A stretch of 46,387 nucleotides of DNA, from the NCBI GenBank assembly GCA_016184305.1, contig JACPCX010000125.1:1-46387 (forward strand), written 5' to 3'. Every line of letters starts with the position of its first letter. The first letter of the stretch is position 1. Of the stretch, positions 1-46,387 are shown piece after piece. The translations under genes and the position numbers were made by a program. This DNA is from Candidatus Rokuibacteriota bacterium. GTDB taxonomy: Bacteria; Methylomirabilota; Methylomirabilia; Rokubacteriales; CSP1-6. The notes below the pieces were generated by a model. The model had not been told where the DNA came from. It worked only from the letters and a program-made list of their open reading frames with translations, and ran no database searches.

Positions 1-58
1 GCCGGATCGCGCTGGGTCGATCTGTGGCGGCTGTGGGGGACTTTCTACGCCTTCGCGG

Positions 59-943
59 TCACTTCGGGCGGCCGAGCCCCATGAGCGCCATGGCATCGCG
101 CACGGGCTCGTAGTCCCGGTCCTCGGCTTCCGTGAAGCCGTCGATGTCGTAGAGCTGCTTCAGGAGCGCCGCGTGCTCGGGGCCCTTGATGGCCAGGAGC
201 GCGCGCCTGATCCTCGCCACCGCGTCGGCCGGCAAGCCGGGGCGCGCGCAGATGCCGGCCTCCGGGATCTCCGGCGTCTCGGCCACGAAGGACAGCTGGG
301 CGATGAGGGCCGGATCCTTGAGGTGCAGCTCCGGCGCCTTGTCGAAGGAGACGGCCGCGTCCACCCGTCCCGCGAGCACCGAGCGCAACGCCACCTCGTG
401 GGTGCCCGCGAAGAGCGCCTCCTTGAAGAAGGACTTCGGGTCGCGGTCCTTGACGAGCCCCTTCTTCATGAGCAGCACCATGGGATAGATGTAGCCGGAG
501 CTGGAGGCCGGGTCCACGAAGGCCACCGTCTTGCCCCGCAGCTCCTCGAGGCGCTGAATACCGCTGTCCTTGCGCACGTAGAAGCGGGCGGTGTAGGCCA
601 CCTTCCCCTGCCAGATGTCACGCACGAGGATCTGGCAGCCCGCCTCGCGGTTGGCCAGCACGTACCCCACCGGGTGGACGAAGGCGAGGTCCACGCGCCG
701 GCTCCGCAGCGCCTCCACCACCCCCGCGTAATCCGAGGCCACCTGGGCGCGCACGGGTAACCCGGACAGGCGCGTCAGCGTCTTCGCGAAGGCATCGCCG
801 GCTTCCTGGAGGGCGGTCGGATCGCGGGACGGCGTGAGCGCGATGGTCAGGGGCTGTTCCGCGGCCCCCGCCCCCCCGTGCGCGAGCGACACGACAGCCG
901 CCAGGACCCCCCCCAGCACGACACTCACCCTCGACCGCTTCAT
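59..943 (-). CDS. phnD: Phosphate/phosphite/phosphonate ABC transporter substrate-binding protein (PhnD family)
   Basis: Signal peptide MKRSRVSVVLGGVLAAVVSLAHG; motifs DYAGVVEAL, AFVDPASSSGY, GTHE; ATG at 943 overlaps the upstream stop (ATGA). Confidence 0.8.
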   Translation of the reverse strand: MKRSRVSVVLGGVLAAVVSLAHGGAGAAEQPLTIALTPSRDPTALQEAGDAFAKTLTRLSGLPVRAQVASDYAGVVEALRSRRVDLAFVHPVGYVLANREAGCQILVRDIWQGKVAYTARFYVRKDSGIQRLEELRGKTVAFVDPASSSGYIYPMVLLMKKGLVKDRDPKSFFKEALFAGTHEVALRSVLAGRVDAAVSFDKAPELHLKDPALIAQLSFVAETPEIPEAGICARPGLPADAVARIRRALLAIKGPEHAALLKQLYDIDGFTEAEDRDYEPVRDAMALMGLGRPK

Positions 944-2394
944 TCGGGACACCCCAGGCCCGCAGCGGCCTGAAGCGGCCCGGCGTCGTCGTCCCGCCGC
1001 ACGCCCCAACCCGCCAGCCGGGCGAGCAGTGTGTTGCGGTGCACTCCGAGGCTGCGGGCGGCGCGGCTCTGGTTCCCGTTCTCCCGCTCCAGCGCGCGCA
1101 GGATATAGGCCTGCTCGAACCGGTCGCGCGCCTCCTTGAGCGTCAGCGCGGAGGCCGCGACCTCCCCCGGACCGCGGCCGGTCCCGTCGTGGATGGCCAG
1201 ATCCAGCGGCAGGCCGTCGAGCCGGATGACCGGGCGGCGGGCCAGCGCCACGCTCCGCTCGATCACGTTCTCCAGCTCCCGCACATTGCCGGGCCAGTCG
1301 TAGGCCTGAAGCGCAAGCAGCGCGCCGCGCGAGAGACCGCGCACGTCCTTCTTGAACTCGCGGGAGTACTTCTTGACGAAGTGGTCCGCCAGGATGCCGA
1401 TGTCCTCCTTCCGCTGCCGGAGCGGCGGCACGGAGAGCGGCACCACGTTCAGCCGGTAGTACAGGTCCTCGCGGAATTCATGGGCCCGGACGCGCTGCTT
1501 GAGGTCCACGTTGGTGGCGGCGATGATCCGCACATCGACCGGGATCGTGCGCGTGCCGCCAAGGCGCTCGATCTCGCGCTCCTGGAGGGCGCGGAGCAGC
1601 TTGGCCTGCAGCTCCACGCGCAGGCTCCCCACCTCGTCGAGGAAGAGGGTGCCGCCGTGCGCCAGCTCGAACCGGCCCACCTTGCGCGCATGGGCCCCCG
1701 TGAAGGCGCCCTTCTCATGGCCGAACAGCTCGGACTCCAGGAGGGTGTCCGGGATCGCCGCCACGTTCACGGCGACGAGCGGCTGGTCCCGGCGCGGACT
1801 CTGCCGGTGGATGGCCCGCGCCACCAGCTCCTTGCCCGTGCCGGTCTCGGCGGTGATCAGGACCGTGGCATGGGTCTGGGCGACCTGGGTGATGGTCTCG
1901 TAGAGCCGCACCATGGCGGGGTGCCGGCCGACGAGAGCGTCGACGCCGTGGGTCCGATCCAGCTCTTCGCGGAGGTAGCAGACTTCTCGCTCGAGCACCC
2001 GCTGCTGGGCCGCCTGTCGGACGAGCAGCAGGATCTCGTCCACGTCGAAGGGCTTGACGAGGTACTCGTAGGCCCCCGCCTTGATGCACTCCACCGCCGT
2101 CCGGACGTCCGGGACCGCCGTCATCAGGATCACGGGGAGGGAGTCATCGAGCGCCAGGACGCGCGGCAGGACGGCTGGGCCCCGCTCACCCGGGAGCCTC
2201 ACGTCGAGCAGGACCACGTCCACGCGGCGCGACCGGATGATCTGGAGCCCCGCGGCGCCGTCCTCGGCGCCGAGGACCTCGAACTCGTACTTGAGGATCT
2301 CGGCCAGCGACTCACGCACGCCCGGCTCGTCGTCGATGACGAGCACGACGAGGCGAGGCTTGTACACCGCCGCGGGATCGGGCGTGGAGGTCAC
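940..2394 (-). CDS. NtrC-family sigma-54-dependent response regulator (REC-AAA+-HTH)
   Basis: Receiver domain (VIDDE, LLDVRLP), Walker A AETGTGKE, GAFTGA loop, LFLDEVG, WPGNVRELEN, C-terminal Fis-type HTH. Confidence 0.95.
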   Translation of the reverse strand: MTSTPDPAAVYKPRLVVLVIDDEPGVRESLAEILKYEFEVLGAEDGAAGLQIIRSRRVDVVLLDVRLPGERGPAVLPRVLALDDSLPVILMTAVPDVRTAVECIKAGAYEYLVKPFDVDEILLLVRQAAQQRVLEREVCYLREELDRTHGVDALVGRHPAMVRLYETITQVAQTHATVLITAETGTGKELVARAIHRQSPRRDQPLVAVNVAAIPDTLLESELFGHEKGAFTGAHARKVGRFELAHGGTLFLDEVGSLRVELQAKLLRALQEREIERLGGTRTIPVDVRIIAATNVDLKQRVRAHEFREDLYYRLNVVPLSVPPLRQRKEDIGILADHFVKKYSREFKKDVRGLSRGALLALQAYDWPGNVRELENVIERSVALARRPVIRLDGLPLDLAIHDGTGRGPGEVAASALTLKEARDRFEQAYILRALERENGNQSRAARSLGVHRNTLLARLAGWGVRRDDDAGPLQAAAGLGCPE

Positions 2395-3875
2395 GGGCGC
2401 CGGGGGTTCTGGGATTCGGGGGCCTTCAGGACCACGTACTCGTTCCCTCCGCCGCCCCGTTGAACATAGACCGGCACCACGTCCCCCGGTTGAACCGCCG
2501 CCATGATCCGGCGAAACCCCGCCATGTCGATCACCGCCTGGCGGTTCACCTCGAGGATCGCATCCCCGGGGCGGATGCCGGCCTCCGCGCCCGAGCTGGC
2601 CGGCGCCACGGCGGTCACCACCACGCCCGCCCGCGCCGACAGGCTGAAGCGCTCCGCGGCCTCGGCGGTGAGCGGCTCGACGGTGAGACCGAGGCTCTCC
2701 TCTTTCGGGACGGCGGCGGCGAGCGTCTCCTCGGCCGCCTGCTCGCCGATCTTCACGGTGAGCGGCATCGGCTTCCGATCGCGGATCACCGAGAGCCCCG
2801 CAGGGCGCCCGGGCTCCACCGCGGCAACCCGCTTCTGCAGATCGGTCACGTCCTTGATGGGCGCGCCCGCGAACTCCACGATGATGTCGCCCGGCTTCAT
2901 GCCGCCCGCCTCCGCGGGGCTGCCCGCCATGACGTCCGACACGAGGACGCCGTTCGCCTTGGAGAGGCCGAAGCCCGCGGCCAGGTCATCGGTGAGGTCC
3001 TGGATGACGATGCCGAGCCACCCGCGCACCACGCGCCCCCTGGCGATGAGCTGGGCCATGATGTCGCGCGCCATGTTGATCGGGATCGAGAAGCCGATCC
3101 CCTGCCCGGTGGCGACGATGGCCGTGTTGATGCCGATGACGCGGCCCCGCAGGTTCAGCAGTGGCCCCCCGGAGTTCCCGGGGTTGATGGAGGCGTCGGT
3201 CTGGATGAACGCCTCGTAGGTGGCGACGCCGACCCGTGTGCGCCCGGTGGCCGAGACGATCCCCACCGTCACCGTCCGGTCGAGCCCGAAGGGGTTCCCG
3301 ATGGCGATGGCCCATTGCCCGACGCGTAGCGTGTCGGAGTTCCCCAGCGCCGCCACGGGGAGCGAGTCGGTCGGCGCCTCGATCTTGAGCACGGCCAGAT
3401 CGCTCTTCGGATCCCGCCCCACCAGCGTCGCCTTGAACTTGCGGTCGTCGGAGAGGCGCACCTCGATCTCGGCGGCGTTCTCGACCACGTGGTTGTTCGT
3501 GAGGATGTACCCCTGGCGATCCACGATGACGCCGGAGCCGGCGGCGCGTCCCTCGTCTCTGGGCCCGCGGCGGCGGAAGAAGCGGTCGAAGAACTCCGGC
3601 CCGAAGAACTCCTTGAAGCGCTGCTCCATCTCCGGACTCTGGCCGCTCTCCGGGGACTCGGTCTTCCTGGGCTTGACGCTGACGTTCACCACGGACGGCA
3701 TCACGCGATCAGCCACCGCCACGAACGCGTCCTCGAGCGCCTGCAGCACCCGCTCGGGCTCGGCCGGAGGCGCGCCCTTCGGCGCGGGCCCGGTCTGGGC
3801 AGACGCCGCCGCCGACAGCGAGACGGCGACGCACAGGACAACGAGATGCCGCACGGCCAATCGGCGCAGACTCAT
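2391..3875 (-). CDS. HtrA/DegQ-family periplasmic serine protease with two PDZ domains
   Basis: Signal peptide; TNNHVV, DLAVLK and GNSGGPL catalytic triad motifs; two PDZ-like segments. Confidence 0.95.
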   Translation of the reverse strand: MSLRRLAVRHLVVLCVAVSLSAAASAQTGPAPKGAPPAEPERVLQALEDAFVAVADRVMPSVVNVSVKPRKTESPESGQSPEMEQRFKEFFGPEFFDRFFRRRGPRDEGRAAGSGVIVDRQGYILTNNHVVENAAEIEVRLSDDRKFKATLVGRDPKSDLAVLKIEAPTDSLPVAALGNSDTLRVGQWAIAIGNPFGLDRTVTVGIVSATGRTRVGVATYEAFIQTDASINPGNSGGPLLNLRGRVIGINTAIVATGQGIGFSIPINMARDIMAQLIARGRVVRGWLGIVIQDLTDDLAAGFGLSKANGVLVSDVMAGSPAEAGGMKPGDIIVEFAGAPIKDVTDLQKRVAAVEPGRPAGLSVIRDRKPMPLTVKIGEQAAEETLAAAVPKEESLGLTVEPLTAEAAERFSLSARAGVVVTAVAPASSGAEAGIRPGDAILEVNRQAVIDMAGFRRIMAAVQPGDVVPVYVQRGGGGNEYVVLKAPESQNPRRP

Positions 3876-3896
3876 GAGGGGCCTCCGGCGGCCATC

Positions 3897-5327
3897 TTAC
3901 TCCGTGGACGGGGGCGTCGCCAGAGGGGAACGGAGTGTGACTTCCAGGATACACCGCGTGTCAGGCGTCACAGGCGCCGCGCGTCCCCGCCGCAACCCTG
4001 CGACCCAGAGGATCTCGCCGTCGGCCTCGAGCAGCGGGATGCGATCACGGTCCCAGCGGGGAATCCCCGCGTCCACGAGGAGCTCCTTCAGCCGACGCAC
4101 CCCGGGGCCGCCGAAGGGGGCGAACCGATCGCCGGGGCGGCGCCCGCGCACGGTGAGCTCCGCGGGCATTCGGTCCCCATCGAAGGCCACGACGCGCGGA
4201 TCCCGCGGCGGCAGCCACTCGGCCGGACGCGCCAGACGGCGTGACTCGAGCCAGAGCCCCACCTCGGGCAGCGCGAGCGCTCCCGGCGGACGCCAGACGC
4301 GCGGAGAGATGCTGCCGGCCCCGGCGGGTCCGATGCGCAGCCACGCTCCGCTCCGCTCCACCGTCACGCGCCCCAGGCAGATCGCGTGGCGCGGGGGTGA
4401 CGGATCGAGCATCCGCCGGAGCGCAACCTGCGCATGCGCCCGGAGCGGCGCCGCAACACCCAGCCGCAGGAGCCCGCCGCGAAGGACCTCGGCGGCGAGG
4501 TCCTCGGGCAATGCCGCGAGCTCGGCCGCGCGCAGGAGGAGACCCCCGTCGCGCGGCTCGGCCAGCCGGGCGAGCTCGAGGGCGGCGCGCGCCGTGAGCC
4601 TCGAGACGGCCCCGCGGGCGACGGTGGCGGCGCGACACAGGATCTCGACGACATCGGGATCGTAGCGCTCGCGGAGGAACGGCAGCACGTCGTGCCGGAT
4701 CCGGTTCCGCAGGAAGCGGCGATCGCGGTTGCTCCGATCCTCGACCCACGGGAGCCCATGGGCGCGGAGGTGGGCCTCGATCTCCCAGCGACGCGTCTCG
4801 ATCAGCGGCCGGATGTACGGGCCACGCGCCGGGGGAATCCCCGCGAGCCCCCGCGGGCCGGCGCCCTCGAGGAGGCGCATGCAGACCGTCTCGGCCTGAT
4901 CGTCGGCGGTGTGGGCGGTGGCGACCCGCGCGGCGCCGATCTCCCGTGCCCGCGCGGCGAAGGCCGCGTACCGGACACGCCGCGCGGCCGCCTCGAGCCC
5001 GCCCTCGCCCGCCGGATCCCCCGGCATTCCCACGTGAACGCGCTCGACATGCGCGGGAATCGCCCAGCGCCGGCTGAGCTCGAGGACGAAGCGCGCGTCG
5101 GCGTCCGCCTCGGGGCGGAGACCGTGGTGCACGTGGATGACGTGGAGCGACAGGGGGAGCATCGGCGCGAGGAGACGGAGCGCGTGGAGCAGGGCCACCG
5201 AGTCGGCGCCCCCGGACACGGCCACGAGCACCGTGTCGCCGCCCCCGAGGAGACCGTGGCGGCGGATGGTGGCGAGGACGCCGTCCGCGAGGCTAGCTGG
5301 CGACGTCAACCGGTGCGGCCGACCCAC
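3897..5327 (-). CDS. tilS: tRNA(Ile)-lysidine synthetase
   Basis: PP-loop AVSGGADS, HVHHGLR, AHTADDQAET, RPL, RNRIRH; C-terminal GDRF..LKELL..GIPRW.RDRIPLL domain; start approximate. Confidence 0.93.
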   Translation of the reverse strand: MGRPHRLTSPASLADGVLATIRRHGLLGGGDTVLVAVSGGADSVALLHALRLLAPMLPLSLHVIHVHHGLRPEADADARFVLELSRRWAIPAHVERVHVGMPGDPAGEGGLEAAARRVRYAAFAARAREIGAARVATAHTADDQAETVCMRLLEGAGPRGLAGIPPARGPYIRPLIETRRWEIEAHLRAHGLPWVEDRSNRDRRFLRNRIRHDVLPFLRERYDPDVVEILCRAATVARGAVSRLTARAALELARLAEPRDGGLLLRAAELAALPEDLAAEVLRGGLLRLGVAAPLRAHAQVALRRMLDPSPPRHAICLGRVTVERSGAWLRIGPAGAGSISPRVWRPPGALALPEVGLWLESRRLARPAEWLPPRDPRVVAFDGDRMPAELTVRGRRPGDRFAPFGGPGVRRLKELLVDAGIPRWDRDRIPLLEADGEILWVAGLRRGRAAPVTPDTRCILEVTLRSPLATPPSTE

Positions 5328-5989
5328 ACCTCGCCGTCCTCGAAGTGCTCCTTCTTCCAGATCGGCACCGTCTCCTTGAGGGTGTCGATGGCGAAGTGGC
5401 AGGCCTCGAAGGCCTCGCGCCGGTGCGCCGAGGAGACGGCGATGAGCACGCTCGACTCGCCGATCTCGAGCCGGCCCACCCGGTGCACGAGGGCCACCTT
5501 CCGCACACCAGGAAAGCGGGCGCGCACCGCCGCGGCGATCTCGTGCATCTTGGCGGTGGCCATGGCCGCGTGGCCCTCGTACTCGAGGAACTTGACCCGC
5601 CGCCCGCCCGTCTCCTCGCGCACGACACCCGAGAAGAGGACGATGGCGCCCGCGCCCGGGTCCTCCACGGCCTGCGCCATCGCGCGCTCGGAGAGCGGCT
5701 CGGCGGTGACCTCGACGCGGTCCGCGGCCGGCGCCGCCCCGGCCGCGCCGCCGCTCACGGGCGGGAACAGACAGAGCTCCTCGCCGGCATGGAGCGGGCG
5801 GTCGGGGGGGACGTAGTCGTTACCCACGGCGAACAGCGTGAATGGGCGGTACGCCGAGAGCGCCGGGAAGCGGCTCGTCACCGCCTCCCAGGCGGCCTCG
5901 ACCGTGCCGCCCTCCGGCAGATCCAGCTCGACGCGGTCATGCCCCGCTTCCTCACGGTAGCGGGCGAACAACCGCACCTGCACCTTCAT
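5306..5989 (-). CDS. Fused molybdopterin synthase MoaD (sulfur carrier)-MoaE (catalytic subunit)
   Basis: N-terminal MKVQVRLFA...FPPVSGG (MoaD), linker, then GAIVLFSGVVR, LEYE, HRVG, PIWKKE (MoaE). Confidence 0.92.
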   Translation of the reverse strand: MKVQVRLFARYREEAGHDRVELDLPEGGTVEAAWEAVTSRFPALSAYRPFTLFAVGNDYVPPDRPLHAGEELCLFPPVSGGAAGAAPAADRVEVTAEPLSERAMAQAVEDPGAGAIVLFSGVVREETGGRRVKFLEYEGHAAMATAKMHEIAAAVRARFPGVRKVALVHRVGRLEIGESSVLIAVSSAHRREAFEACHFAIDTLKETVPIWKKEHFEDGEVWVGRTG

Positions 5990-6008
5990 GTTGCTGCTGC
6001 CCGAGCGG

Positions 6009-6335
6009 CTAGAACTGGTGCGAGGAACCGCATCCACAGGACGACTTCACGTTGGGGTTGTTGATCGCGAACCCGGCCCCCAGCATGTTGTTGTCCACGT
6101 AGTCGATCTCGCTGCCCGCCAGATACGGCGCGCTCTTGCTGTCCACAAGGACCCTGACCCCATGGGACTCGACGACGCTGTCGTCCTCGCCGGCCGCATC
6201 ATCCCACCCCAACTCGTACGACATGCCCGAGCAGCCGCCGCCGACAACGCGAATGCGCAGGCCCAACTCGGGCTTGCCCTCTTCGAGCCGCAGATCGGCG
6301 ATCTTCTTCGCCGCCATTTCAGTCAGACTGACCAT
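6009..6335 (-). CDS. A-type Fe-S cluster carrier (IscA/ErpA/HesB family)
   Basis: GGGCSG and NPN..SSCGCGSS motifs; GGAGGA RBS before ATG 6335. Confidence 0.93.
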   Translation of the reverse strand: MVSLTEMAAKKIADLRLEEGKPELGLRIRVVGGGCSGMSYELGWDDAAGEDDSVVESHGVRVLVDSKSAPYLAGSEIDYVDNNMLGAGFAINNPNVKSSCGCGSSHQF

Positions 6336-6435
6336 GCAATCCTCCTCGGAATCTCTCGGGGTGACGGTGCTCGCGAACCTGCGTTCAGTATACCAGAGCT
6401 TCCCGAAGCCGAGGCCCGGGGCCTCCCCGGAGGCC

Positions 6436-7113
6436 TCAAAGCACACCCCCCGCCGGCAGCAGGGTGATCTCCTCCAGCGCCGCGTTGGGCGCCTGCGCGG
6501 CCATCAGGAGCGCCGCCTCCGCCACCTGCTCGGGCCGGAGCATCCGGGTCCGGTCCGGAGGGCTCGGCACGGCATCCCAGAGGGCGGTGTCCACCGCCCC
6601 CGCCGACAGCACCCCCACCCGCACCCCGTGGGGGCGCATCTCCTCCGCCAGCACCCGGGCGAGTCCCAGGAGCCCGTACTTCGAGGCCGTGTACGCCGAG
6701 GACCCGGAGAGCGTGCGGCTCGTCACCACGGAGCCGATGACGATGATCGTCCCGCTCCGCTGCGCCATCATGGTGGGCAGCGCCGCCCGGCAGCAGAGGA
6801 AGGGGGCGCGCAGGTTCACCGCCAGCATCTCGTCCCAGGCGGGGGGGTCAGTCTCGACCAGGGGCCCGAACGCGGCCGTGCCGGCGGCGGCCACCAGCAA
6901 ATCGATGCGCCCGTACGCGTCGAGCAACCGCCGGACGAGAGCGGCGACGGCGGCCTCCTGCCCCTCGATCTCTCGCGCCACCGCCTCCAGCTCGGCAGCC
7001 GTGCGCGCCGCGAGCACCACCGTTGCTCCCTCGCGGGCGAAGGCGAGCGCCACGGCGCGGCCAATGCCGCGCCCCGCCCCGGTGACCAGCGCCACCTGGC
7101 CGGCCAGCCTCAC
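6436..7113 (-). CDS. Short-chain dehydrogenase/reductase, probable bacterial sepiapterin-reductase type; apparent in-frame deletion near 6957
   Basis: TGAGRGIG, catalytic [14 protein letters not shown]-terminal EEITLLP.GG; the usual beta-strand/'DV' segment is missing between EIEGQ and EAAVAAL. Confidence 0.8.
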
Positions 7114-7138
7114 GCGCGGCCCCGCAAGCCCCGGCCCG

Positions 7139-8645
7139 TCAAATCATGGGCCCGCCGCGCGACTTGATCAGCTCCATGAACTCGGCGCGCGTCTCGGGGC
7201 GGTCGCGGAAGGCCCCGAGCATGGCCGAGGTCACCGCCTTGGAGTTCTGCTTCTCCACCCCGCGCATGACCATGCACATGTGTGAGCCGCTCCTGCACCT
7301 GCAAGCGCCGGCTGAACATCTCCACCAGCCGCGGCATCTTGGAGAGCCCCACGATCTTCTTCGACGGCATGTAAGCGATATGGCACTTGCCAAAAAACGG
7401 GAGCAAATGGTGTTCGCAATTATGAGTGAGGTGGCCGCCGATCAGGAAGGTCGGATAGGGAGCGCAGGTGATGCTGTACACCGTATGGGGCTTCTTGGCG
7501 TTGGGAAGATGCCGCAACTCCACTACCGCGGTGTACGCGCTGTCGAAGGGCACGTAGGACTCGCTCTCCTGACGGAAGCCGTGCCTGCCGTACCAGCCCG
7601 CCTGGTGCCAGCGGTCCGACACGTAGACCCTGAAGCACTGGTTCGCGCCGTTCCGGGTCGTGGCGAGCGGCGTGCCCAGGTACTGGGCGAGGTCCTCCAG
7701 GAAATCCCGGTTCGCGCTGGTTATGAAGCGACCGGAGGAACCGACCGCGTACCCGTCTCCGTCGCAGTACCCGTCGAGGAATCCCTGCATCATCTCCCGG
7801 GAGGAGGTCACGACCCTGGGAAACTTGAAGGACTTCGTCTGGCTCCGGGATCCCGTCTCCGAGACGCCGAGCCAGCGGCACAGCTTCTCTCCGACGTGCC
7901 GCGAGACGACGCGGACACGATACATCGGGACGTCTCTCCGGAGAAAGCTGGATGGCACCGTCACGGGCTCCACGGTGGGCGTCGTGGACGGAAAGGCTTG
8001 AGCGAACAATTCCCGGTACTTCTCGGCGAAGGCGGGGCTCTTGACGGTAAGGCAGACCCGCCGGCCGTCCTGGACGCTGCCGTCTGCCGCCGTCGCGCCG
8101 ATCACGTACCCCAGGGCGTAGCCGGGCTGCGGCTCGTGAATGCCGCGGCAGAGCGAGCGAGGGTTGATCCACTCGACGCGGACCCCCTGCTTCAGGTCTC
8201 CCGCCTCGCACCAGCCGGTCTCCGTCATGACGGGGTGGTCCGGGGTCACCTGGAAGCGGCCGCGCTCGGTCCTGACCTCGACGATGTCCCGGGTCTTCCG
8301 TGAAGTGACAGCCGTGACCCGAGTCTCCTTCAGATATCCGTGATCGACCGTCCACAGGCGGTCCCCGGGCACGACCTCCCGGGCGGGCTTGGCGCCGGCC
8401 ACGGCGTCCACGATCTGCTTGCCCGGAACGCAGAGGGAATAGAAGTCGATGTCCTTGACGACGACCATCTCGTCGTACTCCTCGGTGAAGAGCGCCTCGT
8501 TGAGCACCGCGCGCGCGTCCTGCTGGTAGCCGGAGGTGAGGTACTCCAGGGCCTTCGCCACCCGCGCGGGCGTCTTCTCGAGCCCTTCCCGCTCGGGGTC
8601 CTGCCCCAGCTCCTTCAGCAGATCGCGGATCACCTGCTCGAGCAT
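7139..8645 (-). CDS. folE: GTP cyclohydrolase I interrupted by an intein; frameshifting deletion near 7281 in the C-terminal part
   Basis: [51 protein letters not shown]; the conserved [11 protein letters not shown]...TRAEF tail continues in another frame to the stop at 7139. Confidence 0.93.
7419..8432 (-). mobile_element. Intein (338 aa) with LAGLIDADG homing endonuclease, in folE
   Basis: Starts with Cys (CVPGKQIV); block [18 protein letters not shown]-like [11 protein letters not shown] and [11 protein letters not shown]; ends GGHLTHN followed by Cys+1; removal restores FYSLCEHH. Confidence 0.95.
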
Positions 8646-8649
8646 GCTG

Positions 8650-9066
8650 TCACCTCGTGGTCTCGCCGCGGTACTCGAAGGCGTTGTTGTCCGTCTCGAT
8701 CACCGCGACGCGCGTGAGAGTCGCCGGAGGCAGGGCCGGCTCCAGCCACTGCCAGAAGGCGCGGGCCAGATTCTCGCCGGTGGTGATGACGCCGTCGAGG
8801 GCCGGCACCGTGCCGGACAGGTCATGGTGGTCCACCCGTTCCAGGATCACCCGTTCCACCGCGGTGTCGAGCAGCGCGAGGTCGGCCGCCATGCCCGTCG
8901 TCGGATCGGGGCGTCCCGCCAGCGTCACCTCGACCCGGTAGTTGTGACCGTGCTGCCGGTAGCACTGGCCATAGACCCGCGCGTTCTCGGCGTCCGAGAG
9001 CGCCGGGCTCGCCAGGCGATGCCCGGCGCTGAAGTGGTACAAGCGGGTGAGCCGGAGCGCGCTCAC
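8650..9066 (-). CDS. 6-pyruvoyl-tetrahydropterin/6-carboxytetrahydropterin synthase (PTPS/QueD family), Cys-containing copy
   Basis: [34 protein letters not shown] start overlaps the upstream stop. Confidence 0.88.
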
Positions 9067-9476
9067 GGCCCGAAGTACTCCACGTGGAAGGTGGGGTCCT
9101 CCCAGAGCCGCAGGCCGTGGAGGCGCTCGACGCCCAGCCTGGGGACCAGCAAGTCCCAGATGGCACGGACGAGGTTCTCGGTGGTGGGGATCTGGCGCCG
9201 GGCAAAGAGGGGGTCGGCGCTGAGATCGGCGTGATCGAAGCGCGCCAGGATCGTGCCGCCCACCACGCGCTTGAGCTCGCCGAGGTCCACGACCATCCCG
9301 GTCAGCGGGTCCACGGACCCGCGCAGCGTGACATCGAGCACGTAGTTGTGTCCGTGGGTGACCGTGAGCGGGCCGAACACGCGAGCGTTCTCCTCGGCGC
9401 TCCACTCGTCCCGCCAGTAGCGGTGGGCCGCGGAGAACGTGAACTTGCGCGTCACGTAGAGCAGACCTGGATTCAT
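9063..9476 (-). CDS. PTPS/QueD-family protein, copy lacking the catalytic Cys
   Basis: FSAAHRY, HGHNY, GMVVDL, FDH, PTTENL, LWE; LTVTHGH in place of CxxxHGH. Confidence 0.88.
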   Translation of the reverse strand: MNPGLLYVTRKFTFSAAHRYWRDEWSAEENARVFGPLTVTHGHNYVLDVTLRGSVDPLTGMVVDLGELKRVVGGTILARFDHADLSADPLFARRQIPTTENLVRAIWDLLVPRLGVERLHGLRLWEDPTFHVEYFGP

Positions 9477-10555
9477 GTCGATGCGGCCTCTCCGATATGC
9501 GATCTTACCGCGTCCAGGAACCGCTCGGCGATCGGCGTGGGCGTGAACTCCGCCGCGCGGCGGCGCCCCGCCTCGCCCAGCTCGCGCGCGCGCTCGGGTC
9601 GCCTCAGGAGGTCCGCCAGCGCCCGGGCCAGCGCCTCGGGGTCCCGGGGCGGCACCAGCACCCCCGTCTGCCCGTCCAGCACCACCTCCGGCACGGCGGC
9701 GGCGCGGCAGGCGACGACGGGGAGCCCCGCGGCCATGGCCTCGAGGAAGACGATGCCGAATCCTTCCTGGACGCTGGGGAGACAGAAGCAGTCGGCGTTG
9801 GCGTACTCCTCGGCCAGCCGCTCCCGCGAGATGTCGCCGAGCAGCGCCACCCCCTCCCCCAGGCCGAGCGCCCCGTGGAGCCGCATGAGCGCAGCACCCT
9901 CGGGACCCCGTCCCACGATGCGGATCCGCGCCGCGGGGATTCTCGACCGGAGCCACGCGGCGGCGTACAGCAGGTCGCCGATGCGCTTGCGCGGGTACTG
10001 GCGCGCGACGCAGAGCACGACCGGCCCCGCCCGCGGGCGCTGCCCTGCGCGGGCGAAGCGCGCGCGCCAGCCCTCGACATCGATGGCCTCCGGCACCACG
10101 GCAATCCGGGAGGCCGGGACGCCGTACTCCGCCCGCGCGACGCCGGCGGAGTAGTGGCTGGACAAGACGACCATGTCGGCGCGCTCGGTGTTTCGCCGCT
10201 CCCAGCGGGCCTGGATCCCGAGGAGCGCTCGGACCCAGCCCCGCTCGTTCTTCAGCTCGTCGGCGATGATCCCCTTCAGCGTCGCCACGAAGGGGATCCG
10301 GCGCCGCCGCGCCCAGAGAAATCCGTCGAGGTCATAGCCGACGACCAGGTGCGCGCCGCGGGGAGGGGACAGCGCCACGCCCAGGTTGTAGAGCCAGCGG
10401 TCGAGTGTATGGAAGCCGGTGCGGACCCGAAGGGGCCGGAGCTCCACCTCGTGGCCGAGAGCGCGGAGCCCCCGGGCCAAGGCATCGAGGCTGACGAACG
10501 TGCCGCTCCCCTCCAGCGGGTTGAACGGGGTCGAGGAGAGGACGGCGATGCGCAG
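9473..10555 (-). CDS. GT-B family 4 glycosyltransferase
   Basis: RK motif (YPRKRI), PS.QEGFGIVFLEAMAAGLPVV, EVV.DG.TG.LV; the frame extends upstream of TTG 10480 to CTG 10555 (LRIAVLSS), so the start is uncertain. Confidence 0.88.
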   Translation of the reverse strand: MRIAVLSSTPFNPLEGSGTFVSLDALARGLRALGHEVELRPLRVRTGFHTLDRWLYNLGVALSPPRGAHLVVGYDLDGFLWARRRRIPFVATLKGIIADELKNERGWVRALLGIQARWERRNTERADMVVLSSHYSAGVARAEYGVPASRIAVVPEAIDVEGWRARFARAGQRPRAGPVVLCVARQYPRKRIGDLLYAAAWLRSRIPAARIRIVGRGPEGAALMRLHGALGLGEGVALLGDISRERLAEEYANADCFCLPSVQEGFGIVFLEAMAAGLPVVACRAAAVPEVVLDGQTGVLVPPRDPEALARALADLLRRPERARELGEAGRRRAAEFTPTPIAERFLDAVRSHIGEAAST

Positions 10556-10558
10556 CGG

Positions 10559-11344
10559 CTACCGGCCCTGGAACCTCGGCGGCCGCTTCTCGAGGAAGGC
10601 CCGGGTGCCTTCCCGGTAGTCCTCGCTCTCGAACGTCTCGATGCCCAGACGTCGAAGCTCGGCCCGGTGAGCCTCGGTGAGTCCGTCGAAGATGGCGCGC
10701 ACCTGCGCCTTCGTGCCGCGCACGGACAGGGGCGCATTGGCGGCGACCGTCTTCAGGTACTCGTAGGTGGAGCGCTCCAGTTCGGCCACCGGCAGGAGAC
10801 GCTGGATGAATCCGATGCGCAGCGCCTCCTCGGCGTCCACCGTCCGCGCCGAGTAGAGGATGTCCTTGGTGTAGGCGGGTCCCACCAGGTCCACGAGCTG
10901 ATGCACGGCGTCGAGGCCGTAGATGATGGACAGCTTCGCCGCCGGGATGCCGAACCGGGAGCCGACGGCGGCGAAGCGGAGGTCGCAAGCCATGGCGATG
11001 GCCATGGCCCCCCCCATGCAGAACCCGAACACCATGGCCACGGTCGGCTTGGGGCAGAGACGGATGCCGGTGTAGGCGGCGTCGGTTTGCGTGCCGTACC
11101 TGAGCGCGGTCGCGGTGTCCTTCCGGTGCTCGGTGAACTCGGAGATGTCGGCGCCGGAGGCGAAGGCCTCGTGGCCCGCGCCGCGGTAGACGATGGCGCG
11201 GACGCTGTCGTCCTTGGCGAGCCCCTCCGTGACCCGCGCGATCTCCGACCACATGGCCAGGCTGATGGCATTGCGCATCTTGGGCCGGTTGAAGGTGACG
11301 GTGGCAATGCCGCCGTCATGCGTCACCAGGATGTGGTCGGTCAT
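10559..11344 (-). CDS. Enoyl-CoA hydratase/crotonase family protein
   Basis: NRP..RNA, AFASGADISEF, CMGGAMAIAMACDLR, DYREG..AF.EKR.P.F.G. Confidence 0.92.
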   Translation of the reverse strand: MTDHILVTHDGGIATVTFNRPKMRNAISLAMWSEIARVTEGLAKDDSVRAIVYRGAGHEAFASGADISEFTEHRKDTATALRYGTQTDAAYTGIRLCPKPTVAMVFGFCMGGAMAIAMACDLRFAAVGSRFGIPAAKLSIIYGLDAVHQLVDLVGPAYTKDILYSARTVDAEEALRIGFIQRLLPVAELERSTYEYLKTVAANAPLSVRGTKAQVRAIFDGLTEAHRAELRRLGIETFESEDYREGTRAFLEKRPPRFQGR

Positions 11345-12534
11345 GTGCGTCCTCCGGTGTACTGCTGCACGACGCCCGCCGCGATCAGGGCGTCGATGGA
11401 CTGCGTGTCGTAGCCGAGGCCCGCGAGGGTCTCGCGCGTGTGCTCCCCCGTCATCGGGGCGGCGTGCTCGACGCGGGCCGGCGTGCGCGAGAGATGCACC
11501 GGCAGCGCGAGCACCTTGTGCGGGCCCCAGGTCGCGTTGGCCGCCTCCTGCACGAGCCCGGCCATCTTCACCTGGGGATCGGCGAAGACCTGGTCCACCG
11601 TGTAGATGGGGCCGCACGCCACGCCCGCCCGGTTCAGCGCCTCCACCCACTCGGCGGCGGGCCGCGTGCTCAGCACCTGCTCCAGGATCGCGTCCATCGC
11701 CGCGCGGTTCTTCACCCGGGTCAGCGCCCCGGCGAAGCGCGGGTCGTCCACGAGCTCAGGAAGCCCCAGCGCCTCGCAGCAGCGCTTCCACATGTCGTCG
11801 TTGCCCACGGCCAGGTTGAAGTAGCCGTCCTTCCCCCGGTACACGCCCATGGGCGCGGTGAGCGGGTGATGGTTGCCCACGGGCGGCGGCACCTCGCCGG
11901 TGTTCACGTACTTCGCCGCCTGGAAGGAGAGGCTGCCCGCCAGCGCCTCGAGCAGCGAGGTCTCCACCCGCTGCCCGCGCCCCGACTGCTCGCGCTCCAC
12001 CAGCGCCACGAGAATGCCCAGCGCCGCGAAATATCCCGCGAGCAGATCGCCGATGGGAATCCCGACGCGGAGCGGCGCCGTCTCGGCCGTGCCCGTGAGC
12101 CACATGAGCCCCGACATGCCCTGCACGATCTGGTCGTAGCCCGGCCGCTCGCGGTACGGGCCCTCCTGACCGAAGCCCGAGATACTCGCATAGACGAGCC
12201 GCGGGTTTTCCCGCGAGAGTGTCTCGTAGTCGATGCCGAGCCGGTGCTTGACATCGGGGCGGTAGTTCTCCACCACGACATCGGCCCGCCCCGCGAGCCG
12301 CTTCAGGACCTCCACGCCGCGCGGGTCCTGGAGGTTCACGGCCACGCTCCTCTTGTTGCGGTGGAGATCCGCCGCGTCGAAGAAGACGCGCTCGCGCCCC
12401 TCGCCGCCCGGCCGCTCCACCCGCAGCACGTCGGCGCCGAAGTCGGCCAGGATCTTGGTGCAGGTGGGGCCCGACCGGACCGTGGTGAGATCCACGACGG
12501 CGAAGCGGGCCAGGGGTCGGGGTGTGTCGCTCAC
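11341..12534 (-). CDS. Family III CoA-transferase (CaiB/BaiF)
   Basis: LADFGADV..VE, HRNKRSV, ENYRP, SISGFGQ.GPY..RPGYD, GNHHP, APM.GEHT. Confidence 0.93.
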   Translation of the reverse strand: MSDTPRPLARFAVVDLTTVRSGPTCTKILADFGADVLRVERPGGEGRERVFFDAADLHRNKRSVAVNLQDPRGVEVLKRLAGRADVVVENYRPDVKHRLGIDYETLSRENPRLVYASISGFGQEGPYRERPGYDQIVQGMSGLMWLTGTAETAPLRVGIPIGDLLAGYFAALGILVALVEREQSGRGQRVETSLLEALAGSLSFQAAKYVNTGEVPPPVGNHHPLTAPMGVYRGKDGYFNLAVGNDDMWKRCCEALGLPELVDDPRFAGALTRVKNRAAMDAILEQVLSTRPAAEWVEALNRAGVACGPIYTVDQVFADPQVKMAGLVQEAANATWGPHKVLALPVHLSRTPARVEHAAPMTGEHTRETLAGLGYDTQSIDALIAAGVVQQYTGGRT

Positions 12535-12601
12535 GGGAGCCTCAGTGTACCCGCGGCGAAGCGGCGATTCAAGGAGGCCGGGCCGCGCGACGGGGAGAGC
12601 G

Positions 12602-12677
12602 TGGTGGCGGCGGGAGGACTCGAACCTCCGACACGGGGCTTATGAGACCCCTGCTCTGCCACCTGAGCTACGCCGCC
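12602..12677 (-). tRNA. tRNA-Met (CAT), probably elongator
   Basis: GGCGGCG/CGCCGCC acceptor stem with encoded ACCA, D arm GCTC/GAGC, anticodon loop CTCATAA, T loop TTCGAGT; 76 nt; G1-C72 paired so not initiator type. Confidence 0.93.
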
Positions 12678-13006
12678 ATGCCTGGTAGAGCAGGTACTTG
12701 GCCCAGGGAGTGTACCTCAAGAGCCGGCGCCCCTGCCCGGGAATGTGCCCGCCAGCCTCCGCGCCACGCGCTGCGGCTTGCCGGAGTCCACGATGTGGGT
12801 GGGGCCGTTCTCGTGGGGCGTTCCCAGGTCACACCCAGCTTGGTATCGACGACTTGGCCCGCTGACCGAGTCGGCGGGGTCGGGGATTGTCCCTACTCAC
12901 AGCAATCAGAGCAGGATGTTCTATTGACGAGGGCCATGGTTCTTGCTAGGGAAGGAACCAATATCTCCTCACCCGAAGTTCTATGCGCCCGCGCGAGGGA
13001 GGCCCG

Positions 13007-14081
13007 ATGGCGGCTGGGCCCGGGAGTGGCAGTCGTCGTGGGGTTCGGAAGTCGGGGTGGTTGAGCGGGCGCGGGCCGCGCATCCCAGGCCTCCTCTTCG
13101 CGGTCGCCCTCTGGTCCCACCTCCTGACTGGCTACGCCCTCGGGAACGACCCTCAACCCCCTGACCGCGACCCGGTCCGCCAGATCTCCAGCTCCGCCGC
13201 TCCCGAAGGCCGCGGGTCCACTTCTGTGCCTGAGCGGCTGGTCGTTCGATTCGATCGGGGGCGCCTGTGGGTCAAGTCGCAGGGAGCCTCGCTCAAGGAG
13301 ATCGCCGAGGCCATCAGCCGCCAGGCGGGCATCAACATCACCCTCAGCGGGGCACTCGAACGCATTCCCGTGGCCGTTGACGTCTCCGGGAGCGACCTGG
13401 AGACGGGGCTGCGGCAGATCCTCCGCGAAGCCGGCGTCCAGAATCACGCGTGGGTCTACCGCCCGGACCCCTCCCCGCTCCGACCTGGCTCCTGGGCGAT
13501 CGAGCAACTGCGAATCGAGGCGGCAGGGTCAAGCACCGGCCAGGGTGGGCCGTCCGCGGAAAAGAGGCAAGACGACGAGGCCGTGGCGGCCCCGCCGAAC
13601 GCTGGCCTGCCCGCAGCTACCGCCGGCAAGGGCGGCCCCAAGCGGGAGAGCTACTTCGATCCCCGAGCGGGGCGCTTCGTCGATGTCGCCGCCCGCGAGG
13701 TGCTGGTCCGGTTCAGGAAGGACATGTCCGACGCGGAGATCGAGCAGGTGATCCGCGGCTTCTCCGCGCAGGTGATTCGAAGGTACCCGAGGCTCGGACT
13801 GTACCGGCTACGCCTGCCAGACACCGAATCGGTGTCGAACTTCATCCAGAAGACCCAGGGCCACCCGGACCTCATCCGCGTGGAGCCCAACCCGCTGGCC
13901 ACGACCATGGCCAACGAGGTGACGCCGAACGACCCGCTCTTCGCGGGACAGTGGGCGTTGCGAAAGATCGAGGCGCCGAAGGCCTGGGCCATCACCACGG
14001 GCAGGCCCGAGGTCATCGTCGCCGTCATAGACACAGGCATCGACCAGAACCATGTGGACCTGGCTGGCCAAGTCCTCCCCC
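13007..14081 (+). pseudogene. Truncated S8 subtilase: N-terminal domain, propeptide and start of the catalytic domain only
   Basis: Signal-like N-terminus, EVLVRF propeptide, VEPN, PNDPLF..QWAL.KI.A..AW.IT.G...VIVAVIDTGID..H.DL; catalytic His and Ser absent, sequence switches to IS481 DNA near 14082. Confidence 0.8.
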
Positions 14082-14296
14082 GCGAACCTCGACGACTGGC
14101 TGCGGGAGTACAACGAGGTGCGGCCGCACCAGGGGCGGTGGTGCTATGGCAAGACGCCGCTGCAGACCTTCCTGGACAGCGTGCCGGTGGCGAGAGAGAA
14201 GCGCCTGGCGGTCGCGTGAGGGACAACGACAGTGAACCACGGTCGGACACCGAGGAGCCGGCGACGTGTCTGTCAGACGGAGCCTTGAGTTCTGCA
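14082..14296 (+). mobile_element. IS481-family remnant: transposase C-terminus plus probable right end
   Basis: 14082-14219 reads ANLDDWLREYNEVRPHQGRWCYGKTPLQTFLDSVPVAREKRLAVA*, typical of IS481 transposase C-termini; followed by TGTCAGACGGAGCCTTGAGTTCTGCA resembling an IS481 terminal repeat. Confidence 0.75.
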
Positions 14297-14301
14297 AAGT
14301 G

Positions 14302-17300
14302 ATGGGTTCTCGCCGATGGCGAGCCGCTCGCCTTGGCGGGTTAGTCTGGCTCGCTAGTCTGACAGCGATTCTCGTAGGCCCTCCGGGCACCATCCCGGCC
14401 TGGGGGCAGGCCAAGGGGCTCGAAGGCGCTGCCGTGGCTGATCCTCAGGTGCAGACTTTTCCCCGCCCCTCTCAGGGACCGGGCAAGGCCCCGGCGAATC
14501 TACGGCTCTTTGGTGGCAGCAAGGCCACGCGGAGCCTGATCCTCACGGACCCGGCCGGGGCCGCCAGGGGCTTGAGAGAACAGGCAATTCGTGAAGGGTT
14601 GGACCTGTATGCCGTTCGTCCTGCCCCACCTTCGGACTTCGTCATCCACGCTCCCTCCGGGGGATTTGTGCCAACCGCCCACGTGCATGACGTCGCGACC
14701 GCGGAAATGACTGAGCGCCGCGAAGCCCCGGGCGGGCTATTCCCACACCTTGTCCAGTTTGCCCGTCCGCTATCGATCGACGAAGCCTTGTCCTTGCTCG
14801 AATTGGGGGCTAGGCCGTTCGACTTTCTCGACAATCAGACCTCGATCTATCTCCTTGAATCACACGTGGCGGCAGTCGTGGGCGCTTTTCCATTCGTTCG
14901 CTGGGTTGGAGCGTGGCGGCCTGAATACAAGCACCCGCCATCGCTGCCCGCACTACTGGGCGAAGGCACAACTAGCGTGTATGTGAGACCTCTGGGGCCT
15001 CCGGAGCCAGAATACCTAGGGGACTTAACTGCGCTTGGGTTCAACGCCTCCCTGATTGGCACAGCTGGACTCTATCATGTCCCTGGTGTTGACAAGACTT
15101 CGATTGCGCGGAGTTCTGAACTGTGGTGGGTCCGGAGCATCACGCCAGTCCCGGTGGAGACCCCCCTCGGGACGATCAACTTCGATGCAATGGACAGCCG
15201 ATCATTCCTGCTCTCTCAGCGGCTTTTCGACCTGGATTACCGAGGACAAGGCGTCACAGTGGGAGTAAGGGATGACGGTGTGCAGTCCAACCATCGGGAC
15301 TTGTCTGGGAAATTCCATGCCTCAAGCCAACTGAGCCAGGTCCGTGATCACGGGACCCACGTCACGGGAATCGTTGTAGGGGCGGGCATTGAGAGCGCGG
15401 GCGGCATACGTGGCGTGGCGCCTTCCAGCAACGTGCTTTTCCGAAGAAACTGCGATTTCATATCGTGGGGATTTTGCATTTTCCCTGGTGGAGTGGCCGC
15501 CGATCTCGATCTCTTCGAGACCACTGGCGTGCGAATCTCGAATCATTCGTATTGTTTCGGCTCCGGCCCATGCTCGACCAACTACTCTGGTGCAAGCGCA
15601 TTCGACCAGTACGCTGACGATTATGGGCACTTGTTGGTTGTCGCCGCGGGCAATGATGGACCCAGTACGCTGACTGTTGGCGATCCCGCGGTCGGAAAGA
15701 ACGTTCTCGCGGTTGGGGCGATCTCATACACGCTTGATGGAGCGAGTGGTTTTGGGCGAGCGACAGACTACTCGAGCCGGGGTCCAACTAGTGGATCCTA
15801 TAGACGACTCAAGCCGGACATCGTCGCGCCCGGCGGTGACGAGACCGCGGATTTTTCCGATCCCTTCTATATGTATGGCGTAGTCGCGCCGAACGGTGGA
15901 GCAGGCGACATACCCACCGACAACGTCTGGCCCGAGTATTCCCCGGACTACATCCGGGCCTACGGAACAAGCATGGCGGCACCGCACGTAACCGGAGCGG
16001 TCGCGTTACTCCGCCAGTGGAGTCCACCGTCCTCGTCGTCACCCGAAGCCCTCAAGGCCCAGATCATCGCCCATGCCATTCCACTCAAAGGAAACAGTTC
16101 AACGCCGCTCAATGGGTATGCCAATACGACGTACGGCTACGGCCTAGTCAACCCATACGGCATAATGAAAAAGATCGACTCTGAATGGCGGACGGTGCTC
16201 TTTGGTGCGGGAACACTAACCGGATCAGACCGAGAAGATGTCTGGTCGGTCACGGTCCCCAGCGGAGCCAGGAAGCTTGTTGTCGCGCTCGCGTACAACG
16301 ACACGGAGGGCTCAAGCGGTGATCTGGCCGACGATGTCGATTTCAAAGTCGAGTCGCCGTCAGGGACGAAATACTGCTCAGACGCCGACGGCAACTCAGG
16401 ATGGACTGATTGCACTAGGAGTCCATGGCCATCGGGCGTGAATACCGAGAGTCCCGTTGAGAAGCTTGTAGTCGAGAATCCTAGTTCGGGCAGTTGGGCA
16501 GTTCGTGTGAGGTTTACAGCATGGCCGTGGTGGTGCGTCTGGCCGTGTGTTCCGACACAGGTCTATGGCATTGTCGGGCTGGTCATCCTTCAGGAACCGG
16601 TTATCGCCCTGGAAATGGCGGAACCCTCCTTTCAGGTCCCGACTGGAACGCCTCTCAACGTCCCCGTAACTGTTCGGAACACGGGAGGCTATATCGTTCC
16701 TGCCGTGGGAGTGTCTGTCGACGGCACTGAGGTCAAGAAATTCGCGGGAAACTTGGTCGGCCGCAACGACTCCAAGCCTCTGACGCTGACGCTGCCGGCG
16801 CACGCCGTCCCGGGCCTCTATTCATACAGGGTTAGGGTTCTTGGCGTGAACCGAGGCTTGAGCGATGCCACCGGAGCAACGGGACGACCGCCATCGGGGT
16901 CGGCGGCTCGACCCCCGAGAGCACCGTCGTCCTCAAGGGCACCGTCAGCGACCCCAACAGCGGCCAGACCGTCAAGCTCCAGGTCGAGGTCCGCCCCCTC
17001 GGCACCGCGTTCAGCAACACCATGACCCACGAGAGCGGGCTCGTGAGCAGCGGGAGCCTGGCCAGCGTGACCGCGCCTGCCCTGGCCAACGGCAGCTACC
17101 ACTGGCAGGCCCGCGCCGTCGACAGCCTTGGCTTGCCCGGTGCCTGGACCGCGTTCGGCGGCAATGCCGAGAGCGCCGCCGACTTCACCGTCAGCGTGCC
17201 TCCCACCGTTAACATCGTCGCCACGAGCCCCATCGCGACGGAGACAGGGTCGAAAACTGGAACCTTCCTGGTGAGTCGCACTCCCGCGAGCTCGGCCGCC

Positions 17301-17846
17301 TTGACGGTGTTCTACGGCGCGGGAGGAACGGCCGCGCCGGGCGTTGACTACGTCGCGCTCCCGGGCAGCGCCCTCATCCCGGCGGGGGCGAGCTCGGTGG
17401 CCATTCCGGTGACCCTGATCGGCGATAGCGTGTTCGAGCGCAACGAGACGATCGTCGTCACGCTGATCGCGAATGCCGCCTACGTCGTCGGGACGCCGAG
17501 CAGCGCCACGGTGACCATCGTCAGCGATGACTTCAGCGAGCCGACGCTGAGCCCCCAGGCGACCCCGATCAAGGCGATGCACTTCACCGAGCTGCGAAAC
17601 GCCATCGACGATGCCCGGACGCGTCACGGCCTCGGGGCCTTTGGCTGGACCAATGCGCCGATCGTTCCAGGAAGCACGCCGGTGAAGGCCCTGCATCTCA
17701 CCGAGCTGCGCACGGCGCTGACCCAGGCGTACCTGGTCGCGGGAAAGCCGGCGCCCAGCTATGCCGAGGCGATCGTCGTCGGGGGAACGATGATCAAGGC
17801 GAGCCATCTGAGCGAGTTGCGCGCGCTCGTCCAGAACCTCGGGTGA
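14302..17846 (+). CDS. Secreted S8 subtilase (KP-43-like catalytic domain and beta-barrel) with Calx-beta-like domain and C-terminal triple repeat; frame break near 16874
   Basis: Signal peptide; triad VGVRDDG, DHGTHVTG, GTSMAAPHVTGA; KPDIVAPG; after ~16875 a plausible protein continues in the 17022-17846 frame (SNGTTAIGVGG...GTA..GVDY...D.V.E.NETIVVTL). Confidence 0.78.
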
Positions 17847-18071
17847 AGTCGAACAGGGTCCCGCCGGCCGCCTGTGGCAATATCGTCTCAAGGCGCGTGT
17901 AGACGTGCGTGAAGACGGTGCAGTCGTGCACGGAGCCGAGCGAAGCGGCGCTTTCGTCAAGGCGCCGGGGGCGGCAGGGGCCATCGGAGACTGTGGCGTG
18001 AATACGGTCAACCCGGTGCCAGCGAAATCGGGGCGGTACCCGCGCGGGCGCTGGAACAGGGAGGTACGGAC

Positions 18072-19295
18072 ATGAAAGGGTTACTCGCGATGGGCCGGAA
18101 GTGGTGGGTGCTGGCCGCCCTGGCTTCCCTCGTGCTGGCCTGTCCCGCGGCCGGCTGGGCGCAGAACACCTTCCCGGGCAGCGGCAATGTGGGGATCGGG
18201 ACGACGAGCCCGGGTCAGCCGCTGACCATCGCCGACACCACCCCGGCGATCCGGCTGGACCACGCCGGGACCTCGAGCGGGGCCTTCGACATCCAGGTCT
18301 CCGACAACGGCTCCTCCCCGGTGCTGGACGTCCTCGACGCGGGGTCAGCCGACGTCCTGCTGAGGATCCTGAGGTCCTCAGGCCGGGTGGGGATCGGCAC
18401 GACGAGCCCGGGCCGGAAGCTGACGGTCGCGGGCAGCGCCCCCGCGCTCCGGCTGGACCATGTCGGGACGCGGAGCGGGGCCTTCGACATCGAGGTTTCC
18501 GACAACGGCGCCTCCCCGGTGCTGGACGTCGTCAACGCGGGCTCCGGCGACGTGCTGCTCAGGGTCGTGCGGGCGTCGGGCAACGTCGGGATCGGGACCG
18601 AGACTCCGACGAGCGCCCGCCTGCAGGTCGATTCCTCGGCGAATACCCCGACTTTCGCGGCCATCGCCAGTAAGGACAGCGGGTACGCGGGGACGGTGAT
18701 CCGCGGGGTCGCCGCGCGCGGGGGCGACAGCGAGTACTACCTGATGAGCCTGGAGAACGGGGGCGGCGCCGGCTCTCTGTTCGTGGTCCGGGGAGACGGC
18801 CGCGTCGGGATCGGGACCACCGCCCCGTCGGCGAAGCTGCACGTGGCGGGCGACGCCCAGGTGGACGGGAACATCGCGGCCAAGTACCAGGATATCGCTG
18901 AGTGGGTGCGGACAGGCGAGCGCCTGCCCGGGGGCGCGGTGGTGGCCATCGACGAGACGCAACCGAACCGGGTCGTGCTCGCCTCCCGTCCCTACGACAC
19001 GCGGGTGGCGGGCGTCGTCTCGGAGCGCCCCGGCGTGCTCCTCGGCGAGGCCGCGGAGGACAAGGCGAAGGTGGCCCACAGCGGGCGCGTGAAGGTGAAG
19101 GTGGATGCCCGGTACGGCGCGGTGGCGATCGGCGATCTGCTCGTGACGAGCCCGACGGCTGGCCATGCCATGCGCTCGGCGCCCGTGGACCTGGGGGGGA
19201 TGCAGGTGCACCGGCCCGGCACGCTCCTGGGCAAGGCGCTGGAGCCACTCCCCGAGGGCCAGGGGGAGATTCTCGTCCTGCTCATGCTGCAGTAG
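18072..19295 (+). CDS. Secreted tail-fibre/tailspike-like protein with GxVGIGT repeats and C-terminal intramolecular-chaperone-like domain
   Basis: GGAGG RBS, signal peptide ending AGWA-Q, four G[NR]VGIGT motifs, C-terminal YQDIAEW...GVVS..PG...GRV.VKV...GDLLVTS...G..LGKALE. Confidence 0.75.
   Translation: MKGLLAMGRKWWVLAALASLVLACPAAGWAQNTFPGSGNVGIGTTSPGQPLTIADTTPAIRLDHAGTSSGAFDIQVSDNGSSPVLDVLDAGSADVLLRILRSSGRVGIGTTSPGRKLTVAGSAPALRLDHVGTRSGAFDIEVSDNGASPVLDVVNAGSGDVLLRVVRASGNVGIGTETPTSARLQVDSSANTPTFAAIASKDSGYAGTVIRGVAARGGDSEYYLMSLENGGGAGSLFVVRGDGRVGIGTTAPSAKLHVAGDAQVDGNIAAKYQDIAEWVRTGERLPGGAVVAIDETQPNRVVLASRPYDTRVAGVVSERPGVLLGEAAEDKAKVAHSGRVKVKVDARYGAVAIGDLLVTSPTAGHAMRSAPVDLGGMQVHRPGTLLGKALEPLPEGQGEILVLLMLQ
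18183..18578 (+). repeat. Two tandem 198-bp (66-aa) intragenic repeats
   Basis: GNVGIGTTSP...SGAFDIQVSDNGSSPVLDV...LLRILRSS and GRVGIGTTSP...SGAFDIEVSDNGASPVLDV...LLRVVRAS. Confidence 0.9.
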
Positions 19296-19319
19296 ACGGA
19301 CCGGCGAGGCGGGCGCGGC

Positions 19320-19345
19320 CCCGGGCGGGTCCGGGCCCGCCCGGG
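19320..19345 (+). terminator. GC-rich hairpin after the fibre gene
   Basis: CCCGGGCGGG-TCCGGG-CCCGCCCGGG 10-bp stem; no U-tract. Confidence 0.4.
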
Positions 19346-19414
19346 TGGAAGGGCTTCCCGGCTGCTACTATCGGGGGGGAGGCCTTCCATGAGCGAGCCC
19401 GCTCGGGGCAAGCG

Positions 19415-19858
19415 GTGACGGTGAACGTCGTTGTCCCGGTCCTGCTGCTCCATCTCGGCGCCGGGTGCGGCGCCATGGCCCAGAGCGTGTCGCCTGCCGT
19501 GATCGACCCCACCGTGAGGACGGAGATCCAGCGCGGCAGCGCGCGCGTGATCGTGCGGCTGCGTCTCCCCGCCGAGTTCAGGCCCGAGGGCGAGCTGCCG
19601 GGCCCCGCGGAGGTGTCGGCCCAGCGAGCGGCGATCGCCGCGGGCCAGCAGGCGGTCCTGGCGCGGCTCGCCGGCACGGGCTTCACGGTCTTGCGCGTGT
19701 ACTCGACGACCCCGTTTCTCGCCCTCGAGCTCCGTCCGGATGCCCTGGCCGCACTGGAACAGATGGGCGATGTCGTCCTCAGGGTGATCAACGACGAGCT
19801 GGCCGCTCCCAGCGGGGGCGCCGCCGCTCCCGCGGGGCCGTCCGGGCAGCCTCGATGA
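19415..19858 (+). CDS. Stand-alone S8 propeptide-like (inhibitor I9-like) exported protein, possible lipoprotein
   Basis: Aligns to the prodomain of the next gene (ARVIVRLR.P..F..EG, AQR..IA..Q..VL..LA, Y.T.PFLALE...AL..LE, V.RV..DE); hydrophobic N-terminus ending LGAGC; start uncertain. Confidence 0.75.
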   Translation: MTVNVVVPVLLLHLGAGCGAMAQSVSPAVIDPTVRTEIQRGSARVIVRLRLPAEFRPEGELPGPAEVSAQRAAIAAGQQAVLARLAGTGFTVLRVYSTTPFLALELRPDALAALEQMGDVVLRVINDELAAPSGGAAAPAGPSGQPR

Positions 19859-19865
19859 GGCACCC

Positions 19866-22800
19866 GTGGCCGTGAAACGTGCCTTCTGGCTGACGCTTGG
19901 CGCCGGCGTGGCCGGTGTCCTCGTAGTGCTCGCCCTCATCGTCCGCCCCCCCGCGTCGTCCTCATCCACCGGCACCGGCAGCGACGGCATCGCGGAGGAC
20001 CGGGTACGGCAGACGGTTCTCACCGAGGGGCGCGCGCGGGTCATCGTCAGGCTCCGGATGCCGGCCGCCCCCTTCGCCGCCGAGGGGCGTCATCCCAGCC
20101 GCGCCAGCGTGCTCGCCCAGCGGGGCGACATCGCGTCGGTGCAGTCCCTCGTACTGTCGAAGCTCGCGTGGACCACCGCCCGCCTCGTCCACAAGTACGA
20201 GACCGTGCCGTTCCTCGCCCTCGAGGTGGACGCCGCCGCGCTGGCCGAGCTGGAGGCCTCCGCCTTCCACGTCGCGCGTGTCGTCGAGGACGAGCATGTT
20301 CCGCCAACGCTGGCCCAGAGCGTGCCGCTCGTCGGTGCGGATCAGGCCTGGGCCCAGGGATTCGATGGATCCGGCCGTGTCATCGCGATCCTCGATACCG
20401 GCGTGAATGCGACGCATCCCTTCCTGGCTGGCAAGGTGGTGGAGGAGGCGTGTTACTCGAGCAACTACCCTGCGGCGAGCGCGACGACCGTCTGCCCGAA
20501 TGGCGGGACCGAGCAGACCGGGGCAGGGGCGGGAGTGAACTGCCCGGCCGGGATCACCGGCTGTGATCACGGTACGCATGTGGCGGGCATCGCCGCGGGA
20601 AACGGCGCCAGCGCCGGGCAGTCGTTCTCCGGGGTCGCCAGGGGCGCCAGCGTCATGGCGGTCCAGGTGTTCTCGCGCTTCGGCAGCTCGGCTCAGTGCG
20701 GGTCCCTGCCTGTCCCCTGCGCGCTGACGTTCTCCAGCGACCAGATCAAGGGACTGGAGCGCGTCTACGCACTCCGCTCCACGCACCAGTTCGCCTCGGT
20801 GAACATGAGCCTCGGCGGGGGTCTCAACTCGACGTACTGCGACGACGATCCGCTCAAGCCGACCATCGACAACCTGCGGTCGGTGGGGATCGCCACGGTG
20901 ATCGCGTCGGGGAACGACGGGAGCGTGAGCCAGATCGGCAAGCCCTCCTGCATCTCCTCGGCCGTGAGCGTCGGCTCGACGACCGACAGCGACCAGGTCT
21001 CGAGCTTCTCGAACGCCGCCCCGATCCTGTCCCTCTTCGCTCCCGGGTCGTCCATCAACTCCTCGGTGCCCGGCGGCGGCTTCGCGAGCAAGAACGGCAC
21101 CTCCATGGCGACGCCGCATGTGGCAGGCGCCTTCGCCATCCTGAAGCAGGCCGCTCCCACGGCGTCCGTCACCGCGCTCCTCACCGCGCTGCAGCAAACG
21201 GGGCAGCCGATCACCGACACGCGCTCGGGCGGCAGCGTGACGAAACCGCGGATTCGCATCGCGGCGGCGCTGCCCCAGTTCATCACGCCCACAGCCACCC
21301 TGACCGTGTCCAAGGCCGGGGCCGGCAGCGGGACGGTGACGAGCAGCCCGACCGGCATCAGCTGCGGCACGATCTGCTCGGCGACCTTCGCGGGCGGCAC
21401 GACGGTCACGCTCACGGCCACGCCGGCTGCGGGCTCCAGCTTCGCCGGGTGGAGCGGGGGCGGGTGCAGCGGTACCGGCACCTGCAGCGTGACCCTGACG
21501 GCGAACACCACGGTCACGGCCACGTTCAACGTGGGCGGGGTGTCGCTGGCCGTGGTGCGGGCGGGGACGGGCAGCGGGACGGTGACGAGCAGCCCGGCCG
21601 GCATCAGCTGCGGCACGACCTGCTCGGCGCCCTTCGCCAGCGGCACGGTCGTCACGCTGACGGCCACGCCCGCCACGGGCTCGACCTTCGCCGGGTGGAG
21701 CGGCGGGGGATGCGGCGGCACGGGCTCCTGCGCGGTGACGCTCACCGCCACCACGACCGTGACGGCGACGTTCAACCCCCTGGGGCTGGCGGGCGACTCC
21801 CGGTCGGCGCCGATCGTGATCTCGGTCTCCTCGTTCGACGAGACGCGGGCGACCGGGAGCCACACCTCCGCCTCGGACGACCCCACGCACTCCTGCACGG
21901 GCCAGGCCGACGGGCACACGATCTGGTACCAGTACACGCCGAGCACCTCCGGCCAGCTCACGGCCGACACGTGGGGGAGCAGCTACGACACCGTGCTGTC
22001 CGTGCACCTGGCGTCCACGCTGGCGGAGGTGCCCGGGGGGTGCCAGGACGACTACGCGCCGCCCGACGACCGCACGTCGCGGGTGGTGGTCAACCTCGCG
22101 GCCAACACGACGTATCTCATCGAGGTGTCGGCGTACGGGAGCACGGCGGGCGGCACGCTGGCGCTGTCCGTGGACTTCGCCGCGGTGGCGGCGCTGGCCG
22201 GGGACGACCGGGCCTCTCCCATCGTCATCTCCAGCAGCCCGTTCTCGGACAGCGGCCGCAACACGCAGAACTACACGTCGGCGGCGGATGACCCCGTGCA
22301 CTCCTGCACCGGTCTCAAGGATGGGCACACGATCTGGTACCGCTTCACCCCGAGCGCCTCGGGCGCCGCGACCATCAGCACGAGCGGGAGCAGCTACGAC
22401 ACGGTGCTATCCGTCCACCTGGCCTCGACGCTGGCCGAGGTGGCCGGCGGCTGCAACGACGACGTCGCGTCGGGCAATCTCACCTCGCAGGTGCAGGTGA
22501 CGCTCGCCGCGGGCACTCAGTACCTGATCCAGGTGTCGGCCTACGGGACCGGCCCGGGCGGCACGCTGAACCTGGCGTTCAGCTTCACCTCGACCCCGAC
22601 GCTCACCGTGGCGAAGACGGGCACCGGCAGCGGCACGGTCACCAGCACCCCCGCGGGGATCAGCTGCGGGGCCACGTGCTCGGCGAGCTTCGCCAGCGGG
22701 ACGGAGGTGACGCTGACGGCCACACCGGCCGCCGACTCCACCTTCGCGGGCTGGAGCGGCGGGGGCTGCGGCGGCACCGGCGCCTGCACCGTGACGCTCA

Positions 22801-23894
22801 CCGCCGCCACCTCCGTCACGGCCACCTTCACGCTCCTGACCTTCTCCCTGACGGTGACGAAGACGGGCACGGGCAGCGGTACGGTGAGCAGCAGCCCCGC
22901 GGGGATCAGCTGCGGCGTCGCGTGCTCGGCGAGCTACACGAGCGGGACGGCGGTGACGCTGACGGCGACGGCGGCCACGAGCTCCACCTTCGCCGGCTGG
23001 AGCGGCGGGGGCTGCGGCGGCACCGGCGCCTGCACCGTGACGCTCACCGCCGCCACCTCCGTCACGGCCACCTTCACGCTGGTGACCTTCCCGCTGACGG
23101 TGACGAAGGCCGGGGCCGGCGGCGGCACGGTGAGCAGCAGCCCCGCGGGGATCAGCTGCGGCGCCGCCTGCGCGGCGAGCTACGCCAGCGGGACGGCGGT
23201 GACGCTCACGGCGACGCCGGCCGCGAACTCCACCTTCGCCGGCTGGAGCGGGGCGGGATGCGGCGGCACCGATACCTGCAGCATCGCCATGACCGCCGCA
23301 GCCGGCGTGACGGCGAGTTTCGACCTGAGCTTCTTCACGCTGACGGTGGCGATCGCCGGCTCCGCCGACGGCACGGTGGTGACCAACCCCATCGGCGTCA
23401 ATTGCGGCTCCACCTGCGCATCGAGTTACGCCGCCGGCACGGTCGTGACGCTGACGGCCACGGCGCCGTCGGGCGCGGCCTTCTCCCGGTGGGGCGGCGC
23501 CTGCAGCGGGACCACGCCGTCATGCGCGGTCACGCTCGATGCGGCCCGATCCGTCACGGCGACCTTCTCGAAGGAGTTCACCGACACCGCGGTGACGGCG
23601 ACGAGCACGCTCGTCAAGGCCGTCCACATCGCCGATCTCCGCTCGGCGATCGGCGCGCTCCGCTCCCATCTCGGGCTCTCGGCGTTCAGCTGGAGCGACT
23701 CGACGCTCGTCGCCGGCACGACGCCCGTGAGAGCCGTCCATGTCGTGGAGCTGCGCACGGCCCTGGGGCAGGCCTATGCGGCGGCGGGGACCGCAAGCCC
23801 CACCTACACGGACGCCACCCTCGAGACGGGGCAGACGGCCGTCAAGCGCGCCCACCTGATCGAGCTGCGTAATGCCGTGCGGGCGCTGGAATGA
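19866..23894 (+). CDS. Large secreted S8 subtilase with six InlB-B-like repeats, two PPC-like modules and a C-terminal triple repeat
   Basis: N-terminal hydrophobic segment; triad ILDTGV, HGTHVAG, GTSMATPHVAG; repeats LTV.K.G.GSGTV.S.P.GI.CG..C...VTLTATP..GS.F.GWSG. Confidence 0.92.
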   Translation: MAVKRAFWLTLGAGVAGVLVVLALIVRPPASSSSTGTGSDGIAEDRVRQTVLTEGRARVIVRLRMPAAPFAAEGRHPSRASVLAQRGDIASVQSLVLSKLAWTTARLVHKYETVPFLALEVDAAALAELEASAFHVARVVEDEHVPPTLAQSVPLVGADQAWAQGFDGSGRVIAILDTGVNATHPFLAGKVVEEACYSSNYPAASATTVCPNGGTEQTGAGAGVNCPAGITGCDHGTHVAGIAAGNGASAGQSFSGVARGASVMAVQVFSRFGSSAQCGSLPVPCALTFSSDQIKGLERVYALRSTHQFASVNMSLGGGLNSTYCDDDPLKPTIDNLRSVGIATVIASGNDGSVSQIGKPSCISSAVSVGSTTDSDQVSSFSNAAPILSLFAPGSSINSSVPGGGFASKNGTSMATPHVAGAFAILKQAAPTASVTALLTALQQTGQPITDTRSGGSVTKPRIRIAAALPQFITPTATLTVSKAGAGSGTVTSSPTGISCGTICSATFAGGTTVTLTATPAAGSSFAGWSGGGCSGTGTCSVTLTANTTVTATFNVGGVSLAVVRAGTGSGTVTSSPAGISCGTTCSAPFASGTVVTLTATPATGSTFAGWSGGGCGGTGSCAVTLTATTTVTATFNPLGLAGDSRSAPIVISVSSFDETRATGSHTSASDDPTHSCTGQADGHTIWYQYTPSTSGQLTADTWGSSYDTVLSVHLASTLAEVPGGCQDDYAPPDDRTSRVVVNLAANTTYLIEVSAYGSTAGGTLALSVDFAAVAALAGDDRASPIVISSSPFSDSGRNTQNYTSAADDPVHSCTGLKDGHTIWYRFTPSASGAATISTSGSSYDTVLSVHLASTLAEVAGGCNDDVASGNLTSQVQVTLAAGTQYLIQVSAYGTGPGGTLNLAFSFTSTPTLTVAKTGTGSGTVTSTPAGISCGATCSASFASGTEVTLTATPAADSTFAGWSGGGCGGTGACTVTLTAATSVTATFTLLTFSLTVTKTGTGSGTVSSSPAGISCGVACSASYTSGTAVTLTATAATSSTFAGWSGGGCGGTGACTVTLTAATSVTATFTLVTFPLTVTKAGAGGGTVSSSPAGISCGAACAASYASGTAVTLTATPAANSTFAGWSGAGCGGTDTCSIAMTAAAGVTASFDLSFFTLTVAIAGSADGTVVTNPIGVNCGSTCASSYAAGTVVTLTATAPSGAAFSRWGGACSGTTPSCAVTLDAARSVTATFSKEFTDTAVTATSTLVKAVHIADLRSAIGALRSHLGLSAFSWSDSTLVAGTTPVRAVHVVELRTALGQAYAAAGTASPTYTDATLETGQTAVKRAHLIELRNAVRALE
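21300..23570 (+). repeat. Six ~82-aa Cys-containing InlB-B-like repeats (2+4) separated by two ~135-aa PPC-like duplicated modules
   Basis: 246-bp periodicity; 22741-22834 and 22987-23080 are nearly identical at DNA level. Confidence 0.88.
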
Positions 23895-23933
23895 GCCGGG
23901 GGCGCAGCCCCGCGCGGCGCCGCCAGATTGGCG

Positions 23934-23961
23934 TGGACACGGGAAATCCGTCTGCTATAAT
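23934..23961 (+). promoter_or_regulatory. Sigma-70-type promoter with extended -10
   Basis: TGGACA-16 nt-TATAAT, with TG two nt before the -10 hexamer (TGcTATAAT), upstream of ORF 24036. Confidence 0.65.
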
Positions 23962-24035
23962 CCCGCCGGACGAGCGCCGGCACGAACGAACCTCATCTCT
24001 CAAGTCTAGACGGGAGCCGCCCGGAGGGACCATTC

Positions 24036-24230
24036 ATGGCATGGACAAGTACGACGCCATGGAGCGACGACGAGTATCTGCTGCGCAGCCTCGGCGATGA
24101 GGACGAAGAGGACTTCGAGGACGAGGAGGACCTCGACGACGAGCTGGACGAGGACGAGGACCTCGAGGACGACCTCGACGAGGAGGACGACCTCGACGAT
24201 CTCGACGACGACCTCGACGAGGACGAGTAG
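24036..24230 (+). CDS. Small hyper-acidic protein (64 aa, 39 Asp/Glu)
   Basis: GGAGG RBS, upstream promoter, host-like codons (GAC/GAG/CTC). Confidence 0.65.
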   Translation: MAWTSTTPWSDDEYLLRSLGDEDEEDFEDEEDLDDELDEDEDLEDDLDEEDDLDDLDDDLDEDE

Positions 24231-24269
24231 CGCACCGAGAGACAGCGAACCTCTCTGCGGGAGGTGTCT

Positions 24270-24968
24270 ATGGCCCTGATCAGCGGCGATGGTGTGATGT
24301 TCCTCCTGAGGTGGATCCACTTCCTGTCAGGCATCACCTGGATCGGCCTGCTCTACTACTTCAATTTCGTCCAGGTCCCGTTCGTCGGCGAGACCCAGCC
24401 GGCCGAGCGCGGCGCGCTCGTCTCCAAGCTGGTCCCGCGCGCGCTCTGGTGGTTCCGCTGGGGCGCCATGTTCACCTTTCTCTCGGGCTGGCTGATCATC
24501 CTGGACCGGATGGGCCGGGGCGGCTTCTTCGCGGGCTCCTACGGGTGGGCCATCCTGCTCGGCGGGCTGCTCGGCTCCATCATGTGGGCGAACGTCTGGT
24601 TCGTGATCTGGCCCAAGCAGAAGATCGTGATCCAGAACGCCCTCGACACGGGCGCCGGCAAGCCGGCCAACCCGGCGGCCGCCCCCGCCGGGGCGCGCGC
24701 CGGACTCGCGTCGCGGACGAACACGCTCTTCTCGATCCCGATGCTCTTCTTCATGGGCGCGGCCAGCCACCTGACATTGCCCGTGCCGAGATCGGGCGCC
24801 GCCTTCTGGATCGTCGCGCTGATCATCATGGCCGTCGTGGAGATCAACGCGCTGGCCGGAAAGCCGGGGACGGCGACCACGAAGATGCTCGCCACGGTGA
24901 AGGGCACGCTCTGGGCCGGCTTCATCCTGGCGGCGGTGTTCTATCTCTGGTTCGAGCTGATGCGCTGA
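24270..24968 (+). CDS. PuuD-like (urate oxidase N-terminal domain family) integral membrane protein
   Basis: LLRWIHFLSGITWIGLLYYFNF, WFRWGA..TFLSG, IM..NVWFVIWP.QK, SRTNT..SIPMLFFM..ASH; GAGGT RBS. Confidence 0.8.
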   Translation: MALISGDGVMFLLRWIHFLSGITWIGLLYYFNFVQVPFVGETQPAERGALVSKLVPRALWWFRWGAMFTFLSGWLIILDRMGRGGFFAGSYGWAILLGGLLGSIMWANVWFVIWPKQKIVIQNALDTGAGKPANPAAAPAGARAGLASRTNTLFSIPMLFFMGAASHLTLPVPRSGAAFWIVALIIMAVVEINALAGKPGTATTKMLATVKGTLWAGFILAAVFYLWFELMR

Positions 24969-24974
24969 GGGACC

Positions 24975-25013
24975 CCCGCAGGAGGCGCGGCACCGCGCCG
25001 CCCCTCCTGCGGG
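24975..25013. terminator. Hairpin between convergent genes
   Basis: CCCGCAGGAGG ... CCTCCTGCGGG 11-bp inverted repeat just after the stop at 24968. Confidence 0.55.
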
Positions 25014-25024
25014 AGCACTGCTGA

Positions 25025-25344
25025 TCGTCCCGCTTGGGGGTGTAGCCCGGCGGGTAGCCCCCACGCAGCACACGCGCTTCCACCAGCGCCTCAGAGGAGC
25101 CCTTCACCGCCGGGCCGATCGGTCCGTCCTTCCCCGGATCGCGGTGGTGGCAACTCACGCACTGAACGAGCCACACCTGCCGTCCCTTCTCGGCATCCCC
25201 CGCAGGCGGCGCGGCGGCGACGCCCGGGGCCGGTTGAGGCGCGGCGGGACCTCCCGCGGTCGGCGCCGGCGTCGGCTCCTCGCCGCACGCGGCGAGCAGC
25301 AGTCCGGCCGCCGTGAGCGCGGCGGCGCGCCTCACGAGCCTCAC
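25025..25344 (-). CDS. Monoheme cytochrome c lipoprotein, C-terminus apparently deleted
   Basis: Lipobox LLAAC, GDAEKG, heme motif CVSCH, GP; after GYTPKRD the frame runs into the terminator hairpin with no axial-Met region or proper stop. Confidence 0.72.
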
Positions 25345-25493
25345 GACGGATCCTCGCCCGTCACACTCATCGAGGTCCGAGGCTAGCCGCCGCACACCGC
25401 ACTGTCAAGGAAGCGCTGCGGCGTTCGCCGCCCTCGCGTTGCTCGTTGCGCGCGACGTGCAGTACACTGGCGACCTCAGGAGGACCTTCTCGA

Positions 25494-28223
25494 ATGGCCC
25501 AGCCCTCTTGGCTCCGGATCGAGGGAGCCAGGCAGAACAACCTGAAGAACATCTCGCTCGACATTCCCCACGACCGGGTGACGGTCGTCACCGGCGTGTC
25601 CGGCTCGGGTAAGTCCTCGCTGGCCTTCGACACGCTCTTCGCCGAGGGGCAGTGGCGCTACGTGGAGTCCCTCTCCACCTATGCCCGCATGTTCATCGAG
25701 CGGCTCGACCGTCCCGACGTGGACCGCATCGAGCACATCCGCCCCGCCATCGCCATCGAGCAGATCGGGCGGGTGCACTGCCCGCGCTGCGGCACCGAGG
25801 CGCGCAGCGATTCCGCCGAGAGCGTGGCCGAGGCGCTGCTCCGCGAGCACCCGGGCGCGCGAGCGCTCATCTGCTTCCCCCTGCCCGCGGGAGCCGGCGC
25901 GGACCCGCAGGCGGCTCTGCAGGGGCTCCTCCGGCGCGGCTTCGCCCGGGTGAAGCTCGGCGACGCGGTGGTGGAGCTCGCGGATGCGGCGGGCCGGCCG
26001 GCCGCGCTGCCGCCGGTTCAGCCGGGGCAGCGGATCCTGGTGGTCCTGGACCGCGTGGCGCTCGGCGCCGACTCCCGCCACCGGGTCACCGAGTCGCTCG
26101 AGTCGGCGCTGGCCGAGGGCGAGGGACGGGCCGAGGTGGACGTGCTCGGGCGGGCCGTGGTCGGCGTCAGCGGGGAATTCCGCTGCCCGAGTTGCGAGAC
26201 CCCCGTCGCCCGCCCGCAGCCCCTGCTCTTCTCGTTCAACCACCCGCTGGGGGCCTGCCCCGAGTGCAAGGGGTTCGGCAATATCCTCCGCTACGACGAG
26301 ACCCTCGTGGTGCCCGACCGGAGCCTGAGCCTCGCCGAGGGCGCCGTGGCGCCATGGTCGCATCCGTCCGGCCAGCGGTATCAGAGGCAGCTCCTCAAGG
26401 CCGCCCGCAAGCGTGGCGTGGACGTGTCGCGGCCCTACGCCGAGCTCCCGGCAGACGACCGCGCGTGGGTGTACTCGGGCGCCCGGGGCTTCACGGGTAT
26501 CCAGGGCTTCTTCGAGGACGTCGAGTCCTACCGCTACAAGCTGCACGTCCGCGTCTTCCTCTCGCGCTATCGCAGCCAGTCGGAATGCCCTCGCTGCGCG
26601 GGCGCCCGCCTCACACCCGAGGCCCTGAGCGTCCGGGTGGGCGGCGCCAGCATCGCCGAGCTCTGCCGTCGGACGGTGGAGGATCTGGCAGGCGTCCTCG
26701 ACGGCCTGCGGCTGTCGGCCTTCGAGGCGACGGTGGCGCGGGACGTCCTCAAGCCGCTGCGGGGGAAGCTGTCCTTCCTCCTGCGGGTGGGCCTGGGGTA
26801 CCTCACCCTGGCGCGCCAGACGCGCACGCTGTCGGGCGGAGAAGCCCAGCGGATCAACCTCGCCAACCAGCTCGGGGCCCAGCTCGTTGGGACGCTCTAC
26901 ATTCTCGACGAGCCGTCCATCGGGCTGCATGCGCGGGACACCGAGCGGCTGGCGGAGGTGTGCAGCGAGCTGGCGGCCGCCGGCAACACGGTGGTCGTCG
27001 TCGAGCACGATCGCTCCTTCATCACGGCGGCCGACTACGTGGTGGAGATGGGGCCCGGCTCGGGAGACCGCGGCGGGACGGTGGTCTTCGCGGGCCCGCA
27101 GGCCACGTTCCTCGAGGATCCGCGGTCGCTGACGGCGCGCTATCTCACGGGCCGCGAGACGATCCCGGTGCCGCTGATCCGCCGTGAGGGCCGGCGGGCC
27201 CTCACGCTCTCCGGCGCGCGCGCCCACAACCTGAAGAACGTGACGCTCCGGCTCCCGCTCCACACGCTGACCTGCGTCACGGGGGTCTCGGGCTCCGGCA
27301 AGTCCACGCTCGTGCACGAGACCCTCTACCGGGCGGTGGCCCGCCACTTCAAGGTGGACTTCAAGCCGCCCGGCGAGCACGGCGAGGTGCGCGGGCTCGA
27401 GTACCTCAAGGGCATCCGCCTCATCGATCAGGAGCCCATCGGCCGCACGCCGCGCTCCAACCCCGTGACCTATATCAAGGCCTTCGACGAGATCCGGAAG
27501 GTGTTCGCCGCGCTGCCGCGCGCCCAGACGCGCGGGCTCGGCCCCGGCGCTTTCTCCTTCAACGTGGTCGGGGGTCGCTGCGAGAGCTGCGAAGGCGCGG
27601 GCGCCCAGAAGATCGAGATGTACTTCTTCGAGGACGTGTACGTGACCTGCGCGGCCTGCGAGGGTCGCCGCTACCGCGCCGAGGTGCTCCAGGTCACCTG
27701 CAAGGGCCGGGACATCGCCCAGGTGCTCGAGCTCACCGTGGACGAGGCGGTGGACTTCTTCGCCGCGCATCCGGTCCTCGCGCGGCGTCTCACGCTCCTG
27801 CAGGAGGTCGGGCTCGGCTACCTCAGGCTCGGCCAGCCCGCGACGACGCTCTCCGGCGGCGAGGCGCAGCGCCTCAAGATCGCCGCCGAGCTGGGCACCC
27901 GCCGTACCGCCGACCATCTCTTCATCCTCGACGAGCCCACCACCGGGCTGCATCTGGACGACGTGAAGAAGCTGCTCGGGGTGCTCAACCGCCTGGTCGA
28001 TGCCGGCAACACCGTGCTCGTCGTCGAGCACCACCTCGACGTCATCAAGACCGCGGACTGGGTGATCGACCTGGGGCCGGAGGGCGGCGAGGCCGGCGGC
28101 GCCATCATCGCCGAGGGTAACCCGGAGCAGGTGGCCCAGACGGACGGCTCCTACACCGGCAAGTTCCTGAGAGACCTCCTCCCGCGGCCCAACGGCCGGG
28201 GCGCCGGAGGACGCGGCGCATGA
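25494..28223 (+). CDS. uvrA: Excinuclease ABC subunit A; in-frame deletion near 25763
   Basis: GARQNNLKN, two GVSGSGKS Walker A, two LSGGEAQR, Zn fingers, LDEP..GLH; the conserved STVGT..EIxDYLRLL segment is absent between AIEQ and IGRVHCP. Confidence 0.92.
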
Positions 28224-29524
28224 ACCCGTATCACGTGATCGAGGCCATCGGCATCGTCGTCTCCGGGCTCCTCTTCTACTCGTACACGCACTCGTGGTTC
28301 CCACCGGTCCATCCCGGGAGCCGCCTCCGCCGGGCGCTGCTCAACGGCGTCGCCTTCGGCGGCATCACGGTCGCCATGATGATCGCGCGCATCGAGGTGG
28401 ACCCGGGGATCTTCATCGACGCGCGGGCGGTGCCGGTGGCCCTCATCGCCCTCTTCGAGGGGTGGCCGGCCGGCCTCGTGGCGGCGCTCGTGGGCGCCGC
28501 CTACCGGCTCTGGCTGGGGGGCAGCGGGGCGTGGCCGGGCGTCGCCTCGCTGATCGGCACGGCGGCGGCGGGCGCGCTCTGCCACGCCTGGGCGCGGCGC
28601 AGCGGAAGAACCGGACCGCAGCACGCCCTCAGCCTCGCCGGGCTCACCTTCCTGGTGACCATGCTGGGCTTCTCCCTGCTGGGTGCGCGAGGGCTCGCCC
28701 TCTGGAGCCGGGTGTGGCTCGACTACCTGGTCACTCTGGGCGTCGGCATCGGCATCGTCGCGCGGCTCTTCCACGACGTGACCGAGCAGCACCGCCTGGC
28801 GGCCACCCAGGCGCGCTTCCGCGCCGGGCTCGACGAGGCCACGGACGCGATCCGCATCGTCGACGCCGACACGGGAACGATTCTCGACGTCAACCGGACG
28901 GACTGCGCGCTCTCCGGCTACCCCAGGGAGGAGCTGATCGGCAGGAACGTGCGCGACTTCTGGCCCCGGGATCCGGAGCTCCGGGCCAGGCGCGAGGCGG
29001 CGCGCGCCGAGACGCTGGCTCACGGCTTCAGCCGCGCCTTCGCGGACCCCTACCAGACCCGGTCAGGAGAGATCGTGCCGGTGGACAGCACCCGCCGCAT
29101 GGTCGAGCACCTTGGCCGGCACTACGAGATCGCGATCTTCCGGCGCGCCGGGGAGCGCCTGGCCGCCGAGACGGTCCAGCGGGAAGCCGCCGAGCTCCGC
29201 GCGGCGACCCTCCTGGCGCGCGCCGCCTCGCATGAGATCAGCAACCCCCTGGCCGTCATCATGGGCTATCTGCAGATCATGGCCGAGCGGCCGGGAGAGG
29301 GCGCCAAGGACATCACGTGGCTCACCCGCATGCTCGATGCCGCGAAGCGGATCCGCGACTCGGTGGAGCGGCTCAACGGCATCATCCGGATCGAGCCGAC
29401 AGAGGCCGGCGGCGAGGTCCCCCCGATCCTGGACACCCGCAAGTCGGGCGCCCCCGAGCCGGGCCCGGCCCCAAGCTCCGCTCCCACTCCGTCGGTGCCT
29501 CCGCCCGGCTCCACGGGCCAGTGA
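28220..29524 (+). CDS. Membrane sensor: LytS/YhcK-type 5TM domain, PAS and HisKA, with no HATPase domain
   Basis: DPGIFIDARAV, YRLWLGG.G; PAS (DVN...LSGY.REELIG); H-box HEISNPLAVIMG; ends with a Pro-rich tail. Confidence 0.8.
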   Translation: MNPYHVIEAIGIVVSGLLFYSYTHSWFPPVHPGSRLRRALLNGVAFGGITVAMMIARIEVDPGIFIDARAVPVALIALFEGWPAGLVAALVGAAYRLWLGGSGAWPGVASLIGTAAAGALCHAWARRSGRTGPQHALSLAGLTFLVTMLGFSLLGARGLALWSRVWLDYLVTLGVGIGIVARLFHDVTEQHRLAATQARFRAGLDEATDAIRIVDADTGTILDVNRTDCALSGYPREELIGRNVRDFWPRDPELRARREAARAETLAHGFSRAFADPYQTRSGEIVPVDSTRRMVEHLGRHYEIAIFRRAGERLAAETVQREAAELRAATLLARAASHEISNPLAVIMGYLQIMAERPGEGAKDITWLTRMLDAAKRIRDSVERLNGIIRIEPTEAGGEVPPILDTRKSGAPEPGPAPSSAPTPSVPPPGSTGQ

Positions 29525-30690
29525 CCCGGCCCCTGTTCTACGGCTGGGTGGTCGTCGGAGGGGCCTTCGTCGTCCTCTTCCTCGCCTACGGCGCGCAGTA
29601 CGCATTCGGCGTGTTCTTCGCGGCGCTCCTCGACGAGTTCGGCTGGAGCCGCGCGAGCCTGGCCGGCGCCTTCTCGCTCTACGCCTTCACCTATAGCGGT
29701 TGCGGCGTCCTCGCCGGCCGGCTCACCGACCGGCTGGGGCCGCGCGTGGTGATCGCGCTGGGCGGAGGCTTCCTCGGGCTCGGCCTCATGGCGATGAGCC
29801 AGGTGACCGCGCTCTGGCAGCCTTTCGTCCTCTACGGCGGCGTGGCGGCGCTGGGCATGTCCACGGCTTATGTTCCCTGCACCGCCACCATCGTGCGCTG
29901 GTTCGTCGAGCGGCGCGGTCTCGCCGTCGGCATCGCCTCGGCCGGCGGCAGCCTCGGCACCTTCGCGCTGCCGCCTGTCGCCCACCTGCTCGTCACCACC
30001 GTGGGCTGGCGCTGGGCCTACATCATCTTCGGCGGCGTCATCCTGGTGGCGCTCAACCTCGTGGCCGTGGTCATGCGCCGCGATCCCGAAGCGCTGGGGC
30101 TCGCCCCTGACGGCAGGCCGCCGGGTGCGCCGACTCCGGGCGGCGGCCGCGCGGCGCGCGGGTACACGGTGAGCGAGGCGGCGCGCACTGGCGCCTTCTG
30201 GATGGTGTGGGCGGTCTTCGCGGCCACCTGGATCCCGGTCTTCGTCCCCCTCGTGCACCTGGTCCCCTTCGCGAGAGACCTCGGCGTGCCGGCCCTCTGG
30301 GCCGCCACGCTCGTGAGCGCGGACCGGATCGGGCGGCGGGGAACGCTGGCCGCCGGGCTCGTGCTCCAGGCCGCCGCATTCGCGGGGTTCTCGGCCGCGT
30401 GGACGCTGCCGGCGCTCTATGCGACGGCCGTGCTCTTCGGCTTCTCGTACGGCACGATCTCCACGCTCTTCCCCGCCCTGGTGTCCGACTTCTTCGGCCG
30501 CGAGCACTCGGGCAGCCTGGTGGGCCTCCTCTTCGCCCTGGCCGCACCGGTGGCAGCCGCCGGTCCCGTCGGCGCCGGCTGGATCTACGACCACACCGGC
30601 AGCTATGGCCTCGCCTGGTGGCTCGCGGCTGGCTGTAACCTCCTGGCCCTCGCCCTGCTCGGCTTCGCGCGGCCACCCGCCACGACATGA
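29521..30690 (+). CDS. MFS transporter (MCT/OFA-like); probable in-frame deletion near 30319
   Basis: FYGWVVV, GRLTDRLGPR, WF..RRGLA.GI, DFFG; part of a transmembrane segment is missing at ATLVS|ADRIGRR. Confidence 0.85.
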   Translation: MTRPLFYGWVVVGGAFVVLFLAYGAQYAFGVFFAALLDEFGWSRASLAGAFSLYAFTYSGCGVLAGRLTDRLGPRVVIALGGGFLGLGLMAMSQVTALWQPFVLYGGVAALGMSTAYVPCTATIVRWFVERRGLAVGIASAGGSLGTFALPPVAHLLVTTVGWRWAYIIFGGVILVALNLVAVVMRRDPEALGLAPDGRPPGAPTPGGGRAARGYTVSEAARTGAFWMVWAVFAATWIPVFVPLVHLVPFARDLGVPALWAATLVSADRIGRRGTLAAGLVLQAAAFAGFSAAWTLPALYATAVLFGFSYGTISTLFPALVSDFFGREHSGSLVGLLFALAAPVAAAGPVGAGWIYDHTGSYGLAWWLAAGCNLLALALLGFARPPATT

Positions 30691-30819
30691 TCTCCTCCCG
30701 CCCACCCACGGCTGACCCAGAAATCTAGCGCAAACGGGGGATTACCTTCACCCCGACCTCCCGCGTATGGTGGCCTCGTCCTCACCGAGACCACGGGCCC
30801 CACCGAATGGAGGAACATC

Positions 30820-31945
30820 ATGGCGCTCAGGGGGCTGGCCCGCGCGCGGGCCCTCTACGAAGGGCGGGACCAGCGGGCCCGCGAGCTCAAAGCGGAAGGG
30901 CGGAAAGTCGTCGGCTACCTCTGCTACTTCGCCCCGCCCGAGATCCTGGAGGCGGCGGGGCTCGTGCCCTACCGCATCCGGGGCGATGTGCGCCATCCGG
31001 TGACCCGGGCCGATGAGTACATCGAGCCCTATGGCTGCCCCTTCGTCAGGAACACCTTCGACCTCGCCGTCACCGGGCGCTACGACTTCCTGGACGGCGT
31101 CGTGATGTCGCATGCCTGCGACAGCGTCCAGCGCATGTACGGGATCTGGACGCATTACAAGCCGACGGCATTCAGCCACATGGTCAATGTCCCCCACACG
31201 GTCACCGAGGCCTCCGAGCGCTTCTACCGCCGGGAGCTCGGCTTCTTCAGAGCGGGTGGAGCAGCTGGCCGGTCGCCCCATCTCGGACGAGGCCCTTCAC
31301 GAGAGCATCGCCTCCTACAACCGCACCCGCGAGCTGACGCGGGAGCTCTACGCGCTCCGCAAGTCCGACCCGCCCCGCCTCTCGGGGGCCGAGATGCTCG
31401 AGGTCCTCATCGCGGGCACGGGGCTCCCGGCGGCCGAGTTCGAGGATCTCCTCCGCGAGGTGCTGGCGGAGGTGAGGGCGCGCGCCGCGGGTCCAGGGGG
31501 GACGCAGGCCCGGCTCCTCTTCTACGGATGCATCAACGACGACGTCTCGCTGATCCGCCTCGTCGAGGAGTGCTCGGCGCACGTGGTGATGGACGACACC
31601 TGCATCGGGGCCCGGGGCATGGCGGGCACGGTGCCCGACGGCGCCGACCCCATGGGCGGGTTCGTCGAGTACTACTTCCGCGGCTTCCAGTGCCCCCGCA
31701 CCTACCGCGGTACCGATCTCTCGCGCTTCGACTACGTCGTGGAGGCGGCGCGGGAGTACGGCGCCCAGGGGGTCATCCTCTACATCCTGTCCTTCTGCGA
31801 CCCCCACAAGTTCGACCTCGTGGAGGTCCGCCGGCACCTCGAGCAGGCGGGCCTCGCGAGCCTCGTCCTCGAGGACGACTACACCCTGGCCAACGTCGAG
31901 TCCATGCGGACCCGCATCCAGGCCTTCGTGGAGATGCTGTCGTGA
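30820..31945 (+). CDS. 2-hydroxyacyl-CoA dehydratase / benzoyl-CoA reductase family subunit; frameshift near 31249
   Basis: KVVGYLC.F.P.EI..AAG, CPFVR, HACD; continues in the second frame ERVEQLAG...DDTCIG.R, CP, FCDPH, ES.RTRIQAFVEM; GGAGG RBS. Confidence 0.85.
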
Positions 31946-31970
31946 GCGGAACGCCGACCCGGAGGACGCC

Positions 31971-33302
31971 ATGACGGAGCTGCGCCGCGCGACCAAGTCG
32001 CTGGACACCGTGCGCCGGGCGAGGGAGATGCTCGGAAGCTATTACAAGCGCGCCGAGGGGCGCCGGGAGGGAGCGCCGCTGGCCTGGTGCATGGCCGGCG
32101 TCCCGTCAGAGCTGCTCCAGGCCTTCGACCTCTCCTCCGAGTGGCCCGAGAACTTCGGCACCCTCTGCGCCTCGCGGGGGGTGGCCGCGGAACTCTGCGA
32201 GCGCGCGGAGGGCGAAGGCTACTCCCAGGACCTCTGCTCCTACGTGCGCAACAGCATCGGCTATGTGAGCCGCCTGCTGGAGCTCGGGCAGGTCCCGCCC
32301 GAAGCCCCGCGCGGCGGCCTGGGGACGGCCACCATGCTCCTGGGCTCGGGCGCCCTCTGCGACCCGCGGATCAAGTGGTTCCAGTCGCTCTCCTCGCAGT
32401 ACCTGCCGCTGCCGGTCTTTCACCTCGACCCCATGAGCCCGCCCCACGACGCGGACGTGGACGACCCGCGCATCGAGGCCCACTACAAGGAGATCCTGAG
32501 CGAGACCCTCCACGAGCAGGTGGCCTTCCTCGAGCGGACGCTGGGCCGCCCGATGGACACGGAGCGCCTCCGCGCGGCCCTCGGCAATGCCCAGGAGATG
32601 ATCGCGCTTCTCTGGGAGATCCAGTCTCTCCGTCGCGCCGTGCCCTGCCCCATGGGCTCGGAGGACTACTTCACGGGCTGTGTGGTCCCGCTCCTCTTCA
32701 TGCTCGGGGAGCGGGATGCCGTGGAGTACTTCCGCTGCCTCCGGGACGAGGTGCGCGACCGCGTGGCCCGGGGAGTCGGCGTGATCCCCGACGAGCGCTT
32801 CCGGCTCCTCTGGATGGGGATCCCGCCCTGGTACAACCTGGGCTTCTTCAACTCGCTGGGCGAGCTGGGGGCCGTCTTCCCCGCGGAGACCTCCTATTAC
32901 GTGGGGGCCCCCGTGGAGATCGACCTCTCGGATCCGCTCGAGGCTCTGGTGGACCGGACCTGGAAGCGGGCGGTGTGGATCACCCGGTGGGGCGCCGAGG
33001 TGATCCCCGAGAACCTGAGCCCCTCGGGCCTCTCGCAGCCGGGGACCAGGCTGATCCGCCAGTGGGTGCACGACTACCGCCTCGACGGAGCCGTCATGCA
33101 CCGCACACGCTCCTGCCGCGCCGTGAGCTGGGGGCAGATTCACATCAAGAACCAGCTCGAGGAGGAGGGCATCCCCTCGCTGATCTTCGAGAGCGACATG
33201 GCCGACCCGCGGAGCTGGGCCGACACCGTCATCATGGGGCAGATCCAGGGCTTCCTCGAGGCCATCGCCGCGGGCCGGCGGGAGCGCGCCCGGGCATCGT
33301 GA
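31971..33302 (+). CDS. 2-hydroxyacyl-CoA dehydratase / benzoyl-CoA reductase family second subunit
   Basis: PENFG..C, AE.EGYSQDLCSY, CD...KWF, RLLW.GIPPW, DG.V.H..RSCR, ESDMADPR. Confidence 0.88.
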   Translation: MTELRRATKSLDTVRRAREMLGSYYKRAEGRREGAPLAWCMAGVPSELLQAFDLSSEWPENFGTLCASRGVAAELCERAEGEGYSQDLCSYVRNSIGYVSRLLELGQVPPEAPRGGLGTATMLLGSGALCDPRIKWFQSLSSQYLPLPVFHLDPMSPPHDADVDDPRIEAHYKEILSETLHEQVAFLERTLGRPMDTERLRAALGNAQEMIALLWEIQSLRRAVPCPMGSEDYFTGCVVPLLFMLGERDAVEYFRCLRDEVRDRVARGVGVIPDERFRLLWMGIPPWYNLGFFNSLGELGAVFPAETSYYVGAPVEIDLSDPLEALVDRTWKRAVWITRWGAEVIPENLSPSGLSQPGTRLIRQWVHDYRLDGAVMHRTRSCRAVSWGQIHIKNQLEEEGIPSLIFESDMADPRSWADTVIMGQIQGFLEAIAAGRRERARAS

Positions 33303-35032
33303 GCGCCCCGGCCGGTCTCTGCGTCGCCGGGGTGGACGTGGGCTCCACCTTGACCAAGGTGGTGGTCCACAACGGCGACTTCCTCGCCTCGGTGATCGAC
33401 CGCACCCAGGTGGACTATGTCGGGGCGGCCCGACGGCTCCTGGCCGAGGCGCTCGGGCGCGCGGGGCGCTCGCCGGACGACCTCGCCTGCGTCGTGGCCA
33501 CGGGCTACGGCCGGCGGCGGCTCCCCTTCGCCAGCCGCGAGATCACCGAGATCACCTGCCACGCCCGCGGGGTCCGCGAGCTCTTCCCTGCAGCCCGGAC
33601 CGTCATCGACATCGGCGGCCAGGACGCCAAGGGGATCAAGCTCGGCCCGCAGGGCAAGGTCGTGAACTTCGCCATGAACGACAAGTGCGCGGCCGGCACC
33701 GGGCGCTTTCTGGAAGTGATGGCGGCCTCGCTGGGCCTGCCCCTCGACGAGCTGGGGACGCGGGGCCTCGGCGCGGGCTCGCCGGCGAGCGTGTCGAGCA
33801 TCTGCACGGTCTTCGCGGAGCAGGAGGTGGCGCAGCACCTGGCCGCGGGCGTCCCCGTCGAGGATGTCCTGGCAGGGCTACACGCGGCGCTGGCGAGCCG
33901 GATTGTCGTCATGGTCCGCCGGCTCGGGATCGAGCAACAGGTCATCCTTACCGGAGGCTGCGCCCGCAACCCGGCCCTGGTCCGCGCCCTCGATGAGCGC
34001 CTCGGGACCCCGGTGGTCACCCCGCCCGAGCCCATGTTCACGGGCGCCCTCGGTGCCGCGCTCCTGGCCCGCGAGGCCGTCGAGCGAGGCGAGGTGCCGG
34101 CCGGGCGCTTCAGCCTCGCCCCGGGCAGGGGGAGCGTGACCGTCGCGGTGGCGCTGGCCCCGGACGCGGGGTCCTCACTGCCGATTTCGCTCACCCGTGC
34201 GCGCCCGCGCCCCCAGGCCTTCGGCGGCGACTTCCGGCTCCCCGGAGCCGCGATCGCCGCCGCCGCCGCGCCCACGGCGGGGGTGGACGTGGGAGCGCTC
34301 TTCACCAAGGCGGCGGTGCTGCTCGACACCCGGGTCGCCTTCGCGGTGTTCCCCTCGGAGGGAAGCTACACCTCCGCCGGAGAGCAGGCGCTCGGGCGCG
34401 CGCTCGACCCGCTCGGGCTCGGCCGCGGCGATCTCGCGGGGCTTGTCGCCACCGGGCTCGGCGCCGCCTCCCTCCACGGGGCAAGGGCGCTGAGCGAGGT
34501 CTCCTGTCTCGCGCGGGGCATGGCGCTCCTCTGTCCCGAGGCGGGCCAGGTCATCGACATCGGCGCCCACGGGACGAGGGTGATCCGCCTGGCCGCACCG
34601 GGCATCGTCAGGGACTTCTCCGTGAGCGGCCAGTGCGCCGCGGGCAGCGCCAGGATCCTCGAGGTCATCGCTCACCTCCTGGGACTCGAGGTGGCCGAGC
34701 TGGGCGCGCTCTCGCTCCGCGCGACCCGGCCCGCCGACTACTCGGCGGGCTGCGCCGTCTTCGCCGAGACCGAGGCCATCTCGCTCCTCACGCGCGGGGT
34801 CTCGCGCGAAGACCTCCTGGCCGGCCTCCATCAGTCGCTGGCCCAGAAGATCGCGGCTCTGGCCCGGGGCCGTGCCGCGGCGGGGGCATGCGCCGTGGCG
34901 GGGGGCGGGGCGAAGGACGAGGGGCTGCTGGCCCGGCTCGAGGCGAGCCTCGGGCCGCTCCTGCGACCCCCCGAGCCCATGGTCGTGGCCGCCCTCGGCG
35001 GGGCGCTCCTCGCTGCCGACGGAGTGTCGTGA
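33299..35032 (+). CDS. Fused two-domain ASKHA ATPase activator (HgdC/BcrAD-like)
   Basis: Domain 1: GVDVGSTLTK, ATGYGR, IDIGGQDAK, MNDKCAAGTGRF, SICTVFAE; domain 2: GVDVGALFTK, IDIGAHG, QCAAGSAR, AGCAVFAE; GTG overlaps the upstream stop. Confidence 0.9.
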   Translation: MSAPAGLCVAGVDVGSTLTKVVVHNGDFLASVIDRTQVDYVGAARRLLAEALGRAGRSPDDLACVVATGYGRRRLPFASREITEITCHARGVRELFPAARTVIDIGGQDAKGIKLGPQGKVVNFAMNDKCAAGTGRFLEVMAASLGLPLDELGTRGLGAGSPASVSSICTVFAEQEVAQHLAAGVPVEDVLAGLHAALASRIVVMVRRLGIEQQVILTGGCARNPALVRALDERLGTPVVTPPEPMFTGALGAALLAREAVERGEVPAGRFSLAPGRGSVTVAVALAPDAGSSLPISLTRARPRPQAFGGDFRLPGAAIAAAAAPTAGVDVGALFTKAAVLLDTRVAFAVFPSEGSYTSAGEQALGRALDPLGLGRGDLAGLVATGLGAASLHGARALSEVSCLARGMALLCPEAGQVIDIGAHGTRVIRLAAPGIVRDFSVSGQCAAGSARILEVIAHLLGLEVAELGALSLRATRPADYSAGCAVFAETEAISLLTRGVSREDLLAGLHQSLAQKIAALARGRAAAGACAVAGGGAKDEGLLARLEASLGPLLRPPEPMVVAALGGALLAADGVS

Positions 35033-35033
35033 C

Positions 35034-36746
35034 GTGGGCGATTACCCGCCGCTCACCCTCACCTTCCCCGACATGCGGGACTGGGTCTTCCCGCGCATTC
35101 TCGAGATCCGCGCGCGGATGCACGGGGACCGCCCCTTCATCCAGGCCCTCGGGGGCGCGGCGCTCACCTACGCCGAGGCCGACCGCCTCGTCAATCGGCT
35201 CGCCCACGGGCTCGCGGCCCAGGGCGTCGGCCCGGGCGACCGCGTGCTCGTCATGCTCCCCAACTGCGTGGAGTTCATGCTGGTCTGGTGGGCGATCAAC
35301 CGCCTCGGAGCCGTCGAGGTCTCGGTCAACAACGCCTACAAGGGGTACTTCCTCGAGCACCTGGTGTCCAACTCCGGCGGGCGGCTCCTCGTGGCCGCCG
35401 CCGAGTTCCTCGATCGCCTCGCGGCCGTCGAGGACAGCTGCCCGGACCTCGAGACGGTGGTCGCGTGGGGGCCGCCGGGCGCGGCGCCGGCGCCCCGGCC
35501 TCGGTTCAAGCGGCTCCGCACCGTCGCCTTCGAGGAGCTGCCGGCGCGCCGCGATGACCCGCCGGACGTCGAGGTGAGCCACCGCGACCTCTGCGCCATC
35601 ATGTACACCTCGGGGACCACGGGCCCCTCCAAGGGCGTCATGCTGCCCCACGCCCACTGCACCCTCTTCTGCGAGGCCACGGCGAACCTCACCCGCTTCA
35701 CGCAGGACGACACCTACCTCGTCGCCACGCCGCTCTACCACGGCAACGCTCCCATCATGCAGGTCTACCCCGCGCTCCTCCGCGGCGGGCGGGCGGTGAT
35801 CTGCCCGCGCTTCAGCGCCAGCGAGTGGGTGGACCAGGTGCGCGCCTCCGGCGCCACCGTGACGAACCTCCTGGGCGTGATGATGGACTTCATCTTCCGC
35901 CAGTCGCCCCGCGAGGGCGACCGCGACCACGGCCTGCGTGTGGTCCTGGGCCAGCCCGCGCCCGCCGCCATCGTCGAGGACTTCAAGCGCCGGTTCGGGA
36001 TCGGCCGTGTCCTCGAGTACTACGGGATGACCGAGATCGGCGTCGTGACCATGATGCCGTGGGACGCGGTGCGCCCGGGCTCGTGCGGGACGGCGGTGTC
36101 GGAGTGGTACGAGCTGCGGGTCGCCGATCCCGAGACCGACGAGGAGCTGGCGCCGGGCCAGGTCGGGGAATTGCTGGTGCGGCCCCGGGCACCCTGGGCC
36201 TTCAGCCAGGGATACTGGCGAATGCCCGACAAGACGCTCGAGGCGCTCCGGAACGTCTGGTACCACACGGGGGACGCCCTCAAGCGCGACGCCGACGGCT
36301 ACTACTACTTCGTGGACCGCATGCGGGACGTCATCCGCCGCCGCGCCGTGAACATCTCCTCCTACGACGTCGAGAAGGTGGTGGCCGACCACCCGGCCGT
36401 GGCGGAGTGCGCCGCCGTGGGAGTGCCCTCCGAGTTCGTCGGGGGCGAGGACGAGATCAAGCTCTGCGTGGTGCTCCGCGAGGGGGTCCGCTTCGTGCCC
36501 GAGGAGTTCCTGGCCTGGGGCGAGCAGCGGCTCCCGCACTTCGCCGTCCCACGCTACCTGGAAGTCATCCCCGAGCTGCCGCGTACACCCAGCAACAAGC
36601 TGCAGAAGTACCTGCTGCGCCAGCGGGGCGTGACGGCGACGACCTGGGACCGCGTGGCCGCCGGGTACCGGCTCCAGGAGGAGATCCGGCGCGCCGAGCG
36701 CAAGCGCGGGCCCTCGGGGAGCGCCCTCGCCCCGCCCCCCGCCTAG
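35034..36746 (+). CDS. AMP-dependent acyl-CoA ligase (CaiC-like)
   Basis: YTSGTTGPSKG, YGMTE, GELLVR, WYHTGD, DR..D.IRR, LPRT...KLQK. Confidence 0.92.
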   Translation: MGDYPPLTLTFPDMRDWVFPRILEIRARMHGDRPFIQALGGAALTYAEADRLVNRLAHGLAAQGVGPGDRVLVMLPNCVEFMLVWWAINRLGAVEVSVNNAYKGYFLEHLVSNSGGRLLVAAAEFLDRLAAVEDSCPDLETVVAWGPPGAAPAPRPRFKRLRTVAFEELPARRDDPPDVEVSHRDLCAIMYTSGTTGPSKGVMLPHAHCTLFCEATANLTRFTQDDTYLVATPLYHGNAPIMQVYPALLRGGRAVICPRFSASEWVDQVRASGATVTNLLGVMMDFIFRQSPREGDRDHGLRVVLGQPAPAAIVEDFKRRFGIGRVLEYYGMTEIGVVTMMPWDAVRPGSCGTAVSEWYELRVADPETDEELAPGQVGELLVRPRAPWAFSQGYWRMPDKTLEALRNVWYHTGDALKRDADGYYYFVDRMRDVIRRRAVNISSYDVEKVVADHPAVAECAAVGVPSEFVGGEDEIKLCVVLREGVRFVPEEFLAWGEQRLPHFAVPRYLEVIPELPRTPSNKLQKYLLRQRGVTATTWDRVAAGYRLQEEIRRAERKRGPSGSALAPPPA

Positions 36747-36752
36747 CCTCCC

Positions 36753-36873
36753 TCAGCCGCGGATCAGGCGCGCCACGGTGTCGTCGAAGGCCGTGTCGGC
36801 CAGCGCGCGCACCTCCTCCCGCGCCAGGGTCTGGATGGGATGCAGTGGCGATCTCCTTGAAGACCGCGCGCAT
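36753..36873 (-). pseudogene. Remnant of a small gene with an internal frameshifting deletion near 36843 (possibly UGSC-family-like)
   Basis: ATG 36873 gives MRAVFKEIA; another frame gives LHPIQTLAREEVRALADTAFDDTVARLIRG* with host-like codons; family assignment from memory only. Confidence 0.4.
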
Positions 36874-36877
36874 CCTC

Positions 36878-37567
36878 TCACGGCCGGCAGACGCGGAACT
36901 GCGCGTAGTCCCCCTGGGCGCTGCTCTTCGTGTCGTCCGAGTCGGTCAGCACCGCGATCCCCACGGGCACCGGGATCTCCGTCTCCTTGAAGAGCGCGCG
37001 ATAGTCTCCCAGGACGTTGACGCGCTCCTCGGCCCACTCCCCCTTGCGCTCGGTGCCGCTCCGCAGCACGCGGACCTGGGTGAGCCCGCGGCTCGAGCTG
37101 AGGTGCTGGCCCGCGGGCACGACCGCGCTCCAGACGTACTTCAGCGACTTGACGGAGAAGGTCGTGTGGGGAAAGACGGCGTAGACGGCCAGCGCGCTGT
37201 CGTTCGTCTGGGCCGCGCGCTCGTCGGCGCCCGCCGGGAAGAGGAGCGGTCGCCACTGCCACGACAGGACCGGGTGGGCGGTGAGATCCCACTCGAAGGG
37301 CCGCGCGGCCTGGATGCCGAGCCCGCGGGAGACGGCCCGCAGGAAGCGCAGGGCGCGCTCCTCCAGCACGGTATAGACCTCCCGCCCGGCGTCCTTGCGC
37401 GGCTTCCACTCGGCGGGGAACGCGCCGACCTTGGCTCTGGAGAAATCGTCTATGGCGACGCAGTCGCCCGCCCAGGAGCCGCCCACAAAACCGAGGGCCC
37501 CCGCGAGCACGACCAGCGCGACAGCGGTGCGAGCGAGACCCACAGGTCTGTCCACGAGGATGTTCAC
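36878..37567 (-). CDS. DUF3047-domain exported protein
   Basis: Signal peptide; P.LSW.W, GADE...NDSA..VY.VF, LKYVWS, W..E.VNV..DY..LF, GIAVLTDSDDT. Confidence 0.85.
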   Translation of the reverse strand: MNILVDRPVGLARTAVALVVLAGALGFVGGSWAGDCVAIDDFSRAKVGAFPAEWKPRKDAGREVYTVLEERALRFLRAVSRGLGIQAARPFEWDLTAHPVLSWQWRPLLFPAGADERAAQTNDSALAVYAVFPHTTFSVKSLKYVWSAVVPAGQHLSSSRGLTQVRVLRSGTERKGEWAEERVNVLGDYRALFKETEIPVPVGIAVLTDSDDTKSSAQGDYAQFRVCRP

Positions 37568-37824
37568 GCCCGCCTGTCCAGCCGTTTGAGGCGGCGCTCG
37601 TTCTCGGCTCGCAGCCGTCGGACGAGGAGCGCGCTGCTCCCGCGGCGCCCGGCGGTCGTCCAGGCACCCGCAGCCGCGCGCAGCGCTTCGAGCTGCCTCT
37701 GTCGCCGCAGCTCCCGCTCGGCCGCCTCCGCCAGGAGTTCGTTCCGCTGCCGCTTTCCCACGATCCGATCGATCTCGGCCACCAGCTCCTGAGCGATCAC
37801 CACGTGCGCGCGTCGAGTGCTCAT
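37564..37824 (-). CDS. Ribbon-helix-helix (CopG/antitoxin-like) small protein
   Basis: RAHVVI..ELV.EID..VG.R.R..LL.EA.EREL pattern, AAGAW; GAGGAGG RBS. Confidence 0.7.
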   Translation of the reverse strand: MSTRRAHVVIAQELVAEIDRIVGKRQRNELLAEAAERELRRQRQLEALRAAAGAWTTAGRRGSSALLVRRLRAENERRLKRLDRRA

Positions 37825-37992
37825 GGCATCCCTCCTCTGGCGAGAGCCCATGCGGTGTTAACACGCTGTGTGCATGGCAGGCTACGGGGGGCCCACGACA
37901 TGGGGCCGCCGGGTCGGCGCAGACGCCGGACGGGACCGCGGGACACCGAGCCGGGGACACCGAGCCGGGGAGGAGACCGCGCGCCGAAGGGC

Positions 37993-39402
37993 CTACCGGC
38001 CCCGGCGCCACCACGAGTGCACGAGCTGGTCCACCACCTGCACCAGCTGCCCCACGGTGCGGCACTCCTTCACGATGTCGCAGGAGGGGGCGTAGAGCGG
38101 CATGACGCTGTCGCCGATGCCCCAGCCCCACTGCCCCTCCGGGTTCAGCCAGATGATGCCCTTCACCCGCTCGCGGATCTGGCGCACGGCCCACGCCTGC
38201 GGGTCGTTGTAGTTGTTGCGCGCATCTCCCAGGACGAGCACCGTCGTCTTGCGGTCCAGCGACTCCAGCTCCGTCCGGCAGAAGCGGCTGAAGGCGTAGC
38301 CGAAGTCCGAGCGGCAGTGGTAGTCCACGGAGGAGGACTTGAGCGCCCACTCGATGGCCTTGTCCACGGTGTAGGTGTTGAAGGCCTGCGTCACCTCGGC
38401 GATCTCCGACACGAAGGCGTAGGAGCGGACGCGCGAGAAGCACTCCTGCAGGCTCCACACGAGCTGGAGCATGAACCTGGACGCATTGCGGACGGAGTCC
38501 GACACGTCGCAGAGCGTGACGAGCTTGGGCTTCTCCCGGTGGCGCCGCCGGAAGCGCACCTCCATGGGCACGCCCCCGTACTGAAGACTCTGCCGGATGG
38601 TCCGCCGGGAGTCCAGGCGCCCCTTCTCCTCCTGGCGCTGGCGCAGGGCGAGGGCGTCCTTGATCCTGCGCGCGAGCCGCGCGACGACCGCCTTCATCTG
38701 CGCGACCTCGTCGGGGGAGAGCGCGAAGAGGGGCTTGTCCGACAAGACCTCCCGCGTGAGCTTCTCGCCCTGGCGGTAGGCGCGGCGCTCGAGCTCGCGC
38801 TCCACGTGCTGCCGGATCATGCGCCGGAACGCCTCGAGCCGCAGGTCCAGGTAGTTGCGGATGCGGGCGAGCTGCCCCGGGTCGAGCCCACGCGCCTCCA
38901 GGAGGCGCATGATGCGCGAGAGGTCGCGCTCGATGGCGTCCCAATCGAACTTGTCGTAGATGCGGCGCGAGAAATAGCCGATCTGCAGGAAGTACATGAG
39001 CCGCTCGAGGCCGGTACCCTCGCCACCCTGGCGGATCGCCATCTCCATGTCGGCGCCCTCGCCGCGCAGCATGAGCTCGGTCATCTCGTCCATCTGGAGC
39101 CCGTCCTCGGCCGCCAGGCGGTCCAGGAGCTCGCGCATGCGCGGGTCCTCGGGCCCCAGCGCCTTCTTGAGCCCGGCGCCGAGGGCCTCGAGGTCGAGAA
39201 AGTACAGGTCGAAGAGGCGATCGAAGGTCGGGAGGTCGCGCGACTCCTTCACGAGGGTCGTCGCCAGCGCGGTCCTGAAGGTGTCGCGGTCCTCGAGCCC
39301 GATCTCCGCCGAGGCCGCGAGGGCGTCGAGCGCCTCGCTGGGCGAGATGCGGAGCTCGGCCCGCCGCAGGTCACCGATGAACTCGAGAATCCTCTGGTCC
39401 AT
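37993..39402 (-). CDS. CoxE-like VWA-domain protein
   Basis: LDSRRTIRQSL..GGVP, MIDAS-like CDVSDSV, SDFG, VLGDARNN, WLNPE..WG.GDS. Confidence 0.9.
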   Translation of the reverse strand: MDQRILEFIGDLRRAELRISPSEALDALAASAEIGLEDRDTFRTALATTLVKESRDLPTFDRLFDLYFLDLEALGAGLKKALGPEDPRMRELLDRLAAEDGLQMDEMTELMLRGEGADMEMAIRQGGEGTGLERLMYFLQIGYFSRRIYDKFDWDAIERDLSRIMRLLEARGLDPGQLARIRNYLDLRLEAFRRMIRQHVERELERRAYRQGEKLTREVLSDKPLFALSPDEVAQMKAVVARLARRIKDALALRQRQEEKGRLDSRRTIRQSLQYGGVPMEVRFRRRHREKPKLVTLCDVSDSVRNASRFMLQLVWSLQECFSRVRSYAFVSEIAEVTQAFNTYTVDKAIEWALKSSSVDYHCRSDFGYAFSRFCRTELESLDRKTTVLVLGDARNNYNDPQAWAVRQIRERVKGIIWLNPEGQWGWGIGDSVMPLYAPSCDIVKECRTVGQLVQVVDQLVHSWWRRGR

Positions 39403-39957
39403 TTATCGGGAGAAGGTGACCCAGGAGGACTTGAACACGTCCTCGTTGCCGTCACGCGAGATCGGGCAGAGGCGGCCATCCTCGAGGCGGAGCAGTCCGT
39501 GGAAGGAGCCCCGCGCGATCAGGTGCGTGACCTCGAGCTTCCAGCCGAGCGGCCCGGAGGGGATCTCTTCCTCCTGCTCCACGGCCCGGGTCACATCGGG
39601 CGCATCGCCGACGAGATGCAGGACGCGCACCGGCCCCTCGGCGCACCGGAGCCCCAGCACCACCTTGTAGGAGCGCCCCTGGCGCACGGTCTCCACCGTC
39701 ATCTCCCCGGGGTGCAGCAAATGCGGGACGGCCTCGGGCATGGCCGCAGCGAAGAAATCGCGCGGCTCGGGCTGGACGTAGTAGAAGTGCCAGCGCCCCG
39801 CGGCCCAGATCCAGAACTTGGTGTACTCACCGAGGGCCCCCGAGATGCAGCGCCCGCCCTCGATGAACACCGGCCCCGTCGGCCCCAGCTCGGGCAGCCG
39901 GATCCGCGGCGAGGGGAACCACAGCTCCCTGAACTCGGTGAGCGTGCCGAAGTCCAT
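39403..39957 (-). CDS. Hypothetical protein (184 aa) between the MoxR ATPase and VWA genes
   Basis: Abuts both neighbours with zero spacing; host-like codon usage; no family recognised. Confidence 0.75.
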   Translation of the reverse strand: MDFGTLTEFRELWFPSPRIRLPELGPTGPVFIEGGRCISGALGEYTKFWIWAAGRWHFYYVQPEPRDFFAAAMPEAVPHLLHPGEMTVETVRQGRSYKVVLGLRCAEGPVRVLHLVGDAPDVTRAVEQEEEIPSGPLGWKLEVTHLIARGSFHGLLRLEDGRLCPISRDGNEDVFKSSWVTFSR

Positions 39958-40872
39958 CTAGGGGAGGTCGGCGAGCACCTTGTCGAGGGCGCCCCTGACC
40001 CGCTCCAGATCCTTCTCGTGCTTGACGAGCATCGTGAGGGTGGACTCGACGAGCTCGCGGTCCATGGCGTCGGCGTTCAGGATGACCAGCGAGCGGGCCC
40101 AGTCGAGGCTCTCGGAGACGGATGGCGCCTTGCGCAGCTCGAGCACGCGGATCTTGTTCACGACGGACACCACGGCGCGGGCCAGCCGGTCCGGGATCTC
40201 CGGCACCTTCAGCCGGATGATCTCCAGCTCCTCGTCCGGCGGCGGGAAGTCGATGAACAGGTGCAGGCACCGGCGCTTGAGGCCGTCCGACAGCTCGCGC
40301 GCGTTGTTCGACGTCAGCACCACGAGTGGGATATTCGTCGCCTTGATGGTGCCGAGCTCGGGGACGGACACCTGGAAATCGGACAGCACCTCCAGGAGGA
40401 AGGCCTCGAACTCGGGCTCGGCCTTGTCGATCTCGTCCACCAGCAGCACCACGGGGTCCGGGGACTCGATGGCCTGGAGCAACGGCCGCGGCGAGAGGAA
40501 GCGATGGGAGAAGAAGGCATCGTCCTGACCCGAGATCCGGGCCACCGCATCCGGCAGCGACGGGGCATCCGCGATCAGCTCGCCGATCCGCTCCTTGAGG
40601 AGCTGGGTATAGAGAAGCTGCTTGGCGTACTTCCACTCGTAGAGCGCCTTGCCCTCGTCGAGCCCCTCGTAGCACTGGAGACGGATCAGGCGGCGCGCGG
40701 TGATCTCGGCCAGGGTCTTGGCGAGCTCGGTCTTGCCGACGCCGGCCGGCCCCTCGATGAGCACGGGCCGGCCCATGCGCTCGGCCAGATAGATGACGGT
40801 GCAGATGCGGCGGTTGGCGATGTAGCGCGCGTCCTTGAAGTGCTGCTGGACATCCTCGACCGATTGAAACAT
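39958..40872 (-). CDS. MoxR-family AAA+ ATPase (CoxD-like)
   Basis: EGPAGVGKTELAK, RLQCYEGLD..KALYEW.Y.KQLL, LLVDEIDK, LTSN..RELSD.LKRRCL. Confidence 0.93.
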   Translation of the reverse strand: MFQSVEDVQQHFKDARYIANRRICTVIYLAERMGRPVLIEGPAGVGKTELAKTLAEITARRLIRLQCYEGLDEGKALYEWKYAKQLLYTQLLKERIGELIADAPSLPDAVARISGQDDAFFSHRFLSPRPLLQAIESPDPVVLLVDEIDKAEPEFEAFLLEVLSDFQVSVPELGTIKATNIPLVVLTSNNARELSDGLKRRCLHLFIDFPPPDEELEIIRLKVPEIPDRLARAVVSVVNKIRVLELRKAPSVSESLDWARSLVILNADAMDRELVESTLTMLVKHEKDLERVRGALDKVLADLP

Positions 40873-41112
40873 GGCGGCTCCTGTGAGTGAATTGTCGTTC
40901 AGTCTAACATCAAGGAATGCGACATGGAACCGCGATGAAGGAGTTCTTTCTCTACTCGCACCAGTCCATCAGGCGCCGGGTGGCGCGAGCCCGGATGCTC
41001 CTGGGATCGCCGGGCTGACACTGTTCCCCCGCGGCCGTTTCCTCGCCGACGGTCGGCGGGTGCCGGGGCGCCGGACTGACTTGTGGAACGGGCCTTTCCG
41101 GCGCATGGCCTG

Positions 41113-41128
41113 TGGCACCGGACTTGCT
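41113..41128 (+). promoter_or_regulatory. Sigma-54 (-24/-12) promoter
   Basis: TGGCAC-CGGAC-TTGCT matches TGGCAC-N5-TTGCW, ~30 nt upstream of ATG 41158. Confidence 0.8.
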
Positions 41129-41157
41129 CCCCTCCCTCTACCATGGGGACAGCGCCG

Positions 41158-42474
41158 ATGCCGCTGACGGCTGAAGGAGTCACGACGACAGCGGGGCGGG
41201 CCGGGAGGCGCCTCCCGACTCTCATCCGGCACCTGCGTGTCCTGCGCGCCGTCGGCGAGGCCGTGAACTCCACGCTGGATCTGGAACAGGTGATCGAGCG
41301 GTCACTGGAGGCCCTGACGCGGGTGACGGGCCACGAGATCTCGAGTCTGCACCTCATCTCCTCCGACGGCGCGCGACTCCTGCTGCGCGGCGATCGGGGA
41401 CTCTCCGAGCGCCTCCGCGCGATCAACGGGGTCCTGCCCATGGGGACGGGCCTCATCGGCGGCGTGGCGGCCTCGGGCCTCCCGCGGCGGGTGCAGGACG
41501 TCGCCAGGGTGAAGGACCTCCTGCCGGCGGCCCGGGACGTGGTGGCCGCCGACGGGATCCGTGGCTTCGTCTGCGTGCCGATCCGGGCCCGCCAGCGCGT
41601 CCTGGGGACGCTGTCGCTCGGCCGCCAGGTTCCGAGCCGCTTCACCAGCGCCGAGCTCCACCTGCTCGAGTGCGTGGCCGATCAGATCGGGCTGGCGCTG
41701 GACAACGCCCGTCTCCACTCGGAGGCGCGCCGCCACGTCGAGGAGCTGGAGCGGGGGCGCACCGCCACGGTACGGGCCGAGCGGCTCTCGGCCGTGGACG
41801 GCCTCGCGGCGGGAGTGGCGCACGAGATCAACAACCCGCTCACGATCATCCTCGGCCAGGTGCACGTGCTGCTCCAGGGGGAGACGCCAGCCGATCTCCC
41901 GCACGGACTCTTGATGATCGACACCGCGGCCAAGCGCGCGGCCAAGATCGTGAAGGACTTGCGCCAGTTCGCCGAGCCCAACCCGGCCCACCGCGCGCCG
42001 TGCTCCGTCCCCACGGAGATCCGGAGCGTGCTCGCGCAGGAGGGACCCCGACTCGAAACCGCGCACATCGCGACCCGGCTCGACCTCGAGGAGGTGCGCA
42101 TCATCTGGGGCGACGCCTCGCAGCTCCGACAGGTCCTGACGCATCTGGTGGACAATGCCCGCCACGCCATGGCGGCCGCCCACGGAGGGGGGACGCTCCG
42201 GTTGCGCCTCATGCCCCTGCCCGGCGGGGTGAGGATCGAGGTGGCCGACGACGGGCCCGGCATCGCTCGGGAGCACCTGCCCCGTATCTTCAATCCCTTC
42301 TTCACGACCAAGGGCCCTGACCAGGGGCGAGGGCTCGGGCTCAGCGTCGCCTACGGCATCATCAAGGAGCACGGCGGCCAGCTCTGGGCCGAGAACGTCG
42401 CGGAAGGCGGCGCGCTCTTCGTCGTCGAGCTCCCCGTGAGCCTCAGGCGCACGGAACGGAGCCCCGGAGGCTGA
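41158..42474 (+). CDS. Cytoplasmic GAF-domain sensor histidine kinase
   Basis: GAF (CVPI...VLGTL, IGLALDNARL), H-box AHEINNPL, NA..A, DDGPGI, F.PFFTTK, G.GLGL. Confidence 0.92.
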   Translation: MPLTAEGVTTTAGRAGRRLPTLIRHLRVLRAVGEAVNSTLDLEQVIERSLEALTRVTGHEISSLHLISSDGARLLLRGDRGLSERLRAINGVLPMGTGLIGGVAASGLPRRVQDVARVKDLLPAARDVVAADGIRGFVCVPIRARQRVLGTLSLGRQVPSRFTSAELHLLECVADQIGLALDNARLHSEARRHVEELERGRTATVRAERLSAVDGLAAGVAHEINNPLTIILGQVHVLLQGETPADLPHGLLMIDTAAKRAAKIVKDLRQFAEPNPAHRAPCSVPTEIRSVLAQEGPRLETAHIATRLDLEEVRIIWGDASQLRQVLTHLVDNARHAMAAAHGGGTLRLRLMPLPGGVRIEVADDGPGIAREHLPRIFNPFFTTKGPDQGRGLGLSVAYGIIKEHGGQLWAENVAEGGALFVVELPVSLRRTERSPGG

Positions 42475-42530
42475 CGCCAGGCCGGGCGCCGTGCCGGCCC
42501 GCGCGGGCCAGGCATGGTACCCTGCCTGGC

Positions 42531-42695
42531 ATGCGGCGGCCGGGGCTCCTCGCCTGCCTCCTCCTGCTCATGGCGCTCGGGGGATGCGCCATGTCCCCGC
42601 GCTCCACGGAGACACCGCACACCCGCTGCCTCAGCGAGCGTGACCCCGGTCCAAGCCGCCCGCTCGTCTTCCTCTTCTGCATCGAGTCGCCGTAG
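42531..42695 (+). CDS. Small putative lipoprotein (54 aa), below the ORF-track cutoff
   Basis: MRRPGLLACLLLLMALGG-CAMSPRSTETPHTRCLSERDPGPSRPLVFLFCIESP*; basic n-region, hydrophobic h-region, lipobox LGGC. Confidence 0.6.
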   Translation: MRRPGLLACLLLLMALGGCAMSPRSTETPHTRCLSERDPGPSRPLVFLFCIESP

Positions 42696-42767
42696 CCGGG
42701 TCCGGGTCCGTGTGATAGGCTCGGCCCTGTTTCCGACACCAGACACCCAACCCTCGCGGAGGTCCTC

Positions 42768-43937
42768 ATGAGCGCAGTGAAAGACGCGATCGTCCAGGCG
42801 GTGGACAGCCTGGGGAACGAGCTTGAAGCCCTCTCACGGCAGATCCACGACCACCCCGAGCTCGGCTACCAGGAGACGCAGGCCTGCGCCTGGCTCAGCG
42901 AGTTCCTTGCCGCCAAGGGGTTGAAGGTCGAGACGGGCGTGGGCGGGGTCGAGACCGCCTTCCGCGCGACCATCGAGGGAGGCGACGGGCCCACCATCGC
43001 CATCCTCTGCGAGTACGACGCGCTGCCCGGCATCGGGCATGCCTGCGGCCACAATGTCATCGCCACGTCGGGCGCGGGCGCGGGCGCCGCGCTGGCCGCC
43101 GTGAAGGGCAAGCTCCCGAAGGGACGCATCCAGGTGATCGGCACGCCGGCCGAGGAGGGCGGCGCCGGAAAGGTCCGGCTCATCAAGGCGGGGGTCTTCA
43201 CGGACGTGGACTGCGCCATGATGATCCACGGCTTCGACCGCACGCTGCTCCACTCGGATCTCCTCGGGATCGTCCGCGCGACCTTCGAGTACACGGGCCG
43301 GGCCTCGCATGCCTCCGCCGACCCGTGGGCGGGGATCAACGCGCTGGACGCCTGCATCCAGACCTTCAACGCCGTCAGCATGCTGCGCCAGCAAGTGCGC
43401 CCGGACTGCCGGATCCACGGCATCATCACCAACGGCGGCGCGGCGGCCAACATCATCCCGGAGTACGCCGCCGCCACCTTCTACGTGCGCGCGCCGCGCA
43501 TCGACACGATGTGGGACCTCTACGCACGCGTGGTGACATGCGCCGAGGGCGCGGCCAAGGCCGCCGGGGCCGGTCTCAAGGTGACCCGGCACGACGACGC
43601 GATCTACGAGCCCATGAAGCGCAATCAGACACTGCTGGATCTCTTCGCCGCCAACATGGCGGTGGTGGGGCTCACCGAGGGGGAGCCGATTCCCGACCGG
43701 CTGGGCTCCTCGGATATCGGAAACGTGAGCCAGGTCATCCCGGCCATCCAGCCGATGATCGGCATCGCGCCCACGGGCACGGCCATCCACACGCGCGACT
43801 TCGCCGCCGCCGCCGTCACGCCGCTGGCCCGCGCCGGCATGCTGGCCGCCGCCAAGACCATGGCCATGACCGCGCTCGACCTGCTGGCCGACCCCACCAG
43901 GGTCCAGGCGGCCAAGGAGGAGTTCGCTCGGCGGTGA
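42768..43937 (+). CDS. M20 metallo-amidohydrolase (ACY1L2/AbgB-like), paralog 1
   Basis: HPELGYQE, EYDALP.IGHACGHN, GTPAEEGG.GK, GSSD.GNVS, IHT. Confidence 0.92.
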   Translation: MSAVKDAIVQAVDSLGNELEALSRQIHDHPELGYQETQACAWLSEFLAAKGLKVETGVGGVETAFRATIEGGDGPTIAILCEYDALPGIGHACGHNVIATSGAGAGAALAAVKGKLPKGRIQVIGTPAEEGGAGKVRLIKAGVFTDVDCAMMIHGFDRTLLHSDLLGIVRATFEYTGRASHASADPWAGINALDACIQTFNAVSMLRQQVRPDCRIHGIITNGGAAANIIPEYAAATFYVRAPRIDTMWDLYARVVTCAEGAAKAAGAGLKVTRHDDAIYEPMKRNQTLLDLFAANMAVVGLTEGEPIPDRLGSSDIGNVSQVIPAIQPMIGIAPTGTAIHTRDFAAAAVTPLARAGMLAAAKTMAMTALDLLADPTRVQAAKEEFARR

Positions 43938-44554
43938 TCTTCCACGACTACTACGCCGACATCGCCCGGGACGACGTCGATCGCTTCGTGCAGTCGCAGG
44001 AGATGGGGCGCCTCGTCACCATGGGCGAGGACGGCACGCCCCATCTCGGGCTCTACAACTTCGTGTACGATGGGATCTCCCTGGAGCTCCACCTGGTGCG
44101 GGCCGACGAGCAGGTCGCGGACCTCAAGGCGCGGCCGCGCTGCCTCTTCGAGGTGGACGAGATCCTGGCCGTGATCCCGTCCCACTGGGTGCACCCGGAA
44201 TACGCCGGATCCGCCACGGCCTATCACCGCACGGCGATCTTCGAGTGCGGGGGCGCCGTGGCCGAGGACCCCGCGGAGGTGCTGGCGCAGCAGGTGCGCC
44301 TCCTCGCCAAGCATCAGCCCGAGGGCGGCTACCGGCCGCTGGGCGTGGAGGACCCGCTCTATCGCGGCGCCCTCGGCCAGCTGGCCGCGGTGCGGCTCCA
44401 GGTGACGGCCGTCCGGGCCAAGTTCAAGCTCGCCCAGAACCGGCCCGTGGAGGCGCGGCGGAAGATCATCGCCCTGCTCAGGCAGCGCGGGCGGCCCGGC
44501 GACGGGCGCGCGGCCGACGCCCTCGAGTGGACCATCGACCGTCAACCATCCTGA
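43934..44554 (+). CDS. PaiB-like FMN-binding split-barrel protein
   Basis: GRLVT, HL.RA..Q, IPS.W, KFKLAQNR; GTG overlaps the upstream stop. Confidence 0.75.
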   Translation: MIFHDYYADIARDDVDRFVQSQEMGRLVTMGEDGTPHLGLYNFVYDGISLELHLVRADEQVADLKARPRCLFEVDEILAVIPSHWVHPEYAGSATAYHRTAIFECGGAVAEDPAEVLAQQVRLLAKHQPEGGYRPLGVEDPLYRGALGQLAAVRLQVTAVRAKFKLAQNRPVEARRKIIALLRQRGRPGDGRAADALEWTIDRQPS

Positions 44555-44609
44555 CCCGAGACCCGACGACGGGGCCCCCCGGCCGGCGGACAGACGCGAG
44601 GAGAGAGGC

Positions 44610-45812
44610 ATGGCAGCGACGAACGACACCCTGGATGCGGCCAAGAGCAAGATCGCCGAGGCGGTGGAGCGGCTGGCCGACGACCTCGAGCGGCTGAGCC
44701 ATCGCATCCACGAGAACCCCGAGCTCTGCTTCAAGGAGGAGAAGGCGGCCGCCTGGCTCACCGCGTTCCTCGAGGCGCAAGGGGCCCAGGTGCAGCGCGG
44801 GGTAGGCGGGCTGCCCACGGCCTTCCGGGCGACCATCGGTGGCCAGGGACCCGGCCCCACCATCGCCATCATGGCCGAGTACGACGCGCTGCCTAATATC
44901 GGGCATGCCTGCGGCCACAACGTCATCGCCACCTCGGGCGTGGGCGCCGGTGCCGCGCTCGCCGCCGCGCTCCGGCCGCTCCCCTTCCCGGGCCGCATCC
45001 AGGTCATCGGCACCCCGGCCGAGGAGGGCGGGGCGGGCAAGGTGCGCCTCATGGAGGCCGGCGTCTTCAAGGACGTGGACGCCGCCATGATGATCCACGG
45101 CCGCCCGGGAACGCAGATCTGGCGGCCGAGTCTCGGCATCATCAAGGTCAGTTGCGAGTTCTTCGGGCGGGCGGCCCACGCCTCGTCCTGGCCCTGGCGC
45201 GGCGTCAACGCGCTCAACGCCATGATCCAGCTCTTCGTCTCGCTGGACATGATGCGCCAGCAGGTGCGCCCCGAGGCCCGCATCCACGGCGTCATCACCA
45301 AGGGCGGCGATCAGGCCAACATCATCCCCGAGCACACGGCGGCCGAGTTCTACCTGCGCGCGCCGACCCGCGACTACTGCAAGGAACTGCTTCGCCGTTT
45401 CGAGGGCTGCGCCCAGGGCGCCGCCACCGCCACGGGATGCACGGTCACGGTCACGCCCGACCCGATCATCCACGACCCGCTCAAGCCGAACGTCACCATG
45501 GCGACTCTCTTCGGCCAGAACCTCGAGCGCATCGATTTCCCCGTGGACCCCGACGACGGCCAGGCCGGCTACGGCTCCACCGACTGCGGCAACGTGAGCC
45601 AGGCGCTGCCGACCATCCACCCCTACATCCGCATCTCGCCGGACGGCATCCCCGGCCACTCGCGCGAGTTCGCCGAGTGGGCGAAGTCCCCGCTGGCCCG
45701 CAAGGGGATGGTGGCGGCCGCCAAGACGCTGGCCATGACGGCGCTGGACCTGCTGGCGGATCCCGAGGCGCTCCGGAAGGCCAAGGAGGAGTTCGCGAAG
45801 GCCCAGGGGTAG
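44610..45812 (+). CDS. M20 metallo-amidohydrolase (ACY1L2/AbgB-like), paralog 2
   Basis: ENPELCFKE, EYDALP.IGHACGHN, GTPAEEGG.GK, GSTDCGNVS, GHS. Confidence 0.92.
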   Translation: MAATNDTLDAAKSKIAEAVERLADDLERLSHRIHENPELCFKEEKAAAWLTAFLEAQGAQVQRGVGGLPTAFRATIGGQGPGPTIAIMAEYDALPNIGHACGHNVIATSGVGAGAALAAALRPLPFPGRIQVIGTPAEEGGAGKVRLMEAGVFKDVDAAMMIHGRPGTQIWRPSLGIIKVSCEFFGRAAHASSWPWRGVNALNAMIQLFVSLDMMRQQVRPEARIHGVITKGGDQANIIPEHTAAEFYLRAPTRDYCKELLRRFEGCAQGAATATGCTVTVTPDPIIHDPLKPNVTMATLFGQNLERIDFPVDPDDGQAGYGSTDCGNVSQALPTIHPYIRISPDGIPGHSREFAEWAKSPLARKGMVAAAKTLAMTALDLLADPEALRKAKEEFAKAQG

Positions 45813-45848
45813 CAGGCCCAGGACGGCAGCAACCCGGCCAGCGGCTGC

Positions 45849-46244
45849 TCAGAGCAGGACGAAGAGATCGCTCCCCTTCAGGGCCCCGTCGAACGTGGCG
45901 GTCGACTCGCAGCCAGCCCGCCGGTTGCGCCACCCCATGAGGTAATCAGCGTAGTCCCCGGGCCCCCGCCGATAGTCCTCCAGCGCCCGGCGGACCAGGT
46001 CCTTGTCCTCGACGACGAAGTGTGTCGTCCGCAGGATTGCGTCCAGGACACCGGCGACCGTCGCACGATCCGCCCTGTACTTGTCCCGCAGCACCCAGAC
46101 CAGCTCGCAGCACACGACCACGCCGATCGCGCAACGCGCGCCGCGGGCCACCACCTCATCGATGAGCGCGGCGGCGCGCCGAAACTGGGCGGGATCGTCC
46201 TGCGTGAGATACCGGAGCAGGACGTTTGTATCCAGCCCCGTCAT
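45849..46244 (-). CDS. vapC: PIN-domain toxin (VapC family)
   Basis: LDTNVLLRYL..DD, E..WVL, DYADYL, TFD. Confidence 0.9.
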   Translation of the reverse strand: MTGLDTNVLLRYLTQDDPAQFRRAAALIDEVVARGARCAIGVVVCCELVWVLRDKYRADRATVAGVLDAILRTTHFVVEDKDLVRRALEDYRRGPGDYADYLMGWRNRRAGCESTATFDGALKGSDLFVLL

Positions 46245-46387
46245 GGCCGCCGGCGGTGGTGGCCGACGATGGCCTGGTCCATCTCCGGGAGCGTCACCGG
46301 CCGGCGGCCCGGCCGATAGAGGAGCCCCTTGAGCTCGCTCACGTGCAGCGTCGCGGCCCGCAGCACCACCCGGCCATCGTCCTCGAC
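46241..46387 (-). CDS. AbrB/MazE-type antitoxin, 5' end outside the window
   Basis: ...VEDDGRVVLRAATLHVSELKGLLYRPGRRPVTLPEMDQAI...*; stop overlaps the vapC ATG (ATGA). Confidence 0.8.
   Translation of the reverse strand, partial: VEDDGRVVLRAATLHVSELKGLLYRPGRRPVTLPEMDQAIVGHHRRRP

Follow-up and report, generated by a model that had tools for sequence, protein, structure and literature searches.

Can a bacterium that is not known as a phototroph make a glycosylated pterin? The question is raised by five genes lying at 6436..10555 of the window, the 46,387-nt stretch of a Candidatus Rokuibacteriota contig that was analysed here (Table 1). Its host falls within Methylomirabilota/Rokubacteria. Pterin glycosides have been studied almost only in phototrophs and are usually explained by light or UV. 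The type II reaction-centre family was found in none of five genomes (0/5), in agreement with the non-phototrophic lineage proposed by a first-pass annotation of this DNA. The role of these compounds was stated to "remain unknown" (PMC3546692).

The five genes are real and co-oriented on the minus strand in the order GT4-PTPS-1-PTPS-2-folE-SDR, as tightly spaced as the first-pass annotation had described them. GT4 and PTPS-1 overlap by 4 nt at 9473-9476 (ATGA), PTPS-1 and PTPS-2 by 4 nt at 9063-9066 (GTGA), and the intergenic gaps are 4 nt between PTPS-2 and folE and 25 nt between folE and the SDR gene. The probable start codon of GT4 is a CTG located 3 nt beyond the stop codon of the enoyl-CoA hydratase gene that precedes it; CTG is also found in three same-genus genomes and two others, and mostly GTG or ATG elsewhere. 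Since the module forms part of a larger series of genes in the same orientation (CoA-transferase and enoyl-CoA hydratase genes, then the module, iscA, moaD-moaE, tilS and degP), it is not a free-standing operon, and a search for a promoter-like site at the block revealed none. The block may encode a complete, co-transcribed pathway, as the first-pass annotation had proposed.

Table 1. Genes of the five-gene block and its two flanking neighbours, with positions in the window
Feature	Position	Strand	Evidence or remark
GT4 (GT-B) glycosyltransferase, predicted pterin glycosyltransferase	9473..10555	-	PF00534, E 1e-39
PTPS-1, N-module of the split PTPS-II	9063..9476	-	PF01242, E 1e-29
PTPS-2, C-module of the split PTPS-II, likely catalytic subunit (from sequence)	8650..9066	-	PF01242, E 3e-32
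folE, GTP cyclohydrolase I	7139..8645	-	PF01227; intein inside, 71-nt assembly gap near 7282
Intein with LAGLIDADG endonuclease, 338 aa, within folE	7419..8432	-	Cys1 ... His-Asn, Cys+1
SDR, predicted sepiapterin-reductase-type	6436..7113	-	PF00106, E 7e-48; 39-nt assembly gap near 6962
Enoyl-CoA hydratase (ech), context outside the module	10559..11344	-	retained where the module is missing
iscA/erpA-type Fe-S carrier, context outside the module	6009..6335	-	retained where the module is missing

The gene order GT-PTPS-PTPS-folE-SDR is conserved in relatives and recurs far beyond chance in the Rokubacterial order and in Acidobacteriota. Among 61 genomes of the order, the PTPS pair is present in 47, of which 30 have GT4 (threshold of E<=1e-40) and 17 carry a GT2 at that position, both slot types being found in none. 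The 14 genomes devoid of the pair have neither slot transferase. Seven of these also show no folE, for which the contig may simply be missing; in the seven others, the SDR gene downstream of folE is missing in every case, and ech, folE and iscA directly follow each other in five, the two remaining loci displaying intervening genes (G040) or being cut upstream (G049). The genes missing from the pair-less loci (GT, PTPS pair and SDR) are those that flank folE on both sides. Three independent contrasts were identified on the host tree, with the GT always going with the PTPS genes, which gives only p 0.25. The proposed tie between the glycosyltransferase and the pterin genes is supported by their joint presence and absence. 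Outside the order, 52 Acidobacteriota loci share the same gene order, the gene directly upstream being a GT2 in 47 and a member of the GT4 family (42% identical) in 2, with folE in 51. In 101 sampled Terriglobia genomes, GT4 occurs in 11 and GT2 in 83, never together, and 80 of the 81 genomes with PTPS-II have one or the other. Finally, five out of five Chloroflexota-type genomes with a fused PTPS-folE-SDR possess the GT4 family, and GT4 adjoins a pterin-4a-carbinolamine dehydratase gene in L106 and L190 (both Chloroflexota-type).

An altered PTPS pair and its predicted reductase

The signature of PTPS-II is Cx5HGH (PMC5041015) and that of QueD is Cx3HGH (PMC5041015, PMC9894224). The former, which is diagnostic of PTPS-II, is absent from all 45 PTPS-1 and all 46 PTPS-2 sequences. 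PTPS-1 has retained its zinc-ligand His residues as well as the Asp-His dyad but lacks the catalytic Cys (Cys before HGH in 0/45 sequences). PTPS-2 carries Cx3HGH in 46/46 sequences on a mammalian-type long scaffold, and the ExxHGH motif was not found in the pair. Two residues before the PTPS-2 Cys, where QueD chains have a His, the residue is Gly in 45 sequences, Asp in one and His in none (0/46). The role of this extra His of QueD (His/Asp dyad) was reportedly addressed by Miles et al. in 2014. Despite the Cx3HGH spacing that it shares with QueD, PTPS-2 is much nearer to rat and human PTPS (E 3e-31 for the rat enzyme versus 4e-12 for E. coli QueD), and PTPS-1 similarly matches animal PTPS at E 6e-22 versus 8e-9 for QueD. 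Moreover, the pair maps to both modules of fused two-module proteins (n=120), PTPS-1 matching the N module in 94 and PTPS-2 the C module in 114, which supports the PTPS-II ancestry. Clustering with folE and sepiapterin reductase, which is another criterion for PTPS-II, is observed across the order: among 46 loci, folE is present in 45, the SDR gene in 44 and the slot GT in 45. In the acidobacterial pairs, the canonical motif Cx5HGH is found in both genes (51 of the 70 outside loci). Judged by their sequences, PTPS-1 and PTPS-2 are thus best described as the separated halves of a bimodular PTPS-II whose motifs are altered. The PTPS motif rules would then need an exception for a Cx3HGH enzyme of PTPS-II descent and its Cys-less partner.

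The first-pass annotation had likened the SDR to the Chlorobium sepiapterin reductase on account of the motifs GAVDTALW and EEITLLP.GG, both of which are in the sequence. The substrate-pocket residues of the C. tepidum enzyme are Phe99 and Trp196 (PMC7520308). In a profile alignment with its structure (2bd0), module SDRs have Phe at the first position in 44/44 cases and Trp at the second in 43/44, besides the Ser, Tyr, Lys triad in 44/44 and Arg37 (for NADPH) in 43/44; the Trp196 equivalent is missing from the other top SDR matches among those listed. While the pocket residues sustain the proposed likeness, the rank of 2bd0 depends on the profile. It is the best single-domain PDB match of a module-SDR profile that omits two paralogs without the Trp, and comes 9th with the single protein, 6th with a wider profile, and 14th with either the C-terminal part or the structure. 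The window SDR aligns full-length with 2bd0 (35% identity in structural alignment), and its best NCBIfam model is PRK07454, below the cut-off of that model. We predict from these sequence features that the SDR is of the sepiapterin-reductase type. Its conservation with Chlorobium pocket residues in 44 of the 46 Rokubacterial loci suggests that its substrate has a pyruvoyl side chain. Compared with the tepidopterin pathway of C. tepidum, the Rokubacterial block differs by its two PTPS modules.

Two unrelated glycosyltransferases in one slot

GT4 belongs to an uncharacterised subfamily whose alignment reveals invariant GSGT, KG-x-IADE and QEGFG motifs. Its structure model (pLDDT 89) displays a GT-B fold and matches GT4 structures at Z 30-38, including MshA (Z 37.8, rmsd 2.9, 343 aligned) and PsBGluT (9v0l; Z 30.2, rmsd 2.9, 319 aligned, rank 46). 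In the profile search against PDB, BGluT comes 39th-40th (E 4.6e-15) and is matched over profile positions 172-318, which correspond to the donor domain only; the single protein matches BGluT at E 1.4e-7. A full-length closeness to BGluT including the acceptor domain is not observed, and the likeness to the pteridine glycosyltransferases of cyanobacteria and Chlorobium claimed by the first-pass annotation is not supported for GT4, for which one of the outcomes that this annotation itself had named as refuting is found. CtPGT of Chlorobium tepidum is AviGT4-like (PMC5683033), and a by-eye comparison with the sequence printed in the same paper shows that these AviGT4-like motifs are not in GT4. 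Sequence and model comparisons both indicate that many other GT4s are at least as close to this GT4 as the known pteridine glycosyltransferases are.

The GT2 that occupies the slot in relatives was not found in the window's own genome. It resembles the HpnB and CruG membrane GT2 families in its predicted C-terminal membrane helices and its model scores (190 and 144 bits, respectively), but both cut-offs (379 and 600) are missed and the gene is linked to pterin genes, without hopanoid or carotenoid gene linkage. HpnB and CruG act on, or are linked to, lipids, which would be unexpected of a transferase that serves a soluble pterin. Less similar GT2 paralogs (E 1e-31 to 1e-48) are present in four GT4 genomes and three pair-less genomes.

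A candidate route to a pterin glycoside and its alternatives

The reading that we favour, and hold to be rather probable on sequence grounds, is a pathway to a biopterin-type glycoside whose transferases were recruited by convergence. The module would be built around the cell's single folE, likely drawing off dihydroneopterin triphosphate towards a pterin of the tetrahydrobiopterin type, to which a sugar is probably added. FolE, after self-splicing of its intein, would make 7,8-dihydroneopterin triphosphate in accordance with its family function, and a mixed hexamer of PTPS-1 and PTPS-2, with the Cys supplied by PTPS-2, would yield 6-pyruvoyl-tetrahydropterin. The SDR would then use NADPH to reduce the side chain to tetrahydrobiopterin, possibly L-threo as in Chlorobium tepidum, before GT4 adds a sugar to a side-chain hydroxyl, in a linkage predicted to be alpha, as expected of GT4 enzymes, which are configuration-retaining. 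The unrelated membrane GT2 that occupies this slot in sister lineages would yield a beta-glycoside. The glycoside is most likely the end product, since no BH4-using enzyme was found (aromatic amino-acid hydroxylase in 0/61 genomes, NO synthase in 0/5), and may protect against stress or serve redox functions as a stable pool of reduced pterin, this role being the weakest step of the scheme. The predicted route (GTP to dihydroneopterin triphosphate, pyruvoyl-tetrahydropterin, BH4 and glycoside) is the same as in the BH4-alpha-glucoside pathway of Synechococcus sp. PCC 7942 (FolE, dual-domain PTPS-II, sepiapterin reductase and BGluT; PDB 5ze7/5zer), which also involves two PTPS modules and a GT-B GT4 transferase. 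However, the PTPS is here split in two genes that lack Cx5HGH, GT4 is of another subfamily than BGluT and replaceable by GT2, and the host is not a known phototroph.

An unconjugated tetrahydrobiopterin-type pterin could alternatively be made, with GT4 or GT2 glycosylating some other molecule that takes part in the process, e.g., a membrane lipid or a component of the envelope. GT4/GT2 pairs are known as alternative glycolipid synthases, the predicted helices of the slot GT2 and its proximity to HpnB and CruG point in that direction, and GT4 is not near BGluT. In addition, the GT4 family (42-48%) is found in 10 acidobacterial genomes without the PTPS-II pair and without an adjoining pterin gene, and no pterin neighbour of GT4 was seen in any of the 15 non-Rokubacterial loci flanked by 1.5 kb or more on each side. 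We nevertheless consider this alternative unlikely, given that GT presence equals PTPS-pair presence in 61/61 genomes of the order, as searched, that the same slot is taken by two unrelated GTs in two phyla, and that, among 70 outside loci, genes for lipids or the envelope were not repeatedly encountered next to the module, a redoxin gene being the exception. A glycoside of a pterin other than biopterin seems less probable still. The altered PTPS pair would in this case give another product, or the transferase would use neopterin or 6-hydroxymethylpterin as in solfapterin and cyanopterin, which are precedents for non-biopterin glycosides (PMC3546692). The absence of Cx5HGH from both PTPS genes is compatible with such a product, as are the presence of the SDR close downstream in just 22 of the 52 acidobacterial loci and the gene content of the 10 PTPS-II-less GT4 acidobacteria, which possess QueD and a divergent Cys-less PTPS paralog adjoining an SDR in 6 of the 9 loci inspected. 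The affinity of PTPS-2 for mammalian PTPS, the absence of ExxHGH and of the QueD His, and the Chlorobium-type pocket of the Rokubacterial SDRs speak against it.

The least credible of these alternatives, which we regard as very improbable, is that the genes encode standard enzymes of queuosine or folate synthesis (QueD or PTPS-III), next to a bystander glycosyltransferase and SDR. It would account for the QueD signature in PTPS-2, the single-copy folE serving those pathways and the position of the block among housekeeping genes. However, the pair is unlinked to queC or queE and tracks the SDR and GT instead, all of them going missing together. QueC is encoded on contigs other than that of the pair, where it is accompanied by a separate QueD-like gene (matches adjoining queC and separate from the pair in at least 8 genomes) and was not found full-length in many pair-bearing genomes, with no strong full-length match (E <1e-60) in the 21 genomes of family f4, of which 13 are pair-bearing. 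As FolB is present in 57/61 genomes and QueD-like genes lie by queC elsewhere, folate and queuosine synthesis can do without the pair, in agreement with the first-pass annotation, which had noted the absence of queC/queE/queF and folB/folK/folP from the window.

If the biopterin-type glycoside pathway is real, these compounds would be detached from photosynthesis, as heterotrophs of groundwater and soil would share a conserved route to them, and the question of their role would become testable in cultured Terriglobia, where 81 of the 101 sampled genomes have a PTPS-II gene. It would also assign a function to two glycosyltransferase groups that have none so far. Rokubacteria, Acidobacteriota and some Chloroflexota count among the bacteria that are most abundant in soil and groundwater. 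We give an even chance to the broader proposal that all three make a biopterin-type glycoside and that pterin glycosylation was invented at least three times (BGluT family, GT4 alpha and HpnB/CruG-like GT2 beta), the last two being freely interchangeable in one slot. This would provide a first acceptor for two large unassigned glycosyltransferase groups and show that only "a sugar" matters to the cell, not which linkage. The constant presence in the block of one of two unrelated transferases, neither of them close to the known pterin enzymes, suggests that common bacteria without known photosynthesis make a sugar-pterin that has yet to be described.

Breaks and intein in folE

A sole folE copy was found per genome, which is therefore common to folate and queuosine synthesis too. 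Relative to a same-genus genome that is ~95% identical, folE of the window is short by 71 nt, with a frameshift near 7282, and the SDR gene is short by 39 nt near 6962. Since both deletions stand in the assembled window, the pathway could be dead in the source genome, with a frameshifted folE and an internally deleted SDR. This is hardly conceivable, as both genes are intact in three same-genus genomes and folE is the only copy found. In addition, contigs from four runs (one study), identical to the window on both flanks, continue into the missing letters at both breaks, and the deleted form is bridged by none of the contig pieces listed. Because these contigs hold the missing letters, the breaks are most likely assembly errors.

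Reanalysis of folE also revealed an intein that the first-pass annotation does not mention, inserted immediately upstream of the Cys in the conserved motif SLCEHH. A limited literature search returned no paper on folE as an intein host. Its Cys1, terminal His-Asn, Cys+1 and LAGLIDADG domain, together with empty alleles in relatives, are those of class 1, and it resembles other class 1 LAGLIDADG inteins (e.g., the mycobacterial RecA intein) in these features and in its patchy distribution, but differs from them in its host gene. It is present in 12 of the 53 folE-bearing genomes, with 8 changes on the host tree (52 rows).

Gene block and its conservation across the order

The five genes that the first-pass annotation had proposed as an operon are indeed found at 6436-10555 on the minus strand with both 4-nt overlaps present, and they are embedded in a longer co-oriented run that reads CoA-transferase, enoyl-CoA hydratase (ech), GT4, PTPS-1, PTPS-2, folE, SDR, iscA, moaD-moaE, tilS and degP. 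The most likely start of GT4 is a CTG codon 3 nt past the ech stop, a position that probably reflects translational coupling. This CTG is retained in 4/4 genomes of the genus and in two others, GTG or ATG being used in most other genera. A scan for promoters and terminators returned nothing above chance.

Coordinates of the features discussed
Feature	Coordinates	Strand	Remark
GT4	10555-9473	minus	CTG start most likely at 10555-10553
PTPS-1	9476-9063	minus	
PTPS-2	9066-8650	minus	
folE	8645-7139	minus	break at 7282
folE intein	8432-7419		
SDR	7113-6436	minus	break at 6962
tilS	5327-3897		
tRNA	12602-12677		CAT anticodon
Subtilase-like proteins	12983-23894		
Slot frame in G125 (Terriglobia)	L286:2031-3260		410 residues
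Chloroflexota-type cluster	L106:5980-11876		

Among the 61 genomes of the order, 47 carry the PTPS pair, and the slot directly upstream of it is occupied by GT4 in 30 of them and by an unrelated GT2 in 17. The two slot types never occur together in these 47 genomes, weaker GT2 paralogs being found elsewhere in four GT4 genomes. The slot GT2 has predicted membrane helices and is nearest to the HpnB and CruG models, with scores under their cut-offs. At the thresholds used, neither GT4 nor GT2 was detected in the 14 of 61 genomes without the pair, three of which have weak GT2 paralogs. Seven of these 14 show no folE, and the contig may be missing there. In the seven others, which have folE, the SDR is absent throughout and five read ech-folE-iscA with nothing between; folE separates the transferase and PTPS genes on its upstream side from the SDR on its downstream side, so this joint absence is not one deletion. 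The host tree offers three independent contrasts for PTPS presence, which the transferase follows in 3/3 (sign test p 0.25, too few contrasts for significance) and the SDR in 2/3, and the slot itself went through six state changes among GT4, GT2 and none. Broken or cut genes were left out before counting (L075 and L076 from PTPS-1, L071 from PTPS-2, L041 from SDR), as were two loci too short for the tree (L036, L074) and two genomes with contig ends from the SDR contrast (G018, G025). The transferase, PTPS pair, folE and SDR are a real, conserved module.

Concerning the host, the nearest named genomes have a PTPS-1 that is 74-75% identical and the same gene order, and they are labelled Methylomirabilota or Rokubacteria, with one label conflicting. 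Rokuibacteriota is the commonest host in the Atlas cluster of GT4, and the runs best matching the window are groundwater metagenomes; no RNA run was among the listed matches. None of five genomes gave a match to the type II reaction-centre family.

Predicted synthesis and glycosylation of a pterin

In the proposed pathway, FolE would convert GTP to dihydroneopterin triphosphate, from which the PTPS pair would form pyruvoyl-tetrahydropterin, and the SDR with NADPH would then yield BH4. The GT4 and GT2 families differ in stereochemistry, giving alpha and beta products, respectively; BH4 would thus end as an alpha-glycoside with GT4 in the slot and as a beta-glycoside with GT2.

The PTPS-II signature is Cx5HGH (PMC5041015), and acidobacterial pairs display it in both genes. 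In Rokubacteria, PTPS-1 has no Cys (45/45) and PTPS-2 reads Cx3HGH (46/46); both retain the Asp-His dyad, and PTPS-2 has no His where QueD has one. Judged by these motifs, the Rokubacterial pair is a derived form, and we infer that PTPS-1 and PTPS-2 assemble into a mixed hexamer with half of the sites active. Fused two-module relatives are frequent (503 matches), the named ones including Chloroflexota, Nitrospirota, Binatia and Geobacillus. Compared with 120 fused proteins, PTPS-1 matches the N module better in 94 cases, whereas for PTPS-2 the C module is the better match in 114. Animal PTPS is closer than QueD to both genes. The earlier view that the pair serves neither queuosine nor folate is borne out. 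A queuosine role was rejected as unlikely because separate QueD-like genes adjoin queC on other contigs and many pair-bearing genomes show no full-length QueC, and a folate bypass was rejected likewise because FolB occurs in 57/61 genomes, the window's own genome (89% complete) being one where it was not found.

With a profile of 14 module SDRs, the Chlorobium tepidum sepiapterin reductase is the best single-domain PDB match (231 bits). Two paralogs that lack the Trp were excluded from this profile, and their inclusion moves the enzyme to rank 6; it ranks 9, 14 and 14 in other tests. Its Phe99 and Trp196, reported in PMC7520308 to be essential for binding the substrate, align to residues retained in 44/44 and 43/44 Rokubacterial SDRs. 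Fold comparison separates neither SDR nor GT4 functions. Altogether, the module SDR is likely a sepiapterin reductase.

The GT4 model adopts a GT-B fold (pLDDT 89) with MshA, sucrose-phosphate synthase, GlgM and BshA as nearest structures. The supposed likeness to pteridine glycosyltransferases was not supported: sequence comparison recovers the known BH4 glucosyltransferase only as a remote match, structure comparison places it at rank 46, and GT4 is outside its family. In the ESM Atlas, GT4 and GT2 fall in generic GT4 and GT2 clusters only, and it is gene context alone that ties the predicted GT4 activity to pterins. The pterin-glycoside pathway put forward in the first-pass annotation stands in part: the module is conserved, synthesis of a pterin is likely, and glycosylation of that pterin by the slot transferase appears moderately probable, the position of GT4 outside the known family speaking against it.

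As to the role, our best guess is that the glycoside is the end product and constitutes a reduced pterin pool. Aromatic amino-acid hydroxylase was found in 0/61 genomes and NO synthase in 0/5. Pterin-4a-carbinolamine dehydratase is present in 48/61, including four without the module, and therefore does not track it; nor does CutA (21/61), a reported pteridine binder (PMC12685090). On the upstream side, about 45 of the 70 outside loci show a redoxin gene in divergent orientation, as counted from an overlapping-frame cluster, which is a weak hint. Pterin glycosides have been reported from cyanobacteria, Chlorobium and Sulfolobus, their function being given as unknown (PMC3546692, PMC5683033, PMC4133829). 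A literature search, mostly of open-access main texts, turned up no description of a pathway of this kind from either Rokubacteria or Acidobacteriota.

Occurrence in other phyla

Examination of the best 80 of at least 600 matches in named genomes gave 52 Acidobacteriota loci, with GT2 directly upstream of the pair in 47 and the GT4 family in two, folE in 51 and an SDR close downstream in 22. In the order of one GT4-bearing acidobacterium, 101 genomes comprise 81 with a PTPS-II gene, 83 with GT2 and 11 with GT4, and none of the 101 has both transferases. The 81 PTPS-II genomes carry GT2 in 79 cases, GT4 in one and neither in one. In the other ten GT4 genomes the PTPS-II pair is absent and no pterin gene adjoins the GT4, which speaks against a strict GT4-PTPS link.

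A PTPS-family search in 19 of 20 genomes without PTPS-II returned a strong QueD-like match in all and a second, divergent one in 18; none of nine second copies inspected has a Cys before HGH, and six lie beside an SDR. This short paralog, which lacks a Cys ahead of HGHDY (loci L276-L280 and L287-L290 of genomes G068, G074, G088, G094, G098, G066, G070, G076 and G084), is often tail-to-tail with an SDR in hosts that also have QueD, and by its motif it would fit neither the PTPS-I, II nor III class. In a further acidobacterial locus, from G125, the slot holds an open frame with no Pfam match that is neither GT4 nor GT2, possibly a third slot occupant.

The GT4 family is present in 5/5 Chloroflexota-type genomes with a fused PTPS-folE-SDR, within the cluster in one, where a pterin-4a-carbinolamine dehydratase and a RibD-type reductase adjoin it, and elsewhere in the genome in four; Herpetosiphon and Roseiflexus have their GT4 elsewhere in the genome. 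The L106 cluster contains fused PTPS, folE, SDR, a RibD-type reductase, a response regulator, pterin-4a-carbinolamine dehydratase, the GT4 family and a second SDR, and would, from its gene content, unite synthesis, recycling and transferase genes. The GT4 family was not found in the one Dehalococcoidia genome and the one Armatimonadota genome having the pair. A metagenome scan supplied 80 GT4 loci and a genome one more; among these 81, pterin genes accompany 56 of the 58 Rokubacteria-like ones and 0/15 of the well-flanked others. Besides, four Marinimicrobia-type loci (L102, L119, L134, L160) show, beside folE, a single PTPS-II-like gene that lacks the catalytic Cys.

Intein, gene breaks and neighbouring features

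The folE gene harbours a LAGLIDADG intein of 338 aa, inserted immediately ahead of the Cys in the conserved SLCEHH motif. It is found in 12 of 53 folE-bearing genomes, scattered over the host tree (eight state changes on 52 rows), a patchy distribution that fits a mobile element.

Relative to a genome of the same genus, folE is short by 71 nt and SDR by 39 nt, corresponding to two short deletions within 330 nt. A pseudogene reading was rejected on the evidence of contigs found in four sequencing runs that belong to one study, which match the window either side of both breaks and then carry the missing letters. The run that best matches the window is among these four, and in one run a single contig reads through the SDR break and includes the additional letters; no contig piece among those listed bridges the deleted form. 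Because of these contigs, both breaks are most likely assembly errors, and further apparent pseudogenes of this genome warrant caution.

Outside the module, the tRNA with a CAT anticodon lies upstream of the run containing tilS, whose product modifies the CAT-anticodon isoleucine tRNA. Finally, a number of secreted subtilase-like proteins, whose C-terminal domains are repeated, occupy a stretch of partly lower GC (58-64% at 14-17 kb versus 70% overall).
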